Of a stretch of 64,000 bases of DNA, positions 1 through 64,000 are shown one piece after another. Position numbers and translations under genes: made by a program. The stretch is from the IMG/VR virus record IMGVR_UViG_3300021310_000004, one strand, 5' to 3'. Positions within the stretch are counted from its first letter, which is position 1, and every line of letters begins with the position of its first letter. This DNA comes from a virus (Duplodnaviria; Heunggongvirae; Uroviricota; Caudoviricetes). The notes below the pieces were generated by a model. The model was not told where the DNA came from. It did no database searches and saw only the letters and a list, made by a program, of their open reading frames with translations.

Positions 1-143
1 TAGATTACTATAATAATAAAAGAATTCAGGCAAAAACAAAATGGATGCCACCTGTACAATACAGGATAGCATCCATGTGTTCAACCTAGTTCATAAATAT
101 GTGTCCAGGATTCTGGGTACATATCATATGGAGCGTCTTTCTT

Positions 144-737
144 TTAGAGTTTAACCTCAAACGTTACGCCATATGCGTCACGCTTCTTTGTTTTCTTGAA
201 TACGTCGCAGCTTTTATTGTATTTGCAGTTTATACAAGCATTACATTTTTCGTACTGCTTACGAATTTTGGTCAAATTGATGTAACCAATTGGCTTCTTT
301 GTTACCTGGATGTTCTTTACGTACTTACTCTTTTGGAGCTGACTGATAACGGTCTCATGTGTAGCACATATGTATTTCCCGTTACCAAGGCTAAGAATCT
401 CATTCTTTACGGTCATAAGTGGACATAAGGTCAAATCTTCACTCACCTTCATAGATACCACTTTACGGCCCGTAAGTGTTTTGCGAGCGACAAATGAATC
501 GCTTGTGCGATATTTATTACACTCTTTGTACCGCTTACGAACAACGACCGCAATTGGAATCATACAAGCCATCATAAGTAATGGAACGACAGTCCCAAGA
601 ATAATAATAGCTGCTCCTGTAACATAGTTGCTTAGAATCACAGATAAAATCTCGATTCCTAAAAGTGCAAAAACGATTGGAAACTCAATTCCGCCAGCAT
701 AATAAGAAAACTTAATGAAATGTAAATAATTCTTCAT
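144..737 (-). CDS. membrane protein (hypothetical), start refined to MKNYL
   Basis: ORF 144..755; AAAGGAG RBS 9 nt before ATG at 737; multiple hydrophobic helices. Confidence 0.5.
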   Translation of the reverse strand: MKNYLHFIKFSYYAGGIEFPIVFALLGIEILSVILSNYVTGAAIIILGTVVPLLMMACMIPIAVVVRKRYKECNKYRTSDSFVARKTLTGRKVVSMKVSEDLTLCPLMTVKNEILSLGNGKYICATHETVISQLQKSKYVKNIQVTKKPIGYINLTKIRKQYEKCNACINCKYNKSCDVFKKTKKRDAYGVTFEVKL

Positions 738-805
738 ATACATTTCTCCTTTCATTTTTATTGATATATTCAGTTTAAATATGGGTAATTTTATTCATTC
801 GACAA

Positions 806-836
806 AAAAAAAGAGCCGAAAATCGACTCTTTTCTT
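806..836. terminator. bidirectional rho-independent terminator hairpin (AGAGCCGAaaatCGACTCT) flanked by A/T runs
   Basis: hairpin plus T-run read from minus strand after gene 848..1681. Confidence 0.5.
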
Positions 837-847
837 GTGGTTTTGTG

Positions 848-1681
848 TTATTCTGCAATTTCGTGTCTTGGAATCAGAATTACCTGGTTCATATTGATGA
901 TTGATTTTGGGTTTACGGCCTTTGTTTCTGCATGCATCTGCTCGTTCATTGCAATAGCATAGACTTCGAATAGTTTCATGCATAGACGCAAAGCATTTAG
1001 GAACAACGACTTTTCTTTCATATAGCCCGTCCAATCAAACTCACTTCCGGATAGTTTGGTTACAGCTTGGTAACTCTTCCAAATCTTATCAATGCTACAT
1101 TTTACCTTGCCGCCAAACATGGATTCGTATTTGTAATACTTTCCATTTTCGTACCAGACCAGGTGCCAATGTGGAACCCCGCGAAGAACCGGCACAATCA
1201 TTAAGTATGATTTATTAAGCCAACCTTTCAACTCTTCCTTGCTCTTTATCTTATTCAGTTCTATTCCGGCGTGCTCTGGCAAGAACTCATCGCATAGAAT
1301 CTGGTACAAGAGCGTCGAATCAAAGATTTCACCTACATAAGTCTTCCGGTCCACAGCATGAAGATGAGTGATATACGTCCATAACTTGGAGTGACTTCCA
1401 AACCGTGGCTTGCCAAGTAGCTTTGTTGCGCGTTCCATTGCATAGAATCCACAGGTTGACCCAATCTGAGCCATATTTTTGTGTTGAATGTAGGCTACAA
1501 TGAGGAATCCGGCAATAATTACTACGTGCCAGATCATAACAGGCTTAATCATTTCCCATGGAATCCGGTTTTCGTACCAAAGCGTGAGACCTATATAAAG
1601 TATTAATAGAACGTAAATCGTAATTAATACTGGTACAAGTGCAGCATTGAGTATTCTTGATATAGTTGATTTTTGCTTCAT
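848..1681 (-). CDS. membrane-anchored protein, possible C39-like cysteine peptidase domain (GSTCGFYAM)
   Basis: ORF; GAAAGGAG RBS before MKQKST; N-terminal TM helices; weak Cys-peptidase motif. Confidence 0.4.
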   Translation of the reverse strand: MKQKSTISRILNAALVPVLITIYVLLILYIGLTLWYENRIPWEMIKPVMIWHVVIIAGFLIVAYIQHKNMAQIGSTCGFYAMERATKLLGKPRFGSHSKLWTYITHLHAVDRKTYVGEIFDSTLLYQILCDEFLPEHAGIELNKIKSKEELKGWLNKSYLMIVPVLRGVPHWHLVWYENGKYYKYESMFGGKVKCSIDKIWKSYQAVTKLSGSEFDWTGYMKEKSLFLNALRLCMKLFEVYAIAMNEQMHAETKAVNPKSIINMNQVILIPRHEIAE

Positions 1682-1746
1682 ATCTATTCTCCTTTCGTGA
1701 TAAAGCAATTATTTTATGTACTTAAATATGGTCCAGACCAAAACGC

Positions 1747-1779
1747 ATAAAAAAAGAGCAGCCTCTTAGACTGCTCAAT
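1747..1779 (-). terminator. rho-independent terminator (GAGCAG..CTGCTC + T7)
   Basis: hairpin followed by T-run on minus strand after 1792..2313. Confidence 0.5.
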
Positions 1780-1791
1780 AGTAACATACGA

Positions 1792-2313
1792 TTATTCGAT
1801 TAATACCTTCGAATTTGAATCGATCAACACATTTTTTACACTAAGCGTTGGTTGCTGATACTTAAGTTGCTCATTAGCGCTCATTTTCCGGTACTTAGCC
1901 CCGTAGATAAAGTACTTCGGATAAACATACTGACCCATTTCATCTTTTTCATTTCCTGGGATATAGATTCTTGGGATACGATTCTGGATGCTAGGTTGAT
2001 CTGCAGGGACATATCCATGCTTCATCATCACGTGTCTGATCATCCATCCGACATTTCTTCTGTACTTCGCATTAGCTCCTTCCCCGTTTGTATTTAATGG
2101 GAACTTTGCGGTATCGTACTCATCTTCTAACACCTTAACAATTGGTGTCAGTACGGGAATTCCCATGTCTGCAGCTACGGTCATTTTCACGACAGTCTCC
2201 GGATCCATTAAGAACCGTAAGATCTTTTCTGCGGCATCGTATGATTCTGTCTCATCTTTGTCTCTAATTTTAGACTTCTCAAAGAACTCTCTTATCATTC
2301 CGTCCATATCCAT
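1792..2313 (-). CDS. hypothetical protein
   Basis: ORF with AGGAGGG RBS. Confidence 0.5.
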   Translation of the reverse strand: MDMDGMIREFFEKSKIRDKDETESYDAAEKILRFLMDPETVVKMTVAADMGIPVLTPIVKVLEDEYDTAKFPLNTNGEGANAKYRRNVGWMIRHVMMKHGYVPADQPSIQNRIPRIYIPGNEKDEMGQYVYPKYFIYGAKYRKMSANEQLKYQQPTLSVKNVLIDSNSKVLIE

Positions 2314-2825
2314 ATGACTTTCCCTCCTTTATTGAACCAGCGAATTAACTAGTTCTTTATTATGCCTATACTATAACACCAGCAAATTTACTTGTCAATA
2401 GCCACTAGCAAATTCACTGGTATTTTTTTTCACCACAGCATTACTAGTGTATAGTATTTATTTATTGAAGTATAAGACATCATAAACCATAACATTGCCC
2501 TTCCCGCCTTCTTCGCCTCAAGTCCTTCCATTTGCCAACCCGCTACACGCCCTATTGGCGCCGTAATAAGGCACAAATATATCCGCCCCTAATTAATACG
2601 CACATCAATTAGAGCCTTAAATACGAGCCAAATACGCGTCTTAATACAGGAATCGCAATATAGGTCCCAATAGCACCTGCTGCCATACCGGCACTAAAAT
2701 TGTTACCATACTCTCTCGTACGAGCTATGGAATCATAATATTGGTTCTTTCATCCGGTTCTACTCAACGTACGTAATTCGTTACGAAGGATCCGGACGTT
2801 TATCACGGTCGAACATATTCGGACC

Positions 2826-3190
2826 GATCTATTGGGACTTATATTGCGATCCAAATGTATTGGGACCAATATTGCGACCCGGCACCGGTTTCTTGTCGTC
2901 TGGATATCGGTTCGAATATATCCAGTCATATAATATGGTACGAATTTTTGGCGACTAATAGGTCGTGCCGGGATTAATGTGCCTTTATATTGGTACGAAC
3001 AAGATGCAACAGGTGTTTTGGAACGAATACATGGATCCACTATTGGGACTTATATTGCGATGCCGGCAGCAGGTTCGTTTATTTAGTTCTACAATACGGT
3101 TCCCTGTATCCCGATTCCGACATATTCGTGCCAATTATGGGCGCGTATTGCGGCTCCTATCCGTTTGGGGCCAATATTTTCGTGCCGATA
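2826..3190. repeat. iteron-like direct/inverted repeats (TATTGGGAC(TT/CA)ATATTGCGA x3 plus degenerate copies; CTGGATAT..ATATCCAG inverted repeat) in a GC-richer noncoding region
   Basis: repeats read directly at 2828, 2856, 3040, 3134, 3165; region 2440-3300 lacks credible ORFs and differs in composition. Confidence 0.55.
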
Positions 3191-3360
3191 GGACGCGCCG
3201 GGCGGAATCTCGAAGGAGAGAAAAGAGAGGCAGGGTAATATCTATACTGTTATGTACTATGATAAATAAATAATATTAGCAACTGTTTGCATTTATTGCC
3301 GAACTAGTGTACGATTAGGCCATGATATAAATGCTTATTGCAGCAGGTTTGGAGGACGTT

Positions 3361-3594
3361 ATGACACTTTTGCGAGAAGAACGGGTAAAAGAACTGAGAA
3401 AAGCTTATCCTGCCGGCGCGGAAGTTCGTCTTAAAAAGATGAACGATACGCAGGCGCCGCCAATTGGTACCATTGGTACTGTATACCATGTTGATGATGC
3501 CGGTACCGTTCATATCCACTGGGACAATGGCAGCTCCCTTGGCGTTGTCCCTGGCATTGATGAGATTGAACTCGTCCCAAAAGAAATGGGGTGA
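3361..3594 (+). CDS. DUF4314 domain protein
   Basis: GGAGGA RBS; conserved DUF4314-like motif ...DTQAPPIGTIGTV..VDDAGT..WDNGSSL. Confidence 0.6.
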   Translation: MTLLREERVKELRKAYPAGAEVRLKKMNDTQAPPIGTIGTVYHVDDAGTVHIHWDNGSSLGVVPGIDEIELVPKEMG

Positions 3595-3598
3595 TAAT

Positions 3599-4537
3599 AT
3601 GCTATCAAATCGTATTCGTATTGATATCCCGGACCTACCAGAATATGCATATGCATACTTTGATCAGCTCGAATTAAGTGATAAGACCGTTCACGCGTAT
3701 GCCGGTGATATTCGTATGTTTTTTGAGTTCCTACTGGTACATAAAAAACTAGACTCCTATCTCGAGGTAACACCAGCTGTTCTAAATACCTTGCGGCCAT
3801 ATGATGTGCTCCAGTATTTAAAGTTCTTACGAGACGGAACCTTAAAAGACGGTCGCATTATAAATGAATCCGACAGTTGTCGCGCCAGACGGCTCTCTGC
3901 TCTTCGAAACTTTATGCAGCATCTTATGCTGGAAGGTATTATGGACCAGAACGTGGCACGTCTTGTGGATCCACCAAAGAACGTTCACAGGAAGAAGAAA
4001 ATCGTATCCGACGATAAGATCCAGGCGATGCTTGATAATATTGATTCCGGAGTTGGTACCGAGCGGCAACAGGCCCTGCGGGAACGGTCGAAGCTTCGGG
4101 ACCGGGCAATTGTGCTCACCTTTGTTATGACGGGCATTACTATGTCAGAGCTTGTAAATCTTGATGTTCAAGATATTGATTATAAAAATAAGACCATCCA
4201 AGTCGTACGAAAAAACGGAACTATTGATGTACTACCAGTTCCGGATGATGTTATTCATGCGATTGATGATTACGTGAAAAACGAGCGATTCTGGGAGGAC
4301 GGCAACTTCGCACTATTTATCGCGAGCCGATTGAAAAACCATCATAGATTGTCCGTCAATGGGGTCAATGATGTATTAAAGCGATTTAGTACGGATGATG
4401 GGACCGGCAAGCATTTAACAGCCGCCGATTTGCGACGAACATATGGTGCCAATTTGCTTACTAAGACAAACGATCCTTGGGAAGTCGCAAAGAAGTTGGG
4501 CCATAAAGATGTAAAAACGGTAGAAAACTATTATTAG
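3599..4537 (+). CDS. tyrosine site-specific recombinase (XerD/integrase family)
   Basis: C-terminal catalytic region ...LRRTYGANLL...LGHKDVKTVENYY (R..H..R..Y signature); N-terminal SAM-like core-binding domain. Confidence 0.8.
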   Translation: MLSNRIRIDIPDLPEYAYAYFDQLELSDKTVHAYAGDIRMFFEFLLVHKKLDSYLEVTPAVLNTLRPYDVLQYLKFLRDGTLKDGRIINESDSCRARRLSALRNFMQHLMLEGIMDQNVARLVDPPKNVHRKKKIVSDDKIQAMLDNIDSGVGTERQQALRERSKLRDRAIVLTFVMTGITMSELVNLDVQDIDYKNKTIQVVRKNGTIDVLPVPDDVIHAIDDYVKNERFWEDGNFALFIASRLKNHHRLSVNGVNDVLKRFSTDDGTGKHLTAADLRRTYGANLLTKTNDPWEVAKKLGHKDVKTVENYY

Positions 4538-4550
4538 AGGAGAATTTAAA

Positions 4551-4985
4551 ATGGCCGTTATTATAAATGAAGAATCTTTTTCGTATGATTATGATGAGTT
4601 ATTAGAAATAGCTCATGATGCAAAACGTGATGGATTTGATTCTGTTTGGTGCTCAAGGAATATATTCCATCCAATTCCTAGTTCAATCCAGGGATTGTAT
4701 TACTTTGCATTTGATAATGTAATAACGGAAGATCCTGTGGCCATGTTCGAACGTTTCGAAAAGGGTTTACAAGCTCTTATGCATCCTGATGAATGGTGCG
4801 ATGGGGCCATGCTTATTGATATGGATGATATATTTTGTATATCGGAACATACCAGAAACCTATATTTAGATGATTCAAAAGAAAAAGAATATGAACAAGA
4901 GAAAACTGATTGCATTAATTTGTATAAAAAATACAATATTGATGACGTAATCGCTGAAATGGAAATGTGGAATTCCGTTCTTTAG
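4551..4985 (+). CDS. hypothetical acidic protein
   Basis: ORF with AGAGGAG RBS, co-oriented with integrase. Confidence 0.45.
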   Translation: MAVIINEESFSYDYDELLEIAHDAKRDGFDSVWCSRNIFHPIPSSIQGLYYFAFDNVITEDPVAMFERFEKGLQALMHPDEWCDGAMLIDMDDIFCISEHTRNLYLDDSKEKEYEQEKTDCINLYKKYNIDDVIAEMEMWNSVL

Positions 4986-5002
4986 TGGCACAAAAATAAG
5001 AG

Positions 5003-5030
5003 CTCCTATTGGGGCTCTTATTCTTTATGT
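5003..5030. terminator. bidirectional terminator hairpin (AAGAGCTCCtattGGGGCTCTT)
   Basis: palindrome between convergent genes. Confidence 0.5.
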
Positions 5031-5031
5031 A

Positions 5032-6231
5032 CTATCGAACTTCGATCTCTACGCCGAGATAATCTCTGAGGTTCTCTACAAGTTCTGTTACTTCGTCCTT
5101 ATCATCCATGTCGACAATGGCGCTTGTTTCTCTGTACACCATTTCGTGACAATCACTTTCGCTTGGTTCACCCTTAAACTCTGTATAATCTACGTATCCA
5201 AGCTGTCTAAACACATGCACATATACGTAGTTCTTATCATACTCGTCTGTTGGGTTCGTGTATACGGTAACGAATGTGTTTCCATCTGCGCTCTCATATA
5301 CCTTATAGCTTCCATTCTTGCTACTATTTGCAGCGTGCTTATTTGCGCACTCTCTTAGCGTCTCATGATATGTAGTATTAAGATCGTCGTCATCAATCAC
5401 GCCAACGGATTTGCTGCTGCCATAATAAAGCGTATTATACGTACCACTCACACCGTCCAGCAATGTAAGCTTGTGCTCATCGGCATTTACGTAAACCTCT
5501 TCATCGATATTAACGGTGCCGAATCCAGGATCTTCATATTCTGGTGCAGTGTTTGCAACACTGGTAACAATGATTGGAAGTGCGTCTTCATTTTCTGTGG
5601 TAACCGCATCTTCGCCTGTAAACAAGAACTGGCCTACGTACTCAGCAACATCATCTGCGTTCCACTTCGATAATTCTTTCCATGTATGAGCGCCTTTTCC
5701 ATCTTCGCTTGGCCATTCGCACACGCTAATAGTCAGAACGCCCTTGTAGTTATCCGGTAACGGCTGAACAATATCGATAAAGGAATGCTCATCTCCGCCA
5801 TTGGAAGGATACACAATTACAGAAGCGTCTCCTGTTGGTGTTGATATGGTAAATAAATTATGTTCTGGGTTCTCCCAATCGCTGATTTCGTCTACGATTT
5901 CCGCAGCCTCTTCTGATACGTTATTGTATGGCGTATAACGATAGCCTACAGACACTTCTCCGCCGGAACTATCACGTTTTACGGCCGTTGTATCGTACTC
6001 AATTTCCCATTCATCCGAGAAGTGACAAATGGTTGTCTCAACTTCGTCCCCGTTTGTCAGCTTTAAAGCGGTAACGATAGCATTGCTCGTATCTACGCTC
6101 TCGGCGGATGTGGATGCTCCACTGGTCATATTGTCCTGTCCGTTGTTCGAATCAACTGTTGTCGCGGAAGAACATCCGCAAAGCATCGTACTAGCCATTA
6201 ATAAACCAATCATTATTCTTTTCTTATTCAC
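5032..6231 (-). CDS. lipoprotein (hypothetical), probable GTG start
   Basis: AGGAGGG RBS then GTG; signal peptide MNKKRIMIGLLMASTMLCGC with lipobox-like L-C-G-C. Confidence 0.5.
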   Translation of the reverse strand: MNKKRIMIGLLMASTMLCGCSSATTVDSNNGQDNMTSGASTSAESVDTSNAIVTALKLTNGDEVETTICHFSDEWEIEYDTTAVKRDSSGGEVSVGYRYTPYNNVSEEAAEIVDEISDWENPEHNLFTISTPTGDASVIVYPSNGGDEHSFIDIVQPLPDNYKGVLTISVCEWPSEDGKGAHTWKELSKWNADDVAEYVGQFLFTGEDAVTTENEDALPIIVTSVANTAPEYEDPGFGTVNIDEEVYVNADEHKLTLLDGVSGTYNTLYYGSSKSVGVIDDDDLNTTYHETLRECANKHAANSSKNGSYKVYESADGNTFVTVYTNPTDEYDKNYVYVHVFRQLGYVDYTEFKGEPSESDCHEMVYRETSAIVDMDDKDEVTELVENLRDYLGVEIEVR

Positions 6232-6396
6232 AATAAATACCCTCCTAAAAGTTTTTGTTACTTTAAATATGCACACAAAAAACGGGAACCAAACCTGGAA
6301 CCCGTTTTATCATTCGATTTTATACTCCTACCACTAAAGTAGTGGGATTCTTGTTCTAAATCGCTCGCACTTCTCTTATTACACTTCTACTTACGA

Positions 6397-6660
6397 TTAA
6401 GCCGGCTGAATTGTGGTTTCCTTTGAACGTTCAAACACAAATACTTCCGTTACTGGAGCCTGTAATGGGAACAAGTCCAAAAGCTGCGAAATTGTTGTAA
6501 CCTCTGCAGGTGCCGGCCTTCCATTAACCGCCACATTCTTGATATTCTTTGTCGGAAAATCACCGTTTCTATACATTGTCGCAAGTTGTTTTACAGAATC
6601 TGATTCGAAAACATCTTCATATCCGTCCTTTTTCCGATACGAGAAAAAGATCTTTTTCAT
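6397..6660 (-). CDS. hypothetical protein
   Basis: ORF. Confidence 0.4.
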   Translation of the reverse strand: MKKIFFSYRKKDGYEDVFESDSVKQLATMYRNGDFPTKNIKNVAVNGRPAPAEVTTISQLLDLFPLQAPVTEVFVFERSKETTIQPA

Positions 6661-6681
6661 AATTCAAAACCTCTCTTTACT

Positions 6682-7122
6682 TTAATAAGGGCAGTCGACC
6701 GAAACTTGGAACCTACTCTCTAAATCTCGATTAAAGCAACAAAGAATTGCTCGAACCAAAGGTAAATCAAGTATGATATCCGGGATGTAATCAACACCTC
6801 GGTCTCCGATCGATGCCAATGCAATCATGCGTTTAAAAATCTCCAGATGGCCAAAATCATCAATATAGTCGTTTATGATTGGATCATATGCCGTTTCGAA
6901 TTTTCGTTCCGCACGAATCAATCGATGATATAGAGAATCCCACCATTCTATTGGGACATATGCCAGACGATTCATAATCACCGTTTCAACATCATATGTA
7001 GATACAAATCCATCTGCACTACAAATACGCCCCGGACGAGATAACAATGCTTCGTTCGGTAAAACTTTGCTTCTGTATTTGTTGCGTAATTGCAGTTCCT
7101 TAAAGAATTTCTCATCTGGCAT
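6682..7122 (-). CDS. hypothetical protein
   Basis: ORF. Confidence 0.45.
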   Translation of the reverse strand: MPDEKFFKELQLRNKYRSKVLPNEALLSRPGRICSADGFVSTYDVETVIMNRLAYVPIEWWDSLYHRLIRAERKFETAYDPIINDYIDDFGHLEIFKRMIALASIGDRGVDYIPDIILDLPLVRAILCCFNRDLESRFQVSVDCPY

Positions 7123-7127
7123 ATTAT

Positions 7128-7535
7128 TTACTCTCCAAAATCCGTTCCGGCGATTTCCTTCGCCCTGATTTTATACGCTTCAATTGCCTCGTAATCCGTG
7201 TATTCTTCGCCACAAAAACAATGTTCCAATGGGAACCTTATGAGGTCTTCTAATGTCTTGATCTCGTCGCAATATTTCTTCGTTTGAGCTTCGCACTCTA
7301 GCTCATATGTCTTAATTGCCTCGTCTTTTGTTCTAAAAATACAATCTTCCGTGACATAAGCTGTTCCATGATTATCAATTGAATGAACAACGTACACTGG
7401 CTCCTTGTTCTGAGGATCATCTGGTGGGACGTAGTAATCGACAATCTTTGCCTTTTCTACCGGAATCCAAGTCGTTCTAATATAAACAACGTCACCAATT
7501 TTGTACTTTCTATTCGTTACCGCTTTATCGCTCAT
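7128..7535 (-). CDS. hypothetical protein
   Basis: ORF, translationally coupled to downstream gene. Confidence 0.45.
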   Translation of the reverse strand: MSDKAVTNRKYKIGDVVYIRTTWIPVEKAKIVDYYVPPDDPQNKEPVYVVHSIDNHGTAYVTEDCIFRTKDEAIKTYELECEAQTKKYCDEIKTLEDLIRFPLEHCFCGEEYTDYEAIEAYKIRAKEIAGTDFGE

Positions 7536-8407
7536 TACTGTGCTCCGTATAGGATTCTTGCTAACTCGGAATTCTTATCCAGGATCAATGTCTTATTGTC
7601 GCCGGCCATAGCCTTCATAGCGTCCAAGCTTCTTTGATAATTGTAAAAGTCCGCTTTGGATTCATCGTTATAAGCATCAGACAAGATTCGCATATACTCT
7701 GCTTCACCCTCTGCAACTAACTTCGCCGCATCACTCTTTGCAGCTGCCTTTGTAATAGAAACCTGCTTATCCGTTTCGTTGCGGATCTTCTTTGCTTCTG
7801 CCTCACCCTTTGCGGCGTAGCTTGCGGCAATATTATTTCGTTCTGAAATCATACGCTCGTATACAGCAGCCTTATTATCGTCCGGCAGATCTAACGCCTT
7901 GATTTCAGCAGACTTAATCTCAATACCATACTGATCAATATCAGAATTTGCCTCGTCTGTGATCATCTTTGTAAGAGTATCGCCTCTTGCTGCAATGATT
8001 TCATCCTGTGTCATTGAAGAAATCGTATTTTTGGTTGCGTTATAGACGTTCGCCTCAATACGCTCTTCTGCTCTTGCTTTTACACCAACAAGTGTACGAT
8101 AATAAGCCACCGGATCCTTAACAGTCCAAATGACAACGTCATCCGCAATCATAGACTTCTTATCGGATGTGATTACGTCACTGGTCGGAATATCGTACAA
8201 ATTGTCACCGGTATAAATCTTAGCTACGCTCTCAATAAATGGCGTCTTAAAATGCATGCCGGTATCTTCTACCGTGTATTTTGCCTTTCCAAGATGAAGA
8301 ACAATAGCAGTTTCATTTGGCTTTACTGTGTAGGCGGATGCTGTAAACAAGATGAGTCCAGCAAAAAACGCTACACCAAAAAGAATCAAGGATAATACCT
8401 TTTTCAT
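7535..8407 (-). CDS. SPFH/band-7 domain membrane protein, HflC-like
   Basis: N-terminal TM helix; band-7 core (ETAIVLHLGKA... PVAYY); C-terminal coiled coil. Confidence 0.6.
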   Translation of the reverse strand: MKKVLSLILFGVAFFAGLILFTASAYTVKPNETAIVLHLGKAKYTVEDTGMHFKTPFIESVAKIYTGDNLYDIPTSDVITSDKKSMIADDVVIWTVKDPVAYYRTLVGVKARAEERIEANVYNATKNTISSMTQDEIIAARGDTLTKMITDEANSDIDQYGIEIKSAEIKALDLPDDNKAAVYERMISERNNIAASYAAKGEAEAKKIRNETDKQVSITKAAAKSDAAKLVAEGEAEYMRILSDAYNDESKADFYNYQRSLDAMKAMAGDNKTLILDKNSELARILYGAQ

Positions 8408-8419
8408 AACTTCCTCCTT

Positions 8420-9343
8420 TTACTGTGCAAATGTATCAAGTGGTAACATCGTCTGAGTTGACCCGTCAGTAACAATTACCTTTAGGCCTGGCAAAATGCT
8501 TTCCATTGTCTCGTAAAACATTCTCTTCTTCGTAATGGCCGGATACTTCTGGTACTCTTCATAGGTTTGATTAAAACGAGCAACCTGACCTTCGGCCTCA
8601 GCAATACGCGCCTGCTTCTTACCCTCTGCCTTCTGTCTAATTTCGTCAGCTTTTGCTTCAGCTGCAGGAATCTGTTCATTCTGGTACTGTAATGCATTGT
8701 TCTTTGCAGTATCGGCGCCCTGCTTTGCAGTTTCGACCGCTTTAAATGCAGCCTTGATTTCGTCTGTAGGTGGCTCAGAGTCCTGAATCGTAATATTCAC
8801 TACTGAAAGACCAATGTCTCGCTGCTTTAAGGACTTGTTAATTGCCTCCTTAATATCCGCCTGAATCTTGTTCTTACCGGTGGTCATCGCTTCATCCACA
8901 GTATAGTTGGATACAACCGTACGAATATCCGCCAACGCGGTGTTTACCATGATTTCTTCCGGTTCCTTCGAGTTATAAAGGTACGCAACTGGATCCGTAA
9001 TGCGATACTCCAGGTAAAAATCGATATTGAGCAAGTTAAAATCGCTCGTAATCATAATGCCGTTATCGGCATCTTCTACATTTTGGCCATCGTCAGATAT
9101 TTCGTATCCAAGTCCGGTACCATGTGTAGTAATATCAACCTTCTTCACCTTTTGCCATGGAGCTTTCACATGAAGACCGGCAGTATCTACTCGAAGGACT
9201 TCACCAAACTGCGATACGACAGCATTCTGTGTCTCTTTTACTCCATAAAAAGTGCGGAAAAGACAGATAATGGCGAATAACCCTAATAAGCCAAAGATAA
9301 TCATCTTTCCAATTGTGCTTGGTTCAATTTCATAATCATTCAT
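8420..9343 (-). CDS. SPFH/band-7 domain membrane protein, HflK-like
   Basis: TM helix then band-7 domain (VVSQFGEV..., LEYRITDPVAYLY), coiled-coil tail; paired with HflC-like gene. Confidence 0.6.
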   Translation of the reverse strand: MNDYEIEPSTIGKMIIFGLLGLFAIICLFRTFYGVKETQNAVVSQFGEVLRVDTAGLHVKAPWQKVKKVDITTHGTGLGYEISDDGQNVEDADNGIMITSDFNLLNIDFYLEYRITDPVAYLYNSKEPEEIMVNTALADIRTVVSNYTVDEAMTTGKNKIQADIKEAINKSLKQRDIGLSVVNITIQDSEPPTDEIKAAFKAVETAKQGADTAKNNALQYQNEQIPAAEAKADEIRQKAEGKKQARIAEAEGQVARFNQTYEEYQKYPAITKKRMFYETMESILPGLKVIVTDGSTQTMLPLDTFAQ

Positions 9344-9347
9344 ACAT

Positions 9348-9764
9348 TTAATTCCTTTCTTTTGCTCTTTCTGCAGCTATTCTTCTACATTCCGAAGAAC
9401 AGTACTTTCTATTGTTATAATAATCTGGGAATTTATTCCCACAGATAACACATGTCGTCATTCGCCCGACGGCTCTTGCGTGACGCTCGTTCCCAATTTT
9501 TTGACATTCCGGGGAACAATACTGAGAGTGTAAATGCTGATAATCGAATCTTCGTTCTTTTGTTGATTTTCCACAGACGCAGCAAATTGCTAAATCATCA
9601 AGAAAACATTCTTTCGAACAGTATCGATTACCATCAACTCCGAAACGCCAGTTGTAGAACTTCCATGGCGTTACCATTTTCTCTTTTCCGCACCTAACAC
9701 ATACGATTTTCTTTGTACGCTTATCTCGAAATGCCTGATCAGGTACTACTTTTGGTTCTTGCAT
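9348..9764 (-). CDS. multi-zinc-ribbon protein (four CxxC...CSxEC units)
   Basis: repeated CVRCGK/CSKEC, CCVCGK/CSPEC, CVICGN/CSSEC motifs. Confidence 0.45.
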   Translation of the reverse strand: MQEPKVVPDQAFRDKRTKKIVCVRCGKEKMVTPWKFYNWRFGVDGNRYCSKECFLDDLAICCVCGKSTKERRFDYQHLHSQYCSPECQKIGNERHARAVGRMTTCVICGNKFPDYYNNRKYCSSECRRIAAERAKERN

Positions 9765-9800
9765 TTATCCAAAACCCTTTCTTCTGTTATCCCGGTTGTT

Positions 9801-10556
9801 TTATTCAACATCGGACATATAAATCACATTCTCTTCCATATCATCTAACCGTAAACAGATAGCTCCGTACGTATCCTTATCTCGATTCGGATTTACGCTA
9901 AACGCACAACCACCATCGATAAGCACGACGTTTGCTTCTTTATAGGCTTCGATTCCGTCATCCATCATTTCTACTACGCGCTGCACCGGTACGTGACCAA
10001 TGATAAACGTAGTATCCGGGATGTTATAATCCGATATTGGCTTGTAAGTATCGAAACGAAATGGAGAGCACCATACGACACTAAATGACTTAATCGGTGT
10101 ACGTTCCTCATATGGAACATCAATCATATCTTCCTTGTAATACGAATGACTGAGGCAATACTTTTTGTTATTTACGTTAACCAGCGTCAAAACTTTTCTT
10201 GTTCGCAGCCATTGAAGCAAATCAACTCGTTCCGCAATTGGTAACTTAGAATATGCTTCAAATGTAATGTCTCCGCCGTTCATATCGAACCACAAATCCG
10301 CATCCGGTCCTGGTAAATCGTCCACGGATCCATCTTTCGCAACAGAATTTAGCATCATGTGTTCATGGTTCCCAAGCAAAAGATCCATATTCGATGCTGA
10401 TTTAATCATTTGCAGTAGTTCGATCCCATGCGGACCACGATCAATAGCATCGCCTAAGACGTACATATAATCTTTTTCCGAAAAGTCGATTCTTTTTAGA
10501 AGTTCCTTAAATATGTCAATCTGTCCATGTAAATCAGAAACAACATATGTAGCCAT
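9801..10556 (-). CDS. calcineurin-like metallophosphoesterase (PP-lambda/PrpE-like Ser/Thr phosphatase)
   Basis: DLHG..., GDAIDRG, GNHE motifs. Confidence 0.7.
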   Translation of the reverse strand: MATYVVSDLHGQIDIFKELLKRIDFSEKDYMYVLGDAIDRGPHGIELLQMIKSASNMDLLLGNHEHMMLNSVAKDGSVDDLPGPDADLWFDMNGGDITFEAYSKLPIAERVDLLQWLRTRKVLTLVNVNNKKYCLSHSYYKEDMIDVPYEERTPIKSFSVVWCSPFRFDTYKPISDYNIPDTTFIIGHVPVQRVVEMMDDGIEAYKEANVVLIDGGCAFSVNPNRDKDTYGAICLRLDDMEENVIYMSDVE

Positions 10557-10576
10557 AATTTTCCCTCCACACTGTT

Positions 10577-10610
10577 AATACGTATCATTGCACTACAATT
10601 TGTGACAAAA
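10577..10610 (-). promoter_or_regulatory. class A bipartite motif (TAATACGTATCATTG-N8-TTTGTGACAAAA) upstream of phosphoesterase gene
   Basis: 1 of 11 near-identical copies; functional sense is minus (TTTTGTCACAAA-N8-CAATGATACGTATTA). Confidence 0.5.
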
Positions 10611-10673
10611 TAAATATGATTTGTGTATTCGAAAACAAAAAAATAGCAACGTTTATTTACGCTGCTAAGTAAC

Positions 10674-10745
10674 AGAGGCAACAGGACTCGAACCTGTAAC
10701 GTTGAGGATCAAAGCCTCATGTTCTACCAATTGAACTATACCGCA
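10674..10745 (-). tRNA. tRNA-Gln(TTG)-like (two acceptor-stem mismatches)
   Basis: T-arm ACAGGTTCGAGTCCTGT; anticodon loop CTTTGAT. Confidence 0.45.
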
Positions 10746-10749
10746 TTAA

Positions 10750-10838
10750 CGCTCGCTACAGGACTCGAACCTGTGGACCAAATTTCTTTGATCAACTGAT
10801 TAGCAATCAGCCGCATTCACCAACTCTGCCAAACGAGC
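10750..10838 (-). tRNA. tRNA-Ser(GCT), type II
   Basis: cloverleaf hand-folded; loop TTGCTAA; long variable arm. Confidence 0.5.
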
Positions 10839-10842
10839 ATAG

Positions 10843-10916
10843 CAGGGGTAGAACGATTCGAACGCTCATAGAATCTTTCGATTCACGGTTTTGGAGACCG
10901 CTGTTTTACCATTAAA
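10843..10916 (-). tRNA. tRNA with CCA anticodon (Trp) and unusually extended variable region
   Basis: acceptor AGGGGTG/TACCCCT, loop CTCCAAA, 16-nt hairpin variable region. Confidence 0.4.
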
Positions 10917-10932
10917 CTACACCCCTATATAG

Positions 10933-11012
10933 AGATCCAGGTGGGATTTGAACCCACAACAATGTCATCCCAGATTTGCAGTCTGGAGCCTTACCAGTTT
11001 GGCTACTGGATC
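10933..11012 (-). tRNA. tRNA-Cys(GCA)
   Basis: perfect acceptor GATCCAG/CTGGATC; loop CTGCAAA. Confidence 0.5.
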
Positions 11013-11017
11013 ATAAA

Positions 11018-11099
11018 CGCCGTACACAGGATTCGAACCTGCAACCCATTACTGGGCCATGATTTTCAAGACCACTTCCTCACCACCCGGACATACGGC
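11018..11099 (-). tRNA. tRNA-Ser(TGA), type II
   Basis: loop CTTGAAA; variable hairpin CCCAGTAATGGG. Confidence 0.5.
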
Positions 11100-11103
11100 A
11101 TAT

Positions 11104-11250
11104 GAAATGAAACGCTGTGTCTGGGACTTGATTCTCAGCTACCGCTTCGGTCGGTGCTTCTACTTCGTAGAGGTGTCCACTGGACACCCGCACCCCAGAA
11201 GCCATCGCTGGCACCGGCTTTCGAGGTCGGTGTGTTTACCATATTCCACC
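11104..11250 (-). ncRNA. GC-rich structured spacer (stacked perfect hairpins GGTGTCCagtGGACACC, CTTCTACttcgTAGAAG) between tRNAs
   Basis: hairpins read directly; no ORF (11059..11397 ORF rejected). Confidence 0.3.
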
Positions 11251-11264
11251 AACACAGCTTATAG

Positions 11265-11346
11265 CGCCACCGATAGGATTCGAACCTATATACCCGTTAA
11301 GGCTACTGCGTTCCAAGCAGCTGCTCTACCATTGAGCGACGATGGC
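11265..11346 (-). tRNA. tRNA-Ser(GGA)-like, type II
   Basis: loop TTGGAAC, T-arm ATAGGTTCGAATCCTAT. Confidence 0.4.
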
Positions 11347-11577
11347 ATTAAAAAAGCACTCATTCAATTCATGGAGAAAAGAACAAGTGCCTTCTAGCTA
11401 AAATATATACTTAGTGCCGGAATACCGGTCATAATGTACCATTTTTGTTCCCATGAATCGTAACTATTGAATTTGCACCACAAATAGACCAACGACAAGA
11501 CTGTGATTGGCTACTAATGCTCTGTGAAATTCGTCTAATTACTAAGTTCTTCATGGTTTTTATTCCTTTCTACATTA

Positions 11578-11955
11578 TTATCTAAATTTGTAATATCGAT
11601 TTTCTTTCGTAAACATAGAAATATCTCCAGATGACATTCCGCTTTGTTCTTCTATTGATATCACAGGATGCCATACAGGGAATGGTTTTCCATGTATTAC
11701 ATGTGGCTGAAATCTGCAACGATATATTTTACCATCTACAATCCACTTCAATCCTCTAAATTCGAACAAAAGTCCATTAGCAGCGCTTCCAACGCAACAA
11801 AAATCTCCAGGACGAATAAAATCAGAAACTATAGACATGTTTATTCCATCTTTATTTTGCACTGCCTTTTCGATGATACTGTATAACAACTCTATTTCAG
11901 CGCTGCTATATTCAAATGGTTCAATCATATTTATGTTCCTTTTTACAAGAATCAT
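11578..11955 (-). CDS. hypothetical protein
   Basis: ORF between tRNA blocks. Confidence 0.35.
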   Translation of the reverse strand: MILVKRNINMIEPFEYSSAEIELLYSIIEKAVQNKDGINMSIVSDFIRPGDFCCVGSAANGLLFEFRGLKWIVDGKIYRCRFQPHVIHGKPFPVWHPVISIEEQSGMSSGDISMFTKENRYYKFR

Positions 11956-12060
11956 TCCTTTCTCATTCTCTCCGCAAAGAGCGAGCTTTCATCAAGCCGA
12001 TAATACGACGCATCGCTTACCGTGCCGCTATGGCTATCCGAAGATACCGACGGGATATAG

Positions 12061-12135
12061 TTGCGGATATGGGAGTCGAACCCACTATTTCAAGTTTATG
12101 AGGCTCGTGTGATAAATCCGTTTCACTCATCCGCA
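12061..12135 (-). tRNA. tRNA-Met(CAT) family (Met/fMet/Ile2 not distinguishable)
   Basis: perfect acceptor TGCGGAT/ATCCGCA; loop CTCATAA. Confidence 0.55.
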
Positions 12136-12136
12136 A

Positions 12137-12209
<73 letters not shown>

Positions 12210-12300
12210 ATATTGGGGCGGTTGGCGAGACCGTTTTCTGCTCTTGGCTTCCCAAAGCCTCAAAGTGTTTTCCCTGGGAACATACACATAACCCACGTAA

Positions 12301-12374
12301 TGATTCCAGGGAGACTCGAACTCCCATTTCCGACTTGAAAGGCCGGTGAACTAGACCAGTTATTCGATGGAACC
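12301..12374 (-). tRNA. tRNA-Glu(TTC)
   Basis: loop CTTTCAA. Confidence 0.6.
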
Positions 12375-12459
12375 ATATTAGCGGAATCCTGGGTTTCTAC
12401 CAGTGTTTACCTCGCTCCGAATATCGGGGCAAGGGCTTGCGTTAGGCAAATCCCGCCAG

Positions 12460-12532
12460 AACAGGTAACGGGGATCGAACCCGTGTATCCGACTTGGCAA
12501 GCCGGTGCTTTAACCAACTAAGCTACACCTGC
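12460..12532 (-). tRNA. tRNA-Gly(GCC)
   Basis: loop TTGCCAA. Confidence 0.6.
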
Positions 12533-12666
12533 ATATCCGGTGCAAATTGATATCATGGCCGGGATATCAATCCATAGGTACTTCTAACCGGACGTACCCA
12601 AACCCCTGTCTTGGCCTTCGACTTGACTCACAAGAGTCTGACATTGCCATAGGAATTGCAACGTTA

Positions 12667-12752
12667 GGGTGAAGGAGGAGACTTGAACTCCCACGGGATT
12701 TCTCCCGGCGGATCCACAATCCGCTGCGTCTACCAATTTCGCCACCGACACC
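12667..12752 (-). tRNA. type II tRNA-like with Leu-like body but GTG (His) anticodon reading; acceptor has 2 mismatches
   Basis: GTGGCGAAATTGGTAGACGC D-arm, loop TTGTGGA, long variable arm. Confidence 0.3.
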
Positions 12753-12892
12753 ATAGGTGCAGCAACGGTTCCCGCCGGGAAGCCTTTTGACTTCGGAGCC
12801 ACCGCTACACCATAAGCATAATGCCAACGTATTATATACATCCGCGTTGGTTCGGATTCAGCCCATAGCCACACAAAGGATAGCCGGGTAGT

Positions 12893-12964
12893 TGGAATGA
12901 CAGGGTTTGAACCTGCGACCTCTTGATCCCAAATCAAGCGTTCTCCCAAACTGAACTACATTCC
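12893..12964 (-). tRNA. tRNA-Pro(TGG)
   Basis: loop TTTGGGA; clean cloverleaf. Confidence 0.65.
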
Positions 12965-13137
12965 AATATGGTCTATAGGATAACTACTGGCGTCCTGCCC
13001 AGCATTTAACTCATTTCATATCCTGCGTTCTCTGTCAAAGACCCGTGACAGGCTTTCTTTAGCGGATTAGCTCGCTCCTACCACCTAGACATCGCCCTTT
13101 CAGACTTTGCCATTTCGCGAATGATGGATTCGGATCA

Positions 13138-13208
13138 TGCCCCGCGATGGAATCGAACCACCGACTTCTTCTTGTAAGGGAGACGTATTCCCATTATACT
13201 AGCGGGAC
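13138..13208 (-). tRNA. tRNA-Val(TAC)
   Basis: loop CTTACAA. Confidence 0.55.
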
Positions 13209-13242
13209 AAATAGTTATTTTGAATGGAATTTCTTTCCAGCG

Positions 13243-13315
13243 TGCCTGCACTGGGGCTTGAACCCAGGATCTTCGGATTAAGAGTCCGCTGCTCTCCCAT
13301 CTGAGCTACACAGGC
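13243..13315 (-). tRNA. tRNA-Lys(CTT)
   Basis: loop CTCTTAA. Confidence 0.6.
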
Positions 13316-13333
13316 GTATTTCATATTCACTTA

Positions 13334-13370
13334 TAATACGTATCATTGCGATGCGTTTTGTGACAAAATG
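13334..13370 (-). promoter_or_regulatory. class A bipartite motif upstream of tRNA block
   Basis: TAATACGTATCATTG-N8-TTTTGTGACAAAA. Confidence 0.5.
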
Positions 13371-13440
13371 CGCCTGACAGGATTCGAACCTGCGATATAC
13401 CGGTTAAAAGCCGGTTGCCATACCACTTGGCTACAGACGC
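13369..13440 (-). tRNA. tRNA-Lys(TTT)
   Basis: loop CTTTTAA. Confidence 0.6.
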
Positions 13441-13555
13441 CCATTTACTTTGGTTTTCGATACTTTCGTTTCTGTTTTCGCTTCATTGTTATACCTCTAT
13501 TCTTTTTAGTACATGTTCAACAATAGCTGAACGGCTTATAAGTTCCCAATATGTT

Positions 13556-13810
13556 CTATCCATTCGACTCGATTTCAAACTCAATCATTGATAATAGTTT
13601 TTTTAAAGCAGCCGATTCATCACTGGTAGACAACCGAATCCTTTGCCGGCCACGTTCATCATTGATATAAACATCATACATATTACTATCTGGATTCAAA
13701 CAGTATCCCATAACAAACCCGGCCTTACTATTTTCTTCCAGTATTACATCCCACATACCAATTTCGGCCTTCTTCTCGTTAATTATGTTCAAATATTCTT
13801 CCTTGTTCAT
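13556..13810 (-). CDS. hypothetical protein
   Basis: ORF inside tRNA region with plausible start context. Confidence 0.4.
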   Translation of the reverse strand: MNKEEYLNIINEKKAEIGMWDVILEENSKAGFVMGYCLNPDSNMYDVYINDERGRQRIRLSTSDESAALKKLLSMIEFEIESNG

Positions 13811-13863
13811 TTATAAATCCTCTATCCATATACAACCAGGATATATTTATACCTTTTGAGGAA

Positions 13864-13937
13864 TACCCCTTCCGAGATTCGAACTCGGAAAAACTTGATT
13901 TTGAATCAAGCGTGTATGCCAGTTCCACCAAAGGGGC
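13864..13937 (-). tRNA. tRNA with CAA (Leu) anticodon but short (type I) variable loop
   Basis: loop TTCAAAA; variable TTTTT; discriminator A. Confidence 0.4.
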
Positions 13938-13941
13938 CTAG

Positions 13942-14022
13942 TACAGGTGAAGGGATTCGAACCCTCAAGCTCTAGGCCACCTGATCCTAAGTCAGGCCTC
14001 TGTTCCATTCGAGTACACCTGC
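13942..14022 (-). tRNA. tRNA-Leu(TAG), type II
   Basis: loop CTTAGGA; long variable arm. Confidence 0.5.
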
Positions 14023-14027
14023 ATAAG

Positions 14028-14112
14028 TGCTCCCGATGGGACTTGAACCCATACGTCATTTAAGACCTCGGTTTTTAAGACCGATGCGTGCTGCCAATTA
14101 CGCCACGAGAGC
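14028..14112 (-). tRNA. tRNA-Leu(TAA), type II
   Basis: loop CTTAAAA. Confidence 0.5.
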
Positions 14113-14199
14113 ATGTGCTATTCAGTTTTAAGTTCATAAGTCGGAGTCGTAATCGTAACAACATCGTTTTTTAATTCCTTTCTTTTAATATCTATAAAG

Positions 14200-14282
14200 A
14201 GCTCCGTGTAGGATTCGAACCTACGTGAGGTTTCCCTATCTGCTTACAAGGCAGGTGCAATCGTCCACTATGCGAACGGAGC
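14200..14282 (-). tRNA. tRNA-like, anticodon reading TGT with 14-nt variable region (atypical)
   Basis: acceptor GCTCCGT/ACGGAGC, loop CTTGTAA. Confidence 0.35.
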
Positions 14283-14349
14283 ATATAATAGATTAGAACT
14301 GCGATGTTCCGATTGGATACGGTTAGTCCACAGACTAATCTATTTTAAG

Positions 14350-14421
14350 AGCACTATACGGGATTCGAACCCGTGTCCCCGGCTTGGAAGGCCAGAATCT
14401 TGACCACTAGACGAATAGTGC
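14350..14421 (-). tRNA. tRNA-Gly(TCC)
   Basis: loop CTTCCAA. Confidence 0.6.
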
Positions 14422-14533
14422 ATATGTGAAAGTCTTTTGCGGTGGCAATCAACGCCAAACCTATTATCCATTCTGGATCGTGGCTCCTGCACCATTGTTG
14501 CTTTGTTCCTATCGGGACCCGCGACTTTCACAG

Positions 14534-14606
14534 TGGAGTATACGGGGATCGAACCCGCCATCTTCTGGTTGCAAGCCAGACGGCACCCCATTGCGCCTTA
14601 TACCCC
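14534..14606 (-). tRNA. tRNA-Ala(TGC)
   Basis: loop CTTGCAA. Confidence 0.6.
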
Positions 14607-14609
14607 ATA

Positions 14610-14690
14610 TATTACGGTGTACTGTAGCCGGATTCGAACCGGCGCATCACTACCACTGTAGCTGCCTTAACCGCTTGGCTATACAGCGCC
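14610..14690 (-). tRNA. tRNA-like element, anticodon undetermined
   Basis: T-arm GCCGGTTCGAATCCGGC, D-arm AGCCAAGCGGTTAAGGC; anticodon arm non-canonical. Confidence 0.3.
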
Positions 14691-14798
14691 TGTAACCTTC
14701 TATAATCTCTTAGGCACCGTGTCATTAGGGCTAATTAACTATAGGACCAGCAAGACGTACTAAAATCTGACTAAAAATTAGTACCGCTTGGAATTAAG

Positions 14799-14872
14799 CG
14801 ACTACAGTGGGACTCGAACCCACGATCTCCTGATAGACAGTCAGGCGGATTAACCAACTCTCCTATGCAGCC
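14799..14872 (-). tRNA. tRNA-Asp(GTC)
   Basis: loop CTGTCTA. Confidence 0.6.
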
Positions 14873-14954
14873 ATATCATCCGGAGCCTTTCTTACTCCGG
14901 ATATATTATTTTTGTTCGTAGATAAAGAAGTGCCTGTTTTCTTATATCCACTAA

Positions 14955-15027
14955 TCACCTCTGTGGGATTCGAACCCGCGTTTCGAGATTGAGAATCTCG
15001 TATCCTAGGCCTCTAGACGAAGAGGTG
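14955..15027 (-). tRNA. tRNA-Glu(CTC)
   Basis: Glu-type D-arm TCGTCTAGAGGCCTAGGA; loop TTCTCAA. Confidence 0.55.
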
Positions 15028-15047
15028 ATTCATAATGTTCACAGAAT

Positions 15048-15150
15048 CAATGCAGATGGATTCGAACCACCGCTCTATCCGCCCTGTCCGGGCGTTGTTT
15101 TGCCTTTGGAGTATGTCGGCTCCTACAAACTATACACCGTATGTGAACAT
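15048..15150 (-). tRNA. long tRNA-like element (about 100 nt), anticodon undetermined
   Basis: T-arm GGTGGTTCGAATCCATC; no canonical fold found by hand. Confidence 0.25.
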
Positions 15151-15248
15151 TATCTTCTGCCGTATTGATTACACCTCTTGTCCTCAGAGGAATCGACAGG
15201 ACTTGTACCCAACATACTTGGACTTTGTACATCGAATACAAGAATTCA

Positions 15249-15321
15249 GTGTCCCCGGATGGAATCGGACCACCGCGTTCCGGGCTTCAACCGGATGCTC
15301 TGCCAACTGAGCTACAAGGAC
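15249..15321 (-). tRNA. tRNA-Phe(GAA)
   Basis: stem TCCGG/CCGGA loop TTGAAGC. Confidence 0.55.
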
Positions 15322-15431
15322 TTGTTTGAAGCATTAAAGTCGCTTCAATTCACTGCGTATTTTATTAAGGTAACATTTGCTCTAACCCTTCGCGCCAGAT
15401 AAAACATATGTTAAACCCGGTACGAGTCCCA

Positions 15432-15515
15432 AGCCAGAGAGTCGAACTCTGCGAGCACAAGTGCGGAGGATTTACAGTCCACCCCGTCTCCGTAACGGTT
15501 TAGCAAGGGTTACTT
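15432..15515 (-). tRNA. type II tRNA-like, GTA (Tyr) anticodon reading; acceptor imperfect
   Basis: loop CTGTAAA; T-arm CAGAGTTCGACTCTCTG. Confidence 0.3.
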
Positions 15516-15602
15516 ATATTGGTTGCTATAATAATAATCAACCATACTATCACCTTCCTTTTGTATTTGTTTTGATAAAGGGTGCCTGTTCCTTCATCGT
15601 AG

Positions 15603-15675
15603 CGGGTCCAACAGGCTTCGAACCTGTGACCTTCCGGTTAACGGCCGGACGCTCTACCAACTGAGCTATGGATCC
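15603..15675 (-). tRNA. tRNA-Asn(GTT)
   Basis: loop CCGTTAA. Confidence 0.6.
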
Positions 15676-15786
15676 AAAATAAAAAGCCATCTATGATGGT
15701 TCTACTCCATTCACAGACGGCTTAAATCGCTCGTATATTAGCTTCTATAACCTTTTATAACGGTTAGGATACATTTCCTAGTCCCA

Positions 15787-15963
15787 TCACGTTAGTCGCT
15801 TATATCGCCCGTTATGGAGTATATTCGTATTCTTGTTATGATTCCAAAATGTAGGTACATAATCATACCCACGTTCTGTATTCTGGCATGACAAACTAAA
15901 CATATGAATCGCTTCATCTGCTGTATGTTTGATATTGAGTTGTCTAAGCTCTAATGCCTTCAT
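15787..15963 (-). CDS. small hypothetical protein (58 aa), not in the supplied ORF track
   Basis: AAAGAAAGGAA RBS before ATG; lies downstream of class A motif copy 3. Confidence 0.4.
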   Translation of the reverse strand: MKALELRQLNIKHTADEAIHMFSLSCQNTERGYDYVPTFWNHNKNTNILHNGRYKRLT

Positions 15964-16007
15964 AACAATAATTCCTTTCTTTATTTCTTATTACAATTAT
16001 AATACGT

Positions 16008-16034
16008 ATCATTTGGACACGTTTTGTGACAAAC
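16008..16034 (-). promoter_or_regulatory. class A bipartite motif
   Basis: ATAATACGTATCATTTGG-N-GTTTTGTGACAAAC. Confidence 0.45.
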
Positions 16035-16273
16035 TTTTTTTAAATTAACAAAAAAGAAGTGCTTATCTCATATCCAATCAAAACTACGACCCGGCGGTAG
16101 ATACTGCATATGCAGCTCCCCTGTGGTGTACTATACTTTTGATTAGATATCGGACAGGCACTTCCTTTATCTATATAGCATGATATACCACGAACATATT
16201 TTTGTCAACACCTATTTTTTATTTTTTTAATGTGTACCATGTAAACGAGCAATCACAAATTCTTCGTTGCTGA

Positions 16274-16465
16274 TTAAGGCTTAATCTTTTCTCCGCAAAA
16301 TGGACAAAATTTAATATCTACATTTATCTCAGCGGTACAAACTTGTTCTTTGTAAGACTTAACAACGAATGTATCTCCGACAATAAAAGATCTACTATAA
16401 TCATTATCGCTTGCTTGATGATTTGTGATATATATAGCGCCTTTGGAACAATATTTACATTTCAT
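16274..16465 (-). CDS. small zinc-ribbon protein
   Basis: CKYC...CPFCG. Confidence 0.4.
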   Translation of the reverse strand: MKCKYCSKGAIYITNHQASDNDYSRSFIVGDTFVVKSYKEQVCTAEINVDIKFCPFCGEKIKP

Positions 16466-16580
16466 TTATTTATATTCCTTTCTTTTGTCATAGTAACTGC
16501 TACACTCTGTCATAGTAAGTGCAACACAAGCGTTGCACTTACCTTGACAATCTTCCAAAAGTTTTTGCAATATCCTTAGA

Positions 16581-17174
16581 CTACCAATAGAGCCCAAAAA
16601 TCATATACAAAAACAAGAATAATGCGTATATGAATCCAAAGGATGCGACAACCAAAACGATTCTTCTGGTGATCCAATACCACCACTTGTACTGGCCGAG
16701 CTTTGCTTTCAATAACCAGATGCCACCCTTGTTGCTCTTTCTTCGGTTACAAGAATGACATGCTGCGCACAAATTCTTTGGATCATTAACAGAGTCCATC
16801 CCACGCCGTAACAAATATCGTTGTCCGGCTTTTGTTTTCGCTTTTCGGACCGGGTAAATATGATCCACTTCCACTTGTTTCCGTTTCAATCGTCTTCCAC
16901 AATACCGGCACCGATACTTATCCTCTTTATTGGCATTCGCTTTAAAAAACTCCTGTCTGTACGTATTAGAGCGCGCCATGCTTTCCGGGTACACATGCAA
17001 TACCAAATAGTGGTTCCTTTTTAATAGTTTCTTATGTTGCACAACATTATCATCGTCCACCTGAATCGAATACTGATACTTGCTAAACTGATTCAAGTTA
17101 TACGACGGATCCTGTAATGCTGGATTAAAAAATGGGTTCTTTGAGTTTTTTGTTTGTTTGAAATCAATATACAT
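16581..17174 (-). CDS. HNH endonuclease
   Basis: CRYCGRR...VDHIYPV...CAACHSCNRRK. Confidence 0.6.
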   Translation of the reverse strand: MYIDFKQTKNSKNPFFNPALQDPSYNLNQFSKYQYSIQVDDDNVVQHKKLLKRNHYLVLHVYPESMARSNTYRQEFFKANANKEDKYRCRYCGRRLKRKQVEVDHIYPVRKAKTKAGQRYLLRRGMDSVNDPKNLCAACHSCNRRKSNKGGIWLLKAKLGQYKWWYWITRRIVLVVASFGFIYALFLFLYMIFGLYW

Positions 17175-17175
17175 G

Positions 17176-17235
17176 CTTTAAATATGCATACGTTTTTCGG
17201 AAACTAATCCTTTCACATATTTAACATATAAAACC
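17176..17235. promoter_or_regulatory. divergent class B promoter region (TTAAATATG-N7-TTTTCGGAAACTAA minus-sense; CACATATTTAAC plus-sense)
   Basis: same motif family as more than 20 other sites; precedes plus-strand operon 17257-18773. Confidence 0.45.
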
Positions 17236-17256
17236 AAGCCATATTGAAAGGAGAAT

Positions 17257-17472
17257 ATGAATATGAGAAAGAAGTATCGTGTGACCGGTTCCGTCATGAA
17301 GTTCGGCGTCTGTATCGGCAAGAAAACCAAAGAAACAGTTGCTGAGAATGTATCAAAGGCAAAGAACAACGCTATGTACCAGGTGAAGAAGGATCTAAAC
17401 CTTGGTAACAGTACCCGGTTATCCTGGGGTGGCGATGTTGTTGTGACTGATTTAGGCGGAGCATATTACTAA
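17257..17472 (+). CDS. hypothetical small protein
   Basis: GAAAGGAGAA RBS. Confidence 0.45.
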   Translation: MNMRKKYRVTGSVMKFGVCIGKKTKETVAENVSKAKNNAMYQVKKDLNLGNSTRLSWGGDVVVTDLGGAYY

Positions 17473-17580
17473 GAGAATGGAGCCAGCAATGGCTCCTTTT
17501 TTCTTAGACTTTTTTTGCACCATATTTATAATTGCAAACCTTGTAAAAATACAAGCAGATATAAGAAAGGAGAATAAACT

Positions 17581-17724
17581 ATGTCTGACATTACAAGAAA
17601 ACTTAATACTGAAGCTGCTATGGAAATGGAGTTGTATATGTTGCTTTGTGAACGATTAACTGTCGCTCCAACCATATCAGTCATGTCAACGATTCTTGAC
17701 GATGGCAAAAAGGAGGTAGCTTAA
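17581..17724 (+). CDS. small hypothetical protein (47 aa), not in the supplied ORF track
   Basis: AGAAAGGAGAATAAACT-ATG; stop overlaps flap-endonuclease start (TAATG). Confidence 0.4.
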   Translation: MSDITRKLNTEAAMEMELYMLLCERLTVAPTISVMSTILDDGKKEVA

Positions 17725-18773
17725 TGAATAATCTACTAGTTGTAGACGGTTCTGCGCTGTTGAATATCATCTTTTTCGCATCCATTAGTGACGTGTCGAA
17801 GCAAATCAAGGACGTTGATGTTGTGGATCAGGTTATTGATGGATATTTCCGCACCGGGCACGGTCATTACACCGAGAATGTCGGTGCGTTTATTTCAATG
17901 GTGCTCACATTAAAGAGACAAACCATCTCTGATTCCGTTGTTGTTTGCTTTGATAAAAGCTCTGATTCTACATTTCGTAAGAAACAGTATCCGGCCTACA
18001 AAGCAAATCGTAACAGACGTCCCAAGGCAATTAAGGACCAGATGAAGGTGCTGCACTGCATCTTAAACAATGTTGGTATCAAGTGTTTTTGGGCTGATCA
18101 GTTTGAGGCGGATGATCTGGCTGGTTCTATTATCCAGCACTTTAAAGGTGAGTTCGATAATGTGTACTTTTACACAAAGGACCGGGATTGGTTCCAGTTA
18201 TTGGACGAGAATGTCAAGGGTATCATCCCAATGAGATCTGAGGATGAAGCTGATGGCTTCCGCTGCTACTATCAGGGCGTAGAAGAAAACGACCCATTTA
18301 AGCGCGGTGGTGCAAAGGCTGTCGGTAGAAATTTATGTGTGACGAAAGACATATGTAAAGAACTGTTTGGCGTGTATCCAGAACAGGTTGTTGATTTTAA
18401 GGCACTTGCTGGCGACAAATCAGATAATATTCCTGGAGTAAAGGGCGTAGGTGATGACACCGCAAGAGCGCTCTTAGACTTATTTGGAACGTTGTCTGGT
18501 GTGTATAATCAGGTTGATTCTTGTACCGAGGATTCATTTAAGTCTTCTACAAAGGCTTATATGAAACGGAGCCCATATAAGAATCTTGTTGCCGGGAAGC
18601 AAAGCGCATATGAATCTTATTGGTTAGCTACAATTAAGACCGATATTCCGATTCCATATGCTGCTTCGTATTTGTCTTGTAACATCGATTTAGACGTTTT
18701 GCGACAGGCGATTGAAATCTACAATCTGGAGAGCGATTTGGATTGGTTCGTTAAACCGGAACTGTCTTATTAA
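17724..18773 (+). CDS. 5'-3' exonuclease / flap endonuclease (PIN + H3TH)
   Basis: LLVVDGSALL..., ALAGDKSDNIPGVKGVG H3TH motif. Confidence 0.75.
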   Translation: MNNLLVVDGSALLNIIFFASISDVSKQIKDVDVVDQVIDGYFRTGHGHYTENVGAFISMVLTLKRQTISDSVVVCFDKSSDSTFRKKQYPAYKANRNRRPKAIKDQMKVLHCILNNVGIKCFWADQFEADDLAGSIIQHFKGEFDNVYFYTKDRDWFQLLDENVKGIIPMRSEDEADGFRCYYQGVEENDPFKRGGAKAVGRNLCVTKDICKELFGVYPEQVVDFKALAGDKSDNIPGVKGVGDDTARALLDLFGTLSGVYNQVDSCTEDSFKSSTKAYMKRSPYKNLVAGKQSAYESYWLATIKTDIPIPYAASYLSCNIDLDVLRQAIEIYNLESDLDWFVKPELSY

Positions 18774-18786
18774 ACCAAAAAGAAAG

Positions 18787-18816
18787 AAGCCCTTTATTGA
18801 GGCTTCTTTTTTATTT
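18787..18816 (+). terminator. rho-independent terminator (GAAGCCCtttattgAGGCTTC + T-run)
   Basis: hairpin plus T-run immediately after flap-endonuclease gene. Confidence 0.6.
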
Positions 18817-18979
18817 CCTTTTCAAGTTCTTCTACTCGTTTCTCAAGATTACTCATCTCACTTGCCATTTTGTATATATAGATGCATAATCCGATCAAAA
18901 ATGCGATGCATACAATCACCAGTACGATGAGGTAAAAATCATGAAGATGTGCCATCATGAACAAATAAATACTATCCAT
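18794..18979 (-). CDS. small membrane protein with coiled-coil tail
   Basis: hydrophobic helix + LEKRVEELEKEIKK. Confidence 0.35.
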   Translation of the reverse strand: MDSIYLFMMAHLHDFYLIVLVIVCIAFLIGLCIYIYKMASEMSNLEKRVEELEKEIKKKPQ

Positions 18980-19059
18980 AGAGTACTCCTTTCTGATTCC
19001 GATTATATCAGATTCTTCGTAAAAAGAAAGAAGCCCCAGAATGAGGCTCCTTTATGATG

Positions 19060-19521
19060 TTACTGTAATAGTTCGGAAACATGATGTGCATCAACACCCA
19101 GCTCGGATGCACCAAGTACCAGTGAATACGTATCATCCATATAGTAGATGTCTTCGCTCTGTACTTCGTCAGCATATGCTTTTAAGATTTTAAGTTTATC
19201 TTCGTCTTTTGCTACGTAAAACTGATGCATCGATGGGAAATATTCCTTATAGTTATTCTCGATGAACTTTCTTTTGCTACGAATAGCATCCTCTAAGGAT
19301 TCTGTTGAGAGTACAAATAGCGTTACTCCCTGTGCCACAAAGGAATCTAACAATTCCTTCACACATTTTGGTGCTCTACAATCCCGGTACACATCATCCG
19401 ATTCACTTGTAACCTCGGCCCATTGTTCGGCCGAATATCCAGGTTTAATACAACCATCGACCGTAAATCTTGGAACCGACAAAACGCCGTCAATATCAAA
19501 GAACGCTGCTTTGTAATTCAT
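19060..19521 (-). CDS. HAD-superfamily hydrolase (nucleotidase-like)
   Basis: FFDIDGVL motif I. Confidence 0.5.
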   Translation of the reverse strand: MNYKAAFFDIDGVLSVPRFTVDGCIKPGYSAEQWAEVTSESDDVYRDCRAPKCVKELLDSFVAQGVTLFVLSTESLEDAIRSKRKFIENNYKEYFPSMHQFYVAKDEDKLKILKAYADEVQSEDIYYMDDTYSLVLGASELGVDAHHVSELLQ

Positions 19522-19535
19522 GTAGCACCTCCAAT

Positions 19536-20324
19536 CTACGGCCGCATATAGGACGGCATTAATCTAAGTTTATGTAGATTTGCACGATGCTTATGCTCGA
19601 TCAAATCAACTAGGTCCTCACTTATCGGGCATCTAGTTTCAGACTTAGCCTCGGATTCCTTCCAGATGATGTACGCATCTAGGTCATCATACGTGAATCC
19701 AAGATTGTCTTCATCGGTCTTTCCACACAGCCCGTCAGATGGGACCTTATGAACCAGATCCGCTGGAAGCTCAAGGTAATCACCAATGGCCCGGATGTCC
19801 GATACCAAAAAGTCCTGTAATACAGCAATATCACCTGCTGCATCGCCATACTTTGTGGAATATCCCACATAATCCTCGGACCGGTTGCAGGTATTTACTA
19901 CAAAGGCCGGAACATTAAAGCTCTGTGCTACTGCATACAATGTTGTCATACGGATACGAGGTGCAAGATTAATGATCTGCTGCTCGGTACGATTTACACC
20001 GGATACCTTTAGGGCCTTCTGGAAGGCCTTGTATGGGTCTAAAATGTTAACGGTAACACGTTCTATGCCTAACATATCACAAACTCGCATTGAATCGGAA
20101 ATATCACTTTGAATACCGTTCGGCATTAAAACACCAACTACACGTTCTTTTCCAATCGCTCTAACCAACAGAGCTGCAGCTACAGTCGAATCCTTACCAC
20201 CAGAGATGCCAATTACTGCCTTGGAATCCTCGGAGAACTGGTTGAACCAGTTCCTCAAGAAACCAATTAACTTCGGAGTTACATTTGTTACGTCGATACT
20301 CGTCATCACAAACCTCCTACTCAT
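19536..20324 (-). CDS. nadE: NH3-dependent NAD+ synthetase
   Basis: PP-loop GISGGKDSTVAAAL; family-typical length. Confidence 0.8.
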   Translation of the reverse strand: MSRRFVMTSIDVTNVTPKLIGFLRNWFNQFSEDSKAVIGISGGKDSTVAAALLVRAIGKERVVGVLMPNGIQSDISDSMRVCDMLGIERVTVNILDPYKAFQKALKVSGVNRTEQQIINLAPRIRMTTLYAVAQSFNVPAFVVNTCNRSEDYVGYSTKYGDAAGDIAVLQDFLVSDIRAIGDYLELPADLVHKVPSDGLCGKTDEDNLGFTYDDLDAYIIWKESEAKSETRCPISEDLVDLIEHKHRANLHKLRLMPSYMRP

Positions 20325-21525
20325 GATCCAAGCGCCACTTTAATGTACGCTGCAGATAATCTACATACTCAGCATCCTTGCACATGCACTTGCCCGGTGT
20401 ATCGCTGATTTTAGCTACCGGATGGCCATTACACTCGGTCGTCTTCATTACGATATTAAGTGCCGGTTCCTTCGTATCATTACTGATATAAGTTCCAATA
20501 CCAAATGCTACATTGATGCGGCTGTTGAAGTGATAGAACAATGCAGAAGCACGATCAAAATCCAAGCTATCACTGAACAATAAGGTCTTAGTCTTAGGAT
20601 CTACACCAAGAGCTTCGTAATGCTTAATCATCTTCTCGCCCCACTCATACGGATCACCAGAGTCGTGACGAACACCTGAGAATAAGGTCGCGAATGTAAG
20701 CTGAAAATCCTTTAAGAATACATCTGTGGTTACGGTATCGGTCAATGCGATACCATTCATAACACTGTACTCTTTAACCCATGCATCGAGTGCAAACCAG
20801 TTGGAGTATGCAGCATTGTGCTTATTATCACCCTGACCTACACACATGATATACTCATGAGCCATGGTTCCAACCGGTGTAATGCCGAACTTCTTTGCAA
20901 GGTACACATTGGACGTTCCAATGAAGTTAGAACTTACATTCTTGGTTGCTTCAATCAGTGCCTTAATAGCAAGTTCCTGTGCTTCTGCAGACAATCTACG
21001 ACGAAGTCCGAACTCAGAGAATGTACCAAGATACAAGGATTGAGCCTTCACGCGGTCACACTTTGCGGCCAAACGTTCCTTAAAGGAATCCAGCAGCTCA
21101 TCATAATCAAAGCCCATTCTAAAGTAGACCTCATTTACGATTGCAAGAGTTGGAATCTCATACATGGAACTGTTCAGCCAGGTACTCTTTGCCTCGATAG
21201 ACAAGCCACATTCTGCATCGGCACTAATCTCAAAATCCTCATATCGTGGATGCCACAAACGAAGATAATCGATGTAGTCCGGCTTCAGCCACTTGATCTT
21301 ACGCAGGTAACCCAATTCGTCCTCTGTGAACACGAGCGCACAATATGCACGAATCTGTTCCTTAATTTCCTCTACCATGTCCTTGGTAAAATGAACGTCC
21401 TTGTTACGGCACTTGAATGTCCAAGTGGTTGTGTATCCAGGGAACTGATGGTAAATTACCTGTCCCATGGAAAACTTGTATAAATCGGTTTCTAACAATG
21501 AATTGATAATCTGGTTACATTTCAT
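20317..21525 (-). CDS. pncB: nicotinate phosphoribosyltransferase
   Basis: colinear PncB motifs: LLETDLYKFSM, GIALTD, GVRHDSGDP, KTLLFSD, AFGIGT, ECNGHPVAKISDTPGK. Confidence 0.85.
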   Translation of the reverse strand: MKCNQIINSLLETDLYKFSMGQVIYHQFPGYTTTWTFKCRNKDVHFTKDMVEEIKEQIRAYCALVFTEDELGYLRKIKWLKPDYIDYLRLWHPRYEDFEISADAECGLSIEAKSTWLNSSMYEIPTLAIVNEVYFRMGFDYDELLDSFKERLAAKCDRVKAQSLYLGTFSEFGLRRRLSAEAQELAIKALIEATKNVSSNFIGTSNVYLAKKFGITPVGTMAHEYIMCVGQGDNKHNAAYSNWFALDAWVKEYSVMNGIALTDTVTTDVFLKDFQLTFATLFSGVRHDSGDPYEWGEKMIKHYEALGVDPKTKTLLFSDSLDFDRASALFYHFNSRINVAFGIGTYISNDTKEPALNIVMKTTECNGHPVAKISDTPGKCMCKDAEYVDYLQRTLKWRLDHE

Positions 21526-21581
21526 AATATTTATTCTCCTTTCTTATGTACCATTTTTATTTATCGATGTTAAATATGGTA

Positions 21582-22109
21582 CTATTTACGTCGGCGCCAA
21601 TTTTCATGTGCTTCTAAGAAATCCGGAGCAATCATATCGCGGTACTGATCCGTGTTCTCTCGAATCATGGTACCGGATACTTGAATCTTACTTCTATCCA
21701 ATAATACGAAGTTATGGTTCGGATAAACCTGCTGCAACTTCTCGATATAAGAGGCTTCGCCCGTGTACCAGGTATATTCTTTGGATTCGTCATTCGGATC
21801 TAGCCAAGCGTTACGAAAGAATTCTTTCCCCCAGATAGACCAAGCATCTACGGAAAATGTACCTGTTAATCCGATTTCATGATCGTCAACAATAGTAATA
21901 AAGACGTTCTTATCGTCATGATATCGTCTTAACATTAACTTCCATCGACCTTCAAACGGTAGGTACTCTTGTCCTCGGTCGCTATCATATCCGCATACAC
22001 CGATAACGATTCGATCATTCTCGTTCTTAGCTCTTTCAATCATTGATAAGTGGCCCTTGTGCAACGGGATAAAACACCCGAAGCACAGACCAATTCTTTC
22101 CTTACTCAT
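21582..22109 (-). CDS. nicotinamide/nicotinate-mononucleotide adenylyltransferase (NadM/NadR-type)
   Basis: GCFIPLHKGHL nucleotidyltransferase motif. Confidence 0.7.
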   Translation of the reverse strand: MSKERIGLCFGCFIPLHKGHLSMIERAKNENDRIVIGVCGYDSDRGQEYLPFEGRWKLMLRRYHDDKNVFITIVDDHEIGLTGTFSVDAWSIWGKEFFRNAWLDPNDESKEYTWYTGEASYIEKLQQVYPNHNFVLLDRSKIQVSGTMIRENTDQYRDMIAPDFLEAHENWRRRK

Positions 22110-22632
22110 TTACCACCTCAATATGACATGCCTTCATTGCCTGTAATGCCGTATTATGGCTCTCCTTGGTTACGCCGGCGCAACCTGCTGCATCTACGAT
22201 AATTCTCGTATTCGGTCTTGCTGCCTTGGCCAGCATGACATTGGAAATGACACAGATATCGGTACATACACCAACAAACTCGATAGACTCAAGTTCATAT
22301 GCGTAGTCAGCGAAGAAATCGCACAATTCCTTGGATCCGAATGTTTCCTTGTCAAACAAGTAATCTTCATCCACGTACGGCTTTAACTCATCAACGATCT
22401 CAAATCCTTCGCTTCCCTCAATACAATGCGGTACTGGAAGGTGCTGGCCTTCAATGGTATTCATGTAATCATCCTGGTGCATATCTCTTGTGAAGATAAT
22501 CAAATCTCCATCTTCAGTAGCCTGTTCCAGCTTCTTCTTAATGTACGGAATCACGGCAATCGCGTCCTCATTACGAAGCGCTCCGGTTGTGAAATCATTC
22601 TGCATATCAATTACTACTAACACTTTACTCAT
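22102..22632 (-). CDS. pncA: isochorismatase-family hydrolase, probable nicotinamidase
   Basis: VVIDMQNDF, catalytic Cys in VCTDICV; position within NAD salvage block. Confidence 0.65.
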   Translation of the reverse strand: MSKVLVVIDMQNDFTTGALRNEDAIAVIPYIKKKLEQATEDGDLIIFTRDMHQDDYMNTIEGQHLPVPHCIEGSEGFEIVDELKPYVDEDYLFDKETFGSKELCDFFADYAYELESIEFVGVCTDICVISNVMLAKAARPNTRIIVDAAGCAGVTKESHNTALQAMKACHIEVVNE

Positions 22633-22634
22633 CC

Positions 22635-23456
22635 CTAATTTCCTCCTACATATGTAAATTCAGTTGATTGTCTACCACTCGCCAAATCGGACTTTTTTAC
22701 GTTTCCGGTTTCGACGATTTTATGTTCTACGAGCCGCTTTAATGATGCCTTATAAATATCCTGGCCCATTACGGCCCGATATGTTGCTCGAAGTTCCGCC
22801 ATTGTAAATGTGGCCGGCACCAAACAGAACATGTTATCCGAATAATCAAATCCGGCTCGAAGCTTTTTCATCGCTTCAATTATTATTTCCACATGATCAA
22901 ACGCCAATTTCTCGTCCGATACTAATGTGGGAATGTAATTCTGGTACGTAAGTACGGAATTCTTAAACGACTTTTCCTTCAAACTGTACTTAATAGTGAC
23001 GTTCTTCTCATCGTTTCTTAAAATAAGCTCCGTATCTTTGAACACCAGATCAAACCATGCAGCATCTGCAGCATCGTCTTGACCAGTAACGTCTTCAAGA
23101 TTCGATACCAGTGCCATATAAGCGATACTCATTACCCACATACGAGGGTCACGTCCAGGTTTTGTGAATGTATAAATCTGATCCAAATAAGCTTTCTTTA
23201 AACCGGTTTCCTCATACAGCTCTCTTTGTGCCGCCTGAAACGCTGTTTCATTCTCTTCAATGAATCCGCCCGGTAGTGCCCAGCAATTCATATACGGGTG
23301 ATTTCCGCGTCTTATTAACAGGATTTTCAAATTGGTATAACCTGGAGCCATTCCAAGTACCAAGATATCTGTCGTTACGGATGGACGCTTATAATCGCCC
23401 GGATTATATTGCTCTAAAAACTCGGATTCTGTTAATCCATCTTTGTTACGAAGCAT
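22635..23456 (-). CDS. NUDIX hydrolase (ADP-ribose/NAD-metabolite pyrophosphatase-like)
   Basis: Nudix box GGFIEENETAFQAAQRELYEETG. Confidence 0.7.
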   Translation of the reverse strand: MLRNKDGLTESEFLEQYNPGDYKRPSVTTDILVLGMAPGYTNLKILLIRRGNHPYMNCWALPGGFIEENETAFQAAQRELYEETGLKKAYLDQIYTFTKPGRDPRMWVMSIAYMALVSNLEDVTGQDDAADAAWFDLVFKDTELILRNDEKNVTIKYSLKEKSFKNSVLTYQNYIPTLVSDEKLAFDHVEIIIEAMKKLRAGFDYSDNMFCLVPATFTMAELRATYRAVMGQDIYKASLKRLVEHKIVETGNVKKSDLASGRQSTEFTYVGGN

Positions 23457-23543
23457 ACGTTCCCTCCTTACTATTTAGTTAAGTATCAATCTGTTACTTA
23501 TCTTTATGTATAATATACCCCTAATTAAGTATCAAGTCAATAC

Positions 23544-24146
23544 TTAATTTTCAGTGAGTTTTTCATCATAATCGTCCAGCCATTCAATTATACTATCAGC
23601 AGCTTTATATAAATCGAATGCTCTTTTCTCCTTTTTCTTTTCTTCCGACATATCGTCTTTAAAATTATCGCAATACACTAAACTGTAACACGCTTTCAGT
23701 TCAGGAAAGATCTCATTTACACGAACACCATGCCGTACATCCTTAAAAACATTCGATTTTAGAAACTCCGTCATATCGTCCATGGTATGTATTCCGTTCT
23801 CTTCGAGTTCGTCCTTAGATAATGGAATGTACACAGCTGCTCTAAGAATACTTAGTATGATTATATGTTTTTTCACAAAATCAATAATACATATCAAAAC
23901 AACAAACAGCCAAGCAATCGCCAAATCGACACAAAGTCCTGCGATAATATAGTCCACAAAACTCGGTTTATGAACCGACATATTAAAAAGTTTGGATACA
24001 ACTGAGGAAAAAATGAAATATCCTAATCTACCTGACAACGGCAGGGTGAATATCATTGCTGCGACTACAATTACGGTAATTGCGCTCGATATACTATCGA
24101 GTCTCATGATATATTTCCAAATACTTGTTTTCTTCTTTAAGTTCAT
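23544..24146 (-). CDS. membrane protein (hypothetical), start refined to MNLKKK
   Basis: AAAAGGAG RBS; TM helices; class A motif just upstream. Confidence 0.45.
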   Translation of the reverse strand: MNLKKKTSIWKYIMRLDSISSAITVIVVAAMIFTLPLSGRLGYFIFSSVVSKLFNMSVHKPSFVDYIIAGLCVDLAIAWLFVVLICIIDFVKKHIIILSILRAAVYIPLSKDELEENGIHTMDDMTEFLKSNVFKDVRHGVRVNEIFPELKACYSLVYCDNFKDDMSEEKKKEKRAFDLYKAADSIIEWLDDYDEKLTEN

Positions 24147-24183
24147 AATCGATTTGCTCCTTTTTAATCTTATGTTTGCAATA

Positions 24184-24224
24184 ATAATACGTATCATTGT
24201 TCCTGGTTATGTGACAAAAAAAGA
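24184..24224 (-). promoter_or_regulatory. class A bipartite motif
   Basis: TAATACGTATCATTG-N9-TTATGTGACAAAAA. Confidence 0.45.
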
Positions 24225-24256
24225 GCCGAAATCTTCGACTCTCTTTTTATTCGTAA

Positions 24257-25465
24257 TTATGCGGCCTTTTCAAGCTTTGCTCTTTCTTTCATTTCCTTTT
24301 GGAATGCACGATATCGCATTGTAAATGCATATGCCGGCCCGAAAACGAATCTCATTGCTTTGTACATCTGCGGCTCGCAAAGAGAAGCATAATTAAGCTC
24401 TGCATTGATATCCTGTCCAAATGGGCATCCGAGGCATCCAGTACGTGGCAGATAATCGTACAATTTTGAGTGGTTTATACCACAATACTTGTCGTATTCC
24501 TTCTTATCTGCATCCAAGTACCAAAATACCGGTCGATACTCATCGTACGGATGAGAAGATGCATCATTAAAGCAAGACTTATATGCGGCAGCTCTAACTC
24601 CGCCCTCACTTTTACGAACACCCTGGATAGATAACTGCGGGTTTAATGCCTCTGTTACTTCTTTGATAGTGTCTTTTTTAGATAATTTACAACACTTATT
24701 GGCAACTCGGAACGGAACCCCGCCTTCCTCAATTAAGAACTCTTTTAACCAAGTATTGTGGTTAATGTTGAACATGGAATCATCAGTTTCTGACTTCTTA
24801 TTGCACCACCATTCTAGGGCAGATACACATCCTTTGTACCATCCGGAACCAATCTTCTTGTACTTACCGTTGTCCCGAATGCCTAATTCGATTTCTTCGG
24901 CTGAACGCTCGTCTAGCTTATTGCAATACTTCTCGCAAAGAGCTTCCAGATCATCTGTATCATCGTATTCGAATCCATATTTTTGCAATCGCATTAAGAA
25001 TTCGGATACCTGTTTCGAGAGAAATGGAATTCCTTCTTTACGTACGGCAAGTGGAATTGGCGTTTTGGCCTTAAATCGGTGAATCTTAACCTGGTACTTA
25101 AGCTGCAGGTAGTCAATATGTTCCTTTGTGTACTTGGATTCTAGTCTGGTATCAATAAAGAAATAGAATACTTTGCGATCCGGATCACATCGTCTTAACA
25201 AATCAAGAACGATGTCAGAATCAGATCCTCCGGAAATGGAACAGCAAATTCGACCGGATTCATACAGTCTAGAGTTAATCTTGGACCAGCACTTGGATGC
25301 GTTTGTAATAACCGTATCGTTTGCCGGAAGCGTCTCAAAAACGTCCATCATTCCACGTTCTTTATTGTTGAGCAAATTGTGTAGTTCCCATTCTGCACGA
25401 GTAGGAACGTTAAAATTAAGATGTTTTTTAGCGTAATAGTAAGTAGCATTGAATGTACGAGCCAA
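24257..25465 (-). CDS. PP-loop ATP pyrophosphatase, PAPS-reductase family protein (long form)
   Basis: SISGGSDSD PP-loop; C-terminal CLGCPFG cysteines. Confidence 0.6.
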   Translation of the reverse strand: MARTFNATYYYAKKHLNFNVPTRAEWELHNLLNNKERGMMDVFETLPANDTVITNASKCWSKINSRLYESGRICCSISGGSDSDIVLDLLRRCDPDRKVFYFFIDTRLESKYTKEHIDYLQLKYQVKIHRFKAKTPIPLAVRKEGIPFLSKQVSEFLMRLQKYGFEYDDTDDLEALCEKYCNKLDERSAEEIELGIRDNGKYKKIGSGWYKGCVSALEWWCNKKSETDDSMFNINHNTWLKEFLIEEGGVPFRVANKCCKLSKKDTIKEVTEALNPQLSIQGVRKSEGGVRAAAYKSCFNDASSHPYDEYRPVFWYLDADKKEYDKYCGINHSKLYDYLPRTGCLGCPFGQDINAELNYASLCEPQMYKAMRFVFGPAYAFTMRYRAFQKEMKERAKLEKAA

Positions 25466-25566
25466 CGGTCGTCATTCAATCGCATGTATAGAAGCGCGGA
25501 CGCTAGGCTTCTCAACAAGTTCTTACGTCCTTAATGCTTACTATTCCTCACCTTATGCAATCTATC

Positions 25567-25935
25567 CTATACGGCGATTGCTACCTCCTTGTTACCATAT
25601 TTTAACATCTTAATTTTGGCACGAACTGCCCTCAACTCCACAACAAGCTTCTGTCGTCTCTGTCGGTCCATTCTAAGTGATTCCTGATCGAATCCGATTC
25701 CGGAACCATCAAGCTCGATTTCAATGATGGTATCGTAATCAGCGATACTTTCTACCAGCTCATCTTCAAGCTCTCTTAAATCATAAAGATCCATATTTTC
25801 GATATCATTCTCCTGATCCGAAACACACTTGTAATCCTCTCCGAGCGGAATCATATGATCACTGTCTGTTTCGACAAATGGAACGAATACCGGCTTCTTC
25901 TGAAGCACTCTTCTGTTCTTTGATTTACGTCTCAT
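25567..25935 (-). CDS. acidic hypothetical protein
   Basis: ORF; conserved class B upstream block. Confidence 0.45.
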   Translation of the reverse strand: MRRKSKNRRVLQKKPVFVPFVETDSDHMIPLGEDYKCVSDQENDIENMDLYDLRELEDELVESIADYDTIIEIELDGSGIGFDQESLRMDRQRRQKLVVELRAVRAKIKMLKYGNKEVAIAV

Positions 25936-25964
25936 TTTATTCTCCTTTCATTGACGCATATTAA

Positions 25965-25982
25965 GTTACGAATTAAATATGG
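25965..25982 (-). promoter_or_regulatory. class B motif (minus-sense CCATATTTAATTCGTAAC)
   Basis: followed 18 nt later by GCGTCAATGAAAGGAGAATA-ATG. Confidence 0.5.
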
Positions 25983-26044
25983 CTTACAGATTCACATGCA
26001 AAAAAAATAGAGTCCAGTTTATGTGGACTCTATTTCTTGTTTTA

Positions 26045-26764
26045 CTACACGCTCAATAAAGCATTTACTAGATTTGCATGCACATTCGTTTCAATGTTTG
26101 CAACTTCATTCGGATCAACAATATAGCATCCGAACTCGCTGTTTACGACGTACATTCCAATCAAATGAACAGCATTGTCGATTGTAAAATCGGCCTGAAT
26201 TAACACAAAATTGCCTCCATACTGGGCCATAAACTTTCTCTTAATACTGGACAGTATAACAGCCTTTGGTTTGTACTCATAGACATGACATAATGCAGCG
26301 TCAACAAAGTCATTAAACGTGTAGGTTTCAATGTCATAAAGACCATCGAACGGTTTCGTGTAAATGACTTCATTTTCGTACATAACGCCGATACGATTGA
26401 AAAACAAGTCAATGAATACCTGAACTTCTCCATCCTCTCCGTCACTGGTGTAGCAAAGTGGCATAACGTGTTTCATTTCTAAGCCGGAACCGAGCTCATT
26501 CTCCTCATAGAAGGTCTGGAGTTTATCGCGAATACTTTCGGACTTCCAAAGCGGACCATAAAATGCTGCGCCATGTCCGTGCAACCCTACATCATTTCTT
26601 ATTAATGCAGTACGGTCCAGATCTGGGAAATATGCCTTTGCGTAATAATCCTCTAACTGTTTTCCATCAATAACCGAATCTTCGAATGCAATGATTGTGC
26701 CAATAGACTCGTAATCAGTTGCTTTGTTTAACATGAATACCTTTTGTCCAATTACATATTCCAT
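26045..26764 (-). CDS. hypothetical protein
   Basis: ORF. Confidence 0.45.
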   Translation of the reverse strand: MEYVIGQKVFMLNKATDYESIGTIIAFEDSVIDGKQLEDYYAKAYFPDLDRTALIRNDVGLHGHGAAFYGPLWKSESIRDKLQTFYEENELGSGLEMKHVMPLCYTSDGEDGEVQVFIDLFFNRIGVMYENEVIYTKPFDGLYDIETYTFNDFVDAALCHVYEYKPKAVILSSIKRKFMAQYGGNFVLIQADFTIDNAVHLIGMYVVNSEFGCYIVDPNEVANIETNVHANLVNALLSV

Positions 26765-26870
26765 AACTTATCTCCTTTCATATATGGACTCTTTAGTTTC
26801 GTTATTAAATATGTTCAAAGATCCAGGTAATAAAAAAAAGAACGCCCCTAGGACGCTCTTTTATGGTTTG

Positions 26871-27272
26871 TTACCAGAAGACAGCGGACTTTAGATACTC
26901 TGTTATGTTTTCATCTTTTGGAACAGCATATACAAAATCAGGATGTGGGTATTGTTCTTTTAGAGCGTTGTATACATCTTCATCGTACTCGACAAAAATG
27001 TATTCATAAGAAAAGACATCTGTCTCTTCGCTCAAGCTTTTCGTCTCCTCCAAAATATGCTTTACATACTCGTTTCGCCATCCAGTACCATAGTCATAGT
27101 CCTTTTGCGAGCTAAGAACACAGAACCGCACGTCATTAATGCCATCAATATCTGCCGCCACACGATCCTGGCAATTCGGAATACACACAATAATGGGTGT
27201 GTCGCCATATATCATGCTAATTTCCTTTAGAATACTAATGTTCATTTCTTCTCCCACCAGAAATAACGACAT
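26871..27272 (-). CDS. hypothetical protein
   Basis: ORF, ATGA-coupled to upstream gene. Confidence 0.4.
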   Translation of the reverse strand: MSLFLVGEEMNISILKEISMIYGDTPIIVCIPNCQDRVAADIDGINDVRFCVLSSQKDYDYGTGWRNEYVKHILEETKSLSEETDVFSYEYIFVEYDEDVYNALKEQYPHPDFVYAVPKDENITEYLKSAVFW

Positions 27273-27811
27273 TATCGATCACACCACCTTTCCGCAGCTT
27301 CAACAACGGTCTTCATTTCTTCGTCCGTAAGTGGAATAAGATCACAAATGACGGTACTAAGGGAATCTACACTCCCAACACGGAACAATAAGATTGAGGC
27401 CAAGCTGTTTTTGCTCGAAAAATACGTTACTGCTACAATCTGATCTTTTTCGATTACCGGAGCTTGCGCATTATTAATCAGTTCAAGAATATCACTCATT
27501 CCAAAACTAGCACTAATACAACAGCTGCTACCATGAATACGCCATTTACCGGATTCCCAAGACAATGTGCCATATTTTACGGATTCCTTTCCGCGCCAGT
27601 TATACTTAACGCTAACGGTCTTAAACTCCTTATAGTCGCTAAATTCCTGCGGCAAATCCGCATCTGCGCTTAATACCGGAATCTCATGTGAGTTGCAAAT
27701 ATATGCCCATCCCTGGCGTCCTCCGATGTTGTTGTGGCCGGCACGAGTAGTAATGTCCCACCGTTTACTCGCCCTTGTTAGTCCCAGTCGTGATTCTAAT
27801 GTTTCTTGCAT
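27272..27811 (-). CDS. hypothetical protein
   Basis: ORF. Confidence 0.45.
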   Translation of the reverse strand: MQETLESRLGLTRASKRWDITTRAGHNNIGGRQGWAYICNSHEIPVLSADADLPQEFSDYKEFKTVSVKYNWRGKESVKYGTLSWESGKWRIHGSSCCISASFGMSDILELINNAQAPVIEKDQIVAVTYFSSKNSLASILLFRVGSVDSLSTVICDLIPLTDEEMKTVVEAAERWCDR

Positions 27812-27909
27812 TGTTTTATTCTCCTTTCATGTGGGTCTAATGATTACATTTATAAATATGGGTAAAAAAAAGAGACCAAATATGGCCTCTTCTTTTTTGC
27901 ACGGTAAAA

Positions 27910-28476
27910 TCAGTTCCAGCAACTACGTTCGTATTGCTCCTGCCAGTAATGTGCATCGTCCTCAGAAAGACGAGCGTCATTTTTCGCAACATCACGCTCA
28001 ATCATAAGATCTTCAATTCGTTGCTGCTTACTTTGAACTGCTTTACGAAGCTTCTTAACTTCTTCTATAAGCTCAACCTGATCTTCAACGGACAAATTCT
28101 CCTGGCCTAAAATGTAGCCGCCATTCTTACGAATCGATGGGAGAACGACGGAGGTAACCCATTTGCGGAACTCATTGGCCTCTTTCTTTTTGCTTTTGAA
28201 GATCGCATGGTAGAGGCCAGATTCTGAAACAAGTGACATTTTCTGCACTCCGCCTTTAGGGAGGTGCACGCTATGCACCCCCTTCTCATCGTCACACAAA
28301 ATACGGTTTAAACCAGCAGTATATGCGCGTCCGTCTGGTTTCTTATAATCAAGAGATATTGCCACATCTCCAGCAAGGAACCATATATCCCCTGTTTCTT
28401 TGTCCACGTACGCTGTGAGTTCGCCAAGTGGTCCATTAAATTTCTGAGCTACAAATGCATTTGATATTTCGTTCAT
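27910..28476 (-). CDS. Bro-N domain protein (phage antirepressor-like) with coiled-coil C-terminus
   Basis: EFRKWVTSVVLPSIRKNGGYI Bro-N signature; TGAAAGGAG RBS. Confidence 0.55.
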   Translation of the reverse strand: MNEISNAFVAQKFNGPLGELTAYVDKETGDIWFLAGDVAISLDYKKPDGRAYTAGLNRILCDDEKGVHSVHLPKGGVQKMSLVSESGLYHAIFKSKKKEANEFRKWVTSVVLPSIRKNGGYILGQENLSVEDQVELIEEVKKLRKAVQSKQQRIEDLMIERDVAKNDARLSEDDAHYWQEQYERSCWN

Positions 28477-28562
28477 AATTGATTCACTCCTTTCATGAAC
28501 AGATATAATTGTTAACATCTTAAATATGGAACCAATCTAAATACGCAAAAAAGAAGAGGCGC

Positions 28563-29066
28563 CTAAGCATCCTCTTCTATCAATTCCCAATCATTTCGTT
28601 CGAAGTCATGAATTCTGGCCAGCCCAATCAAATATGCCTCCGCTTCGTCTTCCTGCACTTCACGGCCCAATATATCAGACACCTTTTTAATAGCCCATGC
28701 CTTGCATTCGTCTCGCTTTGTAGGGACAGCTTCATCTAGCTCTGCAGCTAAGTGTCTCCAGATTGTTGGCCGGTATGTAACGAACTCTGCCCCGGTTGCA
28801 ATACACCAGCCCCGGACCATACCAAGAATCTCAGACAAGATCCGCTGCGTGTGTGCATTTCTATCTACGACCGTCAGCTCGATTACCACAATATCCGGCT
28901 TTTCTTTCGTTAACATGGTTCCTAGCAAACGGCACATTTCATCGATACGATCCTCTTTGTCCTTTTCAACCGGAACTAAATGGCCGCCGCGTTTATAAAT
29001 CGCATCTTCCCAGGTAGCATAACCGCTGCACGTTGAAGACGAATCAATACTAATCATTTTCGTCAT
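28563..29066 (-). CDS. RuvC-like Holliday junction resolvase
   Basis: MISIDSSSTCSGYA (RuvC motif I-like), acidic residues in the ELTVVD and IHDFE positions. Confidence 0.5.
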   Translation of the reverse strand: MTKMISIDSSSTCSGYATWEDAIYKRGGHLVPVEKDKEDRIDEMCRLLGTMLTKEKPDIVVIELTVVDRNAHTQRILSEILGMVRGWCIATGAEFVTYRPTIWRHLAAELDEAVPTKRDECKAWAIKKVSDILGREVQEDEAEAYLIGLARIHDFERNDWELIEEDA

Positions 29067-29081
29067 GTTGATTACCTCTTA

Positions 29082-29615
29082 TTACGCAACAACCTTTTTT
29101 GCAGAAATGAAAATGTAACGTTCATCAAACCACGGTCTTTTTAAGATCTCTTTAATCGCCATTCCTCTTTCGTGCGATGGCAATTCCCCATTTTCAACTG
29201 CAATTTCACGAGCAGGATAAAACGTTCTTTCACGCTCGAGCCACTTATCATAAACCTTCAGTTCCATAGCCTGCTTATGATGTCTATTTCGAACGGTATC
29301 TTTTGCATTGTCGCTCATGGTACCAACATAAAGATTGCTGATATCGTTATTATCCTTATTGTCATCGATATGGCATATCATATGGCCATCTGGAACAGGC
29401 TCCTTACCCCATGCATCGTACACCATTGTGTGAACGCGAACATGGTGCCGGCCGCCATTCTCTCTTACGAAAATTCTGTGATACCCCTTACGGTCAATCT
29501 CATGTTTCATCCACATATTCTTCCATGTAGACCACACGTCACCCTTTCTACTAACCCAGTAATGTGGGTTTCGTGTCTGTCTTACTTCAATACCATCAAC
29601 AATCATTGTATCCAT
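29082..29615 (-). CDS. HNH homing endonuclease (NUMOD4-like N-terminus)
   Basis: YWVSRKGDVWS..., H-rich core HVRVHTMVYDAWG...CHIDDNKDNN. Confidence 0.55.
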   Translation of the reverse strand: MDTMIVDGIEVRQTRNPHYWVSRKGDVWSTWKNMWMKHEIDRKGYHRIFVRENGGRHHVRVHTMVYDAWGKEPVPDGHMICHIDDNKDNNDISNLYVGTMSDNAKDTVRNRHHKQAMELKVYDKWLERERTFYPAREIAVENGELPSHERGMAIKEILKRPWFDERYIFISAKKVVA

Positions 29616-29714
29616 AATTTATGCATCCTTTCTATAGATGCACTAAATATGAAGAGTGTTTTTGGAAACTAAAAAAAAAAGAACCCTGCATATAGCAAGG
29701 TTCCTTTCCTTTTG

Positions 29715-30467
29715 TTATGAAACACGTTCTTTTGTAGCTTCCCAAAACGCACCGAGATTTCGAATGTCGCCAAGGTTTCCAAAGTCTTTGTCCACCCGGA
29801 ATCGCTTCATTGGTCTCTCCAACTTGTTCTGCAATTCAATCAATCGATCCCAATACTCCGGCATATACAGCCAGATGTTATAGAGCTCTTTTTGATTCTT
29901 ATTACAGCAGCACCAGCAGGAGACTCTGTCCAGGATTCGATATAAATCGATTCCATTCTCCGTCCAATGAATACCATGATTCCAACAGTAGTTCAAAGCT
30001 TCAGATTCGATTACGCCCCATTCCGCTAGAGGAGCTCTTTTGTAATCCTCCATACGCTCCAAACGTTTCGGCTCGTCGGCTGCGATTCCTATGTATACGA
30101 TCGCATTCTGCTCCTTTGCATAACGGTCCAGTGCATTTAACTTATCTCTGGTACCCCAGCGGCATAAGCCTCCGCACCAACCGTATCCGTAATGGTCACC
30201 CTTTTGTTTCGAATGAACTGGTTTCTCAAGCATATCGTACATAAATGGACGTTCCGGTTTTAATTCCACATATTTGATGCCGTTTGCTTCCAGGATCGGA
30301 AGAATCTGGTCTCTTACATGATAAATCGCATTGAATTCCATTCCTGTATCGTAGAATACCACTTCGTCGAGCGGATAATTCTTTTCGATCAGCATAAGAA
30401 CCATTGCGACGGAATCTTTACCAAAACTTACGCTTGCTACATGTTTTCTTGTCTCATTTGTTGTCAT
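29715..30467 (-). CDS. PAPS-reductase family PP-loop protein (short form)
   Basis: SVSFGKDS PP-loop. Confidence 0.55.
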   Translation of the reverse strand: MTTNETRKHVASVSFGKDSVAMVLMLIEKNYPLDEVVFYDTGMEFNAIYHVRDQILPILEANGIKYVELKPERPFMYDMLEKPVHSKQKGDHYGYGWCGGLCRWGTRDKLNALDRYAKEQNAIVYIGIAADEPKRLERMEDYKRAPLAEWGVIESEALNYCWNHGIHWTENGIDLYRILDRVSCWCCCNKNQKELYNIWLYMPEYWDRLIELQNKLERPMKRFRVDKDFGNLGDIRNLGAFWEATKERVS

Positions 30468-30555
30468 AAACACCACTAACGAATCAATTCGTTCGTGGAT
30501 AGTAAGATCAGCTGGCGTTTTTTAGCATACTTTAATGCCGTAGCCAAGCGTGTGC

Positions 30556-30700
30556 TTGACTATTTGTTTCTCATCAGGCAACCCGATTTATCTTACTTTA
30601 TACTGCTCTCTAGTTTACTTTACCCTCACAGCAACCTCGATTTATCGAGGACTCGTTTATTCCTTTCTGCCACATCGGGCAATTACTTTGTTGATCATAA
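30556..30700 (-). promoter_or_regulatory. structured leader with 13-codon mini-ORF (MINKVIARCGRKE) and hairpin CCTCGATAAATCGAGG between class B motif (30733-30750) and the PAPS-reductase-like gene
   Basis: read directly; 270-nt gap between promoter motif and CDS. Confidence 0.3.
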
Positions 30701-30799
30701 TTTTGACTCCTTTCATGAGTTATTATGATTAGTTACGTTGTTAAATATGGAACGAAAAATGCAAATAAAAAGAAGCCACAATGGGCTTCTTTTTGTTAG

Positions 30800-31441
30800 T
30801 TACATCATCTCCTTGTTCGTTTCCACCTGATTGTAAAACACGTCAGTAACGATCTCGTATAAGCTTGTACCTTTGAACGTGTCTAATTGATTCTTATCCG
30901 CAGTTCTGATCTCATCATCCGACATCAAATGAACAATTGGAATATCTTCGCTATACGCAATAGAATTGATATCTTTTTTGTATTCACATCGATTATTCCA
31001 GTCGTACCTAATTTGATCAGAATCCAAATTGCTTAAAGCAACGGAAAATACCACAACTTCTTCATCCCTATAAGAATCTGCGTGTTTTGCATACCAAATT
31101 GCAGCATCCGGATTAAGCGCCAGATATAAACAGTTATCCATATTCATTCCCTTAAAGTTGGACGGACAGCCGCGCTTTAATCCTTCGTTTCTGATTGCCT
31201 CTAGATTCTTTATACTGGTTGCATGATATAGTTTCAGTGTCTTCGGACACTCAATACTATTCTCGAATAAACAGTTCTTGCAAAGACCGGTATTATATGT
31301 GCACTTCACACAAGACACCTTTTTCATGCCACAATCGTCTGCAATACCAGAGCCATACGTGGAGTCTACCGCTTCGTACTGAGCATTTGGACAATTACCA
31401 TTGGTACACTCGGGAGCACAAAAACATTTACATCTTTCCAT
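30800..31441 (-). CDS. Cys-rich zinc-finger N-terminus fused to a KptA/Tpt1-like ADP-ribosyltransferase-fold domain
   Basis: LYHATSIKNLEAIRNEGL resembles Tpt1 LYHGT...GL NAD-binding motif; TAGGAGG RBS. Confidence 0.4.
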   Translation of the reverse strand: MERCKCFCAPECTNGNCPNAQYEAVDSTYGSGIADDCGMKKVSCVKCTYNTGLCKNCLFENSIECPKTLKLYHATSIKNLEAIRNEGLKRGCPSNFKGMNMDNCLYLALNPDAAIWYAKHADSYRDEEVVVFSVALSNLDSDQIRYDWNNRCEYKKDINSIAYSEDIPIVHLMSDDEIRTADKNQLDTFKGTSLYEIVTDVFYNQVETNKEMM

Positions 31442-31451
31442 GTTGTGCCTC

Positions 31452-32408
31452 CTAACCGAACACAATCTCATTAAAGAGGGCGTACTGAATGATCATATCA
31501 GCAACGGTAGCATCCACGTTGCAAGTCTCGATATAATGCTTACCTGCATGGCCATTATTGTCTGAAACGTCAACAATTTCGTACGGCTTATTCGGATCAT
31601 TTAAGTACATGGATAATCCATGTAAGAATTTCTCTTTGTTAAGCTCATATTCCTTTGTATCAGCCTCATCAAACGACTCGATAAGATGAATCTTAAGTGA
31701 TCCGCCACGAGAAATCTGGTCGGATGCATAGTTGCCAAGATGCTTACCAACGACTGACGCCTTGTTGCACCAATAATTGATACCACCTTCTAGAGCACAT
31801 GCCATAATATCATCGATATCTTCGTCCGTATAAGATACCTGCTGATTTACCATCAAAATTTGGCCTCCCAGCTTCGCATCTCCATCGGAACCGAAATGAA
31901 CAACAATATGGTGGCCATCGTGTAACAACATCTCGCCATCGTGGCACATCTGCAAACACTCGATTAACAATTCGACTTCACGCTTAACAAACACGTGCTT
32001 CTTTGGATCGCCCTTAATCTTCTTGTTCAAGATCATACCGGTAAGCGTATCCTTGATGCCATGAATATTATTCGCAATTACAAGATCCTCTAGACTCATG
32101 TATTTTACAGACTGAGTTACGATACCATGTTCGTCTTCAACGACAAAGTACATCTCGGGGTCACCAGTGGCATTCAATATGTCTCTTAAAGCAGCAGACA
32201 GCTCTTCGTCTGGCAAATCGATGCAAAGATCCGGAACGTAATAAGCAATACCATCATCGATTCTTGGCTCTGCTATTGTACCGTCTTTCATTGTTAATGC
32301 GTTTTCCAGGGATTCAACAGAAATCTGAACGACTTCCCCATCGATATCCAAAATTCGGGTCGGATATGAAGTACCCATATAAGTGATGCTTTCATAATTC
32401 TTTTCCAT
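31452..32408 (-). CDS. hypothetical protein
   Basis: ORF with class B upstream block. Confidence 0.5.
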   Translation of the reverse strand: MEKNYESITYMGTSYPTRILDIDGEVVQISVESLENALTMKDGTIAEPRIDDGIAYYVPDLCIDLPDEELSAALRDILNATGDPEMYFVVEDEHGIVTQSVKYMSLEDLVIANNIHGIKDTLTGMILNKKIKGDPKKHVFVKREVELLIECLQMCHDGEMLLHDGHHIVVHFGSDGDAKLGGQILMVNQQVSYTDEDIDDIMACALEGGINYWCNKASVVGKHLGNYASDQISRGGSLKIHLIESFDEADTKEYELNKEKFLHGLSMYLNDPNKPYEIVDVSDNNGHAGKHYIETCNVDATVADMIIQYALFNEIVFG

Positions 32409-32438
32409 ATATAGTCTCCTTTCATTGACGTATATAAA

Positions 32439-32456
32439 GTTACGAATTAAATATGG
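32439..32456 (-). promoter_or_regulatory. class B motif (CCATATTTAATTCGTAAC minus-sense)
   Basis: near-identical to copy at 25965. Confidence 0.5.
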
Positions 32457-32506
32457 AGCATTATTTCAAAAAGAAAAGAGCCGGCAAATGACCAGCTCCA
32501 ATCATG

Positions 32507-33013
32507 TTATTCGATTTCCATTTCTTTGGTCATCTCGCGTGAATACTCATTTACAGATCTTCTAAAAAAGCTGTAAAACATTGCGTATTCCTCGGCATCC
32601 GTACACCATTCGAATCCAATTTTCCGGTAGAACTCACCCAAAAGGTCGTACAAAACAGTTAAGTAAATGACGGTATCTATGCCATCAGTGTATAACTTGT
32701 TAACTACAACAGTTGCCACGAGTTGAGCGCCAACCCCAAGGCCTCTACATGACGGCTTAACGTATACGTCAGAAAGCATTAACGCCTCGTTGGAATAAAG
32801 GGCATGACTTTCAATCATTTCACCACAATCATCTGCGTTTCCGATTGTGCAATAGCCAATCATTTCATCTCCTCGAAATATACCATAAGCGTAATCCTCG
32901 GCATAATCATTTTCGCCGTTAAACCACTGGCTTACATCGTTTCCGGATAATTCATCCATCTGTTCAATCAGCGTTTTATCCGAAAAAGATAACGCTCTAA
33001 CCAAACATTCCAT
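32507..33013 (-). CDS. GNAT family N-acetyltransferase
   Basis: VYVKPSCRGLGVGAQLV acetyl-CoA-binding motif. Confidence 0.65.
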   Translation of the reverse strand: MECLVRALSFSDKTLIEQMDELSGNDVSQWFNGENDYAEDYAYGIFRGDEMIGYCTIGNADDCGEMIESHALYSNEALMLSDVYVKPSCRGLGVGAQLVATVVVNKLYTDGIDTVIYLTVLYDLLGEFYRKIGFEWCTDAEEYAMFYSFFRRSVNEYSREMTKEMEIE

Positions 33014-33157
33014 AACTTATTCTCCTTTCATTATGAGTGATTTTTTTGTTACAAATTAAATATGAGACTTAATGTATGCATAAAAAAAATACACCCGAAA
33101 TTATCGAGTGTATTTGTAAATGTTACTTATAGCGCAGATTGGTTCTTTTTGATCACG

Positions 33158-34012
33158 TTACATGTGTGTGCCAGTCCCAAGAGCAGCGATAATATCATCG
33201 CGTCTTACAATCTCCTTGTGTGTATAGTTTTCTGTAGATGCATCTCCATAGCTCATAATCACGGCGTCCATTTCACCTTCATCATCAGCTGTTCGATATC
33301 CGGCGTCTTCATATACGGACACGTAAGCCATATCGATTTCATCTTCGTATGCTGCCGGTTGAAGCATTACACAAATGCCAGGCTGTCCCGGATCAATTGA
33401 GTGGTACGCATTAAGGACACCTGCACTTGTCTGGACCTGCATATCTGGCACCTGTGCAAGTAATGTATGAGTATAGGTCTCATAATATGCAATCATCTTA
33501 TCACTCGAACTCATAGAAGCTAATAAACGTTTCATGTAATATGGATCCGCATATTCATTTTCAATAAATTCGTCATAACAAGCCCATAATGAACCGAAAC
33601 CGAAGCCCGATTCATCAAATTCTTCATAAGCACACTCCATGGCGTGCTCAGCGCATGATGTTGTACTGATTGAATAGTTTTCTTCAACCTGTGAAACGAT
33701 TGATTTTTTAATCTCTCTAAAGAAGTCCTGAATGTTCAATCCATGAGAAAGCATCCAATCGAGCTGATAAGCCATATAACACTTTTTCTTGAACTCATCT
33801 TCCGGCATGATCTTTTCTTCTGTGTTTTTGCTTTTGATATTGCGTTCAGTAATTCGCTCGTTAGACACCTCACCTTCTGGGATTGCCTTAAAATACAGGT
33901 TCATATCTGTATCCATTATTGTAGCAAAATCGACAAGCGCATCGCCTGCAGACTCCGCTTCAAATACCTCTGATTTATAATCACTTTTTGGTACAATTAC
34001 ATATTTCTCCAT
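33158..34012 (-). CDS. hypothetical acidic protein (start refined to MEKYVIV)
   Basis: GAAAGGAGAATAAAAACAAAG-ATG. Confidence 0.45.
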   Translation of the reverse strand: MEKYVIVPKSDYKSEVFEAESAGDALVDFATIMDTDMNLYFKAIPEGEVSNERITERNIKSKNTEEKIMPEDEFKKKCYMAYQLDWMLSHGLNIQDFFREIKKSIVSQVEENYSISTTSCAEHAMECAYEEFDESGFGFGSLWACYDEFIENEYADPYYMKRLLASMSSSDKMIAYYETYTHTLLAQVPDMQVQTSAGVLNAYHSIDPGQPGICVMLQPAAYEDEIDMAYVSVYEDAGYRTADDEGEMDAVIMSYGDASTENYTHKEIVRRDDIIAALGTGTHM

Positions 34013-34156
34013 CTTTGTTTTTATTCTCCTTTCTGCGATGGTAATAGTTTTGTTACGGATTAAATATGAGCAAGGTAAATGGCACAAAAAAAAAGAGGCC
34101 CGAAGGCCTCAATTCATGAATGGAGAACTTAACGTGCGGTCTGCACGCTAAGCAAG

Positions 34157-34229
34157 ACGCAGAGGTAGGAATCGAACCTACGACCTCCAGGTTATGAGCC
34201 TGGCGAGCTGCCGCTGCTCCACTCTGCAA
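34157..34229 (-). tRNA. tRNA-Met(CAT) family
   Basis: loop CTCATAA. Confidence 0.55.
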
Positions 34230-34323
34230 CATTGGCACCAAATCATTGGTACCAACATGAGAATGCCCGCAAATTCAATAACATTGCGGATTTGGCTAGA
34301 AGTATTTGCACTTTTATTGTGCA

Positions 34324-34395
34324 GTGACTCTTACGGGAATCGAACCCATGTTACCGCCGTGAAAGGACGATGTCTTAACCGCTTGACCAAAGAGC
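34324..34395 (-). tRNA. tRNA-like, Glu-type (TTC reading), anticodon stem imperfect
   Basis: loop region CTTTCAC; D-arm TGGTCAAGCGGTTAAGACA. Confidence 0.35.
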
Positions 34396-34535
34396 CAGAA
34401 GGCGGTACCACTGCCGCGTTAATACCGTAGCAGAGGTACCAATTTTGTTAAAAGTAAGTAGTGCATTATACCTATTTAGTCATTATTGCAATGCGTTGGG
34501 GGAGGTGAGAAAATTCGCACCGCAACAACAACGAA

Positions 34536-34621
34536 CGCAGTATCCAGGATTCGAACCTGGAAACCGATTGCTCGGATGGCGGATTTCGAATCCGCTGCTG
34601 TACCAATTGAGCCAATACTGC
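34536..34621 (-). tRNA. tRNA-Ser(CGA), type II
   Basis: perfect acceptor GCAGTAT/ATACTGC; loop TTCGAAA; long variable arm. Confidence 0.55.
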
Positions 34622-34805
34622 ATATGCAATCCATAAAAACACCCTTCACGTCCTAATACTTACGACGATCAATCGAATTCCGGATTGCGATACCGAGTAG
34701 CACCATTTGTTCGAACCGCAGGTGATATCGGTATCAATTTTTCTGAAAGTATTACGCAAAGCGGTTCTCGGAATAACGCACTTCGCATCTTTCTATTAGG
34801 ATGAA

Positions 34806-34900
34806 AACGCCGGCCATAGGACTTGAACCTATATCAGGGACCATATAGTGGTTTGATCTCCAAGAGCCAGCATAAGCAATAGACTTTCGCCTTACCACAC
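34806..34900 (-). ncRNA. tRNA-like fragment / structured element (T-arm ATAGGTTCAAGTCCTAT, no matching acceptor)
   Basis: T-loop consensus without complete cloverleaf. Confidence 0.2.
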
Positions 34901-35420
34901 TACAACTATCTTTATTCGGCCACCACTCGCAAAGGCTGAACCACACCAACGTCTCGGCATAGCTTCTTTACGGCCATCCGTAAACGGACAGCTACCATGG
35001 ACGGGAATCACATTACCCGCAACGTTCACCAGACATTCAGCTATACTGTAAAGATCTGTTATTATCCCTTGAATATCATATCTTCGGAAACTGACATATG
35101 GCTACTTGCTCTTATCCTCCGTGTTATAGGCTTGTTGCCAAACCATCAAATCAAACGGACTTGTTTTGGTTTTCCCTACTGTTTGCACGATGACCAGTCG
35201 CCGCATATAGGGTTCTTCTCTTCTCGAGCGTCTATTGCGTCCGCCACTAAGGACAAAGCTTTAAGTAAAGTTGTATCGCAGCACTGCAAACCTCTTTTCC
35301 GTTTTACCGGATTCGCGAATATTTGTTACCAAATACCACACTCCTAAACGATCAACGTAATCCGTAGTTCGTTCGAAGACTAAGGTCTGCATCCATGCAC
35401 AGAGTCAGTGTCATACACAT

Positions 35421-35508
35421 GGTTATTGCTAGTGGAATTATTAGGATTCGAACCTAGATGCTAAACATCCTTGTTTTGCACCACCCACCAATAGAGCGAT
35501 AATCCCAT
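35421..35508 (-). ncRNA. tRNA-like element with 9-bp/4-nt-loop hairpin in place of anticodon arm
   Basis: acceptor GGGATTA/TAATTCC, T-arm TTCGAATCC, internal TGCAAAACAaggaTGTTTAGCA. Confidence 0.3.
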
Positions 35509-35584
35509 ATGACTTTTGGTAAAGCAGATGTCGAACTGCTAAGGTAATTATGAAAAAAGAAACACGCATCAAACTGGATGCATA

Positions 35585-35617
35585 TATAAATATGATTCGA
35601 ATTTTTGGAAACTAAAA
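35585..35617 (-). promoter_or_regulatory. class B extended motif (TTTAGTTTCCAAAA-N9-CATATTTATA minus-sense)
   Basis: same architecture at 29645, 36746, 58346, 59776. Confidence 0.45.
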
Positions 35618-35618
35618 A

Positions 35619-36698
35619 CTAATCTTCTTCTACTTCGATTCCATGATCAGAGAGCTTCTTTTTCAGCTTATTAATTTCCTCCTGAAGCTTTCGATTCTCA
35701 ATACGAAGCTCATTGTTCTTGATTGTCTTTTCATCAAGAAGATCCTTCGCATTTGGCTTATCGTCCTTAAATACTTCTTCGTACTTCTGTTCGAACGAAG
35801 AAATACGCTTCTCAGAAACACCACTAGCTTCAAGCAGCAGCACAACCGTATTCTTATCCAGATCCTCATTCACGCTCTCACCAAGGCACTCACGTTCAGC
35901 AATATACTCACTAAGAGTTTCCTGGATATCTAACAACGTATCGTCATTGTCATCCTCAGTGGAAGGACCGGCCACAATCTGTTCAAAAGCTGTACGCTTC
36001 TGATCCGATGTATATCGACCCTCAACTCCGAGCCCATTTACCCAGAATTCTGTATGCGGTTCCTTTGCATTCTTCGTGTAGCACAAGATGCTATGAATAT
36101 CTGCGCTTCTATCATTGAATGCCGGGAATAAGAATCCAGTGTTTACGGCTCCAACAACCCAGTCGCGTTCTCTCGCACCAATATTATCCTTATCGGTTCT
36201 GTAACTAAGGCCAGGCTTAGATAAATCGACCGGACAAATCGCACACAAGATATGATCGTATACGACCTCGGATTCATCCAGTGCTAAATTATCGGTCGTC
36301 TTAGTTGGGACATCATATACGTCATGGAAAAGTACAATCAAATAATTGCCGACGTAATCAAAGGTCTCAATCACATGATCGTAAAACGCATCTAAAACAG
36401 CGTCGTCGCGAAGCCTAGACTCTCTCAAACTCATAAGAATCTTATGTTCCTCACCATTCAGCTCAGCCTCGGTTGTATACTCCAGGTTCATCAAGTTGTT
36501 GTTAATCTTTCCGGATAAGCACTTGTTCGCAATCTCAAGGAACTTAAAGAATTCCTCATCCTCCAGATTCAACATTGTGTTTCCAAACGTAGTAACCTTT
36601 TCTTTGCCGGCGTTAACATAGCAGCCACACACACGATCAATACTGCAGCTTTCCTTTTTTAACCGGCGCTTCAATTCCAGCACTTCTTTGTGATTCAT
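35619..36698 (-). CDS. DUF4317 family protein
   Basis: N-terminal MNHKEVLELKRRLKKESCSIDRVCGCYVN resembles DUF4317 N-termini; AGAAAGGAA RBS. Confidence 0.5.
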   Translation of the reverse strand: MNHKEVLELKRRLKKESCSIDRVCGCYVNAGKEKVTTFGNTMLNLEDEEFFKFLEIANKCLSGKINNNLMNLEYTTEAELNGEEHKILMSLRESRLRDDAVLDAFYDHVIETFDYVGNYLIVLFHDVYDVPTKTTDNLALDESEVVYDHILCAICPVDLSKPGLSYRTDKDNIGARERDWVVGAVNTGFLFPAFNDRSADIHSILCYTKNAKEPHTEFWVNGLGVEGRYTSDQKRTAFEQIVAGPSTEDDNDDTLLDIQETLSEYIAERECLGESVNEDLDKNTVVLLLEASGVSEKRISSFEQKYEEVFKDDKPNAKDLLDEKTIKNNELRIENRKLQEEINKLKKKLSDHGIEVEED

Positions 36699-36788
36699 AG
36701 AAATTCCTTTCTGCAATAAAAGTCCGGCTTGCTTGCCGGCATTAATAAATATGCTAATGACTTTCGGAAACTAAAAGTTTCCAAAGAG

Positions 36789-36860
36789 CTGGGCATACTG
36801 GATTCGAACCAGTGAATGCGGGAATCAAAATCCCGTGCCTTACCGCTTGGCGAATGCCCA
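36789..36860 (-). tRNA. tRNA-Gln(TTG)
   Basis: acceptor TGGGCAT/ATGCCCA; loop TTTTGAT; Gln-type D-arm. Confidence 0.65.
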
Positions 36861-36923
36861 ATACCGACTTTTGATAAGGCAGATGTCGAACTGCCTCATG
36901 TATATATTCATGAAAGGAGAAAG

Positions 36924-36996
36924 AGCTTACGATCAGACTCGAACTGACGACCTACTGATTACGAATCAGTTGCGCTACCAACTGCGCCACGTAAGC
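36924..36996 (-). tRNA. tRNA-Thr(CGT)
   Basis: loop TTCGTAA. Confidence 0.6.
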
Positions 36997-37097
36997 ACGA
37001 ACCGTTTGGTTAGTGTGTAAACGGTCAAAACCACGAAATATATTAATGAATGAAAGGAGATCAATATCGATATCCCTGCTTAGTTCATATCGATAAG

Positions 37098-37190
37098 TCG
37101 GAGAAGTAGGAATCGAACCCACGCAGCGTAACATACGCAGTCGGCTCACTGCCGGCCCCCGTTTCCAATTACGGGAATATTCTCCAAAGG
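37098..37190 (-). tRNA. tRNA-like (about 90 nt), anticodon undetermined
   Basis: T-arm GTGGGTTCGATTCCTAC; D-arm CCCGTAATTGGAAACGGG. Confidence 0.3.
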
Positions 37191-37348
37191 AGGTGTCCGC
37201 CTGTAACGGGTAAGCCAATGTATGAAAGGAGGCGGCTTAGGTTGAATTTCACTGAAAAACTATTTTAATGTGACAGATAAACATTATAGAAATCGTAGAC
37301 AATTATCACTGGCAGAGATACTTGCATTCCTTGTTTATCATTACAATA

Positions 37349-37384
37349 CTAATACGTATCATTGAGAGCCATTTTGTGACAAAC
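37349..37384 (-). promoter_or_regulatory. class A bipartite motif upstream of tRNA block
   Basis: TAATACGTATCATTG-N8-TTTTGTGACAAAC. Confidence 0.5.
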
Positions 37385-37392
37385 TTTTGAAA

Positions 37393-37914
37393 TTATTCGT
37401 GAAGATTAATTCCAGGCACCTGAACATAGTATTCTGATGGCAAATAGATGACATCTGTTTCCGTCTGGAAAAGGTTCCACGACTCCATAGTCTTTGCCCT
37501 AAATGGGCCTAATTGCTTGTAATTGATTGTACGAACCACGTACATAGTATCTCCATCTGTCTCTTTTACATGATTATGCAGGTTACTAAGCTGCGTGATA
37601 CTTGCAAAGAACTTATCGGTTCGATTTATTTTATTTCCCATCATCCCGTCTTCTTTGAAGTCAAACGCTACATATTCACCAGCTCTAACATTCGATGGAT
37701 AACATTCTACGGAATCAATCTCATGCTTTACGGTTTCAGTCTTCGTTGGCGTTGTACACATAGCGATACCTAGTACTGCCATCGCAATTGTGATGCAGAT
37801 GAGCGGGATTCCAAAACACTTTGGAACGAATTCACCTGCTGCGCATCCCCACATTCCAACGATAAACCATGCAATTAAAATTGCAGCTACAATATATCCA
37901 ATATACATTTTCAA
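37393..37914 (-). CDS. membrane protein (hypothetical)
   Basis: two N-terminal TM helices. Confidence 0.45.
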   Translation of the reverse strand: MKMYIGYIVAAILIAWFIVGMWGCAAGEFVPKCFGIPLICITIAMAVLGIAMCTTPTKTETVKHEIDSVECYPSNVRAGEYVAFDFKEDGMMGNKINRTDKFFASITQLSNLHNHVKETDGDTMYVVRTINYKQLGPFRAKTMESWNLFQTETDVIYLPSEYYVQVPGINLHE

Positions 37915-37931
37915 GTCCTCCTAGATCTTAA

Positions 37932-38090
37932 TTATTCCCAGATACATCCTTCTAAATTGTTCTTAGCGGGGTGTCTCCGCGATTTACGATTCACAGGCTT
38001 ACCATTCCGAAAATACATCTTTCCGTTCTTGTCCTTGAATCTTAAACAACTGGCAACCTGAGTGCCGTTTCTTTTAATTGGCGGTGCCAT
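37932..38090 (-). CDS. small basic protein (52 aa), not in the supplied ORF track
   Basis: GGAGGATTAAAAA-ATG; downstream of class A copy 6. Confidence 0.4.
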   Translation of the reverse strand: MAPPIKRNGTQVASCLRFKDKNGKMYFRNGKPVNRKSRRHPAKNNLEGCIWE

Positions 38091-38119
38091 TTTTTAATCC
38101 TCCAAATCGAATTTATATA

Positions 38120-38167
38120 TAAAATACGTATCATTCGACCGGCATTTGTGACAAAATAAATATGACC
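38120..38167 (-). promoter_or_regulatory. class A bipartite motif
   Basis: AAATACGTATCATTCG-N8-TTTGTGACAAAATAAATATG. Confidence 0.45.
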
Positions 38168-38235
38168 ACATTTTTTGAAAACCAAACTTAGGCCCATAAA
38201 AAAAGAAGCGTCATAACAACGCTTCTTTTCTCCGG

Positions 38236-38529
38236 TTAAATACGGCCGTATTCGCACATCGGCTTGTCACCCTGGTTTTTATCGAGCGGATCAAACGGCT
38301 GTCCTATTCGACACTTATGTGGCTCGTACCAATTGCAATTCTTACAGGTCGCGAAATGACGTCCGATCGCAAACACCATCTCTTTCATGCAGTTGTCGCA
38401 AACAATAAATGTCTCGTCGCTATACTTCCGCTCCTTGCAACCACACATTTCAATCGCCTGGTTTGTTGGTTGCCCGCAAAACTGGCACGGCAATACCGCA
38501 GCGAATTTTTCAATGCTCACAAATGACAT
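38236..38529 (-). CDS. zinc-ribbon protein
   Basis: GGAGGATTAGAT-ATG; CQFCG...CGCKE...CDNC...CKNC. Confidence 0.45.
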   Translation of the reverse strand: MSFVSIEKFAAVLPCQFCGQPTNQAIEMCGCKERKYSDETFIVCDNCMKEMVFAIGRHFATCKNCNWYEPHKCRIGQPFDPLDKNQGDKPMCEYGRI

Positions 38530-38545
38530 ATCTAATCCTCCAGAA

Positions 38546-38746
38546 TTATTCAATACTCCATCCATCACAATTAAGGACGCGCTTTACACGTTCCATCGAT
38601 GCCTTTGTTGGCTTTATGCGGTCGCCAGAACTCATTATTATACGATCTTCTGCTACATCAACATAGGCAATCTGATTGAAGTTTACAACAAGCAAATCGC
38701 CATTCATTCTTTTGATTCCAATAAAGTATCTATTTATGCTATCCAT
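38546..38746 (-). CDS. small hypothetical protein
   Basis: ATGAAAGGAGAATAA RBS block. Confidence 0.45.
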   Translation of the reverse strand: MDSINRYFIGIKRMNGDLLVVNFNQIAYVDVAEDRIIMSSGDRIKPTKASMERVKRVLNCDGWSIE

Positions 38747-38818
38747 AATTTATTCTCCTTTCATCTTATGGCTCAATATTATTCTTGTTAAATATGGACC
38801 AATTAGATGCGGAGCAAA

Positions 38819-39301
38819 TTATTCGCTTATCATTACCGTAGGCTTATATATGGTAAGCTTTTCATCATCGCTAATAGCAATGTGATACGAATCATCATTT
38901 GATGGAAGTATCCACGCCTTTGTGAAGAATAATTGTATCGTGGCCTCTTCATTGGATTCATCAATATATGTAATTCTATTTACATCTACTGTTTGTTCGT
39001 CACGATACTGACTTCTGGTTAACTCAACATCAACAGAAACAATCTTCCTATTTGGAATGGTTTCTGCAATCATGGTTAATTCATCGTTTATTCCATTAGA
39101 ACGAAAATTCCAGGCTAAAATTGTACTGATTAATGTTACGACAAAAAGCGCTACAACTATTACTCTAAATCCTATTGATTTTTTAGAATCAAGTCTCCAC
39201 GTTTGGTCAGCTATATGAAATGCCAAGATCGTAGCAAGGAATACAACCCCAACGAAAGTGCTCACTAAAGCCAATATGTAAAACAAACAATCTTTATACA
39301 T
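38819..39301 (-). CDS. membrane protein (hypothetical)
   Basis: TM helices. Confidence 0.45.
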   Translation of the reverse strand: MYKDCLFYILALVSTFVGVVFLATILAFHIADQTWRLDSKKSIGFRVIVVALFVVTLISTILAWNFRSNGINDELTMIAETIPNRKIVSVDVELTRSQYRDEQTVDVNRITYIDESNEEATIQLFFTKAWILPSNDDSYHIAISDDEKLTIYKPTVMISE

Positions 39302-39348
39302 AACTAAACCTCTTTTGCTAATCTGCTGTTCAAACGAATAATATGCAT

Positions 39349-39822
39349 CTATTTGCTTACATAGTCCGGTTCTGGCATCGGTTCATAAATCGTAAGGATT
39401 TCACCATCTACACCAATATGATACGAACCGTCATGACTATACTCAAATTGTTTTTTTATTGGGGTATCATATTTTGTTACATCTAATACATGTTCTCCTT
39501 TTTCATCCATGTATGTTATCGACTGTAGTGATCCGTAGTGAGATCCATTACCCGTTTCAACGTCCACAATAACAGTATCATCCAGCTCCTGTACGATTTC
39601 TTGAATCATATTGTTGTATTCTGTATTGTATGCAGAAATCGCTAATCCGGCCCAAAACATTATGTACGAAAGGCCGGTTATCATACTTATGACAGACATT
39701 AAAACTGGTTCCTCAGAGTACTTATGTCCAAAATACTTTTCAAAAACAATTATAAAGGCCGTACCACTAACTGCAATTACGAGCGATACTATCCATACGT
39801 ATGTAAAAAAATTATCCATCAT
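39349..39822 (-). CDS. membrane protein (hypothetical); looks paralogous to 38819..39301 by eye
   Basis: similar architecture: TM N-terminus, then shared ...HIGVDGEILTIYEP / ...HIAISDDEKLTIYKP tail. Confidence 0.45.
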   Translation of the reverse strand: MMDNFFTYVWIVSLVIAVSGTAFIIVFEKYFGHKYSEEPVLMSVISMITGLSYIMFWAGLAISAYNTEYNNMIQEIVQELDDTVIVDVETGNGSHYGSLQSITYMDEKGEHVLDVTKYDTPIKKQFEYSHDGSYHIGVDGEILTIYEPMPEPDYVSK

Positions 39823-39856
39823 TATCTCCTATTTGTTCGAATCATCTTTAATATGT

Positions 39857-40435
39857 CTATAGATTTGTAGCACTATGCTTGCTTCTTAGCATGCAAAACA
39901 GCAGCTCGTTCATACTTCTTGTTCTGCTATTCTCCCGTGGTTGTGCTACGGTCCAGTATTTCCACTTCTTATCAGCATCTAATTTTGTTGGGTTTTGAAA
40001 TTCTTTTGCCAGTGCGTTAGAATCCCTTAAGTCGATATTAGCTGGTACCGGAATCATGAATCCGAAATATGGGCACTTCTCAACTCCCATGAGCCCCTTG
40101 ATATGATTCTCAAGGGTATTATCTCTTTGATCATTTAACAGCTTTTTATATGTCTCCATCGTTGTTACGATATAATTCTTCTCGCCGTAGAAATTAAGCC
40201 CGTTTCCGCTATATACGTCTTGTACACAAGATTTTACTTCATAGCATACAAATATGCCCTTCTCAATATCAGATGCGTATACAACGCCATTTGGACGAAA
40301 TTCCATCACATCGATCCTTTTTGGATGTATTGTGCCATAATCTAAAGTCACTTCCTTGGCATAATACTTTCGATCCGATAGTTTGTCCTGAATCAGTAAA
40401 TCTGTTAGGAATTTTGTTGTTTCTTTTCTGTTCAT
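39857..40435 (-). CDS. hypothetical protein
   Basis: ORF. Confidence 0.45.
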   Translation of the reverse strand: MNRKETTKFLTDLLIQDKLSDRKYYAKEVTLDYGTIHPKRIDVMEFRPNGVVYASDIEKGIFVCYEVKSCVQDVYSGNGLNFYGEKNYIVTTMETYKKLLNDQRDNTLENHIKGLMGVEKCPYFGFMIPVPANIDLRDSNALAKEFQNPTKLDADKKWKYWTVAQPRENSRTRSMNELLFCMLRSKHSATNL

Positions 40436-40439
40436 ATTT

Positions 40440-40622
40440 TTATACCAAAAACTGCGTTAGTTCCAGTCCACCAAGACAGACTAAGAGACATGAAATGGAA
40501 ACAAGAAAGAGTTTACGGAATTGCGACGAATATTTTACAAATGGGGTAACTATAAGAGCAAATACGCAAAATACCAGGCTACCAAATCGTAATATCTGTT
40601 CATAATAATTCAATATTTGCAT
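40440..40622 (-). CDS. small membrane protein
   Basis: ORF 35 nt downstream of class A copy 7. Confidence 0.4.
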   Translation of the reverse strand: MQILNYYEQILRFGSLVFCVFALIVTPFVKYSSQFRKLFLVSISCLLVCLGGLELTQFLV

Positions 40623-40656
40623 TTCAATCTCCTCCTCTTCGAATTCTCACATTAGT

Positions 40657-40694
40657 AATACGTATCAATGGACTTTATTTTGTGACAAAAAAAA
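40657..40694 (-). promoter_or_regulatory. class A bipartite motif
   Basis: TAATACGTATCAATGG-N-TTTTGTGACAAAAAAAAG. Confidence 0.45.
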
Positions 40695-40825
40695 GCACCA
40701 GTATGGCACTTTTCCTGCGGCGTCATGAAGCGTTCCTTCTTCATGATTCTTCGTTTTTGCTGCTCCATTTTGAAACATTTGTTATCGCGATGCTTCTTTA
40801 TTCAAGTCCACGTTCTTTTTGTGAT

Positions 40826-40936
40826 TCAATTCCATATCCCCCGTTCTTTCGCCTCTTTTGCGAAACCAATCAATGTACCGATAATTGTCCCGATACAAGC
40901 CGAAAGCCCAATACCGCCAATTAAAATTAGTTCCAT
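40826..40936 (-). CDS. 36-aa hydrophobic peptide (MELILIGGIGLSACIGTIIGTLIGFAKEAKERGIWN)
   Basis: GAAAGGAAG RBS. Confidence 0.3.
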   Translation of the reverse strand: MELILIGGIGLSACIGTIIGTLIGFAKEAKERGIWN

Positions 40937-41116
40937 GTTTACCGTCTTCCTTTCTAAAAACAAAAAAATGGCGGAATGTCCGTTTTCTCGGTTACATCCG
41001 CCCTGCAACTTGTTACACCCACGGACTACGGGGAGCTAATCAAATATTACATCGTGACCATTGGAGGTAGCTTAATCTCCCGTCACGAGTGGATCCACGT
41101 GGACTCATTGTGTTCC

Positions 41117-41314
41117 TTACCATTCGCTATCGTGATTTGGTATGCCTGAATGTGTTGTTACATCATACAATGCTCTTACGTTTAAGCGCTGTTCTTCTCT
41201 AAATTTGGAGAGCGCTCGATTATGTTCGAATTCCTTATACTCTTCTTCGCTTAAACGATGACAACTAGAATAGTTAGTAACGTTATATCGCGGCACATAT
41301 ACTGGTACAAACAT
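41117..41314 (-). CDS. small hypothetical protein
   Basis: ORF. Confidence 0.35.
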   Translation of the reverse strand: MFVPVYVPRYNVTNYSSCHRLSEEEYKEFEHNRALSKFREEQRLNVRALYDVTTHSGIPNHDSEW

Positions 41315-41343
41315 TGATACCTCCTATTATATAATGGATCCAC

Positions 41344-41417
41344 GGGGACTCGAACCCACGACCCTACCGGTTATGAGCCGGTTGCTCGACCAATTGAGCT
41401 TTGGATCCATATGGCCA
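41344..41417 (-). tRNA. tRNA (CAT anticodon)
   Basis: perfect acceptor GGATCCA/TGGATCC; loop CTCATAA. Confidence 0.55.
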
Positions 41418-41452
41418 AGGGAACGTATCCTTCTTGACCTAATCTTATTAAG

Positions 41453-41690
41453 GCATGTTCGGCATAAAAGCTGCACATGCCTATATGATATCCGGCCGGG
41501 ATTGCACCGGCACCCTTGGAGAAAAGTGTACTGAGTCGTCCAACAATTGCATTGTCAACTGCACTCAACTTTATACGACGGATATCGCACCAATGTCTCC
41601 GGACTTCGTATAGTCCCACCAGTGGATCCACTTTACATACGGTAGATGGATCAGACGCTCTCGTCATAGCAGAGATTTACGCTCCGCTAG
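41453..41690 (-). ncRNA. conserved structured block A, copy 1 (about 235 nt); second copy at 44305-44527
   Basis: about 85% identical copies with shared core CTATATGATATCCGNCCGGGATTGCACCGGCACCCTTGGAGAAAAGTGTACT. Confidence 0.4.
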
Positions 41691-41981
41691 AGAAATGAAT
41701 GTGCCAGGAATCGAACCTGGATCCGAAACGGCGAAGCCGCTTGTACTCCCATGAGTGTCACATCCAATGTATTTAATAAATGTGATCTATGAGCCACTCA
41801 GTAGCTCCAAGAGCCAAGATACTCGGAATCCCCAATAACAAGTACACCTTCGTAAAAAGGACAAGAGGTAATCCAAGAAAGAGTCCAACCATGATGAATA
41901 CAATGTAGAGTTCTATATAGAATTCGATATACTTCTCCATAATCGTCCTTCCTAATAGGATAAATAGTTATATCTCCAAAG

Positions 41982-42074
41982 GAGAACGGATAAGGGAGGA
42001 ATCGAACCTCCGACCATCAGGTACTATTATTGACCTAAGTGCTGCCAACTTACATCTATCTTATCCATGTTGAC
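41982..42074 (-). ncRNA. tRNA-like element (perfect acceptor GGATAAG/CTTATCC, T-arm GGAGGTTCGATTCCTCC) with non-canonical anticodon arm; copy 1 of block B start
   Basis: read directly; duplicated at 44643-44735. Confidence 0.35.
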
Positions 42075-42301
42075 CGGTAGTGCCCAACGGTCGTTGCGTT
42101 TCGTGTGGTTGCAGCCCACTACTTTGCTTTCCCTCAGCCAGGCTCTGCAAAGCCCCAATAGGACGACACTATCACGTTACTTGCAATATGTACTCCCTAG
42201 AGCCGCCTTTTGGGACATGGTGGTGGGCTAATCCACATAACATATTACAAGCCTTTTAGGTGCTAACCTCGGACAACTTTTACGTCATATCCGTTTGACG
42301 A
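42075..42301 (-). ncRNA. conserved structured block B, copy 1 (about 230 nt); second copy 44736-44958
   Basis: about 90% identity between copies; no ORF conserved. Confidence 0.4.
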
Positions 42302-42425
42302 CGTGGAAACGAAGGGATTCGAACCCATACCGGACTTATTGTATCTATCTGTGCACCGATATTTTGATACAATAAGGAGCCTTCTTACAGATATTGTCTG
42401 CTGTTCTACCACTTGAACTACGTTT
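42302..42425 (-). ncRNA. tRNA-like element with giant extra arm (11-bp stem CTTATTGTATC/GATACAATAAG) between anticodon and T arms
   Basis: perfect acceptor GGAAACG/CGTTTCC, D-arm GTTC/GAAC, T-arm GGGTTCGAATCCC. Confidence 0.35.
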
Positions 42426-42583
42426 CCATATTCGCACCATACAGAGGCTCCTATTGGTAGCTTACTATGGCACTTTGCATTTGTTCTAATTTACGAACTA
42501 CTTCTTTAGCGCGTTTTTACGTAGCGATAATGCACGTACCGGCTACGGCTTAATCCTCGCATCATACGATATGCGATTGAGCG

Positions 42584-42656
42584 TGAATGATAGGAGGTTC
42601 GAACTCCTGGCCACCGGATTAAAAGTCCGGTGCTCTACCAACTGAGCTAATCATCC
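42584..42656 (-). tRNA. tRNA-Lys(TTT), second copy
   Basis: loop CTTTTAA. Confidence 0.6.
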
Positions 42657-42837
42657 ATATGTATCCTTGAAACTCCCTTTGGCCTCCGGCCCTGATCCAG
42701 AACTAAGGATACAATACACGGTGCTGATCAATGACGAATAGAATGATACAGGCTTGTTACCGTATATAGTTTTTCGTATTGGCTTACTGAAGCAAGATTC
42801 GTCTTTTATCCAGTGCTTCATGCAATACTAGGAAGAA

Positions 42838-42925
42838 TGGACTCAGTGGGATTCGGACCCACATTCGCGAGTGTTCGCTCTTTCATCTTAAACACTTAAG
42901 ATGGCTTTTCCTTTTAAGCTATGAA
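42838..42925 (-). ncRNA. tRNA-like element with 8-bp/4-nt-loop hairpin replacing anticodon arm
   Basis: T-arm GTGGGTCCGAATCCCAC; ATCTTAAGtgttTTAAGAT. Confidence 0.3.
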
Positions 42926-43464
42926 TCCATGTGCGGAACCTACCCACTTCTCCGCTGTGCGAATCATCAGGTCAACCAGGTCAACACTGTCCAACAACCA
43001 CCGCGCGGTATCCGCAGAACCAACAGTCCACGGGCCGCCTCGCACCCCATTTCAAATCGGCCACTAAAGCAGGACCTCTCTGTAAATAAACCCCGGCTTT
43101 ATCGAAATATCGAATGGTGCCGGAAACCATATATAGGCACGTTCACAATAAGGATTCGCCATGGCTCGATTCGTTACTAATTGCTTCAACAGCTGACGTC
43201 TACACCGATACAAAGCAACGTTTACACCTTCTCTCAACGAAGGCTAGAAGATCTACCACATATGAACAAAAGCCTAAATAGATGCCTTTGTCTCGAACAT
43301 ATCTCTTTAAAGCTACGTCTTAAAGAGAGCAGCCTATACCTGCCGACACCTACTGGTATGATACCTATCTATGCGTCCATCTCGTACGACGCAGGCATCA
43401 TACATACCACCTGATCTTATTTGTTTGTGCAGTGCTATACTGCTCGGAGTCCTGCTCCGCATAG

Positions 43465-43600
43465 CCTCTGACGGACTCGAACCGACAACCTTCTGTCCAA
43501 GGCATATTTTCCCGACTTAATGTACACTCCATCGGTACTTCTATCTTGCCCCTGGACTTGCTCCAGCCAATTAAGCTAAGAGGCTACAAGTGGGCCGGGT
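43465..43600 (-). ncRNA. tRNA-like element with about 52-nt insertion between anticodon-stem halves (mini-intron-like)
   Basis: acceptor GCCTCTT/CAGAGGC, D-arm, T-arm GTCGGTTCGAGTCCGTC; GTCCAGGGGC...GCCTTGGAC pairing. Confidence 0.3.
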
Positions 43601-43728
43601 AGGATTCGAACCTACGATACATACAGACTTTTACAGCTGATATTACATCTGCGCCCTGTGCCTGCTCGGGTACCGACCCATATCCGGATTTTTTGTACAG
43701 GTATCCGGGAACCTGCTGCATAATCTGC

Positions 43729-44274
43729 TTAGAAGTACTTCTTGTAAAGATCCTCAACAAACGGAACCTTGATCTCTTCGTATCTAAGTGCGCGTAATGC
43801 TGCCATTAAGAACATTAAGAACTCAAACCAGTTACATACGGTACGTAAGATAGAAAGCAAACTATTGATTGCGCCAAAGTATACGCTGATACCGATTGTG
43901 CTAAGTAAGCTTGAAATCACGCTAAAGGTGTCGCCTGGAAGTTCAAGCACCTTGTAGAATACGGAAAATACGATTGATAACATCAAAGACTTAATTGTGG
44001 CGCTTGTGATGTACTCGTTCTTCTCAATCAAAAGAGCATATCCTAAGATCAAGAGCAGCGGTACGTAACCACCAAAGTATCCGCAAATAAATGCGAAAGC
44101 TGCGATCAAACTAACACGAATTCCCTCTTTGGTTCTTGGAATTCCAGCACCATTGAAGTTAGAATCTTTACCGAAAGACTTCACTTCCTGCATTGTCTGA
44201 TTAATAGTGTCCTTTGCCGCGTTACCAACGCTGTTTGCCATGTTCTGCATGGTCTGCTGATTGTTTTCTGTCAT
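43729..44274 (-). CDS. membrane protein (hypothetical) embedded in the ncRNA island
   Basis: ORF with TM helices. Confidence 0.45.
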   Translation of the reverse strand: MTENNQQTMQNMANSVGNAAKDTINQTMQEVKSFGKDSNFNGAGIPRTKEGIRVSLIAAFAFICGYFGGYVPLLLILGYALLIEKNEYITSATIKSLMLSIVFSVFYKVLELPGDTFSVISSLLSTIGISVYFGAINSLLSILRTVCNWFEFLMFLMAALRALRYEEIKVPFVEDLYKKYF

Positions 44275-44304
44275 TTAATTACTCCTCTCTAGTTTATTAA
44301 TATT

Positions 44305-44527
44305 AAGACGTGCACAGTTTTATGCCGAACATGTCTATATGATATCCGACCGGGATTGCACCGGCACCCTTGGAGAAAAGTGTACTAAGCCAGTTCAACG
44401 ACGCTCGACTTTATACGACGGATATCGCACCAGTGTCTCCGGACCTCGTATGGTCCCACCAGCGGATTCACTTTAGCGGTAGTGAATCAAACGCTTTCAT
44501 CATTGCAGGTTTTTGTTCCCGCTAGAC
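44305..44527 (-). ncRNA. conserved structured block A, copy 2
   Basis: see copy 1. Confidence 0.4.
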
Positions 44528-44642
44528 ACAAATTCGGGCCTCACCTCAGCTTGTCCCTATAAAGCTCTCGTAGGGCTTTGTTCTTGCAAACAGTACTACA
44601 ATTTGCGTTTCCGCTCAGTACCGAGGTCGCAATGCCTCCTGG

Positions 44643-44985
44643 GCGAAAATGGATAAGGGAGGAATCGAACCTCCGACCATCAGGTACTATTATTGACCTA
44701 AGTGCTACCAACTTACATCTATCTTATCCATGTTGACCGAAAGTGCCCAACGGTCGTTGCGTTTCGTGTGGTTGCAGCCCACTACTTCGCTTTCCCTCAG
44801 CCAGGCTCTGCAAAGCCCCAATAGGACGACACTATCACGTTACTTGTAATACGTACTCCCTAGAGCCGCCTTTTGGGACATGGTGGTGGGCTAATCCACG
44901 TAACATATTACAAGCTTTTTAGGTGCTAACCTCGGACAACTTTTACGTCATATCCGTTTGACAGCGTGGAAAGAGGGGGATTCGA
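44643..44985 (-). ncRNA. block B copy 2 (tRNA-like element + about 225-nt conserved RNA)
   Basis: see copy 1. Confidence 0.4.
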
Positions 44986-45085
44986 ACCCACATGCCGTCT
45001 CCTATTACTATTGTTGCAACAATAGTAATATTCATCGACGTTGACTTGCCATATCGTCCATCTTTCCATGTCCGGCTTTTTGATA
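44986..45085 (-). ncRNA. tRNA-like element with perfect 20-nt palindromic extra hairpin (ACTATTGTTGCAACAATAGT)
   Basis: acceptor GGAAAGA/TCTTTCC, T-arm GGGTTCGAATCCC. Confidence 0.3.
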
Positions 45086-45252
45086 ACGGGAAGCCGGAAA
45101 CCCAAGCAATACTACCGGGTATCACCGATAGTCCAGAATGATTGGCACCCTGACCCTTACCTAAAGAAAGTTCCTTCATATAGAAGGCGGAAAACTGAGT
45201 AAGTGGGTTACCTCGTTTTGGCGTTTCCTATACATCAATTACTGTTCAAATA

Positions 45253-45291
45253 TAATACGTATCATTCGATGCCGTTTTGTGACAAAATAAT
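45253..45291 (-). promoter_or_regulatory. class A bipartite motif driving the ncRNA island
   Basis: TAATACGTATCATTCG-N6-TTTTGTGACAAAATAAT. Confidence 0.45.
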
Positions 45292-45350
45292 ACGAAATTT
45301 TTTTGAATGAACGGAAATCAGTCAATCCATTAGGCTGCTTGGCATTTCTC

Positions 45351-46178
45351 CTATAGCTTTAACAAATCCATTTCAAAATCCGGAAGGTTCCACTTTCTTT
45401 TTATTTCAAGAATACTATCGATGACTTCCAATCGTGATTCCATTGGCAGCGTTGCAATTAAGGATAACATCCGCTCCGAAATGTAAAACCGCTCGCTTGT
45501 CATCTTATCTTGGCAAATAATCTTCTCGGCCGTGTATTCGGGAGCGTTTAATTCCACTTCAGCCATCTCAACGAATTTATCTTTGATACAATCCCGGTAC
45601 AGTAGTGTACAAATAACGTCTGCTCTTCCTTCTGCAAACTCACCATTTCCTACACCATCTGGTAAACCGAAACGATTTGCGTACTTCTCTAATGCTTTGG
45701 AAACAAAGTCCTCGATAAATAATTTATCTTCAAAACTACCGTTTCTATCGACGATTGACTTGGCATTTTTAAGATCCGCTATCAGATGCGATTCTACGTC
45801 CTGATAAGATTCCTCGGAATATTTTGCCTTAATGGAATTATTTTCTGCGTACGTATTACATACGCTCACCATTTCGGCCAATTGTCTCGCGTAAGCATTT
45901 CTAACTACTGTAGGAATGATAGTAAATACCATTGATATCACCAAAAATACGATGCCCACTACCCAACATATTTGTAATGATTCACGCTCTACTTCTTTAT
46001 ACCAAAATAACAAGTTTAGTATTGCAGCCAGAAAACCAGATACACTGATTGAAGCAGTTAGAAACGACACGTATTTGTAAGAATCGTCTGAATTGGTATG
46101 AATATGATTGGTGATCGCTCTTGCATCTGCAATAGATAGTTTTGGATGCTTTTTTACAAGTTTCTCTGTTAATTTCAT
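45351..46178 (-). CDS. membrane protein (hypothetical)
   Basis: GGAGG RBS; TM helices. Confidence 0.45.
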   Translation of the reverse strand: MKLTEKLVKKHPKLSIADARAITNHIHTNSDDSYKYVSFLTASISVSGFLAAILNLLFWYKEVERESLQICWVVGIVFLVISMVFTIIPTVVRNAYARQLAEMVSVCNTYAENNSIKAKYSEESYQDVESHLIADLKNAKSIVDRNGSFEDKLFIEDFVSKALEKYANRFGLPDGVGNGEFAEGRADVICTLLYRDCIKDKFVEMAEVELNAPEYTAEKIICQDKMTSERFYISERMLSLIATLPMESRLEVIDSILEIKRKWNLPDFEMDLLKL

Positions 46179-46925
46179 AAAAACCTCCATTCTAGAATAG
46201 CTCTTAGGTCAGCCGGCCACACATTTTAACCGCAAAAATACTGTCGGTTGGTATTTGTTTCCAAAAACCGGAACGTGGGGAATTGAACCCCATTCCAAGG
46301 ACATGCAACCTTGAAAAGTACCGCTCGCCAGGCAGACGTACGGAGAAAGGAGTTATAATACCCGTACATCAACGAAACTATCACAAACATCGCGATTTCT
46401 CGCGAGTGGACTAGACGGGAGTCGAACCCGTGTCCGAAATAGTTACTAATTAAGAGTCTTAACGCTGTTGGGAGCGAAGAAAATCTCGCCTGATCCACCA
46501 CCTGTTTTCGTACCGCCAAAGCAGGAAAGATAATTGTGGTTTCGTCTTTTGAACCTTACAGAGTACCAAACTCCAATCTATCTGTAAGACAGGCGTTTTT
46601 CATGTCGAAGCTATCTAGTTATTAAACTAGGCAGCAACTGCCATAGGACGTACATTAGATCTTGCGTCTAATTTTAAGTGATCACCGTAACGTGGTATAT
46701 CAATTCCGAGCGAACTCTTAATATTCACTACCCCGTCGAAACCATTACTAGCCCAGAGGAGGACCGCCTATTACGGGTAAGTTCCAACAAAGGAACTTAG
46801 GTTGACTTTCACATTGTCAAAACAAAACCAAGCTCTTTCGAGCCAAATCATAGACGCAGGAAACGAACCTGCCGTCTCGAATCGATATATTCGGTGATAA
46901 TTCCGTTCCACATCGATTACAATAT

Positions 46926-46965
46926 TAATACGTATCATTGGACGTCATTTTGTGACAAAAAATCA
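46926..46965 (-). promoter_or_regulatory. class A bipartite motif
   Basis: TAATACGTATCATTGG-N7-TTTTGTGACAAAAAATC. Confidence 0.45.
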
Positions 46966-48246
46966 TAAATCCATATCCAGGCTTGGTTCTATCGCGTCAT
47001 ATTCTAGATCCGATTCAATTGAACTTCCAAGATCACTACCCACGGCCTGCTCATTTGATTCGGTCAATGCCGCCTCAATATTCGTGCTTTCGACCTCAAA
47101 CGAATGATCTGGCGCATTAAACTCTAACAGCCGGTCACAACCAACTTCTTTGGCCAGTTTCAAGCAGCCAAATACATCACGCGAATCCGTCGTTTTTATC
47201 ACGCACATATGACCTTGAGGATGAACAAAGAAATCTACATTCTCGGTCAATCCATATGATTCAAGCCGTTCTTTCGAGAAATCAATCTCCGGTACCAAAC
47301 TACGTAACTGAATCTCTTTCTTTTCTTGGTTCGTACACATCAATAGCTTTACGTTTGTACCACGAAATACAGACGTGTCCGCAATCTCGCTATCAAAGCT
47401 AAAAATTTCAACGTTCGGGCCATGAAGTCGTAACTCTTCCTTGATGTACGCATTAAGCATCATCTTCGTATGATTTTGCGTCTCTTTTTGCTGCTCGATA
47501 TTTGAAATTAGATTCTCGTTCTGGTTCGTTAATGCTGCTACCAATGGATTTAATTTTGTTGTTTCGTGTTCTTGCTCTAAGTACTGATTTGTGATAGCCT
47601 CAATGCCGTCTCTAGCTTTTGCGAACGACGCGTCATTTCCTTCTGGAATCGTAAAAGGCATCCATATTGGTACCATTGAACGTACGTAGTCAGACACAAT
47701 AGCCTCTCGATCTCCTGTCGGAAGATTACCATCTTTATCTGGAAGCAAAAATCTAGCCGGTACGGTTTCTTTGCCGGCCGTCGTATCCTTTACTTCGATT
47801 GGACGGAGTACAAAGTCACGAAACTGATTTTTAACATCCAACTTCGATTCACCATCACGCAACGTAAGTTTTCCAGACTCAATCCACGTATCTATAATCT
47901 TGTCGCCCCAGATTTCCCATACGAGCCCACACGCGGCCTTTTGATTTGGACCCGATTCATGCTCGTAGCATCTCGCACCTGGCTGATGATGGTCATATAA
48001 TCCGCCGCCAACATCAGCAACAACAATATTCGGATCCTTTAATGCAGCTAATATCGTGTTATCGTCTCTTGTTCTGAAAACCTTTATCTTAGGATTAATT
48101 TGCTTTAGTTCCCAGGCGGCCATAACATCATCTGCATGTGGAATTCCATCATGAACGAACATTTTGTTTGGAATCCGATTATCGTCCGGCGTCCAGTTTA
48201 CTTCTATAATTCCATACTTTTTGTTATACGTTTTGAGCACAGTCAT
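46963..48246 (-). CDS. MYG1/UPF0160-family metal-dependent hydrolase-like protein
   Basis: FVHDGIPHADDV and YDHHQ motifs typical of MYG1; class B motif 25 nt upstream. Confidence 0.45.
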   Translation of the reverse strand: MTVLKTYNKKYGIIEVNWTPDDNRIPNKMFVHDGIPHADDVMAAWELKQINPKIKVFRTRDDNTILAALKDPNIVVADVGGGLYDHHQPGARCYEHESGPNQKAACGLVWEIWGDKIIDTWIESGKLTLRDGESKLDVKNQFRDFVLRPIEVKDTTAGKETVPARFLLPDKDGNLPTGDREAIVSDYVRSMVPIWMPFTIPEGNDASFAKARDGIEAITNQYLEQEHETTKLNPLVAALTNQNENLISNIEQQKETQNHTKMMLNAYIKEELRLHGPNVEIFSFDSEIADTSVFRGTNVKLLMCTNQEKKEIQLRSLVPEIDFSKERLESYGLTENVDFFVHPQGHMCVIKTTDSRDVFGCLKLAKEVGCDRLLEFNAPDHSFEVESTNIEAALTESNEQAVGSDLGSSIESDLEYDAIEPSLDMDL

Positions 48247-48365
48247 CCCCTCTCTTTCTTTTACAATCCTTTTAAATATGGGGATGCTAAATGGAAACAA
48301 AAAAAAAGAACCTATGCATAACGCACAAGTTCTGTTAATATCTTTATTTTCGAAATTGAAAATAT

Positions 48366-48602
48366 AGCGATGACACCTTGTTAACTGATAGTCCTCTCGG
48401 ACTAGAGTTTGCTAGAGATTAAGCATCGAACAGCCTCGATATCCTTATCAACCGATAGTTCTTTCGGACGTTCTATTATTAAAGTATCGGATTATAGAGC
48501 CTCGATACCATTGCTAACCAGTAGTCCTATCGGACGCTCAAGTTTAATTCACTGGTTTGTTGTCCCCTCGATACCATTGCTAATCAGTGGTCCTATCGGA
48601 CG
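48366..48602 (-). CRISPR. CRISPR-like mini-array 1: four 37-nt repeats (48366, 48434, 48500, 48566; consensus CCTCGATACCATTGCTAACCAGTAGTCCTATCGGACG, first copy degenerate), spacers 31/29/29 nt
   Basis: conserved repeat ends CCTCGATA...CGGACG, unique fixed-length spacers, 66-bp period; orientation uncertain. Confidence 0.45.
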
Positions 48603-48708
48603 TCAAATATGGTGGCCTGTACGACAAGTTCTACTACATCTAGCATGTAGTCCTACCTTGTTTTCCAGGGCCGGTTCGGCTAAAAGCCAGGACGATCGTT
48701 CGCCCTAA
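48603..48708 (-). ncRNA. conserved 105-nt tail of array 1 (about 85% identical to 49536-49641)
   Basis: shared hairpins (GCCGGTTCGGC; ACTACATctagcATGTAGT). Confidence 0.4.
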
Positions 48709-48713
48709 TTATT

Positions 48714-49166
48714 TTATACGAAAATCGCATCTAACCAGCCGCCCTGATAAATGCGCGGGCCATTGAAAAACTTTTCACACTCGATCCGCCATCCATCAAA
48801 CTGGTATACGATCTTATTTTCAGTTTCATCATCTGGCTCGCCGAGTAACTCTTTTGCGATTTCACAACTTTTTTCAAATCGGCGATCCTGATATTCACGC
48901 TTCGGAATTCGCAGCATTTCATCCAATCCGTCAGAGTAAATGAAATGAGCCGCGCTTAACACATAATCTCCGTCCGGCAGTGGAACAAAATCACACTGAG
49001 CATATCCGGAATATCTTTTTTCATCTTTCAAAAAATAGGCATCAATAATAGGAACAGTAAGATAGGTTCCTTTATTTCTAACGATATGCCATTGTATGTC
49101 TTTCTTTTTTAGTTCACTTAAACGATCATTCGGTCGTAATTCATACCCACCTAAATTAAAAATCAT
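48714..49166 (-). CDS. hypothetical 150-aa protein bracketed by the two array+tail units
   Basis: TAGGAGAAGGA RBS before MIFNLGG. Confidence 0.45.
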   Translation of the reverse strand: MIFNLGGYELRPNDRLSELKKKDIQWHIVRNKGTYLTVPIIDAYFLKDEKRYSGYAQCDFVPLPDGDYVLSAAHFIYSDGLDEMLRIPKREYQDRRFEKSCEIAKELLGEPDDETENKIVYQFDGWRIECEKFFNGPRIYQGGWLDAIFV

Positions 49167-49301
49167 TCCTTCTCCTACACAAAATCTGTGACCCGTTCGT
49201 TTATTGCTACATTTTTTTGTCAAATTCTCGTGAACTGGTCCTCATCTTCACTTCGATATACCATTTGAACAATACCATTTTTTGAACACTTTTCGGAAAC
49301 T

Positions 49302-49535
49302 CTTCGACACCCTTGTTAACTGGTAGCCCCCTCGGACAATCAATCACGTTCTTTCACATTCAATGACCTCGATACCGTTGTTAATCAGTAGCTCTCTCAG
49401 AGCGCGGACTTGACCAGAAGTAAGTGGGTAAACCTCGATGCCCTTGTTAACCGGCAGCCTTCCCGGACCATAAGTACAAGTCGGTGAGCTGATGCAACCC
49501 TCGATACCCTTGTTAACCAGTAGTCCTCACGGACG
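49302..49535 (-). CRISPR. CRISPR-like mini-array 2: four 37-nt repeats (49302, 49367, 49433, 49499), spacers 28/29/29 nt
   Basis: same repeat family as array 1; spacers unrelated to each other. Confidence 0.45.
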
Positions 49536-49641
49536 TCAAATGGGGTGGCTCGTACGACAAGTTCTACAACATCTGGAATGCAGTCCTACCTTGTTTTCCG
49601 GAACCGGTTCGGCTAAAAGCCAGGACGATCGTTCGCCCTAA
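49536..49641 (-). ncRNA. conserved 105-nt tail of array 2, directly 3' of the TnpB-like gene
   Basis: see 48603-48708. Confidence 0.4.
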
Positions 49642-49840
49642 AAATATCTATGATTCGTTCTTGTGTGCCGTATTCTTTATTATGAGATGCAGCCACGCAC
49701 CAATCGTAACCATATCTCTCACTCGAACAGTACTTAGATGTTCAGACACGCCACCAAGAGAAATGGATCCAACCGGGCTAAATGCCATAAAGCCAATTAA
49801 TACAATCAAAACTATACTGATTATATCCGTTGCTTTGACA

Positions 49841-51268
49841 CTACGCTTCTTCATCGCTTTCAATCCTTCCTTCATAAAGCTTTGCTGCATAATACTGTCT
49901 GTATCCTGCTGAGTAGTCCATATCCTTAAGTTTAACCTTTTCTACGCCCTGGTAACCAGCAGCCTTTAATTTCGCATCCATAAGCGTTACCAAAATCGCT
50001 GGCGCATTGTGGCCGATTTCGCTACCTTTTTTGCGCTTCTTCTTCGGACGACCAGATTCTGTAACTTCGTCGCCTTCTTCAAACTGTTTTCTCATGGCCG
50101 CCCATTGGAACGGATAATCGTTTACGACCACACGGTCGCCATACGAAAGAATCTCGTTCGCTAAAATATGACGCTGAATCGAACGTTGCTCCGTTTCGAT
50201 ACGCTGCAGATTCGCCTTCTTATTACGAGCGTCTCTATAAGTCTTTGTTCGAACCCATGTTAAGCGTCGACGTTTGCCATTTTCCATGATTCCATGTTTA
50301 ATGGTTCCATCCTCGTTATAATTGTCCGGATTTGCACGTCTACTAGCTTCATCCATGACCCTTTGCTGATCCGCAATTTCATCCGCAAAATCCGGAATTT
50401 CTTCAGACAAATCTTTAAAGATTAATCCGTCTTTGGTACAAATTGTAACAGATGTTGTATCAATATACACTCCTACTCTTCCTGATCCAATTTGATTCTT
50501 AATCTCGCCTGTATTCTTATCGTACTTAATTGCAGGAACGCCTGTTACTGTTAACTGAACTAAGTATCTATAATTTCCTCGTACCCTCTTTCGAACGATA
50601 CGGACAATCTTAATATCTCGGTCCAACATTTCAATTAACCACAAGTCCTTACGATCAATCATTAACGGCATCTTGATTGTCTTCCCCTTATTGGTACCAA
50701 ATGCACACCATAAGTCTTCATTACCGTTACGGTGTAATACCGTCTTTCCGTCGGCCCCGATTAAGCGTAAACCGCTTTTGCCGGCCGAAGCAATAGAGCT
50801 CCAGGTGTCGAACTTCTTAAATGACACTTTCTCGCCATTTCGGAATAAACAAGTCTCAAATGCGGCCCACATCGGTTTCGAAATAGACGGGCCAACGGTT
50901 GCGGACGGAATATTCTGGCTGTAAACTTGATAATACCTTGTAGCGGTATTCGAAAAATCGAATTCAGACATACCATATTCACGGAGCAACTGCTTTTGCA
51001 TATCTGTGGCCTGTTTAAATTCTTCTGTTTTCTTGGCTTTATTCCGCTCTTTTTCGTCCTTAATCTTGTAGACTTCATTGATTACGGCCTTTGAATTCTG
51101 GTATCGAGTGTCCGCCAGCATCTTTTTGTACCGTTTGATCTCGAAGCCAAGCATGGCGTTATATACCTTACGGTACAATTCGAAGCGCTTAAACAAGATG
51201 TCTTCCTGCCACTTTTCAGTTTTTAAAGGAATCTCAATGACGGACATTGATTTAGGTTCTTTTGCCAT
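49841..51268 (-). CDS. TnpB/Cas12-family (OrfB_IS605-like) protein, predicted nuclease-dead
   Basis: N-terminal IEIPLKTEKWQEDILFKRFELYRKVYNAM matches TnpB N-terminal pattern; RuvC-I region GVYIDTTSVTICTKDG; RuvC-II position reads VVVND (E replaced by N); LMDAKLKAAGYQGVEKVKL matches TnpB YKA..G block; protein ends before zinc finger and RuvC-III. Confidence 0.55.
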   Translation of the reverse strand: MAKEPKSMSVIEIPLKTEKWQEDILFKRFELYRKVYNAMLGFEIKRYKKMLADTRYQNSKAVINEVYKIKDEKERNKAKKTEEFKQATDMQKQLLREYGMSEFDFSNTATRYYQVYSQNIPSATVGPSISKPMWAAFETCLFRNGEKVSFKKFDTWSSIASAGKSGLRLIGADGKTVLHRNGNEDLWCAFGTNKGKTIKMPLMIDRKDLWLIEMLDRDIKIVRIVRKRVRGNYRYLVQLTVTGVPAIKYDKNTGEIKNQIGSGRVGVYIDTTSVTICTKDGLIFKDLSEEIPDFADEIADQQRVMDEASRRANPDNYNEDGTIKHGIMENGKRRRLTWVRTKTYRDARNKKANLQRIETEQRSIQRHILANEILSYGDRVVVNDYPFQWAAMRKQFEEGDEVTESGRPKKKRKKGSEIGHNAPAILVTLMDAKLKAAGYQGVEKVKLKDMDYSAGYRQYYAAKLYEGRIESDEEA

Positions 51269-51273
51269 GCGTC

Positions 51274-51567
51274 TTACAATCCTTTCGTCTTCAGGGAAAT
51301 GACTTCGTCGATACACTTCTTTGCTACCTTTAAATGTAACAAATACTGGCCAGACATCGGATCGGTTGTATTTTTATTATACTTAGATTCGTGCTGCTCG
51401 ATAACGCGCTTTGTCTTTTGCAAGGTATCCAGTGACAATCCCGTCGCAGTACAATCCATTGCACCGGTGTCCGAGATGAAGTTACTGGTATCAATCTTAA
51501 AATCATTGTCCCCCGTAAATGCATCTGCCAATGCCCCAATTAAATCTGCTCTTGAATTACCACTCAT
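51274..51567 (-). CDS. hypothetical protein
   Basis: ORF immediately upstream of TnpB-like gene. Confidence 0.4.
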   Translation of the reverse strand: MSGNSRADLIGALADAFTGDNDFKIDTSNFISDTGAMDCTATGLSLDTLQKTKRVIEQHESKYNKNTTDPMSGQYLLHLKVAKKCIDEVISLKTKGL

Positions 51568-51756
51568 TGTTCTTACCTTTCTTTACTCTCTGTTTTTGTT
51601 ACCTCTTTTCGATCCGTATCTTTGGTCTTTTGAATTTTGCATAATCTATCCGTACAATCCTCGCAAAATTGATAAATTACGCGTTCCTTAATAATCGGAC
51701 AATATTTACTCATACCTATCCTCTATTTTATCACACGGAAAGTCCTTTACTAAACA

Positions 51757-52026
51757 CTATACACGCCTTATTCCGTTGCCGTGCAATAATTTCCAAATCA
51801 TTATTGGCATCATGATCTTACGGGCTGATATGAGAACAATCTCATTCGGGTCTAGCCATCGAATGTGGCCAGCTAAAATTGTTCCGCTCTTAAATCTAGT
51901 CAATCTACCGTTTTCATTCCACTTCCATTTGCATTCATCAGATATAAAACTTGAGGCGAATCCGCCCTTAAATACTACTGTTATCTCGTATTTCTTGCGA
52001 TTTCCTCCAAAGATGCGGGGCCGCAT
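51757..52026 (-). CDS. hypothetical protein
   Basis: ORF coupled to ParM-like gene. Confidence 0.4.
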   Translation of the reverse strand: MRPRIFGGNRKKYEITVVFKGGFASSFISDECKWKWNENGRLTRFKSGTILAGHIRWLDPNEIVLISARKIMMPIMIWKLLHGNGIRRV

Positions 52027-53105
52027 TAAGCGGCACCCTCTTCTTCATTACCTTCATTGTCTTCGTCCTCTTCAGGCTCCTGAATCAGCTTAATTTTAAG
52101 CGTATCCGAACGGCCGCACATTAGAGCCAAAAATCCGATTGCATTAACCATATTCGGGTTCTCCGGCATAGCAGTATTCTCGCCGAAAGCTTCAATCAAA
52201 TCATCACCGATTAAGCTTACTCCGCCACCGATAATAACGAGCTGCATAACATCTAAGGACCAGTTCTTAGTACGAATCTCTTCGATCATGTCTCGAACGT
52301 AATTCTCTAAGTACCGCTTAATAATCTCTGCGGAACGAGCCTCTTTTTCCGGGTTTGGATTTCGGAATTTCAGCTTACGCGGGCCAGAAATTGCTTCGGC
52401 AGCCTTCCGCTTCGTAATCGTTGTCTGGAGTTCGTTCGATAATTCCTGAGCCAATCCAGATACAAGGAAATTTACGCCCTTTGTGGTGGTTCTTCTAGAT
52501 GTTGGATCGATATCTCCGCCACTGTAAATCGTCATATTCACATTCAAGTGGCCGATATCAAGAACACCAACTGCCTCGGAATAATCAATTCCGGGCGTAA
52601 AAATAGCTCCGATGGTCTCCGGATATACATAATGTTGCACGATCTTGAAGGTCTTCTCCATAATGTCACCGGATGCTGCACGATATGTAACGGTATGCTC
52701 TCCAAGTGGCAAGATGTAGTCACGATAATTATTACGTTCATCAACCACTAAATAAGAATCAACCGGGATTCCAACACTGGCTACTACTTCATCAGTGTCA
52801 TTCTCTGAACACTCCTTCGCAATCGCGAGCATGGTACATAACTTATGGATCAATGTCTTCTTGGAAGAATCAAGCTCTGCTTCGATAGACGCGCACTTAC
52901 CAACCTTATAGACGCCACCTTCGAATCCAACAATATAGGTACCATTACCAGGTTCATCATCATCGAACGTCGCGTTTTCCTCATATGCTGTTCTAAAAGC
53001 ATGCGTGAAATATGGAACCTCGTTACTGTTTTCCAAAAAAGCCGGATTTAAGACCGCGCTTTTGGTGAATGACTTACCAGAATCTACTGCGATATATCTC
53101 TTCAT
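52026..53105 (-). CDS. actin-like ATPase, ParM/StbA-like
   Basis: N-terminal IAVDSGKSFTK phosphate-1 motif, later DIGHLNVN and IIGGG motifs. Confidence 0.55.
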   Translation of the reverse strand: MKRYIAVDSGKSFTKSAVLNPAFLENSNEVPYFTHAFRTAYEENATFDDDEPGNGTYIVGFEGGVYKVGKCASIEAELDSSKKTLIHKLCTMLAIAKECSENDTDEVVASVGIPVDSYLVVDERNNYRDYILPLGEHTVTYRAASGDIMEKTFKIVQHYVYPETIGAIFTPGIDYSEAVGVLDIGHLNVNMTIYSGGDIDPTSRRTTTKGVNFLVSGLAQELSNELQTTITKRKAAEAISGPRKLKFRNPNPEKEARSAEIIKRYLENYVRDMIEEIRTKNWSLDVMQLVIIGGGVSLIGDDLIEAFGENTAMPENPNMVNAIGFLALMCGRSDTLKIKLIQEPEEDEDNEGNEEEGAA

Positions 53106-53119
53106 TTCTTATCCTCCTC

Positions 53120-53515
53120 TTAAAACTTATTGCACATTGCAAAGAACGGATCTTCCTTTTCCTTTGCCGGCGCATTATTTACTGGTTTCTTTGTTTTTGT
53201 TGCTGCAGGTCGAACAACCTTTGGAGTCTCTTCTGTTGGCACCAGAGCTGGGCGAACCTCAGTCTTTGGAGTCGCATTGCTTGGCTCAACAATCTGTTCT
53301 ACCTGATTCGCTGGCATCTGCGGCTGTACTTGCACCTGCATTTGAGGTACAGGTTGCATAATAATTGGTGTTGAATCAACCTTAAACAAGCCCTGTGATA
53401 CCTCAATTTCGGCCTTTTCTCTGATTTTCAGATAATCATCTACGGATAACTGGCATCCGGTAAGTGCCATGATTTCCTGTGCGATTTCGCGACTTAAATT
53501 CGATACGTTGGTCAT
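53120..53515 (-). CDS. Pro/Gln-rich hypothetical protein
   Basis: ORF. Confidence 0.4.
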   Translation of the reverse strand: MTNVSNLSREIAQEIMALTGCQLSVDDYLKIREKAEIEVSQGLFKVDSTPIIMQPVPQMQVQVQPQMPANQVEQIVEPSNATPKTEVRPALVPTEETPKVVRPAATKTKKPVNNAPAKEKEDPFFAMCNKF

Positions 53516-53904
53516 GCACTCACCTTCTTTACTCTCTTAGGCCGCAACATATTGCGCAGCTTCTCGTATCCGCTGCATTCGTTGTGGAACTCGCCGATCC
53601 CATAATGATTAACCGGCGTGTTCTTCTGTTTTGGTGCCAAGAAGGTATACAAATACTGGCGGCGTCCATTTGATTCATCAATCTTATAGCCGGAGTATTC
53701 GTTTAAGAAGAACATGATGTTCGCATTGTTACCATAAATCAGCCGAACAGTAGCAGCTTCGAAATTATCTTTCGCAACGCGAATCGGTTTATCCGTTCGG
53801 AATACAATTCTCTTTTCATCAATCGACTCCAAGATTGCAACGCAGTTATTAGCTGCATCCTGGGTAGTTACAACTGTTAGTAATGTCCTCATCTGCTTTG
53901 CCAT
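53512..53904 (-). CDS. hypothetical protein
   Basis: ORF 45 nt downstream of class A copy 10. Confidence 0.45.
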   Translation of the reverse strand: MAKQMRTLLTVVTTQDAANNCVAILESIDEKRIVFRTDKPIRVAKDNFEAATVRLIYGNNANIMFFLNEYSGYKIDESNGRRQYLYTFLAPKQKNTPVNHYGIGEFHNECSGYEKLRNMLRPKRVKKVSA

Positions 53905-53948
53905 AATTTAATCTCCCTTCGGATCATAATCATTCATTCTTACATTAC

Positions 53949-53989
53949 TAATACGTATCATTCGGCTCCATTTTGTGACAAAAAAAAAG
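53949..53989 (-). promoter_or_regulatory. class A bipartite motif
   Basis: TAATACGTATCATTCGG-N5-TTTTGTGACAAAAAAAAAG. Confidence 0.45.
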
Positions 53990-54026
53990 AAAGAACCTAA
54001 AAATAGGTTCTCTCTTTGTGCGCCAA

Positions 54027-55355
54027 TTACTTTTCGAACGGGTAATCAGCATAGCAATGCGGGCAACGGACAGTATGTGGTCCATGTGACAAGAATGTAA
54101 TATCCTCATCCCAATTTTTTCCGCAATTGAAGCATCCAATATGCTTTACCTGGTGAACGACGTCCTTATGAAACTGCTGTGTTGCAATATCAACGTCATA
54201 CAATTTGCGGTACAGCTCAGTTCCGGTGTCATCGGAGACATTCAAGTACATCTTAGTATACTGCTGCTTATACACATCCTTATCTACCGCATCCTGCATG
54301 CTATTAACAATGATTCGATACTGAGCGTTGCAGGTCTCATTCATGTATCGAATTGCGTCCTTATACTTCGTGCGCAAACCTTCTAAGAGCTCTGCGTTTT
54401 TCGCCTCTTCCTCGGCTGTCAATTCGGCCTTCGCAACCAGGTTCGGCTTCGGCTTCGATTGTTCCTTTGGCTTTGGAATGATTGCATCAGAGTCTCCATC
54501 GTTAAGAGTCTCAACGGCAGCTTCGATCACCGGCTCGGCAGCAGGTTCGTTATGTGGTACGTCCTTTTCTTCGACAACCGGAACCTTATCTCCGGAGCCG
54601 ATTAATGCCTCGTTAGACATGTTTTCCTTGTCGTTAGTAACCTTACCGCGACTATCCTTAACAGAATCCTTGAGAGGGGCGATATCTCCCTTTAAGGTTC
54701 CCTGCAGAACCTCCTGGCGATTTCGTCTCATTTCCTTCTTAGCCTTATCTAACTCAGAGCTCTTAGCAACTCTTTCCTGGTTGTCCTGCGGCTTGAACTG
54801 CTTATTTGCTCTCATTTCGGACTTCAAATTCTGGCTAGAAGACAACTGCAATCTATCATGTACCATGCCGGTAATGATTCGAATGTCCTGGTCCGTAATA
54901 GTATTATCATCACAACGCTCGTAATGATCGTACAATACATCCATAACAACCTGGTCTTCGATTGAAGCTAACGCATCCTTCATATCCGGAGTGTAATCGC
55001 TGAACATATCTTCTGAAACACCGTCTAATCCAAGCTTCGCGAAGAACTCATTCCAGTCGAAGATACTTAACGCATCTACGTCAATCACTTCATGGTTGCA
55101 ATCTAACCAGTCAACATTACCACGCTCTATATCGCTTGGTACGAAGTTAACTACGCCGCTCTTAAAGTCAGCCATCTTCTTCATTACGTTAAAGTAAGAT
55201 CCCAGAATCTGGCTCTCCTTCTTTGCTACGAACTCTACGTTCGTCTTATGTCCCTTTAATACCACGACCGGTACAGGCACATTACCATTTCTAAGTAATG
55301 CCATCTTGTTAATCACGTCGAGTTTCTGGTTGTTCCATTTATAGATATTTTCCAT
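54027..55355 (-). CDS. large hypothetical protein with C-terminal zinc ribbon
   Basis: CFNCGKNWDED...CPHCYADY. Confidence 0.5.
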   Translation of the reverse strand: MENIYKWNNQKLDVINKMALLRNGNVPVPVVVLKGHKTNVEFVAKKESQILGSYFNVMKKMADFKSGVVNFVPSDIERGNVDWLDCNHEVIDVDALSIFDWNEFFAKLGLDGVSEDMFSDYTPDMKDALASIEDQVVMDVLYDHYERCDDNTITDQDIRIITGMVHDRLQLSSSQNLKSEMRANKQFKPQDNQERVAKSSELDKAKKEMRRNRQEVLQGTLKGDIAPLKDSVKDSRGKVTNDKENMSNEALIGSGDKVPVVEEKDVPHNEPAAEPVIEAAVETLNDGDSDAIIPKPKEQSKPKPNLVAKAELTAEEEAKNAELLEGLRTKYKDAIRYMNETCNAQYRIIVNSMQDAVDKDVYKQQYTKMYLNVSDDTGTELYRKLYDVDIATQQFHKDVVHQVKHIGCFNCGKNWDEDITFLSHGPHTVRCPHCYADYPFEK

Positions 55356-55399
55356 GTAAATTATCCTTTCGTTCTGTAACTTAAATTTTTTATGGTTAA

Positions 55400-55633
55400 T
55401 TATGCAACGGTATTTGATTGTACCGGTGTTTTTAACATTGCAGACAATCTCCGACCTTCCGATGAGGGAAATGCTGTAGTTATATTGGCCTTTAGCGGAA
55501 TCGCCTCCGTACCAATATGAATAGTTCCATCTCGTTCGGATTTAATGCGTAACGCATAATTGTCGCCGTCACTGGATTCGATTTCTGTGATTCGAAGCCC
55601 ATCCGTGTCCACTAATATGGTCTCTATAATCAT
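55400..55633 (-). CDS. small hypothetical protein
   Basis: ORF. Confidence 0.4.
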   Translation of the reverse strand: MIIETILVDTDGLRITEIESSDGDNYALRIKSERDGTIHIGTEAIPLKANITTAFPSSEGRRLSAMLKTPVQSNTVA

Positions 55634-56376
55634 GATTCCGCCTCCGCTTCTGCTTCCGCAAGAATATTGTTGAACTCTGTAAACTGCAGCAAGAAATTGT
55701 CGCGTCCGCTGCCAAATTCAACATCGGTCGGTAACGACTGGTTCAAGTAATCAAGTGGCGACTGGAAGAATTTACATGCCGCGCCAAGCTTATGCTTCGA
55801 TAACCAATACTTCGCTTTATTTGAGCCGAAGAATTCATATACCTCTTCCATGTTGTGAAATTTGATGTCGCAATCACTGATCAATACGTGATTCAGTAAG
55901 AAGCGGGCCTTATCCCTTGCATTCTCAATGTTGTTCTCATCAAATACCACATAGTGGCATCGACCGTTATCTAACGCACGATTGTATTCCATGATCCACA
56001 ATGTCTGCTCATTATAGTAGCGACGAAGCTGCGGATAACATAAAATTCCGATATAGAAAATGCCGGAACGCTTATCCTTGTATTCCGGTGGGAACTCCAG
56101 CGCATTAAGGGCCTTTGTTAGATTCAACTGCTTGATATGCTCTTCTGTCAGGTAATTAACCACATCCATCGGGCTCCATTCCAGGACATTTTCAAATACG
56201 TACCGGAACAGGGCGCATGCAACTTCGTTCTTCTGCTCTGTTGTGCCCTGGAAGAATGCGGTCGGAAGCATCTTATTACTGTTGTTGCGGATCTGTTCTT
56301 CCCAGACATGAATCGTTGATTTGATGACATCTTGAATGCCACCAATCATATTTACTCCAACTGCTGAATTATCCAT
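55630..56376 (-). CDS. hypothetical protein (start refined to MDNSAVG)
   Basis: AGGAGGATTAAAGAA-ATG. Confidence 0.45.
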   Translation of the reverse strand: MDNSAVGVNMIGGIQDVIKSTIHVWEEQIRNNSNKMLPTAFFQGTTEQKNEVACALFRYVFENVLEWSPMDVVNYLTEEHIKQLNLTKALNALEFPPEYKDKRSGIFYIGILCYPQLRRYYNEQTLWIMEYNRALDNGRCHYVVFDENNIENARDKARFLLNHVLISDCDIKFHNMEEVYEFFGSNKAKYWLSKHKLGAACKFFQSPLDYLNQSLPTDVEFGSGRDNFLLQFTEFNNILAEAEAEAES

Positions 56377-56380
56377 TTCT

Positions 56381-56692
56381 TTAATCCTCCTTGGACTCAG
56401 AATCCAACTCGTCAACCAATTCGACGAGCTCATATAATAAATCATCTATTAATTGCGCAGCCTCGCTTGACTCCAATGCATCAGTATTCTCAAATTCCTT
56501 TGGCTGAGCATCTTCTAATCGATACCAAGGTCTGGTGGACAAGTACATCAAGTATGGTACGTACTTATCGCCACCATTTCTCATGCGCTCAATATCTGCC
56601 GCAGTAATACCGTAATCAATAGATACCACTGGATTTGGCAGATTCTTAAATTCTTCAATCTTTGCATCGTAGCTTTCAAACGTCATTTTCAT
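56381..56692 (-). CDS. hypothetical acidic protein
   Basis: ORF preceded by about 300-nt leader. Confidence 0.45.
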   Translation of the reverse strand: MKMTFESYDAKIEEFKNLPNPVVSIDYGITAADIERMRNGGDKYVPYLMYLSTRPWYRLEDAQPKEFENTDALESSEAAQLIDDLLYELVELVDELDSESKED

Positions 56693-56699
56693 AAATTGA

Positions 56700-57010
56700 C
56701 CTCCGTGATTCGTCGGTCAATAACGACGTGTCGCTACAATACATGGTTTACTTACGCTTGAAACTTCCTTTTAAGCATCAAAATAAAGCCGGGACATTAT
56801 TGGCCGACATACTTAATAAGTTCCAAGTTTACCGGCACGTTGTAGCCGTACCGTAACAAAGGATTTCTCCTTCTCGCGTAAACCTAAGACACCTCATTTT
56901 ATTGAATCGTGCTCCCTTATAACAACAAAGGGCGTTCAACAAAACGAGTATGTTCACTGTATGAAGTTGTATTATGGAATCCATCTACTATACAGACCAA
57001 TTCCGTTCAA
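56700..57010 (-). ncRNA. long structured 5' leader / candidate ncRNA downstream of class A copy 11
   Basis: about 300 nt GC-richer, ORF-free between promoter motif and CDS. Confidence 0.25.
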
Positions 57011-57013
57011 ATA

Positions 57014-57048
57014 TAATACGTATCATTAGGTTCTGTTTTGTGACAAAC
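57014..57048 (-). promoter_or_regulatory. class A bipartite motif
   Basis: TAATACGTATCATTAGG-N5-TTTTGTGACAAAC. Confidence 0.45.
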
Positions 57049-57117
57049 TTTTTTAAAAATATGTAAAAAAAAAAGGAACCCCACCACAGGGTTCCTAGAC
57101 AAACAGTACATATCACT

Positions 57118-57447
57118 TTAAGCTTCAACAGAATTCTCTGCTGGTACATCAACGAAAAAGTGCTTATGGCAAATACCAATGTATGCCAATGTAAGGCCCA
57201 ATACGATCAGACCAGCAATAAGACTAACACTGACAGCCATCATCACCTCGTGCAACATATTGAAGTCACCAAGAACCGGAGTTCCAGCGTGCTGCTGAAC
57301 ATCCAAAAGGTGGCCTTTATACGCGCCTCGAAGAATAATTGTAAACACAAGTGCAAAAAAAGCTTCCGTTTTGGCGAAATTCTTTGCTAACAAATACTTT
57401 CCTTCTTTACGAAGTGTTCTGGTTGTGTTATTCTGTGTCTTGTTCAT
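57118..57447 (-). CDS. membrane protein (hypothetical), start refined to MNKTQ
   Basis: GGAGGAAAATATC-ATG; TM helices. Confidence 0.45.
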   Translation of the reverse strand: MNKTQNNTTRTLRKEGKYLLAKNFAKTEAFFALVFTIILRGAYKGHLLDVQQHAGTPVLGDFNMLHEVMMAVSVSLIAGLIVLGLTLAYIGICHKHFFVDVPAENSVEA

Positions 57448-57551
57448 GATATTTTCCTCCATTCATGAATTAAAATAGTTTTTACAATATTAAATATGGT
57501 AGGAAAATATTAGCGAAAAAAAGAGGCCCGTCATGGGTCTCTTTTTACTTA

Positions 57552-58295
57552 TTATTCGAACAATTTGCCACCGGCGCCGCGTTCCGCCTCACGCATCGCA
57601 TCCGCTGTGATCTCCGCCTTCGTCTCATCATCAATTTCCAATTTGGAGAACTGAATATTTCCAACATTGAACTGCATCAAAAACGAACAATTTTCTCCGT
57701 TGTCATCCAGAACACGGAAATAAGCAATCGGGAACGTCGCACTCATTACGCCCTGGCCGTTCATAATATTCGGCATCAGAGTTAATGAGAACATCGGGAC
57801 AACATTCGCCCCTGTAAGAGCAACCTGTTCCTGCATGACGCGATATCGGTTCATGAACTCATTGAGCTCCTTCATATACGCGTCCTTTGCACTGTCGAAT
57901 CGTAAAATCAAATTGAACAGATTTCCATCCAATGAATAGATGTCAAACGCTGCATTCTCTACTACGATCTGATCAACATACTCACGATTTTCTTCCGAGA
58001 TATCTTCAAGTGTCATGTTTTCGGTCACGTTATGAAGTCTTGAAATATCTGCCACAATCACACCAGGGCAGTGTCCGTTTTCATCTAACACCTGAAGCGC
58101 CGTGACGATATTGTCCGGTGTAATTTCCATCTTTGGTTCACCGAATACATTTTCCATTTCCGTGCCTCTAAATGGAACTACATTGTCCGGGCCTTCTACT
58201 TGTACAGCGGCCACATCTGGTTTAGAATCTGGTTCCGGAATTGGCTCTTCGAATAATGAATTCAACATTTCAGTACTAATCTTCTCTTCTGACAT
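57552..58295 (-). CDS. hypothetical protein (start refined to MSEEKIS)
   Basis: AAAGAAAGGAATGAAATC-ATG. Confidence 0.45.
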   Translation of the reverse strand: MSEEKISTEMLNSLFEEPIPEPDSKPDVAAVQVEGPDNVVPFRGTEMENVFGEPKMEITPDNIVTALQVLDENGHCPGVIVADISRLHNVTENMTLEDISEENREYVDQIVVENAAFDIYSLDGNLFNLILRFDSAKDAYMKELNEFMNRYRVMQEQVALTGANVVPMFSLTLMPNIMNGQGVMSATFPIAYFRVLDDNGENCSFLMQFNVGNIQFSKLEIDDETKAEITADAMREAERGAGGKLFE

Positions 58296-58345
58296 GATTT
58301 CATTCCTTTCTTTACTACATATAATCATTGACGTTATTTACGCCT

Positions 58346-58380
58346 TATATAAATATGTCTCGAATTTTTGGGAACAAAAA
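58346..58380 (-). promoter_or_regulatory. class B extended motif (GTTCCCAAAA-N9-CATATTTATATA minus-sense) preceded by terminator
   Basis: same architecture as 35585; followed by ACGTCAATGA...AAAGAAAGGAATG-ATG. Confidence 0.45.
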
Positions 58381-58402
58381 AGCTCGCATAATGCGAGCCT
58401 TT
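58378..58402 (-). terminator. rho-independent terminator (GGCTCGCATTATGCGAGC + T6)
   Basis: hairpin plus T-run after 58405..59193. Confidence 0.6.
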
Positions 58403-58404
58403 TC

Positions 58405-59193
58405 TTAGTTCATTTGTAGACTTGTTGCACCGGTGTTGTAATCAATATTGATGTACGGTTGAACATTGTGGCAGTACACACAGAAGCTTAATCCAGATCC
58501 GTTGTCATCCATGGAATACGCTTCCATTAATACGCCACGCGGGATTAATTCGTTACTTTCGTATACAGGCGTCACTCTGTACAAAACAGGGTTCCCTGTA
58601 TCTCGTACGTAATATAGTACCGTCTCTTCGAACTGCCACATACCTTCGATATTAAAATACCTGGTTCCTGTGATTAAATTCTCCGCGATATCTGGACCAC
58701 CAAGACTATGCGCGATTAAATGGCATCTATTATAAACGTATCCTCCATCGACAATTGATTCATCATACTTTTCTTGATCCCATCCTGGCGGATAAATGTT
58801 CGAAATGTCATCACGCTCGGTATCTGTTACCGTATCGCTTGATACAATTACTGTCGCCCCTATTGGACGGCCGTACTTATCAAACTGATATTTCGTATTT
58901 ACATTCGACGCGACTTCGGATGCTAAATATGGTACGTTGTCGTTTACGTACACAAATGCATCGCCGGAGTATTCGGGGCGAATAAAATCCGAACTTACTG
59001 TCGTAGTCTCTAACGCGTCTTGCTCCGTTTGATTTTCCACCGGTGTTTCATCATTTGACAATACGACCGGAAGAGGATTAGAGCTTAAACTGAACTCAGG
59101 GCCATGTTCCAACGCCAGATAACCCAATACCAGTGCCACAAACAATAAACTTCTTATAAAGCGTCTCGCTTTACGTTTTCTTTTAAATAACAT
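58405..59193 (-). CDS. secreted/membrane-anchored DNA/RNA non-specific endonuclease-like protein (EndA/NucA-like)
   Basis: N-terminal basic/TM anchor; NRCHLIAHSLGG resembles the (D/N)RGH nuclease motif; ATGAAAGGAG RBS. Confidence 0.35.
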   Translation of the reverse strand: MLFKRKRKARRFIRSLLFVALVLGYLALEHGPEFSLSSNPLPVVLSNDETPVENQTEQDALETTTVSSDFIRPEYSGDAFVYVNDNVPYLASEVASNVNTKYQFDKYGRPIGATVIVSSDTVTDTERDDISNIYPPGWDQEKYDESIVDGGYVYNRCHLIAHSLGGPDIAENLITGTRYFNIEGMWQFEETVLYYVRDTGNPVLYRVTPVYESNELIPRGVLMEAYSMDDNGSGLSFCVYCHNVQPYINIDYNTGATSLQMN

Positions 59194-59264
59194 AAAAACT
59201 CCTTTCATAGATATATTATCGTACTTAAATATGGTACGAATCTAACATATGAAAGGAGTATGTA

Positions 59265-59744
59265 TTAGCAGCTCTGAATAATTCTGTTGATCTCCTGCTC
59301 TAAAGCTGCAGTTGCATATTCAACACTTGCACACGGAATAGATGTTGTTACCAAATAAAAATTCATAACAGCATCGTGAATCTCCTGCTGCACCTTTGGA
59401 GTACGCTTCTTAAAATCCGGATCGATCATTGGAATCAACATAAGAGATACTACACGTTCCATCTCAGAATCATCTCGTGCTACTTGATTCTTTTCTTCCT
59501 CCTCTTTTCGAGCCATTGCGTCGGACGTCATTGTCTCCACCAGCTTACGTACGACGTCTGATGCAATCTTTGCGATTTCATTCATTCTAGCAGCTTTTGC
59601 GTGCGCAACAATAATCTGATTCAACTCATCCTCTGTAAAAATGGATGTATCTACTCCATAAGTTGCGGTAATGTCCGCCAGAATAGCTTTCATTGCCAAC
59701 TCTCTCTGTGTATTCTTTTCTTCATTTGCATTATAAACGATCAT
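59265..59744 (-). CDS. hypothetical protein
   Basis: AAGGAGAGACGAAT-ATG. Confidence 0.45.
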   Translation of the reverse strand: MIVYNANEEKNTQRELAMKAILADITATYGVDTSIFTEDELNQIIVAHAKAARMNEIAKIASDVVRKLVETMTSDAMARKEEEEKNQVARDDSEMERVVSLMLIPMIDPDFKKRTPKVQQEIHDAVMNFYLVTTSIPCASVEYATAALEQEINRIIQSC

Positions 59745-59775
59745 ATTCGTCTCTCCTTATTTCTGTTGATGTAAT

Positions 59776-59820
59776 AAATATGAAACCGTTTTTTGGAAAC
59801 TAAACATATTACATATTTAA
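59776..59820. promoter_or_regulatory. divergent class B promoter region
   Basis: TAAATATG-N7-TTTTGGAAACTAAA (minus-sense) and ACATATTTAAAAC (plus-sense). Confidence 0.45.
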
Positions 59821-59858
59821 AACAAGAACTAATTGTTAGCATGAAGGGAGAAAATAAC

Positions 59859-60260
59859 ATGAAGTTACTAAAAGCTGTTCACGAATTACAGAGATTACAT
59901 TGCAACATCAATGAAGACGAAATTGTTTTGCAGCAGGATGATGAGCACATGATAGTCGCATCACAGGCGTTTATTTACGTGCCAGAGTACAACATAGCAT
60001 TATTTGATATGATGTTTCTTGCAAGAAACGATTATGGTGAGTATGAGCCTGATTGGAGCGGAACCGCTATTTATCAAGATGGTAATATGGTTGGTTACGA
60101 ATCATCTGACATCTTAACATCGTTTCATAATTTTGCGACTCATACTGGAATATCTATCTGTGGTATTGATGACGCTTATATCACGGATGACTACCAGGCG
60201 GTTACAAAGAATGTATTGTCTTCTGAAAACGAAACTTTCGATGCATTGATGGCTATGTAA
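59859..60260 (+). CDS. hypothetical protein (start refined to MKLLKAV)
   Basis: GAAGGGAG RBS. Confidence 0.45.
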   Translation: MKLLKAVHELQRLHCNINEDEIVLQQDDEHMIVASQAFIYVPEYNIALFDMMFLARNDYGEYEPDWSGTAIYQDGNMVGYESSDILTSFHNFATHTGISICGIDDAYITDDYQAVTKNVLSSENETFDALMAM

Positions 60261-60274
60261 CAGGTTTGCTTACG

Positions 60275-60312
60275 TGCAAAAAAAAAGAGGTTCCAATGGA
60301 GCCTCTTTTTTC
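60275..60312. terminator. bidirectional terminator (GAGGTTCCaatGGAGCCTC flanked by A/T runs)
   Basis: between convergent genes. Confidence 0.55.
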
Positions 60313-60314
60313 TT

Positions 60315-63300
60315 TTACTTTATGCGATTATCATCTTTGTGCGGAACTGCTTCTTTATAATTGTTATAAATAGAGTTGACATCAGCGGTGTGTATACCAG
60401 CTGCCGGAACTACGTCTGGTATTGGCTCTAATGTTTTTGACGCAGGCATCTCATGGTCATATTTCGTTCTAGAGTCTCTAATATAGACCACTTTCCCAGG
60501 TGGAATCATAACAGTATTACCATCTCTATCTGGTTGTGGAAGAGGTTTTGTCGTTTTGTTAGGGTAATAGTGTCCGACGCCTGATCTCTTTTCTCCAGTT
60601 GTCACCATATCTTTGTAGCCGATTATTATTCTAACCTGAGCTTTACTCATATTTTCGTTACCGTTTTTTAGTTCATTATATGCTTTGAACAAAGTGTCCA
60701 TTTCAGATTGTGTAATAAATGCGTACGCCTTATATCCACCATGAGTTTCCGCTTCCCATGACTGGAGCCCCTTTACAGCATTTTCATATGCTTGAAACTT
60801 TTCTTTAAGGGAATCGTAATCAGCTTGTTCACCAATACCACCAACCGTTTTGTATGGGCTCGCATTTAAAGCGTCGTTCCATTTTTTTGACGCATCTTCT
60901 ACGGCCTTAATCTTTTCGTAACGTTCTAAGGCGATTTTATCAGCCTCAATTAAAGCGGTTGCATTCTGAGAATAAATTGTCTTTGTATCATCAGCATATG
61001 TTCCATCGGAATCGATATGGCCACCACTTTTTATAACTCCGGCGTTTTGGAACGCACTAAACTGATTATTAAATGCGGTACCAGCTGCAATCTCATCCTT
61101 ATATTTCTTAGGAACAAATAAGCCGGTATCCTCATTTCTACGTTTCCACATCTGGAACGATTCATAATATGATGAACAAATAATGTACGAAACGTTTGTC
61201 GTACTTACCATTCCGTCCGAATCATATGAATATTCCGTTTGTGTATGCTGCACGCCGCCCGAATTCGTAAGCTCAAAAATATTTCGATTTTTCAGCGATT
61301 CTTCTGTAGAGCGATTGTGCGTAATTGACATTACATACGACGATCCAAACGATGGAAGCACACCATACTTATCATAGTGACGAATAAATAATGGCATCAG
61401 CTCATTGATAAACGTTGTGTCGTGCGCATTTGATGTCCATGTATCCCCGCCCTCGAAATAATCTTCATGATACCAAGAGTAATCGATTGAGTCTTTTCTT
61501 GTATCGGAATTGTTTGAAACAACATCTGTTGCATTAATCGGTTCGCCATCTACGGTACCCGAACTTACATAGAACTCAATCTTACCTTCTTCCCAACATG
61601 AATTATGAATGATTTCTGTTAGTTCGGCGACATGATAATCCGTCCATCCCTCGAAGTATGGGGTTGCCCCATATACTGGTTCTATAGTAAATCCCGTCTT
61701 TCTAACGGCATTCAATACACGGCTTGCATCAAAATCGCTTGTTGCGAAATAGCGGATTGCTCCACCAGATGCTGCGAATGAATTAGAATCTGCTGTAATA
61801 TCCTTACAGTATCCAACCCATTTGCTTCCATCGTAAATAAGTGGTACCACATTCTCAGACAAAACATCGATGTAGCTCTTATCAACTCCGTCGACATTTA
61901 CTGTCTTAGAACCGACACTGGTTAAATCTAGGTTACTCATCATGTTATTCTTTTGCTTTGCCTTAATAATGTTAATAGCATTTGTATTAGGGCAATAGAA
62001 TAAGATGTCGCCAGTTTTAAACTTCATTCGGCTCGTATTTAATGTATTACTTTCCTTATTAACAAAGAATGGTAAAGGCTTGGAATTAAAGAACATATCA
62101 TAGTCTTCGAATTCCAGCTGAACCCCATGATTCGATAAAATATATCGAACAAAATCACTTCCTGTTGTTCCAGTCGTATTGTCGCCTAATGTGTGATCTT
62201 TATTTCCGGTTCTAAAATAGCCATAACCAAATTTAGGTTCACTCTTTGCCGCTTCTATTGTTGCTAAAATTCCTGCTTCGTATCCATCTTGATTGCCGGT
62301 CTTTTCATTGAATTCTACTCCGGTAGTATTAGATAATCCAAGGTTTAAACTATCCGTACTAGAGAAAATAGAACCAACAGGCGCACTATTTTCACCTGAA
62401 TCATTTTGACCATCAGATACGCCACCAGCACCTGCTGCGTTTGGTCGAATTACCCATTGATAATCTTTGTAACTTATTGTTTGAGGCTCAATGCTTCGGC
62501 ATCCATCCGTTGTGCCGCAGGAATAAACCTTTCCATTTCCAGCGTAAATCTCCGTATGATTCCATCCTTCACTACCGATTCTAACTAAAATGTCACCAAC
62601 ACCAAGGTTTTGAATGCCGGAAAAACGGAATCCTTGAAATCCTGTATATGTTTTTCCCATAAGTTCGCCCGCTGTTGCAAAGCATGGTCTACCAACATCT
62701 GCCGAAGATGGTTCGTACAAATACAAACAAGTCGTAACGTATCCAGAGCAGTCTGGTCGAATTGTCATTGTTTGACCGTTTACGGTAATCGTTATCATCG
62801 GGTTGGCTCCGTAATCATAATACTCACAACCAGTTGATGCAATTGCAGCCTTCACATTTGTAACGACAGACATCCAGTCTTCTGGTGCGCATTCTACTGG
62901 CGCTGAAGCATATTCACCTGTTATGCCTTGTGGCGTTGTGATATCTTCTTGTTGATATATTTCATAGCACACGGCACTATCGCGCAACACATTTACATAA
63001 ATATGAGCAGCTTGATCCGTACCAGACTCATGCATAGTCCCATCAATGTCGCTGAACGAGTAATTATAGGTTCTTATTTTGTGCGTACGAGCATACATGT
63101 CCTTTGCGATGTCTTTCATTTCCTCGTACGAAAGCTCTTTGCCTGGATTGTGTTGCGCCTGAACCTCAATGGCCGCAAAGATCTCCTTATAGTTCTCTTT
63201 TGCACCGGACGGATACTGTACATCTGCAGTCGGATACTTTTGCATTTCGCCTTCAATCTTTGCTACAAAGTCATTATGTTCACCTTCGAGCATGGTAAAG

Positions 63301-64000
63301 AGTTTCTCGCTATACTCTTCCCACTTCTCCGCGTCTGTCGAAGCGAATCGTGATTGCTGTGTGAACATATCATGAATCGCGTGCATTGCTAAGTTCAGAA
63401 GGAATAGTATCAGCATGACACCAATAAAAATACCAAATGCCGTAAGCAATGCCTGTGCAATTGCAGAAAGAATTTCCGCAATCTTCGCAAAAAGTTGTTG
63501 CAAGGCAGCTCTCAATTTTGCGAACAATTCTCCCAAAAGTTTAAACGGCTTTCCAATCTTTGAATTTAAAAATACCGCCTTTCTTGCTGCACGTTTTGCG
63601 GCCTTTTTTGCAAGTCGCTTATTAATTGCCCTTCCAGCTCTTGTGGTTTCTCTAAACGCCTGCTTTGCAGCTTTATTTGCAGCCTTAAGCTCGTGCTTGG
63701 ACATCTTTCCCATTCTAAAGGCTAATTTATTATTCGCTAAAGTGGCCTTTTTCATAAAGTGTGTTCCGGCTTTTTCGAAACCTTTTAGAGCAAGTCGGTC
63801 TCCGAACGCTTGCATTTGAGCAATCTTTCGCGCGTAATACTTTGTCATAATACGAGACTTTAATGCGGTAAAAATTGGATTCGCTTTAAATAGTTTGCGT
63901 ACAGGTACAAGTTCAAACTTAGATGCGGCTTTTTGACCCAAATAAGCGCCTTTAAGTGAAACTTTACCACCTCGCGCCAGTTTTATAGCTTGTCCCGTCC
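60315..64000 (-). CDS. large virion-associated protein (tape-measure-like: N-terminal coiled coil + TM segment) with NlpC/P60- or CHAP-like cysteine peptidase domain; 5' end lies beyond the window
   Basis: reading frame stays open to position 64000; RPDCSGYVTTCLYL...NHTEIYAGNG Cys/His peptidase motif; Lys/Ala-rich coiled coil and hydrophobic segment at N-terminus. Confidence 0.5.
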   Translation of the reverse strand, partial: TGQAIKLARGGKVSLKGAYLGQKAASKFELVPVRKLFKANPIFTALKSRIMTKYYARKIAQMQAFGDRLALKGFEKAGTHFMKKATLANNKLAFRMGKMSKHELKAANKAAKQAFRETTRAGRAINKRLAKKAAKRAARKAVFLNSKIGKPFKLLGELFAKLRAALQQLFAKIAEILSAIAQALLTAFGIFIGVMLILFLLNLAMHAIHDMFTQQSRFASTDAEKWEEYSEKLFTMLEGEHNDFVAKIEGEMQKYPTADVQYPSGAKENYKEIFAAIEVQAQHNPGKELSYEEMKDIAKDMYARTHKIRTYNYSFSDIDGTMHESGTDQAAHIYVNVLRDSAVCYEIYQQEDITTPQGITGEYASAPVECAPEDWMSVVTNVKAAIASTGCEYYDYGANPMITITVNGQTMTIRPDCSGYVTTCLYLYEPSSADVGRPCFATAGELMGKTYTGFQGFRFSGIQNLGVGDILVRIGSEGWNHTEIYAGNGKVYSCGTTDGCRSIEPQTISYKDYQWVIRPNAAGAGGVSDGQNDSGENSAPVGSIFSSTDSLNLGLSNTTGVEFNEKTGNQDGYEAGILATIEAAKSEPKFGYGYFRTGNKDHTLGDNTTGTTGSDFVRYILSNHGVQLEFEDYDMFFNSKPLPFFVNKESNTLNTSRMKFKTGDILFYCPNTNAINIIKAKQKNNMMSNLDLTSVGSKTVNVDGVDKSYIDVLSENVVPLIYDGSKWVGYCKDITADSNSFAASGGAIRYFATSDFDASRVLNAVRKTGFTIEPVYGATPYFEGWTDYHVAELTEIIHNSCWEEGKIEFYVSSGTVDGEPINATDVVSNNSDTRKDSIDYSWYHEDYFEGGDTWTSNAHDTTFINELMPLFIRHYDKYGVLPSFGSSYVMSITHNRSTEESLKNRNIFELTNSGGVQHTQTEYSYDSDGMVSTTNVSYIICSSYYESFQMWKRRNEDTGLFVPKKYKDEIAAGTAFNNQFSAFQNAGVIKSGGHIDSDGTYADDTKTIYSQNATALIEADKIALERYEKIKAVEDASKKWNDALNASPYKTVGGIGEQADYDSLKEKFQAYENAVKGLQSWEAETHGGYKAYAFITQSEMDTLFKAYNELKNGNENMSKAQVRIIIGYKDMVTTGEKRSGVGHYYPNKTTKPLPQPDRDGNTVMIPPGKVVYIRDSRTKYDHEMPASKTLEPIPDVVPAAGIHTADVNSIYNNYKEAVPHKDDNRIK

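Follow-up and report, generated by a model that had tools for sequence, protein, structure and literature searches.

Does a run of NAD genes in a phage-like genome give its carrier a complete route of its own to NAD+, and what would such a route be for? The question is raised by six co-directional minus-strand open reading frames at 19060-23456 of the 64-kb stretch of DNA analysed here (the window). The earlier note had described these genes as co-directional and partly overlapping, and they proved to be real, contiguous and co-transcribed, at the positions it had given. Two junctions, pncA/NMNAT and pncB/nadE, overlap by 8 nt, and nrtR is separated from pncA by 2 nt. Given these tight junctions and a single promoter and terminator, at the upstream and downstream end respectively, the whole region forms one transcription unit consisting of a promoter with two operators, nrtR-pncA-nmnat-pncB-nadE-(HAD) and a terminator (Table 1). 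Since about 25 independent contigs contain this gene set as well, its clustering is not due to chance. No riboswitch or other Rfam element was found within the NAD module and there is thus no competing RNA control, while no terminator was found between the upstream gene (23544-24197) and the nrtR promoter, so that read-through could bypass control by NrtR. Taken as a whole, the module is probably a salvage operon for nicotinamide and nicotinate under NrtR control, Lachnospiraceae in type, which a large phage-like element rich in tRNA genes has captured.

Table 1. Features of the NAD transcription unit, listed in the direction of transcription.
Feature	Position	Strand	Remarks
Operator O1 (predicted), 23-bp perfect palindrome TTAAGTATTGACTTGATACTTAA, includes -35 hexamer	23525..23547	-	TAAGTA-N9-TACTTA
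Sigma-70-type promoter TTGACT, 17-nt spacer, TATATT	23512..23540	-	10/12 positions match
Operator O2 (predicted), ATAAGTAACAGATTGATACTTAA, downstream of -10 box	23479..23501	-	paired arrangement conserved
nrtR, Nudix-related transcriptional regulator, 273 aa	22635..23456	-	intact Nudix box and C-terminal winged helix
pncA, nicotinamidase, 176 aa	22102..22632	-	PF00857
NadR-type NMN adenylyltransferase domain alone, 175 aa	21582..22109	-	PF01467; HKGH and SGTMIR motifs
pncB, nicotinate phosphoribosyltransferase, 402 aa	20317..21525	-	above equivalog cut-offs
nadE, single-domain NH3-dependent NAD synthetase, 262 aa	19536..20324	-	PF02540, TIGR00552
Capless HAD-superfamily phosphatase (putative), 153 aa	19060..19521	-	HAD motifs, AlphaFold model
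Intrinsic-terminator-like hairpin and T-run, end of transcription unit	19027..19053	-	12-pair stem

The assignments made earlier for PncA, PncB and NadE were borne out. When PncA is aligned with the solved nicotinamidase 1ILW, all six of six catalytic and metal-binding residues are retained, i.e. the Asp/Lys/Cys triad and the Asp-x-His...His metal site. PncB (483 bits with NF003704, cut-off 379; 429 with TIGR01514, cut-off 270) and NadE (163 bits with TIGR00552, cut-off 63.65; PF02540 at E 4e-50; SGGKDS PP-loop) score over curated thresholds. The last gene of the unit is a different matter. A Pfam search with its protein sequence gave no match; within its family the HAD motifs (DxD, T, K, DD) do not vary, and the AlphaFold model of the protein (pLDDT 91.6) resembles MDP-1 and T4 Pnkp, both capless HAD phosphatases. 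The HAD phosphatase proposed before thus stands as regards fold and motifs, but its part in the NAD module is questionable, since the gene is missing from the closest sister module and its more distant relatives (L034, L035) show no link to NAD genes. It is co-transcribed, and its membership in the NAD pathway is doubtful.

Completeness of the route depends on the adenylyltransferase. It best matches the NMN-adenylyltransferase domain of NadR (TIGR01526; PDB 6GYE, E 2e-20) and not NadD, an identity which was rejected for this reason, and it has no attached ribosylnicotinamide kinase domain. It is only 23% identical to the NadR domain of Pseudobutyrivibrio sp. YE44. As characterised relatives of the NadR type act on NMN, the step from NaMN to NaAD is not secured on the phage side, and the enzyme is a poor fit to the classical Preiss-Handler route. 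The claim of a complete route in four steps presupposes a NaMN adenylyltransferase and could not be upheld for an enzyme of this type, whose HxGH motif is moreover lost in sister lineage L031. To judge from the sequence, the route probably leans on host NadD; the substrate specificities of the module's enzymes would be those expected of their families.

The same enzymes could also be arranged in the Francisella-type order, in which NadE would act as an NMN synthetase (NaMN to NMN) and the NadR-type enzyme would take NMN to NAD+, making the route self-sufficient without NadD. This would agree with the NMN type of the adenylyltransferase and with the best solved-structure match of NadE, 3FIU (121 bits), which we take to be the Francisella NMN synthetase, although the conventional archaeal NadE 2E18 is a trivial margin below it at 114 bits. 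Replacement of NadD accompanied by an NMN-synthetase NadE also has a precedent (PMC3376133). However, the window NadE resembles more closely those NadEs that have NadD as neighbour in other phage modules (42-49% identical) and one from Pseudobutyrivibrio (52%), and in L031 NadE is intact while the adenylyltransferase has lost its motif, which makes the Francisella-type order improbable.

The first gene encodes a regulator. In profile search its product contains PF00293 and PF21906 (NrtR winged helix), its top NCBIfam model is 'ADPR responsive transcriptional repressor' and its closest structures are 2FML and 3GZ5. Of the Nudix hydrolase described earlier, the Nudix domain and its intact Nudix box were confirmed, but a plain ADP-ribose recycling enzyme was rejected, because this is an NrtR-family transcription factor with a winged helix and conserved operators. 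PDB 5BS6 (Bacteroides AraR) is also among the structure matches, and some members of the NrtR family, AraR for example, sense ligands other than ADP-ribose.

Two 23-bp palindromes (TTAAGTAT-N7-ATACTTAA), 46 bp apart from centre to centre, flank the sigma-70-type promoter directly upstream of nrtR. TAAGTA-N9-TACTTA occurs in two perfect copies in the window, where 0.01 would be expected by chance, and both fall in the gap of 87 bp that precedes nrtR. Paired operators spaced by 39-47 bp were also found in eight other lineages, phage-like (L020, L021, L031/L032) as well as bacterial, the latter being four MAG contigs of rumen or gut, Lachnospiraceae-type origin (L036, L037, L038, L042) and the chromosomal pncA-pncB-nrtR-pnuC-nadR operon of Pseudobutyrivibrio sp. 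YE44 (L019), upstream of which the operators lie. The -35 and -10 boxes align in all nine lineages, window included; TTGAC(A/T) within O1 and TATAAT between the operators are conserved, whereas flanking sequence diverges. Among the fetched loci, approximately 577 kb in all, sites with no more than one mismatch were present only at this promoter position. What counts against the model of NrtR regulation is that no matching palindrome is present at the distant phage modules L001 and L003 (NrtR 43% identical) and that the operator core is GT-N11-AC, as opposed to the GT-N7-AC commonest in the family. NrtR proteins are known to recognise palindromes of about 21 bp ahead of NAD genes, and ADP-ribose releases them from the DNA (PMC2330246). 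By analogy with the family, the window NrtR would bind DNA with ADP-ribose as inducer, and this debris of NAD+ breakdown probably switches the operon on.

On sequence evidence the module is host-derived, captured from a Lachnospiraceae host, since its PncB is 85.6% identical to that of Pseudobutyrivibrio sp. YE44; the closest named relatives of its NrtR are from Pseudobutyrivibrio and Lachnospiraceae (64-76% identity). The YE44 operon shares the paired operators and promoter architecture with the window (proteins 86%, 63% and 64% identical for PncB, PncA and NrtR, respectively), but differs in gene order, in possessing PnuC and a full NadR (adenylyltransferase and kinase) and in lacking NadE. 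The Clostridium acetobutylicum operon #nrtR-pncA-#pncB-nadD-nadE (# denotes a predicted site for NrtR; Rodionov 2008, PMC2330246) is a Firmicute operon that likewise begins with nrtR, autoregulated through an upstream palindromic site, and continues with pncA, pncB, an adenylyltransferase gene and nadE. Its adenylyltransferase is NadD, whereas the window has a NadR-type enzyme between pncA and pncB; in the window, also, a single promoter carries two operators while no further one can be recognised before pncB, where C. acetobutylicum has its predicted site, a HAD gene is appended, and the carrier is phage-like.

Phage-borne Preiss-Handler clusters were already published in 2024 as 'NAD-jumbo phages' (Li et al., PMC11662467), with clustered pncB, nadD and nadE (and pncA) in gut and rumen phages, for which host-independent NAD+ synthesis was proposed. 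Unlike in the window, predicted hosts there are mainly Bacteroidota, the example cluster contains NadD, and no regulator is reported, 'nudix' and 'NrtR' being absent from the text. The cultured jumbo phage Bacillus phage G (NC_023719) possesses a cluster, gp273-gp283, also headed by an NrtR-family protein (Nudix and NrtR_WHD; gp273 is annotated only as MutT/NUDIX hydrolase) and with genes for a PncA-like protein, PncB, adenylyltransferase and NAD synthetase. In contrast to the window, unknown ORFs and a KptA-like gene lie between these genes, the adenylyltransferase is annotated as NadD, PncB is of the long, three-domain type, and NrtR is just 32% identical, with no matching operator seen. NARP1 (Adps and Namat), NARP2 (Nampt and NMN adenylyltransferase/Nudix) and NARP3 (PnuC and NadR-like) are also phage-encoded routes ending in NAD+, and the NMN adenylyltransferase of the latter two belongs to the same superfamily as the window enzyme. 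The window route differs in its deamidated intermediates, its requirement for NadE and its own ADP-ribose-type regulator; no Nampt, PRPS-like Adps, PnuC or ribosylnicotinamide kinase domain was found in the cluster or in the window ORFs scanned. Ranking the module as more complete than NARP1/NARP2 overlooks that it is the ordinary bacterial NrtR-regulated Preiss-Handler operon, taken from a Lachnospiraceae host.

The window could instead be part of a chromosome or plasmid of a bacterium, or of a conjugative element, with the operon serving ordinary cellular NAD salvage. No capsid, portal, terminase or tail genes were found in the 64 kb, the phage collection has no nucleotide-level relative of the window, the flanking flap-endonuclease (FEN) gene has no close relative in IMG/VR, and related contigs contain PcfJ- and LPD-type domains, known also from conjugative elements. 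Against this stand 35 tRNA genes, a tmRNA and a ROOL RNA, ORFs for Bro-N/Ant, several HNH endonucleases and a RuvC-like resolvase, and an ORF set mostly without family match and nearly all on one strand. Analogous modules are situated on IMG/VR viral contigs of 100-280 kb and in Bacillus phage G, so that the phage-like genome described earlier holds and a cellular origin of the window is unlikely.

As proposed for this phage-like carrier, NrtR dimers on O1, which holds the -35 box, and on O2, just past the -10 box, would shut the promoter; because the operators are the same, this NrtR may be the element's own or the host's. Upon cleavage of NAD+, ADP-ribose would build up and bind the Nudix domain, NrtR would leave the DNA and the operon would be expressed. 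PncA would convert nicotinamide to nicotinate and PncB, with PRPP and ATP, nicotinate to NaMN; NaAD would then come from NadD of the host in the most likely case, or else from the module's own adenylyltransferase, should NaMN be a substrate for it, and would be amidated by NadE to NAD+. The NadR-type enzyme may additionally convert NMN to NAD+.

What this serves can be answered tentatively. Plausibly, the operon would rebuild NAD+ after attack by NADase effectors (Thoeris ThsA, DSR, SIR2-HerA etc.), with derepression by ADP-ribose as an inducible anti-defence, and we hold this to be possible, short of probable. Experiments on NARP1, NARP2 and NARP3 show that phage NAD+ reconstitution beats NAD+-depleting defence, the effectors yield nicotinamide and ADP-ribose, of which the first would here be the substrate of the pathway and the second its predicted inducer, and ADP-ribose-related genes lie near sister modules (PARP in L020, PARG in L031). 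On the other hand, the route costs three ATP-consuming steps and PRPP and needs a host enzyme, and in the literature searched no PncA/PncB/NadE module had been put to the test as an anti-defence. Alternatively, the operon might top up NAD+ for NAD-consuming processes of the element itself, or be a host-regulated moron aiding a lysogen or plasmid-prophage carrier independently of immunity, a reading that we likewise regard as tentative. Li et al. (2024, PMC11662467) argue that in NAD-jumbo phages the synthesis of NAD is coupled to enzymes of replication and repair that consume it. In the window, a gene for an actin-like partition protein and one for a tyrosine integrase suggest a temperate or episomal lifestyle, and promoter and operators are host-type, therefore the operon would track host NAD homeostasis. 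However, the window ORFs that were scanned include no NAD-dependent ligase, sirtuin or ADP-ribosyltransferase. That the host already encodes the salvage genes, pncA-pncB included, speaks against both roles. Any benefit of the operon to the phage would follow from what is known of these families; what is new is the predicted ADP-ribose-sensing regulatory layer carried by a phage.

The six open reading frames described in the earlier note were all confirmed at exactly the positions given there, between 19060 and 23456, all on the minus strand. They are closely packed: the nrtR/pncA junction has a gap of 2 nt, pncA/adenylyltransferase and pncB/nadE overlap by 8 nt each, and nadE is separated from the HAD gene by 14 nt, which leaves the 56 nt before pncB as the only sizeable intergenic gap in the module. 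From these tight junctions, the single promoter upstream and the hairpin with a T-run downstream (Table) we conclude that the six genes form one transcription unit. A 12-bp inverted repeat in the adenylyltransferase/pncB gap (21548-21582) might have been a further NrtR site or an RNA element; both readings were rejected, since its fold is no better than that of shuffled sequences (z = -1.2) and it is not conserved in the phage-like loci L020 and L021. Neither an NAD riboswitch nor any other RNA control element was found by Rfam matching in 18700-24300.

Table. Sites and genes located in the window
Feature	Position	Strand	Remarks
Operator O1	23525-23547	-	TTAAGTATTGACTTGATACTTAA; contains the -35 hexamer
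Sigma-70-type promoter	23540-23512	-	TTGACT, 17-nt spacer, TATATT; ahead of first gene
Operator O2	23479-23501	-	just downstream of -10 hexamer, 46 bp from O1
Hairpin and T-run	19053-19027	-	12-pair stem; after last gene
Tyrosine integrase	3464-4537	+	
Adjacent SPFH/Band-7 genes (two)	7535-9343	-	
tRNA arrays (three)	10673-15675, 34156-36996, 41335-44738	-	35 tRNA genes (ARAGORN)
PAPS-reductase-like genes (two)	24257-25465, 29715-30476	-	PF01507, divergent; just upstream of NAD operon
ROOL RNA (RF03087)	34861-35444	-	full-length; 251 bits vs gathering score 99.1, E 5e-56; adjoins small tRNA cluster 34156-34622
tmRNA	46404-46754	-	tag peptide ARSNVRPMAVAA (ARAGORN)
IS-type transposase	49841-51316	-	phrog_506
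Actin/ParM-like protein	52026-53105	-	

The product of the first gene, which the earlier note had taken for a NUDIX hydrolase, is in fact a regulator that combines in 273 aa a Nudix domain and the winged helix of NrtR. The N-terminal Nudix-fold effector domain is recognized by PF00293 (E 3e-16) and the C-terminal winged helix by PF21906 (NrtR_WHD, 29.4 bits vs a cut-off of 27). Among solved structures it is best matched by 2FML and 3GZ5, both of the NrtR family, the second stretch aligned to 3GZ5 being residues 183-251, and the best NCBIfam model is that of an ADP-ribose-responsive repressor, NF050029, matched with 128 bits, well under its equivalog cut-off of 400. The Nudix box GX5EX7REUXEEXGU is intact (GFIEENETAFQAAQRELYEETGL) and its residues are invariant across seven phage and host homologues. 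Proteins of this family bind palindromes of ~21 bp ahead of NAD genes and are let go by ADP-ribose, which was observed to relieve DNA binding of NrtR from Shewanella and Synechocystis, and an intact Nudix box correlates with residual ADP-ribose pyrophosphatase activity in NrtR proteins (Rodionov 2008, PMC2330246). Judging from its intact box, the window NrtR could additionally destroy ADP-ribose.

Perfect palindromes of the form TAAGTA-N9-TACTTA occur twice in the 64-kb window, where 0.01 are expected by chance, and both lie in the 87-bp gap upstream of nrtR. The spacing of the operator core, GT-N11-AC, differs from GT-N7-AC, which is the commonest in the NrtR family (PMC2330246). In the contigs of NrtR homologues with 62-79% identity to the window protein, the same O1-TATAAT-O2-RBS layout precedes nrtR in three further phage-like lineages (L020, 72-kb contig; L021; L031/L032, 239-kb contig) and in four contigs of rumen or gut MAGs (L036, L037, L038 and L042). 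In the isolate Pseudobutyrivibrio sp. YE44 it stands ahead of the chromosomal pncA-pncB-nrtR-pnuC-nadR operon. A nine-way alignment shows the operator half-sites and promoter boxes kept and the flanks diverged, and sites with at most one mismatch are confined to this position in ~577 kb of compared loci. The predicted sites are palindromic operators of the ~21-bp type in front of NAD metabolism genes and are kept across genomes, which agrees with what has been published on the family (PMC2330246). In the less closely related modules L001, L003 and L013 and in phage G no convincing palindrome of this kind was found, so conservation of the operator is limited to NrtR proteins at least ~62% identical.

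As for the enzymes, the PncB and NadE assignments of the earlier note were borne out, both proteins scoring above curated family cut-offs. PncB is a nicotinate phosphoribosyltransferase according to two NCBIfam models (NF003704, 483 vs a cut-off of 379; TIGR01514, 429 vs 270), and NadE matches PF02540, exceeds the cut-off of TIGR00552 and carries the SGGKDS PP-loop. The possibility raised in the earlier note that the isochorismatase-like protein is not a nicotinamidase was answered in favour of the original assignment, since the Asp-Lys-Cys triad and the Asp-x-His...His metal site are kept. Over its full length this protein can be aligned with the nicotinamidase structure 1ILW, with the triad D9, K95 and C133 and the metal site D50, H52 and H69 at corresponding positions; its match to the NCBIfam PncA equivalog is partial (38 bits vs a cut-off of 174).

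The adenylyltransferase, with HKGH and SGTMIR motifs, is best matched by the NMN-adenylyltransferase domain of NadR (TIGR01526, 82 bits; PDB 6GYE, E 2e-20), and with its 175 aa it consists of the adenylyltransferase domain only and lacks a ribosylnicotinamide kinase domain. NadD of the Preiss-Handler pathway was not recovered, NadD models giving 16-22 bits vs cut-offs of 112-315. Other phage modules have NadD-type genes, which score slightly under the TIGR00482 cut-off (108.6-108.7 bits vs 112.45). PncA-PncB-NadE is the constant core of the compared modules and the adenylyltransferase step is what varies: a NadD-type gene lies between pncB and nadE in L002 and L004, and by position also in L011 and L026-L030; a NadM-type domain is fused to the C-terminus of NrtR in L001 and L003; a NadR-type gene lies between pncA and pncB in the window, L020, L021 and L022-L024; and an N-terminally truncated remnant without HxGH is present in L031/L032. 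This suggests that host NadD can take over here; the adenylyltransferase step is the part of these modules that varies and depends on the host.

Several of these loci deserve separate mention. In the IMG/VR loci L001 (6041-7465) and L003 (7930-9384), NrtR (Nudix and winged helix) carries a C-terminal NadM/archaeal-type NMN adenylyltransferase, which is the reverse of the NadM domain order with a DNA-binding domain added. In the jumbo-phage-like L031 and L032 the NadR-type remnant (7384-7752 in both) is 122 aa long; NrtR, PncA, PncB and NadE are all intact in L031, and in L032 NadE is broken up into two separate gene calls. A DUF5662 gene sits between pncA and pncB in several IMG/VR modules (L002 6320-6856, L004 8766-9383). 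In the L022-L024 lineage no NrtR was detected, and a plain NudE/ADP-ribose-pyrophosphatase-like Nudix gene without winged helix follows nadE (L022 12494-13072). Genes for NAD consumption are also found near sister modules, namely a PARP-domain gene ~10 kb upstream in L020 (1-181) and a KptA-like RNA 2'-phosphotransferase inside the phage G cluster (L043 10880-11440), and in L031 nadE is followed, at a distance of ~1.4 kb, by a microbial PARG-like gene.

The last gene was described in the earlier note as a HAD phosphatase of the NAD module. The Rossmannoid HAD fold and the four motifs stand. A homologue is absent from the closest full sister module, L020, more distant relatives have unrelated phage genes as neighbours, and the protein is not counted as an NAD enzyme. 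It has no Pfam match of its own (relatives match PF13419) and belongs to a small family, with 371 representatives in 1.84 billion proteins, in which motifs I-IV (D9/D11, T73, K83, D129/D130) are invariant. Its predicted model (pLDDT 91.6) retrieved with Foldseek the capless phosphatases MDP-1 and T4 Pnkp (probability 1.0, TM ~0.6), and in one relative a P-loop kinase-like domain is joined to it, an arrangement reminiscent of polynucleotide kinase-phosphatase. A role as the ADPR-1''-phosphate phosphatase of extended NARP1 was ruled out, as that enzyme is a Macro-domain protein. The SPFH/Band-7 gene pair of the window also occurs near a HAD-family homologue in locus L035.

The module proteins are close to chromosomal proteins of YE44 (PncB 85.6%, NrtR 64% and PncA 63% identity) and their named relatives come from Pseudobutyrivibrio, Lachnospira and Lachnospiraceae MAGs; therefore, the module was captured from a Lachnospiraceae host, operators included. 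Besides the genes in the Table, the window has Bro-N/Ant, several HNH endonucleases, a RuvC-like resolvase and a flap endonuclease; most of its ORFs are without a family match and nearly all are on one strand. No virion gene was found in the 64-kb window, so its phage status is well supported, not proven. Analogous modules are present on IMG/VR viral contigs of 100-280 kb and in the cultured Bacillus phage G. Compared at the nucleotide level with 50,697 phage records, the module gave a single weak 122-bp match, the 1208-aa window protein had no match among phage records, and exact-match look-up of three flanking proteins of the window found no record. An identical NrtR is encoded on contigs of 50-200 kb from the source metagenome. 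Queries with NrtR and the flap endonuclease found no close relatives in IMG/VR, so the window's own lineage lies outside that collection. One scanned ORF matched the PHROG 'partition protein' family phrog_691 (E 1.7e-35), which we infer to be the ParM-like gene. The integrase, the transposase and this partition gene together hint at a temperate or plasmid-prophage lifestyle.

Five IMG/VR contigs (L026-L030) carry a homologue of the PAPS-reductase-like genes (~40% identity) at a distance of 5-9 kb from PncA-PncB-NadE. Among the tRNAs of the window several are unusually long, the anticodon of one call (42837-42929) is oddly 4 nt in length, and Rfam gave extra candidates at 41335-41408 and 42304-42427.

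In its enzymes the module differs from the known NAD+ reconstitution pathways and belongs to none of NARP1, NARP2 and NARP3. Neither the PRPS-like Adps nor the Nampt-type Namat gene of NARP1 was found in the cluster or the scanned window ORFs. With NARP2 it shares an NMN-type adenylyltransferase, but its phosphoribosyltransferase is the PncB equivalog and matches the Nampt-type PHROG family weakly (3e-19). The module has no PnuC and the 175-aa protein ends after the adenylyltransferase domain, whereas both NARP3-type features, PnuC and a bifunctional NadR, are present in the host YE44 operon. A similar arrangement, #nrtR-pncA-#pncB-nadD-nadE (# marks a predicted NrtR site), is known from C. 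acetobutylicum (PMC2330246). On the phage side, 174 gut jumbo phages with complete salvage or Preiss-Handler pathways, including pncB-nadD-nadE clusters, were reported with counter-defence suggested and no mention of Nudix or NrtR regulators (Li et al. 2024, PMC11662467). The phage systems in the surveys of Iyer, Aravind and colleagues (2021, 2022) are limited to NadV/NadM/NadR, and NrtR-like sensors are treated for host systems only in that of 2022 (PMC9503650). In the 2025 phage G paper gp273 is given as a MutT/NUDIX hydrolase and gp275 as function unknown, whereas we find gp273 to be an NrtR-family protein (PF00293 and PF21906) heading a cluster with PncA-like, PncB, NadD-annotated and NAD synthetase genes. 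The 'MutT/NUDIX hydrolase' label on such phage genes, gp273 included, should become NrtR-family regulator. Our literature search found no 'NARP4' in the sense of this route. The pathway itself is already known on phages; the novelty lies in the regulatory layer, which is predicted to sense ADP-ribose and has host-matched operators, and in the NadR-type adenylyltransferase.

Most likely NrtR, of the phage or of the host, would repress the promoter through O1 and O2, and by analogy with studied members of the family it would be released when NAD+ is cleaved and ADP-ribose builds up. Nicotinamide would then be converted to NAD+ by PncA, PncB and NadE together with host NadD or a permissive phage adenylyltransferase, and the NadR-type enzyme would additionally convert NMN to NAD+. 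The two last steps might instead run in the Francisella-type order, with NadE acting as an NMN synthetase followed by the NMN adenylyltransferase; such an order has a precedent (PMC3376133), and similarity does not favour it here. The benefit of the module to the phage may be counter-defence, general NAD+ supply or lysogen fitness, all of which the sequence would fit alike. With NrtR as the phage's own ADP-ribose sensor and with host-identical operators, the NAD+-rebuilding operon might remain off until the onset of NAD+ cleavage, by an NADase immune effector for instance, and then fire as an inducible, damage-sensing, non-constitutive counter-defence, a scenario we consider rather unlikely. 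Because the operators match those of the host, its pncA-pncB-nrtR-pnuC-nadR operon could be reprogrammed by phage NrtR as well.

Research on phage defence currently pays close attention to NAD+-rebuilding routes of phages (NARP1-3). For the deamidated PncA/PncB/NadE route, which is already listed for metagenomic jumbo phages and annotated in phage G, our literature search found no test as counter-defence. One widespread lineage of Lachnospiraceae phages combines this route with a predicted sensor-regulator and with operators that it has in common with its host. The result is a clear model of inducible NAD+ reconstitution, yet one resting on a host-derived operon of a well-understood type, and a concrete account of the way in which a phage could match the timing of NAD+ rebuilding to that of its cleavage.

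Follow-up and report, generated by a model that had tools for sequence, protein, structure and literature searches.

A phage RNA-gene island in which non-decoding tRNA-like structures alternate with folded non-coding blocks and small genes

Organization of the island

The window analyzed here, a 64,000-nt stretch of DNA from a large uncultivated rumen phage, contains an RNA-gene-rich stretch of 5.6 kb in which all features are encoded by the minus strand. Within this island, two copies of a phage promoter motif enclose a tmRNA, a tRNA-Lys-UUU, a tRNA with a CAU anticodon, three small ORFs and several folded blocks not matched in Rfam, namely block A (two copies), block B (two copies) and one 537-nt block, together with ten tRNA-like structures (TLS), which are cloverleaves without a usable anticodon loop. 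Assemblies obtained independently from several samples (JGI, ENA, Logan) show 0–3 mismatches across the island and are thus identical or nearly so, indicating that it is not an assembly artefact.

The promoter-like 33-mer occurs eight times in the window, always on the minus strand (0 copies expected by chance), and two of these copies are directed into the island, as had been noted from the sequence alone: P1 (46926..46958; TTGTCACAAAA-N-AATGATACGTATTA) points toward the tmRNA and P2 (45253..45285) into the array of TLS and blocks. Terminator-like and sigma-70-like sites are not enriched inside the island, and one promoter motif lies upstream. The leader between P1 and the tmRNA (46755..46925) has a fold z-score of -2.9, and its segment 46757-46812 is ~70% similar, by blastn and alignment, to the leader upstream of a TLS at 37186; the leader between P2 and TLS1 (45068..45252) has a z-score of -0.95.

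The tmRNA (46404..46754; ARAGORN; Rfam RF00023, 82.7 bits) encodes the tag peptide ARSNVRPMAVAA, and in the relatives L005 and L048 the tmRNA likewise lies downstream of a MYG1-like gene. Both tRNAs are genuine: tRNA-Lys (UUU) at 42584..42656 (Rfam 73.4 bits; ARAGORN), and a tRNA with anticodon CAU (Met or Ile2) at 41335..41408 (Rfam 54.4 bits) that has the canonical loop CUCAUAA. The ORF of 279 aa (45351..46190) is preceded by GGAGG and had no significant match in a family search, and the ORF of 55 aa (41773..41940), with a weak match to phrog_17225, sits between TLS7 (46 nt away) and TLS8 (7 nt away). Judged by its substitution pattern, ORF181 (181 aa; 43729..44274) is a real gene, as most of its differences from the relative L006 are third-position changes (71, against 21 and 11 at codon positions 1 and 2). 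The tmRNA, the two true tRNAs and the three ORFs had been overlooked in the sequence-only reading. A possible degenerate tRNA-like remnant, with a T arm of GGGG-UUCAAUU-CCCC and a weak 4-bp acceptor, may lie at 46262..46352; this uncertain element was seen by folding and missed by ARAGORN, Rfam and the acceptor/T-arm scanner.

tRNA-like structures share the flank context of real tRNAs

A scanner for acceptor stems and T arms returned 37 matches on the minus strand and none on the plus strand (~0.1 in shuffled sequences), and folding yields a cloverleaf for each TLS with the acceptor, D and T arms retained, including the D-loop GG and the T loop. These results confirm the earlier proposal of tRNA-like elements with intact arms. 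Since their anticodon loops comprise 3–5 nt or 10–20 nt, or are replaced by large hairpins, the TLS cannot decode.

In TLS1 (44967..45067; Rfam tRNA 29.6 bits; fold, scanner) the anticodon region is replaced by a perfect palindrome hairpin, which had been described as 20 nt long and in fact spans 26 nt (45005-45030). A 6-bp stem with a 10-nt loop replaces the anticodon arm of TLS2 (44650..44729; fold); its ARAGORN designation as a "Tyr" tRNA is a mislabel, as is the "Cys" designation of its twin, TLS7 (41987..42066; fold). TLS3 (43591..43679; Rfam tRNA 35.6 bits; fold) has a CAGA/UCUG stem around a 20-nt loop; ARAGORN reported it as "Leu-taa", but the Rfam alignment has a 20-nt insert in the anticodon loop. 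TLS4 (43462..43587; scanner, fold) carries a ~50-nt insert in an extended anticodon stem. TLS5 (42838..42928; Rfam 38.4 bits; fold z-score -4.6), listed by ARAGORN as "tRNA-???", folds as a clean cloverleaf in which the anticodon arm gives way to an 8-bp stem and 4-nt loop, and it also has a variable-arm hairpin. TLS6 (42304..42427; Rfam 43.9 bits with a 55-nt insert; fold z-score -3.4) combines a 5-nt "anticodon" loop with an 11-bp extra-arm hairpin, and TLS8 (41696..41765; Rfam 26.4 bits; fold, scanner) has a 7-bp stem and 3-nt loop. The long hairpins and extra arms reported earlier, such as those of TLS4 and TLS6, are present. The accompanying suggestion of mini-introns is not supported: the inserts measure 20–55 nt and match none of the Rfam families, those of group I introns among them, even at E<=10.

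The leader and trailer context of the TLS is common to the 32 real tRNAs of this phage. AU at positions -2/-1 occurs in 21 of the 32 tRNAs and 8 of 13 TLS (background 0.106; p ~1e-13 and 1e-5, respectively), and a YU trailer follows the discriminator in 29 of the 32 tRNAs and 8 of the 13 TLS (background 0.124); each signal is missing in 5 of the 13 TLS. CCA is encoded in none of these 45 elements (32 tRNAs and 13 TLS).

Most folded blocks are bounded by tRNA-like structures or tRNAs

Most of the non-coding blocks have a TLS or tRNA within 0–5 nt of their edges, the exception being the 5' edge of A2, which is not set by any TLS. The predicted closing helices of block B, the 537-nt block and the ROOL RNA found elsewhere in the window are flush with TLS ends. 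Relative to shuffled sequences the blocks fold with modest z-scores of -1.3 to -2.9, with coding controls at ~0 and ROOL at -1.35. Of the spacers, that between TLS2 and block A2 (44528..44649) has a z-score of about 0, that between TLS5 and tRNA-Lys (42657..42837, 181 nt) -1.6 and that between tRNA-Lys and TLS6 (42428..42583, 156 nt) -1.3.

Block A is present as A1 (41445..41695), with an internal tRNA-like domain at 41487-41586, and A2 (44300..44527), which consists of four 5' hairpins, an internal tRNA-like domain and a 3' hairpin and ends ~25 nt upstream of the ORF181 start codon. The domain in A2 (44341-44426) has an 8-bp acceptor, GAUAUCCG/CGGAUAUC, and the T arm GCCGG-UGCAAUC-CCGGU, and the 3' half of block A is itself tRNA-like. 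The cleavage context is absent from the internal domain, which more probably belongs to the architecture of block A RNA as a built-in structural element. Block B is present as B1 (42067..42303) and B2 (44730..44966, 237 nt; closing helix GUUGUCCG/CGGUCAAC), which share a consensus fold. Its duplication takes in the following tRNA-like element (97% over 300 nt) and, in its extended form, 346 nt at 95% (41982-42327 and 44645-44990), starting inside the upstream T arm. Both repeats are thus real, as the sequence-only reading had claimed. The identity of the duplicated B region, 95–97%, is above its estimate of 85–90%, and the block A copies, between which there is a 14-nt indel, are 86% identical when compared column by column and 77% identical in blastn. 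The B copies proper are 97–98% identical, so that their comparison is uninformative on the structure of B or the constraint on it, and block B could be a recent duplication. The remaining block (42929..43461; 533–537 nt by boundary, 48% GC, fold z-score -2.4) has a predicted closing helix running from the first base after TLS4 to 3 nt before TLS5, and it contains no start codon with a preceding ribosome-binding site.

Rfam searches at E<=10 returned nothing for A or B except one 12-bit noise match, which leaves no footing for the guide-RNA or intron affinities that had been suggested for them. B1 scanned alone gave no match at this threshold, a scan of 5.1 kb gave for block B only a far sub-threshold 18-bit match to GP20-b at the 5' edge of B2, and the 537-nt block gave a noise match only. 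Homologs of A or B outside this phage lineage were searched for and not found.

Structure is conserved between copies and in a close relative

While A1 and A2 diverge at ~14–23% of positions, all 65 predicted pairs are preserved: four have changed on both sides and nine on one side, no pair is broken, and slid controls reach 31–42% pairing. Similarly, TLS2 differs from its L006 homolog by 2 compensatory double changes, with no broken pairs and a loop reduced from 10 to 6 nt. The comparison draws on only two pairs of paralogs and a single close relative (L006-L008), which makes the covariation statistics weak; the observed pair-conservation values were reached in 36–47 of 500 shuffles in the A1/A2 and TLS2/L006 comparisons. 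ORF181 is only 82% identical in L006, yet A2 and the TLS are kept at 93–100% identity, including TLS4 with its insert (96%) and a TLS1-type copy at a different position (93%). Overall, the non-coding parts exceed codon positions 1 and 2 of the neighbouring gene in conservation. The segment 44481-44275, covering most of A2 and the spacer to the start codon, is identical at 207 of 207 nt, which, beside so divergent an ORF, could reflect a recent recombination boundary instead of selection.

ROOL loci show the same bracketing

The same window encodes a ROOL RNA (251 bits), 6 kb from the island, which is bracketed flush by TLS at 35506-35433 and 34871-34808. Of the 26 other ROOL loci for which upstream sequence exists (5 clusters at 90% identity), 23 have a tRNA or TLS whose end lies 0–2 nt before the closing helix, several of these upstream elements being themselves non-decoding, and a tRNA lies closely downstream in 19 of 27. 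By analogy, this bracketing is a positive control for reading the TLS of the island as punctuation.

A probable punctuated precursor and its alternatives

From the layout of the island, the conservation of its structures, the flank context common to TLS and tRNAs and the parallel with ROOL, we suggest that, on balance, the island is probably a jointly transcribed array whose TLS serve as cleavage marks for the host's RNase P and RNase Z. Transcription would probably start at the two phage-specific promoter copies, at 46958 for the tmRNA and at 45285 for a precursor of ~4 kb holding ten tRNA-shaped elements in which acceptor stem, T arm and D/T elbow are all retained. RNase P would cut at the 5' end of every TLS and, as CCA is not encoded, an RNase Z-type enzyme is proposed to cut after every discriminator. 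The cuts would free both copies of block B, the 537-nt block and the spacers, and block A as well, with A1 released as a separate RNA and A2 heading the ORF181 mRNA as its 5' part; cutting on both sides of TLS would likewise turn the embedded ORFs into short mRNAs. Blocks A, B and the 537-nt block may then act as free folded RNAs. The common T-arm sequences also seem to be recombination joints by which modules are duplicated and swapped, and L006 has a TLS1-type element at the place of TLS3 in the window. The earlier idea of a polycistronic precursor cut at tRNA-like punctuation thus gains from the flush edges, tRNA-like flanks, single upstream promoter and ROOL parallel, except at the unbounded 5' edge of A2.

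Other explanations differ in what they take the products to be. The TLS themselves could be the products, as non-decoding, CCA-tailed and perhaps aminoacylated tRNA mimics acting in trans, or as handles on folded RNAs; we consider this unlikely. In such a role, as decoys or sponges, they could occupy host enzymes that bind tRNAs or defence nucleases that target them. All arms but the anticodon loop are conserved, beyond the minimal needs of an RNase P/Z substrate, the inserts are conserved too, and the TLS 5' of ROOL carries G3:U70 with A73, the alanine identity set. Furthermore, GOLLD linkers are reported to carry tRNAs, with a cage-linked role suggested (PMC12286853). However, no partner in defence or anti-defence was identified, an element lacking an anticodon loop would make a poor decoy for anticodon nucleases, and processing accounts more simply for the flank context and flush boundaries; the two roles are in any case compatible, not exclusive. 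It is somewhat less probable that block A, instead of being a free RNA, is a cis-acting 5' leader (a stabiliser, translational regulator or riboswitch-like sensor) of the downstream gene. With no TLS between them, A2 would remain on the ORF181 mRNA, and their linkage is retained in L006-L008, but A1 is followed by a tRNA and not an ORF, distant ORF181 homologs (~70% identity; L009-L013) are without A-like sequence, and no Rfam riboswitch family matches block A.

That the island is evolutionary debris, made up of decaying tRNA pseudogenes and a recent segmental duplication with TLS, A and B functionless, seems to us improbable. The near-identity of B and its flanks is what a recent duplication predicts, and the failure to find A or B homologs in other lineages fits as well. 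Decay, on the other hand, would strike all arms, whereas here only the anticodon loop is lost, every stem pairs and substitutions are compensated. The A copies are old enough to have diverged and have nevertheless kept their pairs, the non-coding parts are better conserved than first and second codon positions nearby, and a bona fide ROOL RNA shows the same bracketing. Least credible is the notion that A and B are small-protein genes; the sequence-only reading had already noted no conserved ORF. A 61-codon antisense frame, the sole ORF retained in both B copies, is open in each, but all five of its nucleotide differences change the amino acid and it runs antisense to every neighbouring gene. 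No ORF is conserved between the A copies, which are offset by the 14-nt indel, not a multiple of three, and a chimeric query of all A and B reading frames matched none of 5.8 billion proteins.

Relation to known systems

The internal domain of block A resembles tmRNA and the bacterial Y RNA YrlA, which has a tRNA-like domain (PMC4201824), in placing an acceptor/T-arm/D-arm mimic without an anticodon within a larger RNA. YrlA, however, ends in a stem opposite the acceptor, whereas the block A acceptor forms from internal strands; block A matches neither YrlA nor tmRNA in Rfam, and no Ro60/TROVE family is among the Pfam matches listed for the window. The ROOL and GOLLD RNAs are folded non-coding RNAs of phages and prophages that lie beside tRNA genes, with tRNA co-transcription suggested (PMC5737381, PMC12286853), and the ROOL of this window is bracketed flush in the same way as the island blocks. 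Blocks A, B and the 537-nt block match neither ROOL, GOLLD nor other Rfam families in sequence or structure, A and B are far smaller (~230–250 nt), and the flanking elements in this phage are non-decoding mimics, not tRNAs. In mycobacterial tRNA clusters, a single pseudo-tRNA with no detected expression has been reported within or beside GOLLD (PMC6582537). There, too, a large phage-derived RNA and a degenerate tRNA gene are physically linked within a tRNA array, whereas the island has ten structurally intact anticodon-less cloverleaves alternating with several different blocks.

The proposed logic matches that of tRNA punctuation, in which RNase P and RNase Z recognise embedded tRNA or tRNA-like folds and free the flanking RNAs, as in animal mitochondria, the stable RNAs of the phage T4 tRNA cluster, the tRNA-miRNA units of murine gammaherpesvirus 68 and MALAT1-mascRNA. 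The gammaherpesvirus 68 and mascRNA elements are non-decoding mimics, and the neighbours of the T4 stable RNAs are functional tRNAs. The island would differ from these systems in combining a bacteriophage setting with a cargo of unclassified folded RNAs and small mRNAs.

Cloverleaves without a decoding arm populate the island

The island (41338-46965, minus strand) holds ten elements that fold as cloverleaves, with a D-loop GG and a T loop, and that are not tRNAs. All of these tRNA-like structures (TLS) stack a 7-bp acceptor on a T stem of 5 bp, which in some includes one mismatch, and have a T loop of 7 nt, and none has the canonical 5-bp anticodon stem and 7-nt loop with U33 and a purine at position 37. 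The anticodon loop measures 3 nt in TLS8, 4 nt in TLS5 and in a domain inside block A (TLS-A), 5 nt in TLS6 (which also carries an 11-bp extra arm), 10 nt in TLS2 and TLS7, and 20 nt in TLS3, while it is replaced by a 26-nt palindrome in TLS1 and interrupted by an insert of ~50 nt in TLS4. Given these abnormal loops, the ARAGORN labels 'Cys', 'Tyr', 'Leu' and '???' are wrong, and annotators should be cautious wherever this program names such mimics, as it does for three of them here, or reports an undetermined isotype (tRNA-???), as it does for a fourth.

The 36 tRNA and tmRNA calls in the window are all on the minus strand. A scanner that required a T-loop motif on a 5-bp T stem next to a 7-bp acceptor returned 37 minus-strand elements, 0 plus-strand elements and ~0.1 per shuffle, and it recovered every tRNA-like element of the sequence-only reading once one T-stem mismatch was tolerated. 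The suggestion in that reading that some of these elements carry mini-introns gained no support, as the inserts are too short and match no family. Derivation of the TLS as leftovers of integration was set aside in view of their complete 5' halves, and so was a reading of their inserts as repeated mobile elements, since no insert recurs in the window. In a second phage recovered from the same JGI sample, positions 7801-7928 of locus L031 are occupied by an uncalled tRNA-like element of 128 nt, which carries a large insert and lies between tRNA-Pro and tmRNA, so such mimics are not limited to one genome.

Mimics and genuine tRNAs share flanking signals

The 32 genuine phage tRNAs (10673-15675, 34156-36996 and 41335-42656) have a strikingly uniform processing context: none encodes CCA, 21 have AU at -2/-1 and 29 have a YU trailer after the discriminator. 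No TLS encodes CCA, and each of the two flanking signals is found in 8 of 13 TLS, against backgrounds of 0.106 for AU and 0.124 for YU (p ~1e-5 for the TLS in both cases). Bacterial RNase P is favoured by U at -1, and the substrates of RNase Z in Firmicutes are defined by a missing CCA and a U-rich trailer. With their acceptor/T coaxial stack, D/T elbow, leader, trailer and lack of CCA, the TLS have the features of RNase P and RNase Z substrates. The domain inside block A lacks both the AU-leader and the YU-trailer contexts and is therefore treated here as part of the A RNA.

Between these elements lie non-coding blocks: A1 (41445-41695) and A2 (44300-44527), B1 (42067-42303) and B2 (44730-44966), and a block of 533-537 nt, according to where its edges are placed (42929-43461), called the 537-nt block here. 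Most blocks have edges 0-5 nt from a TLS or tRNA, the exception being the 5' edge of A2. The predicted closing helix of B (GUUGUCCG/CGGUCAAC) is flush with the TLS boundaries, and that of the 537-nt block is likewise flush with its own. ORF55 (41773-41940) begins 46 nt past the preceding TLS and ends 7 nt ahead of the next.

Blocks A, B and the 537-nt block match no catalogued RNA

Both duplications proposed from sequence alone are real. Block B and the element following it are 97% identical over 300 nt (95% over 346 nt), so that the two copies are uninformative about B structure, and the A copies have 86% column identity with a 14-nt indel (77% by blastn). The absence of a conserved ORF from A and B was borne out as well, in that the A indel breaks the frame and no A or B frame matches a protein in a database of 5.8 billion sequences, which was queried with a chimeric 'protein' of all open A/B frames so as to pick up even spurious gene calls made on homologous DNA. 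Only one frame stays open in both B copies; it runs antisense, and all changes between the copies inside it alter an amino acid.

Block A is predicted to fold into five hairpins and a tRNA-like domain, which was not noted earlier and which makes up its 3' half, with an 8-bp acceptor (GAUAUCCG/CGGAUAUC) and the T arm GCCGG-UGCAAUC-CCGGC. A tRNASec-like identity for this domain, which the 8-bp acceptor and 5-bp T stem would fit, was rejected for want of a UCA loop. Fold z-scores against shuffles range from -1.3 to -2.6 for A, B and the 537-nt block, compared with ~0 for coding controls and -1.35 for ROOL, and we consider A the best supported of the candidate structured RNAs among the blocks.

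None of the three blocks scored at the gathering threshold against Rfam 15. When each was scanned alone at E<=10, B gave 0 hits, A a single 12-bit and the 537-nt block a single 10-bit noise hit, and the earlier ideas of guide RNAs and introns gain no Rfam support. The same holds for A or B as a group I/II intron, RNase P RNA, 6S RNA, T-box or riboswitch, and for A as the bacterial Y RNA YrlA, which gave no hit at E<=10; no TROVE family is among the 25 of 29 Pfam families listed for 53 window proteins. No homology to the ROOL or GOLLD consensus was found in A, B or the 537-nt block. In layout the blocks are of the ROOL/GOLLD type: they sit within a phage tRNA island, with tRNAs or tRNA-like elements flanking them on the same strand. 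Homologs of A and B were absent from INPHARED phages by megablast and blastn, exact or degenerate A/B patterns from IMG/VR and GTDB genomes, and such patterns also from a JGI metagenome set that evidently lacks even this phage; the 537-nt block, too, showed no similarity in these collections. A search for A and B by nhmmer in 516 kb of other phage loci matched only L006-L008, a diverged relative.

A diverged relative retains the structured elements

This relative, the only diverged one found and known from short ENA and Logan contigs, carries ORF181 (43729-44274 in the window, directly after A2) at 82% nucleotide identity, and third codon positions account for 71 of the 103 differences. Together, this bias and divergence indicate that ORF181 is a real gene and that the two lineages are well separated. 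In L006, 207 of 207 nt are identical over most of A2 and the spacer up to the start codon, TLS4 is 96% identical, and the spacer past ORF181 is 94% identical. In the TLS2 homolog, at 84% identity, there are two compensatory double changes, every pair remains intact and the loop has 6 nt instead of 10. Between A1 and A2, 65 of 65 predicted pairs are kept through 4 double and 9 one-sided changes, while slid controls pair at 31-42%, a comparison of two sequences only; covariation statistics on so few sequences are weak (36-47 of 500 shuffles). Taken together, the pattern of conservation points away from random decay, although the perfect identity of A2 could mark a recombination boundary.

The B duplication begins within the upstream T arm, and L006 has a TLS1-type element at the position occupied by TLS3 in the window. 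After a TLS2-type element, L006 also contains (at 1288-1422) ~100 nt weakly similar to the interior of the 537-nt block (window 43275-43372; nhmmer E ~0.009), which suggests that pieces of blocks have been reshuffled between lineages. Misassembly does not account for the island or its internal duplications, since independent assemblies from several samples (JGI, ENA and Logan) show 0-3 mismatches across it.

Promoter-like sites, a tmRNA and genuine tRNAs in the island

A promoter-like 33-mer, TTGTCACAAAA-N-AATGATACGTATTA, occurs eight times in the window where none is expected by chance, always on the minus strand, with ends at 10608, 16032, 37382, 40688, 45285, 46958, 53981 and 57046. The sites at 46958 and 45285 confirm that promoter copies are directed into the island. 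Several copies lie upstream of RNA-gene arrays. The 33-mer departs from the sigma-70 consensus, and the relative L003 encodes an ECF-type sigma factor. Within the island there is no enrichment of internal terminator-like or sigma-70-like sites.

The observation is confirmed and is broader than first described. The sequence-only reading gave no strand and overlooked a tmRNA, two genuine tRNAs and three ORFs within the interval. The tmRNA (46404-46754; Rfam 82.7 bits against a threshold of 47) has both a tRNA-like domain and a tag frame, for which ARAGORN gives the peptide ARSNVRPMAVAA, and the genuine tRNAs are Lys-UUU (73 bits) and a CAU tRNA (54 bits). Use of the tmRNA motif as a search anchor returned mostly unrelated bacterial tmRNAs. 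Elsewhere, an uncalled cloverleaf TLS (37186-37098, minus strand) lies downstream of a promoter copy, and its leader (37188-37252) is ~70% similar to the pre-tmRNA leader (46757-46812), sharing ...CAACCUAAG...CUUACCCGU.A.AGGCGG..CCUCCU.

The ROOL RNA shows similar bracketing

Phage RNAs of the ROOL and GOLLD kinds are abundant and fold elaborately, and their cage structures have been solved; to our knowledge, neither their function nor their maturation pathway is known. The window encodes a ROOL RNA (34861-35444; Rfam 251 bits), which served as a positive control. On its 5' side an uncalled TLS (35506-35433, minus strand; 26 bits as a tRNA) with a 4-nt 'anticodon' loop ends one base ahead of the ROOL closing helix, and on its 3' side an uncalled mini-TLS of 64 nt (34871-34808, minus strand) begins one base past that helix. 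The acceptor of the 5' element has G1:C72, G2:C71, G3:U70 and A73, the acceptor identity set of alanyl-tRNA synthetase.

We compared this arrangement with 27 IMG/VR ROOL loci (L050-L076) retrieved by a conserved ROOL motif and falling into 5 clusters at 90% identity. A tRNA or TLS ends 200-203 nt before the motif, that is 0-2 nt before the closing helix, at 23 of the 26 loci with upstream sequence, and a tRNA starts 2-6 nt past the helix at 19 of 27. Often this upstream element is a canonical tRNA-Met. Other lineages have a non-decoding one in its place, with a loop of 11 nt, a long hairpin, G33 or an anticodon arm missing altogether. ROOL and GOLLD have been described as 'near tRNAs' and possibly co-transcribed with them (PMC5737381, PMC12286853), and a pseudo-tRNA has been reported within GOLLD (PMC6582537). 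Neither flush bracketing nor an anticodon-less array was described in the literature that could be searched.

Genomic context

The source is a large uncultivated phage, and sample names together with the ROOL RNA lead us to infer a rumen origin. A tyrosine integrase (3464-4537) is encoded on the plus strand, the opposite strand to the island, and two adjacent SPFH/Band 7 proteins (7535-9343) on the minus strand. A minus-strand NAD-salvage cluster (19536-23456) comprises NAD synthase (19536-20324), NAPRTase (20317-21525) and an NrtR-like Nudix protein (22635-23456); matches to isochorismatase and cytidylyltransferase-like families also occur somewhere in the window. The set is reminiscent of the counter-defence genes with which phages reconstitute NAD.

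Directly upstream of the tmRNA promoter is a gene for a putative exonuclease of the MYG1 family (UPF0160; 46963-48300, minus strand). The order MYG1-like gene then tmRNA recurs in L005 and L048, with a protein identity of only 38-40%. Among relatives of this gene, L003, L015-L020 and L047 lack the island, and the contigs of L004, L005 and L048 stop just past a tmRNA. Isolated phages gave no match to the MYG1-like protein or to the window ROOL. Three phage contigs from IMG/VR, distantly related, carry type-P5 twister ribozymes (47-49 bits; L016 7480-7554, L018 7692-7766 and L019 7864-7938) at ~2 kb upstream of the MYG1-like gene.

Possible origin and role of the punctuated arrangement

The best-supported reading, unproven and to our minds slightly better than an even bet, is that the island would be transcribed as a precursor cut by host RNase P and an RNase Z-type enzyme at tRNA-shaped marks. 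The promoter at 45285 would produce a single precursor of ~4 kb and the promoter at 46958 the tmRNA. Cleavage at the marks would then release B twice, the 537-nt RNA, spacers, A1, an A2-ORF181 mRNA, an ORF55 mRNA and the two real tRNAs. Within this scheme the marks would have lost decoding because their shape alone is needed, and the T-arm sequences that they have in common would act as recombination joints.

Several other explanations deserve consideration. The mimics may themselves be the products, acting as decoys or handles, a possibility that is compatible with processing at the marks and finds some encouragement in the G3:U70 and A73 of the ROOL 5' TLS; on balance we think it rather unlikely. 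It is somewhat less probable still that block A acts in cis as a leader: A2 does precede ORF181, but A1 precedes a tRNA, leaving no constant gene context for a leader or riboswitch, and A is absent from distant ORF181 homologs. That the island is neutral debris seems very improbable, as compensated changes and intact pairs are unlike random decay. Small proteins encoded by the blocks would have to accommodate the frame-breaking A indel, an antisense B frame and the lack of any database match, and we give this explanation almost no credence.

A wider and distinctly doubtful proposal is that tRNA islands would be production lines for a larger, mostly unseen set of folded RNAs, with the cloverleaves as products and the blocks as new classes. 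ROOL and GOLLD may then be only the largest members of this set. The mimics could be CCA-tailed and possibly charged, and could serve either to decoy host defences directed at tRNAs or as handles or cargo of RNA cages, while A, B and the 537-nt RNA would act, for example, as a ribozyme, in assembly or as a sensor.

The window yields a concrete maturation rule for ROOL-type RNAs that is open to testing. Where the closing helix of such an RNA lies flush between tRNA-shaped elements, its excision by host RNase P and RNase Z would follow, and the fully non-decoding nature of the bracketing elements here argues that tRNA shape is the selected feature. The same arrangement provides a search handle, in that any folded sequence which tRNA-like elements bracket flush within a phage tRNA island becomes a candidate new RNA; in this window the handle picks out at least three that are unclassified, namely A, B and the 537-nt block. 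Both tRNA-punctuated processing and the RNAs of phage tRNA islands were known already, and what this island adds to them is a set of candidate RNA classes and a candidate, testable rule for the maturation of ROOL-type RNAs.

Follow-up and report, generated by a model that had tools for sequence, protein, structure and literature searches.

The 64,000-nt stretch of phage DNA analysed here (the window; IMG/VR record IMGVR_UViG_3300021310_000004) probably encodes a TnpB-derived, type V-like RNA-guided DNA-binding system with a nuclease-dead effector. The effector has the TnpB/Cas12 fold and all three of its RuvC nuclease residues are gone. Downstream on the same strand lie two modules, each composed of a structured RNA scaffold followed by a repeat-spacer array. 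Given the loss of the three nuclease residues together with the presence of two guide-RNA modules, it is most likely that the effector binds selected DNA and leaves it uncut. An earlier note on this DNA had raised, as the second of two alternatives, guide arrays that serve an adjacent dead TnpB-like protein, and the fold, the lost triad and the recurrence of scaffold plus array in relatives bear this out. The features, in window coordinates, are as follows.

48297-48333, minus strand: intrinsic terminator found by a terminator scan, a 12-bp stem and then TTTTTTTTGT, which closes the module 1 transcript
48367-48602, minus strand: array 1, four 37-nt repeats and three spacers
Array 1 repeats, minus strand: R1 48566-48602, R2 48500-48536, R3 48434-48470, R4 48367-48403 (3' part of R4 degenerate)
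Array 1 spacers, minus strand: S1 48537-48565 (29 nt), S2 48471-48499 (29 nt), S3 48404-48433 (30 nt)
48603-48707, minus strand: module 1 scaffold, 105 nt, assigned by covariance-model match and fold
48713-48718: TATAAA, a -10-like box of module 1 that overlaps the stop codon of the 150-aa gene
48714-49166, minus strand: orphan gene of 150 aa, located between modules 2 and 1
49224-49301, minus strand: conserved distal segment past R4 of array 2, a degenerate repeat remnant TGTTCAAATGGTATATCGAAG plus the lead-in to the 150-aa gene
49302-49535, minus strand: array 2, four 37-nt repeats and three spacers
Array 2 repeats, minus strand: R1 49499-49535, R2 49433-49469, R3 49367-49403, R4 49302-49338
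Array 2 spacers, minus strand: S1 49470-49498 (29 nt), S2 49404-49432 (29 nt), S3 49339-49366 (28 nt)
49536-49640, minus strand: scaffold of module 2, 105 nt of structured, omegaRNA- or tracrRNA-like RNA that includes stems P1-P5 plus the P6 5' strand
49645-49650: TAGATA, a weak -10-like box of module 2 seen by eye
49648-49890, minus strand: 80-aa predicted transmembrane ORF from the ORF list, overlapping the 3' end of the effector gene
49841-51268, minus strand: gene of the 475-aa TnpB/Cas12-like effector, starting at the ATG of MAKEPKS

The mechanical reading frame of the effector extends to a GTG at 51316, and the ATG of MAKEPKS was chosen as the start. The AlphaFold2 model of the protein (pLDDT 91.2, pTM 0.83) had Cas12m2 as its best Foldseek match (E 1.6e-11), and the best 50 matches listed (E<=1e-3) were all TnpB, Cas12 or Fanzor structures. 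The effector also matches PHROG 506 'transposase' (E 7.6e-11), and comparison of its sequence with the PDB gave marginal TnpB matches only (E ~1). By Foldseek and PHROG 506 it has the WED-REC-RuvC (RNase H-like) fold of the TnpB/Cas12 superfamily. The D-E-D triad of RuvC is absent, the effector having Y268, N383 and a residue other than Asp at the RuvC-III position. The clade to which it belongs (clade A, n=81) has Y268 in 75 members, N383 in all 81 and E, K, Q or S at position 458, whereas in the sister clade B (n=34) D268, E383 and the Asp of VQRD[LM]YSA are all invariant. A 'NAPAM' motif had been considered as RuvC-III and was rejected, as the clade B motif with its invariant Asp is RuvC-III. 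Relative to clade B, clade A is missing roughly 30 aa from the TNB-like segment as well as the C-terminal extension. A zinc finger is missing throughout the family, 108 relatives lie on viral contigs and the effector ORF is intact in at least 81 clade members.

The repeats of both arrays have a hairpin at the 5' end and then ...ACAAGGGTATCGAGG. A degenerate repeat pattern gave three matches in the window where 0.00 were expected in shuffled sequence. The earlier note had described two groups, each of four 37-nt repeats, and an exact 66-bp period; both groups stand and the repeats are regular, but the first begins at 48367 rather than 48366 and the start-to-start period is 65-67 nt over the two arrays taken together. 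Divergence is also wider than the 3-8 differences given there, with 19-35 of the 37 positions identical in pairwise comparisons within the window, and the arrays thus lack the near-identical repeats expected of Cas1-Cas2 acquisition. The intervening segments proved mutually unrelated, as had been claimed: the six internal spacers (28-30 nt) resemble one another no more than shuffled sequences do (mean global score 10.1 versus 10.2, sd 1.8), which rules out a simple tandem duplication. Direct repeats with unique spacers beside an effector gene, as expected of a type V locus, are therefore present in the form of two four-repeat arrays. Rfam families, including CRISPR-DR, gave no match at the gathering score between 48200 and 49800 (best E-value 0.37).

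The spacer search against phages and plasmids proposed in the earlier note gave no protospacer. None was found within the window, in the 260 collected loci, in the INPHARED phages or in the PLSDB plasmids; in IMG/VR, exact 22-mers from three window spacers had no targets and those from three spacers of relatives hit only themselves. We expect that these databases cover rumen-type phages and hosts poorly. A Pfam scan that covered 24 of the 30 window ORFs of at least 200 aa, and none of the smaller ORFs such as might encode Cas2 or Cas4, gave no Cas1-like match. Whether the label 'non-CRISPR' used in the earlier note applies depends on the definition: the system would work like a type V CRISPR effector with a tracr-like RNA, but adaptation genes were not found among the ORFs scanned.

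On many contigs the homologues have an equivalent scaffold plus array downstream of the gene, with 1-7 modules per locus and up to 7 within 11 kb. Across 91 repeat units in 30 modules the repeats are 37 nt and the spacers 28-30 nt. Arrays trail 23 of the 126 triad-intact relatives and 10 of the 31 that lack the triad, and reach 14 repeats. Three relatives (L003, L007 and L122) have identical repeats within their arrays. The syntenic relative L247 retains the scaffold and the distal end, the segment at 49224-49301 being homologous to the region beyond its last repeat, and its proximal repeats and spacers are entirely different. Indeed, close relatives have no spacers in common.

The conserved block described in the earlier note as about 85% identical is real. 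The duplicated blocks 48565-48708 and 49498-49641 (the last repeat plus about 107 nt) are 88% identical, and within the 'tail' part by itself 97 of 110 positions match; on the transcribed strand, however, the block precedes its array. Covariance models, as had been proposed, matched 49499-49640 (minus strand; 146-147 bits) in module 2 and 48566-48707 (minus strand; 150-152 bits) in module 1, with no additional copy in the window even when the search filters were off. The stems covary across 35 related modules: 84.9% of their cells are paired versus 35-43% with slid partners, double changes occur at 35 of the 37 pairs, and there are 276 compensatory cells where 81 were expected, a count that none of 500 shuffles equalled. 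On an independent MAFFT alignment P1 was 89.3% paired, which again none of 500 shuffles reached. Both window scaffolds have the common fold architecture. Thermodynamic support from single sequences was weak (z-scores of -2.3 for module 1 and -0.2 for the other copy). Helix P6, formed by the scaffold 3' end with the repeat 3' half, was only 71% paired; this anti-repeat pairing reaches significance in L014 and L122 and does not do so in the window lineage, where scaffold-to-repeat complementarity amounts to 4-6 bp and is no better than in shuffles. Judged by comparative sequence analysis, the 105-nt block is the putative 5' structured scaffold of a minus-strand transcript and runs directly into the first repeat, and its RNA structure is under purifying selection. 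A covarying scaffold on the gene strand in 35 modules is what TnpB and Cas12 effectors, with their downstream same-strand guide-RNA scaffolds, would be expected to have, and we regard it as part of a putative guide RNA.

The earlier note had placed the block after its array, which corresponds to a CRISPR array read from the plus strand with the conserved 105-nt block as the trailer of its transcript. In that orientation a short hairpin at the 3' end of the repeat adjoins the spacer, as in a Cas12a crRNA, and by eye the hairpin of the repeat at 48434-48470 is kept through a G·U wobble possible on the plus strand only. We rejected this reading as very improbable, and assigned the RNA to the minus strand, because several lines of evidence agree. 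The covariance-model matches fall exclusively on the gene-sense strand. A pair within P1 that takes the form G·U in 30 of the 35 modules would be A·C on the opposite strand, so it can form on the minus strand only, and the GAAA loop that commonly caps P2 likewise needs that strand. The terminator, called at 48333-48307, is on the minus strand, and the minus-strand folds are the more stable (-44.3 for module 1 and -40.5 kcal/mol for module 2, versus -41.3 and -35.7 on the plus strand). Finally, the Butyrivibrio units consist of scaffold plus repeat and then unique sequence, which is the layout of an omegaRNA. In L247, and likewise in module seven of L248, a terminator resembling that of module 1 lies beyond the last repeat. 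By eye -10-like boxes lie upstream of most modules, but a strict sigma-70 scan called neither these boxes nor any minus-strand promoter. The scaffold of L250 begins 2 nt past a tmRNA gene on the same strand.

The reading of the repeats as DNA rather than RNA genes, for example as centromeric iterons for a partition protein, is hardly credible. A ParM/ALP-like gene (52026-53105) does lie 2.4 kb off and is a neighbour in L001 and L003 as well, but the covariation is of the RNA type, G·U pairs included, the modules accompany the TnpB-like gene at ALP-less loci such as L005, L248 and L250, and iterons would leave the unique 29-nt spacers without a role. We also consider it improbable that the arrays are decaying, non-functional relics of an earlier CRISPR or omegaRNA locus, akin to the old degenerate array that was the other alternative of the earlier note. 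Divergence of the window repeats within arrays, degeneracy of the terminal repeats and the failure to find either adaptation genes or spacer matches would all fit decay. Against it, the scaffold stems are maintained by compensatory changes, the strict spacer length has been kept over the 91 units, the effector ORF has stayed open in at least 81 members of its clade, the modules have multiplied and identical-repeat arrays exist in some relatives.

Two further explanations concern what the effector does. It could still be an RNA-guided nuclease that acts through a rearranged RuvC site formed by D270 and D384, the arrays then directing cleavage of competitor or host DNA in the manner of the CasPhi or TranC systems of phages. 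These newly conserved acids (D270 in 69 and D384 in 75 of the 81 clade A members) are found only in the clade without D268 and E383, 2 and 1 residues away from the lost positions, and conserved rearrangements have been argued often to retain activity (Altae-Tran et al. 2023, PMC10691335). Nevertheless we think this unlikely: the third catalytic Asp is gone too, with no conserved substitute at position 458, deletions have removed the TNB-equivalent segment together with the C-terminal extension, D270 is replaced by N or T in 11 clade members, several members have neither new acid, and the pattern of residue loss fits decay of the TldR type (PMC10705468). A distinctly smaller chance, only just above that of the relics, attaches to an anti-defence function, in which the dead effector and repeat RNAs would act as decoys or dominant-negatives against host clade B systems and have no targeting of their own, comparable to RNA anti-CRISPRs and phage dead Cas9 variants. 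Triad-intact-looking relatives with arrays are common in the genomes of Bacillota, which are possible hosts, inactivated phage effectors have been proposed as anti-CRISPRs (PMC12669027), and no target was found for any spacer searched. However, a decoy needs neither strictly 28-30-nt unique spacers nor their wholesale turnover, the window repeats and scaffold are strongly unlike clade B repeats such as GTTGCAAT..., and the dead clade is found on bacterial contigs too, as on a genome contig of Butyrivibrio fibrisolvens, beside a Mob_Pre mobilisation gene.

If the locus is an RNA-guided binding system, each module would give one precursor transcript of scaffold, R1, S1, R2, S2 and onward. The scaffold together with R1 would form an omegaRNA-like single guide RNA presenting S1, whereas the later repeat-spacer units might be processed and loaded with the scaffold in trans, or be presented by refolding through the short P6 helix. 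By analogy with TldR, Cas12m and Cas12k, the ribonucleoprotein may settle on complementary double-stranded DNA beside a TAM/PAM and block transcription or replication while leaving the DNA uncut. Such binding-only interference is established for RuvC-inactivated type V effectors and TnpB derivatives (PMC12669027, PMC10691335, PMC10705468). The complete turnover of spacers between close relatives suggests that the targets would be variable, either rival mobile elements or host loci, and not one fixed promoter. More tentatively, and with doubts that outweigh our confidence, the locus may be a living intermediate between TnpB omegaRNA and CRISPR, in which an unsplit scaffold is fused to the first repeat, repeat-guide units have been added at the 3' end free of Cas1-Cas2, and the module has been copied around a huge phage genome. 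If so, a dead effector with multiplexed and quickly exchanged guides would silence host or rival DNA during infection.

[quoted passage not shown] In both cases the guide RNA is directly downstream on the same strand and steric blocking without cleavage is expected, and some TldRs are prophage-borne where the present locus is phage-borne. A TldR, however, has a single guide RNA with a conserved 9-16-nt guide for a specific host promoter and a conserved partner gene, whereas here there are arrays of 28-30-nt spacers in 2-7 modules per genome, the spacers are replaced between close relatives and the genes that neighbour the effector vary. No sequence-level link to TldRs was apparent, and the effector looks like an independent inactivation inside a TnpB lineage devoid of the zinc finger.

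Cas12m is not known to need a tracr-like RNA, and it processes its own crRNA through a RuvC-type site that has stayed intact. In the present locus the first repeat is joined to a 105-nt scaffold and the triad is lost; the effector, whose best structural match is Cas12m2, is only 12-15% identical in sequence. The likeness to Cas12m (type V-M) and to other RuvC-inactivated type V variants (V-C, V-K and the predicted V-O and V-P) is in the compact Cas12-type effector, the short array without adaptation genes and interference through DNA binding rather than cleavage (PMC12669027, PMC11013384). Multiple dispersed modules, as seen here, are not described for Cas12m in the literature consulted.

The TranC systems (transposon-CRISPR intermediates), as described (bioRxiv 10.64898/2026.03.27.714800; PDB 9jfo-9jfq), combine a TnpB-sized effector with an array of 3-20 repeats of 32-38 nt and a tracr-like RNA that goes back to the right-end RNA of the transposon, and occur in Clostridia-type bacteria and phages. 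An architecture of tracr-like RNA plus array crRNAs is compatible with the locus, and the triad-intact sister clade fits what is described. The same source portrays TranC as an active nuclease whose right-end RNA is split into tracrRNA and crRNA, whereas in the present locus no gap separates scaffold and first repeat and the effector is nuclease-dead; its identity to LaTranC is 12%.

A naturally dead Cas12f/TnpB-type protein is also found in the dCas12f-sigmaE systems of RNA-guided transcription (PMC13472631) and with the omegaRNA arrays of Altae-Tran et al. 2023 (PMC10691335). In the dCas12f-sigmaE lineage tracrRNA and a half-repeat were re-fused into an omegaRNA that was then duplicated for several sites (PMC13472631), and the duplication of whole scaffolds into 2-7 modules here is similar. 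In contrast, no sigma factor adjoins the effector gene in L001-L006 or L247-L251, and each scaffold is trailed by regular 66-nt repeat-spacer units instead of solely being duplicated as a whole omegaRNA. The TnpB clade RIIIr-4 is virus-enriched, lacks the C4 zinc finger and has His for the RuvC-III Asp (Altae-Tran et al. 2023, PMC10691335); in the present family the zinc finger is absent throughout and 108 relatives are on viral contigs, but clade B keeps the RuvC-III Asp. On our best reading the locus is a phage-borne, type V-like DNA-binding system with a dead effector and scaffold-fused multi-guide transcripts, to be set beside TldR, Cas12m and TranC.

If confirmed, the locus would give a huge phage a natural CRISPRi-like tool, a dead TnpB/Cas12 relative with several independently transcribed multi-guide modules, in which RuvC was inactivated independently and the arrays were retained and multiplied instead of lost. 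It would then also exemplify how arrays might grow at the 3' terminus of an omegaRNA, a point relevant to the transposon origin of type V CRISPR, and would be a compact DNA-binding platform of 475 aa plus a natural single guide of about 140 nt.

The 150-aa gene between the modules, which the earlier note had called a cargo, has neither a Pfam nor a PHROG match and only two clusters of homologues. We rejected it as cargo or partner and take it to be a neighbour rather than a component of the system, its 79% identical homologue being found on other phage contigs with no space for modules on either side. The minus-strand gene order given in the earlier note was otherwise confirmed, except that the 80-aa transmembrane ORF sits between the TnpB-like gene and the first conserved block. 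This ORF also has neither a Pfam nor a PHROG match, and its equivalents are 70-80 aa long in L001, L247 and L250 and 44 aa in L248.

The 37-nt repeat occurs eight times in the window, in two groups (starts in plus-strand coordinates):

48367, 48434, 48500, 48566: repeat group 1
49302, 49367, 49433, 49499: repeat group 2

Within a group, successive repeats start 65-67 nt apart, leaving six internal spacers in total, each of 28-30 nt. A degenerate repeat pattern matched three times in the window and never in shuffled sequences. This bears out the two groups with unique spacers described in the earlier note, the positions of which stand overall except that the first repeat begins at 48367. The repeat divergence it gave was too narrow, as pairwise identity is 19-35 of 37 positions. 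That note also held that spacers homologous to one another would undo its reading. Compared with one another, the six internal spacers scored like shuffled sequences (mean 10.1 vs 10.2), which removes this objection. The last repeat of each group together with about 107 nt forms a duplication of 88% identity (48565-48708 vs 49498-49641).

The block of about 105 nt beside each group had been called a tail following its array. Sequence comparison identifies it instead as the putative 5' scaffold of an RNA on the gene strand. A conserved element lies just 3' of the effector gene in all homologue loci and is followed by repeats of about 66-nt period. A Butyrivibrio fibrisolvens contig has two copies of a 141-nt unit made up of the element and one repeat, each followed by unrelated sequence, an arrangement typical of omegaRNAs and single guide RNAs. 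Covariance models, which the earlier note had proposed for the block, were built from six units and matched the window and other loci, on the gene-sense strand only. Of 35 modules, 30 have a G·U at one pair of scaffold helix P1 (the opposite strand would give A·C), and the P2 loop is commonly GAAA. Array 1 has a predicted stop signal on this strand:

48333-48307, minus strand: intrinsic terminator (12-bp stem plus T8 run) directly after array 1

A terminator likewise comes after the last repeat of L247, a syntenic locus, and after that of module seven of L248, a 62.6-kb contig. In a further locus, L250, a tmRNA gene (3926-4293) ends 2 nt before the scaffold on the same strand, and its 3' processing could set the scaffold 5' end. 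The minus-strand folds of both window scaffolds share one architecture and are the more stable (-44.3 and -40.5 vs -41.3 and -35.7 kcal/mol for the plus strand). The P1 and P2 features, the terminator, the tmRNA abutment and fold stability together fix the scaffold strand. By eye, TATAAT-like boxes were spotted just upstream of most scaffolds; a strict sigma-70 scan called none of them.

Covariation was tested on an alignment of 35 modules with an explicit structure (helices P1-P6 plus the repeat hairpin). Pairing was found in 84.9% of cells vs 35-43% when partners were slid by 1-3 columns, 35 of 37 pairs had changes on both sides, and compensatory cells numbered 276 against 81 expected, a value equalled in 0 of 500 shuffles; this alignment was itself fitted to the structural model. 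On a plain MAFFT alignment independent of the model P1 was 89.3% paired (0 of 500 shuffles), and RNAalifold recovered P1 and P5 independently. Pairing was 80-92% for P1-P5, 71% for P6 and 66% for the repeat hairpin in fixed register. P6 has 8-10 bp with covariation in three relatives' loci (L014, L007 and L122) and 4-6 bp, no better than shuffles, in the lineage of the window. Single-sequence fold z-scores are modest for the window scaffolds.

Across 91 repeat units in 30 modules the repeats are 37 nt and the spacers 28-30 nt. Each repeat has a short 5' hairpin, the stem of which varies by lineage (GTCC/GGAC, GCCC/GGGT, GTATG/CATAC, CCCT/AGGG, TTTTGGGG/CCCCAAAA), then a conserved 3' half (...ACAAGGGTATCGAGG) abutting the spacer; terminal repeats often lose the 3' half and retain the hairpin. 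A conservative detector found arrays downstream of 23 of 126 relatives with an intact RuvC D/E/D triad and 10 of 31 triad-less relatives, the longest having 14 repeats. The window has two modules, in agreement with a search with filters off, and many relatives' loci have two or three. L248 has seven scaffold-plus-array modules within 11 kb (2847-10800), all on the same strand, and some neighbouring genes run on the opposite strand. In L247, the protein of which is 85% identical, the scaffolds, flanks and distal array end are kept and the scaffold-proximal repeats and spacers differ, all of them; guide content thus turns over fast, apparently from the scaffold side.

The protein that these RNAs would serve is encoded next to module 2:

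49841-51268, minus strand: 475-aa effector gene, TnpB/Cas12 fold (model), PHROG 506

Pfam gave a sub-threshold match to the TnpB N-terminal HTH and nothing else, and the PHROG 506 'transposase' match had E 7.6e-11. A confident AlphaFold2 model, made from an alignment with 118 homologues (pLDDT 91.2, pTM 0.83), has a predicted TnpB/Cas12 fold; Foldseek matched it to Cas12m2 (E 1.6e-11), and sequence identity to every Foldseek match was only 8-15%. The wider family comprises 910 clusters (50% identity) at E<=1e-30, and within the alignment made here it divides into clade A (81 sequences, including the window protein) and clade B (34 sequences of about 500 aa, some genomes carrying several copies).

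Active site and other features of the two clades
RuvC-I: clade B, GIDIGT with invariant Asp; clade A, Tyr in 75/81
RuvC-II: clade B, invariant Glu; clade A, Asn in 81/81
RuvC-III: clade B, SQYNH...KKLSQRWN...VQRD[LM]YSA[YF]LI.N with invariant Asp; clade A, E/K/Q/S at the Asp position
SQYNH...RWN segment (about 30 aa): clade B, present; clade A, deleted
C-terminal extension (about 50 aa): clade B, present; clade A, deleted
Zinc-finger cysteines: none in either clade

A 'NAPAM' motif considered as RuvC-III was dropped in favor of VQRD[LM]YSA with its invariant Asp. Asp 270 and Asp 384 are newly conserved in clade A, so a rewired RuvC site is formally possible; joint loss of all three residues and the C-terminus is rather the pattern of TldR-type dead derivatives (PMC10705468), which clade A seems to resemble.

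The analysis shows computationally the parts of the system and their strand. One module would give one transcript running from scaffold through the first repeat (R1), first spacer (S1) and R2 onward. Scaffold plus R1 (142 nt) would be a natural single guide RNA presenting S1, and later repeat-spacer units would be processed and joined to scaffold in trans or by alternative P6 folding. As support for P6 is mixed between lineages, use of guides 2-3 is the weakest step. The complex would bind DNA beside a TAM and block without cutting, as established for TldR, Cas12m, Cas12c and Cas12k (PMC10705468, PMC11013384, PMC12669027). The spacer search against phages and plasmids advised in the earlier note found no protospacer in INPHARED, PLSDB or, for exact 22-mers of three window spacers and three of relatives, IMG/VR, nor was one found in the window or 260 other loci; in IMG/VR the three window spacers had no exact self-match and those of relatives matched only themselves, and 68 pooled spacers of relatives had no match in INPHARED. 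The full replacement of spacers from one close relative to the next speaks for targets that would be variable (e.g., host loci or rival elements) and against a single conserved promoter.

Systems of this general kind are already known: the literature documents recurrent TnpB-to-type-V transitions (about 50 inferred), omegaRNA duplication, and repeated loss of RuvC activity in systems that interfere by binding only (PMC10691335, PMC12669027). TranC of Clostridia-type bacteria and phages (bioRxiv 10.64898/2026.03.27.714800) is, by its description, similar in its TnpB-sized effectors, tracr-like RNAs and short arrays. The system is a variant, new in its combination of traits, which we did not find described in the TnpB/type V literature compared: a zinc-finger-less lineage that lost the whole triad and retained regular arrays, a scaffold that runs directly into the first repeat, and several independently terminated modules scattered among phage genes. 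Its family may yet prove to fall within a named V-U* group or TranC clade.

The 150-aa gene between the modules, earlier called cargo, is an orphan neighbour with a 79% homologue in other phages, where no modules surround it. The minus-strand gene order also needs a small addition, as an 80-aa predicted transmembrane ORF separates the TnpB-like gene from the first block. No Cas1-like protein was found among the 24 of 30 window ORFs of at least 200 aa scanned. The gene right after the array 1 terminator (46963-48300, minus strand) encodes a protein of the MYG1 family (Pfam MYG1_exonuc, E 2.2e-14), and array 1 is followed, one gene on, by a tmRNA (46404-46754, minus strand; tag peptide ARSNVRPMAVAA). 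Just upstream of the TnpB-like gene is a ParM/ALP-type actin-like partition protein (52026-53105, minus strand), likewise found upstream in two related contigs (L001, 4867-5970; L003, 4370-5485). It is not beside the effector in more distant loci, and the adjacency is therefore probably inherited gene order, not a functional link. About 260 nt downstream of its guide array, the 174-kb contig L001 also has an ordinary IS200/IS605 pair (8166-9701; Y1 TnpA plus canonical TnpB with a Cas12f1-like TNB domain). The dead-clade gene of the Butyrivibrio fibrisolvens locus L005 is flanked by a DUF8426 protein of 1048 aa, which has a faint Mrr_cat match, and by a Mob_Pre relaxase (2792-5938; 8077-9180), neighbours that suggest a mobilisable element. 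Distant relatives of about 29-33% identity (L056-L058, IMGVR_UViG_638275818_000001; L201, L204, L206, L207, L212) have 3-5 copies per record or genome with identical or near-identical tblastn E-values, suggesting ongoing mobility in part of the family. In most scanned multi-copy loci of this kind no 60-72-nt periodicity was seen; L058 had a signal (33 shared 8-mers at period about 66, somewhere in the locus).

The window matched no phage in INPHARED and appears to come from a huge phage. Its RNAs, all on the minus strand, are 35 tRNA genes, one tmRNA and one ROOL RNA, and its proteins include, besides the ParM-like protein, NAD-salvage enzymes, SPFH proteins and PAPS-reductase-like proteins. 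The NAD-salvage cluster (19536-23456, minus strand) encodes NAD synthase, nicotinate phosphoribosyltransferase and a NUDIX protein with an NrtR-type winged helix, and resembles phage NAD-replenishing counter-defence pathways. Two PAPS-reductase-domain proteins (24257-25465 and 29715-30476, minus strand) could be modifiers of DNA or tRNA, and two SPFH/Band 7 (flotillin-like) genes are adjacent (7535-9343, minus strand). The tRNA genes form three clusters (10673-15675, 34156-36996 and 41986-44738), with the full-length ROOL RNA (Rfam RF03087, 251 bits; 34861-35444) among them. One Rfam tRNA match is unusually long (42304-42427, 124 nt), and to another tRNA (42837-42929) ARAGORN gave a four-base anticodon (gtgt) with no amino-acid assignment.
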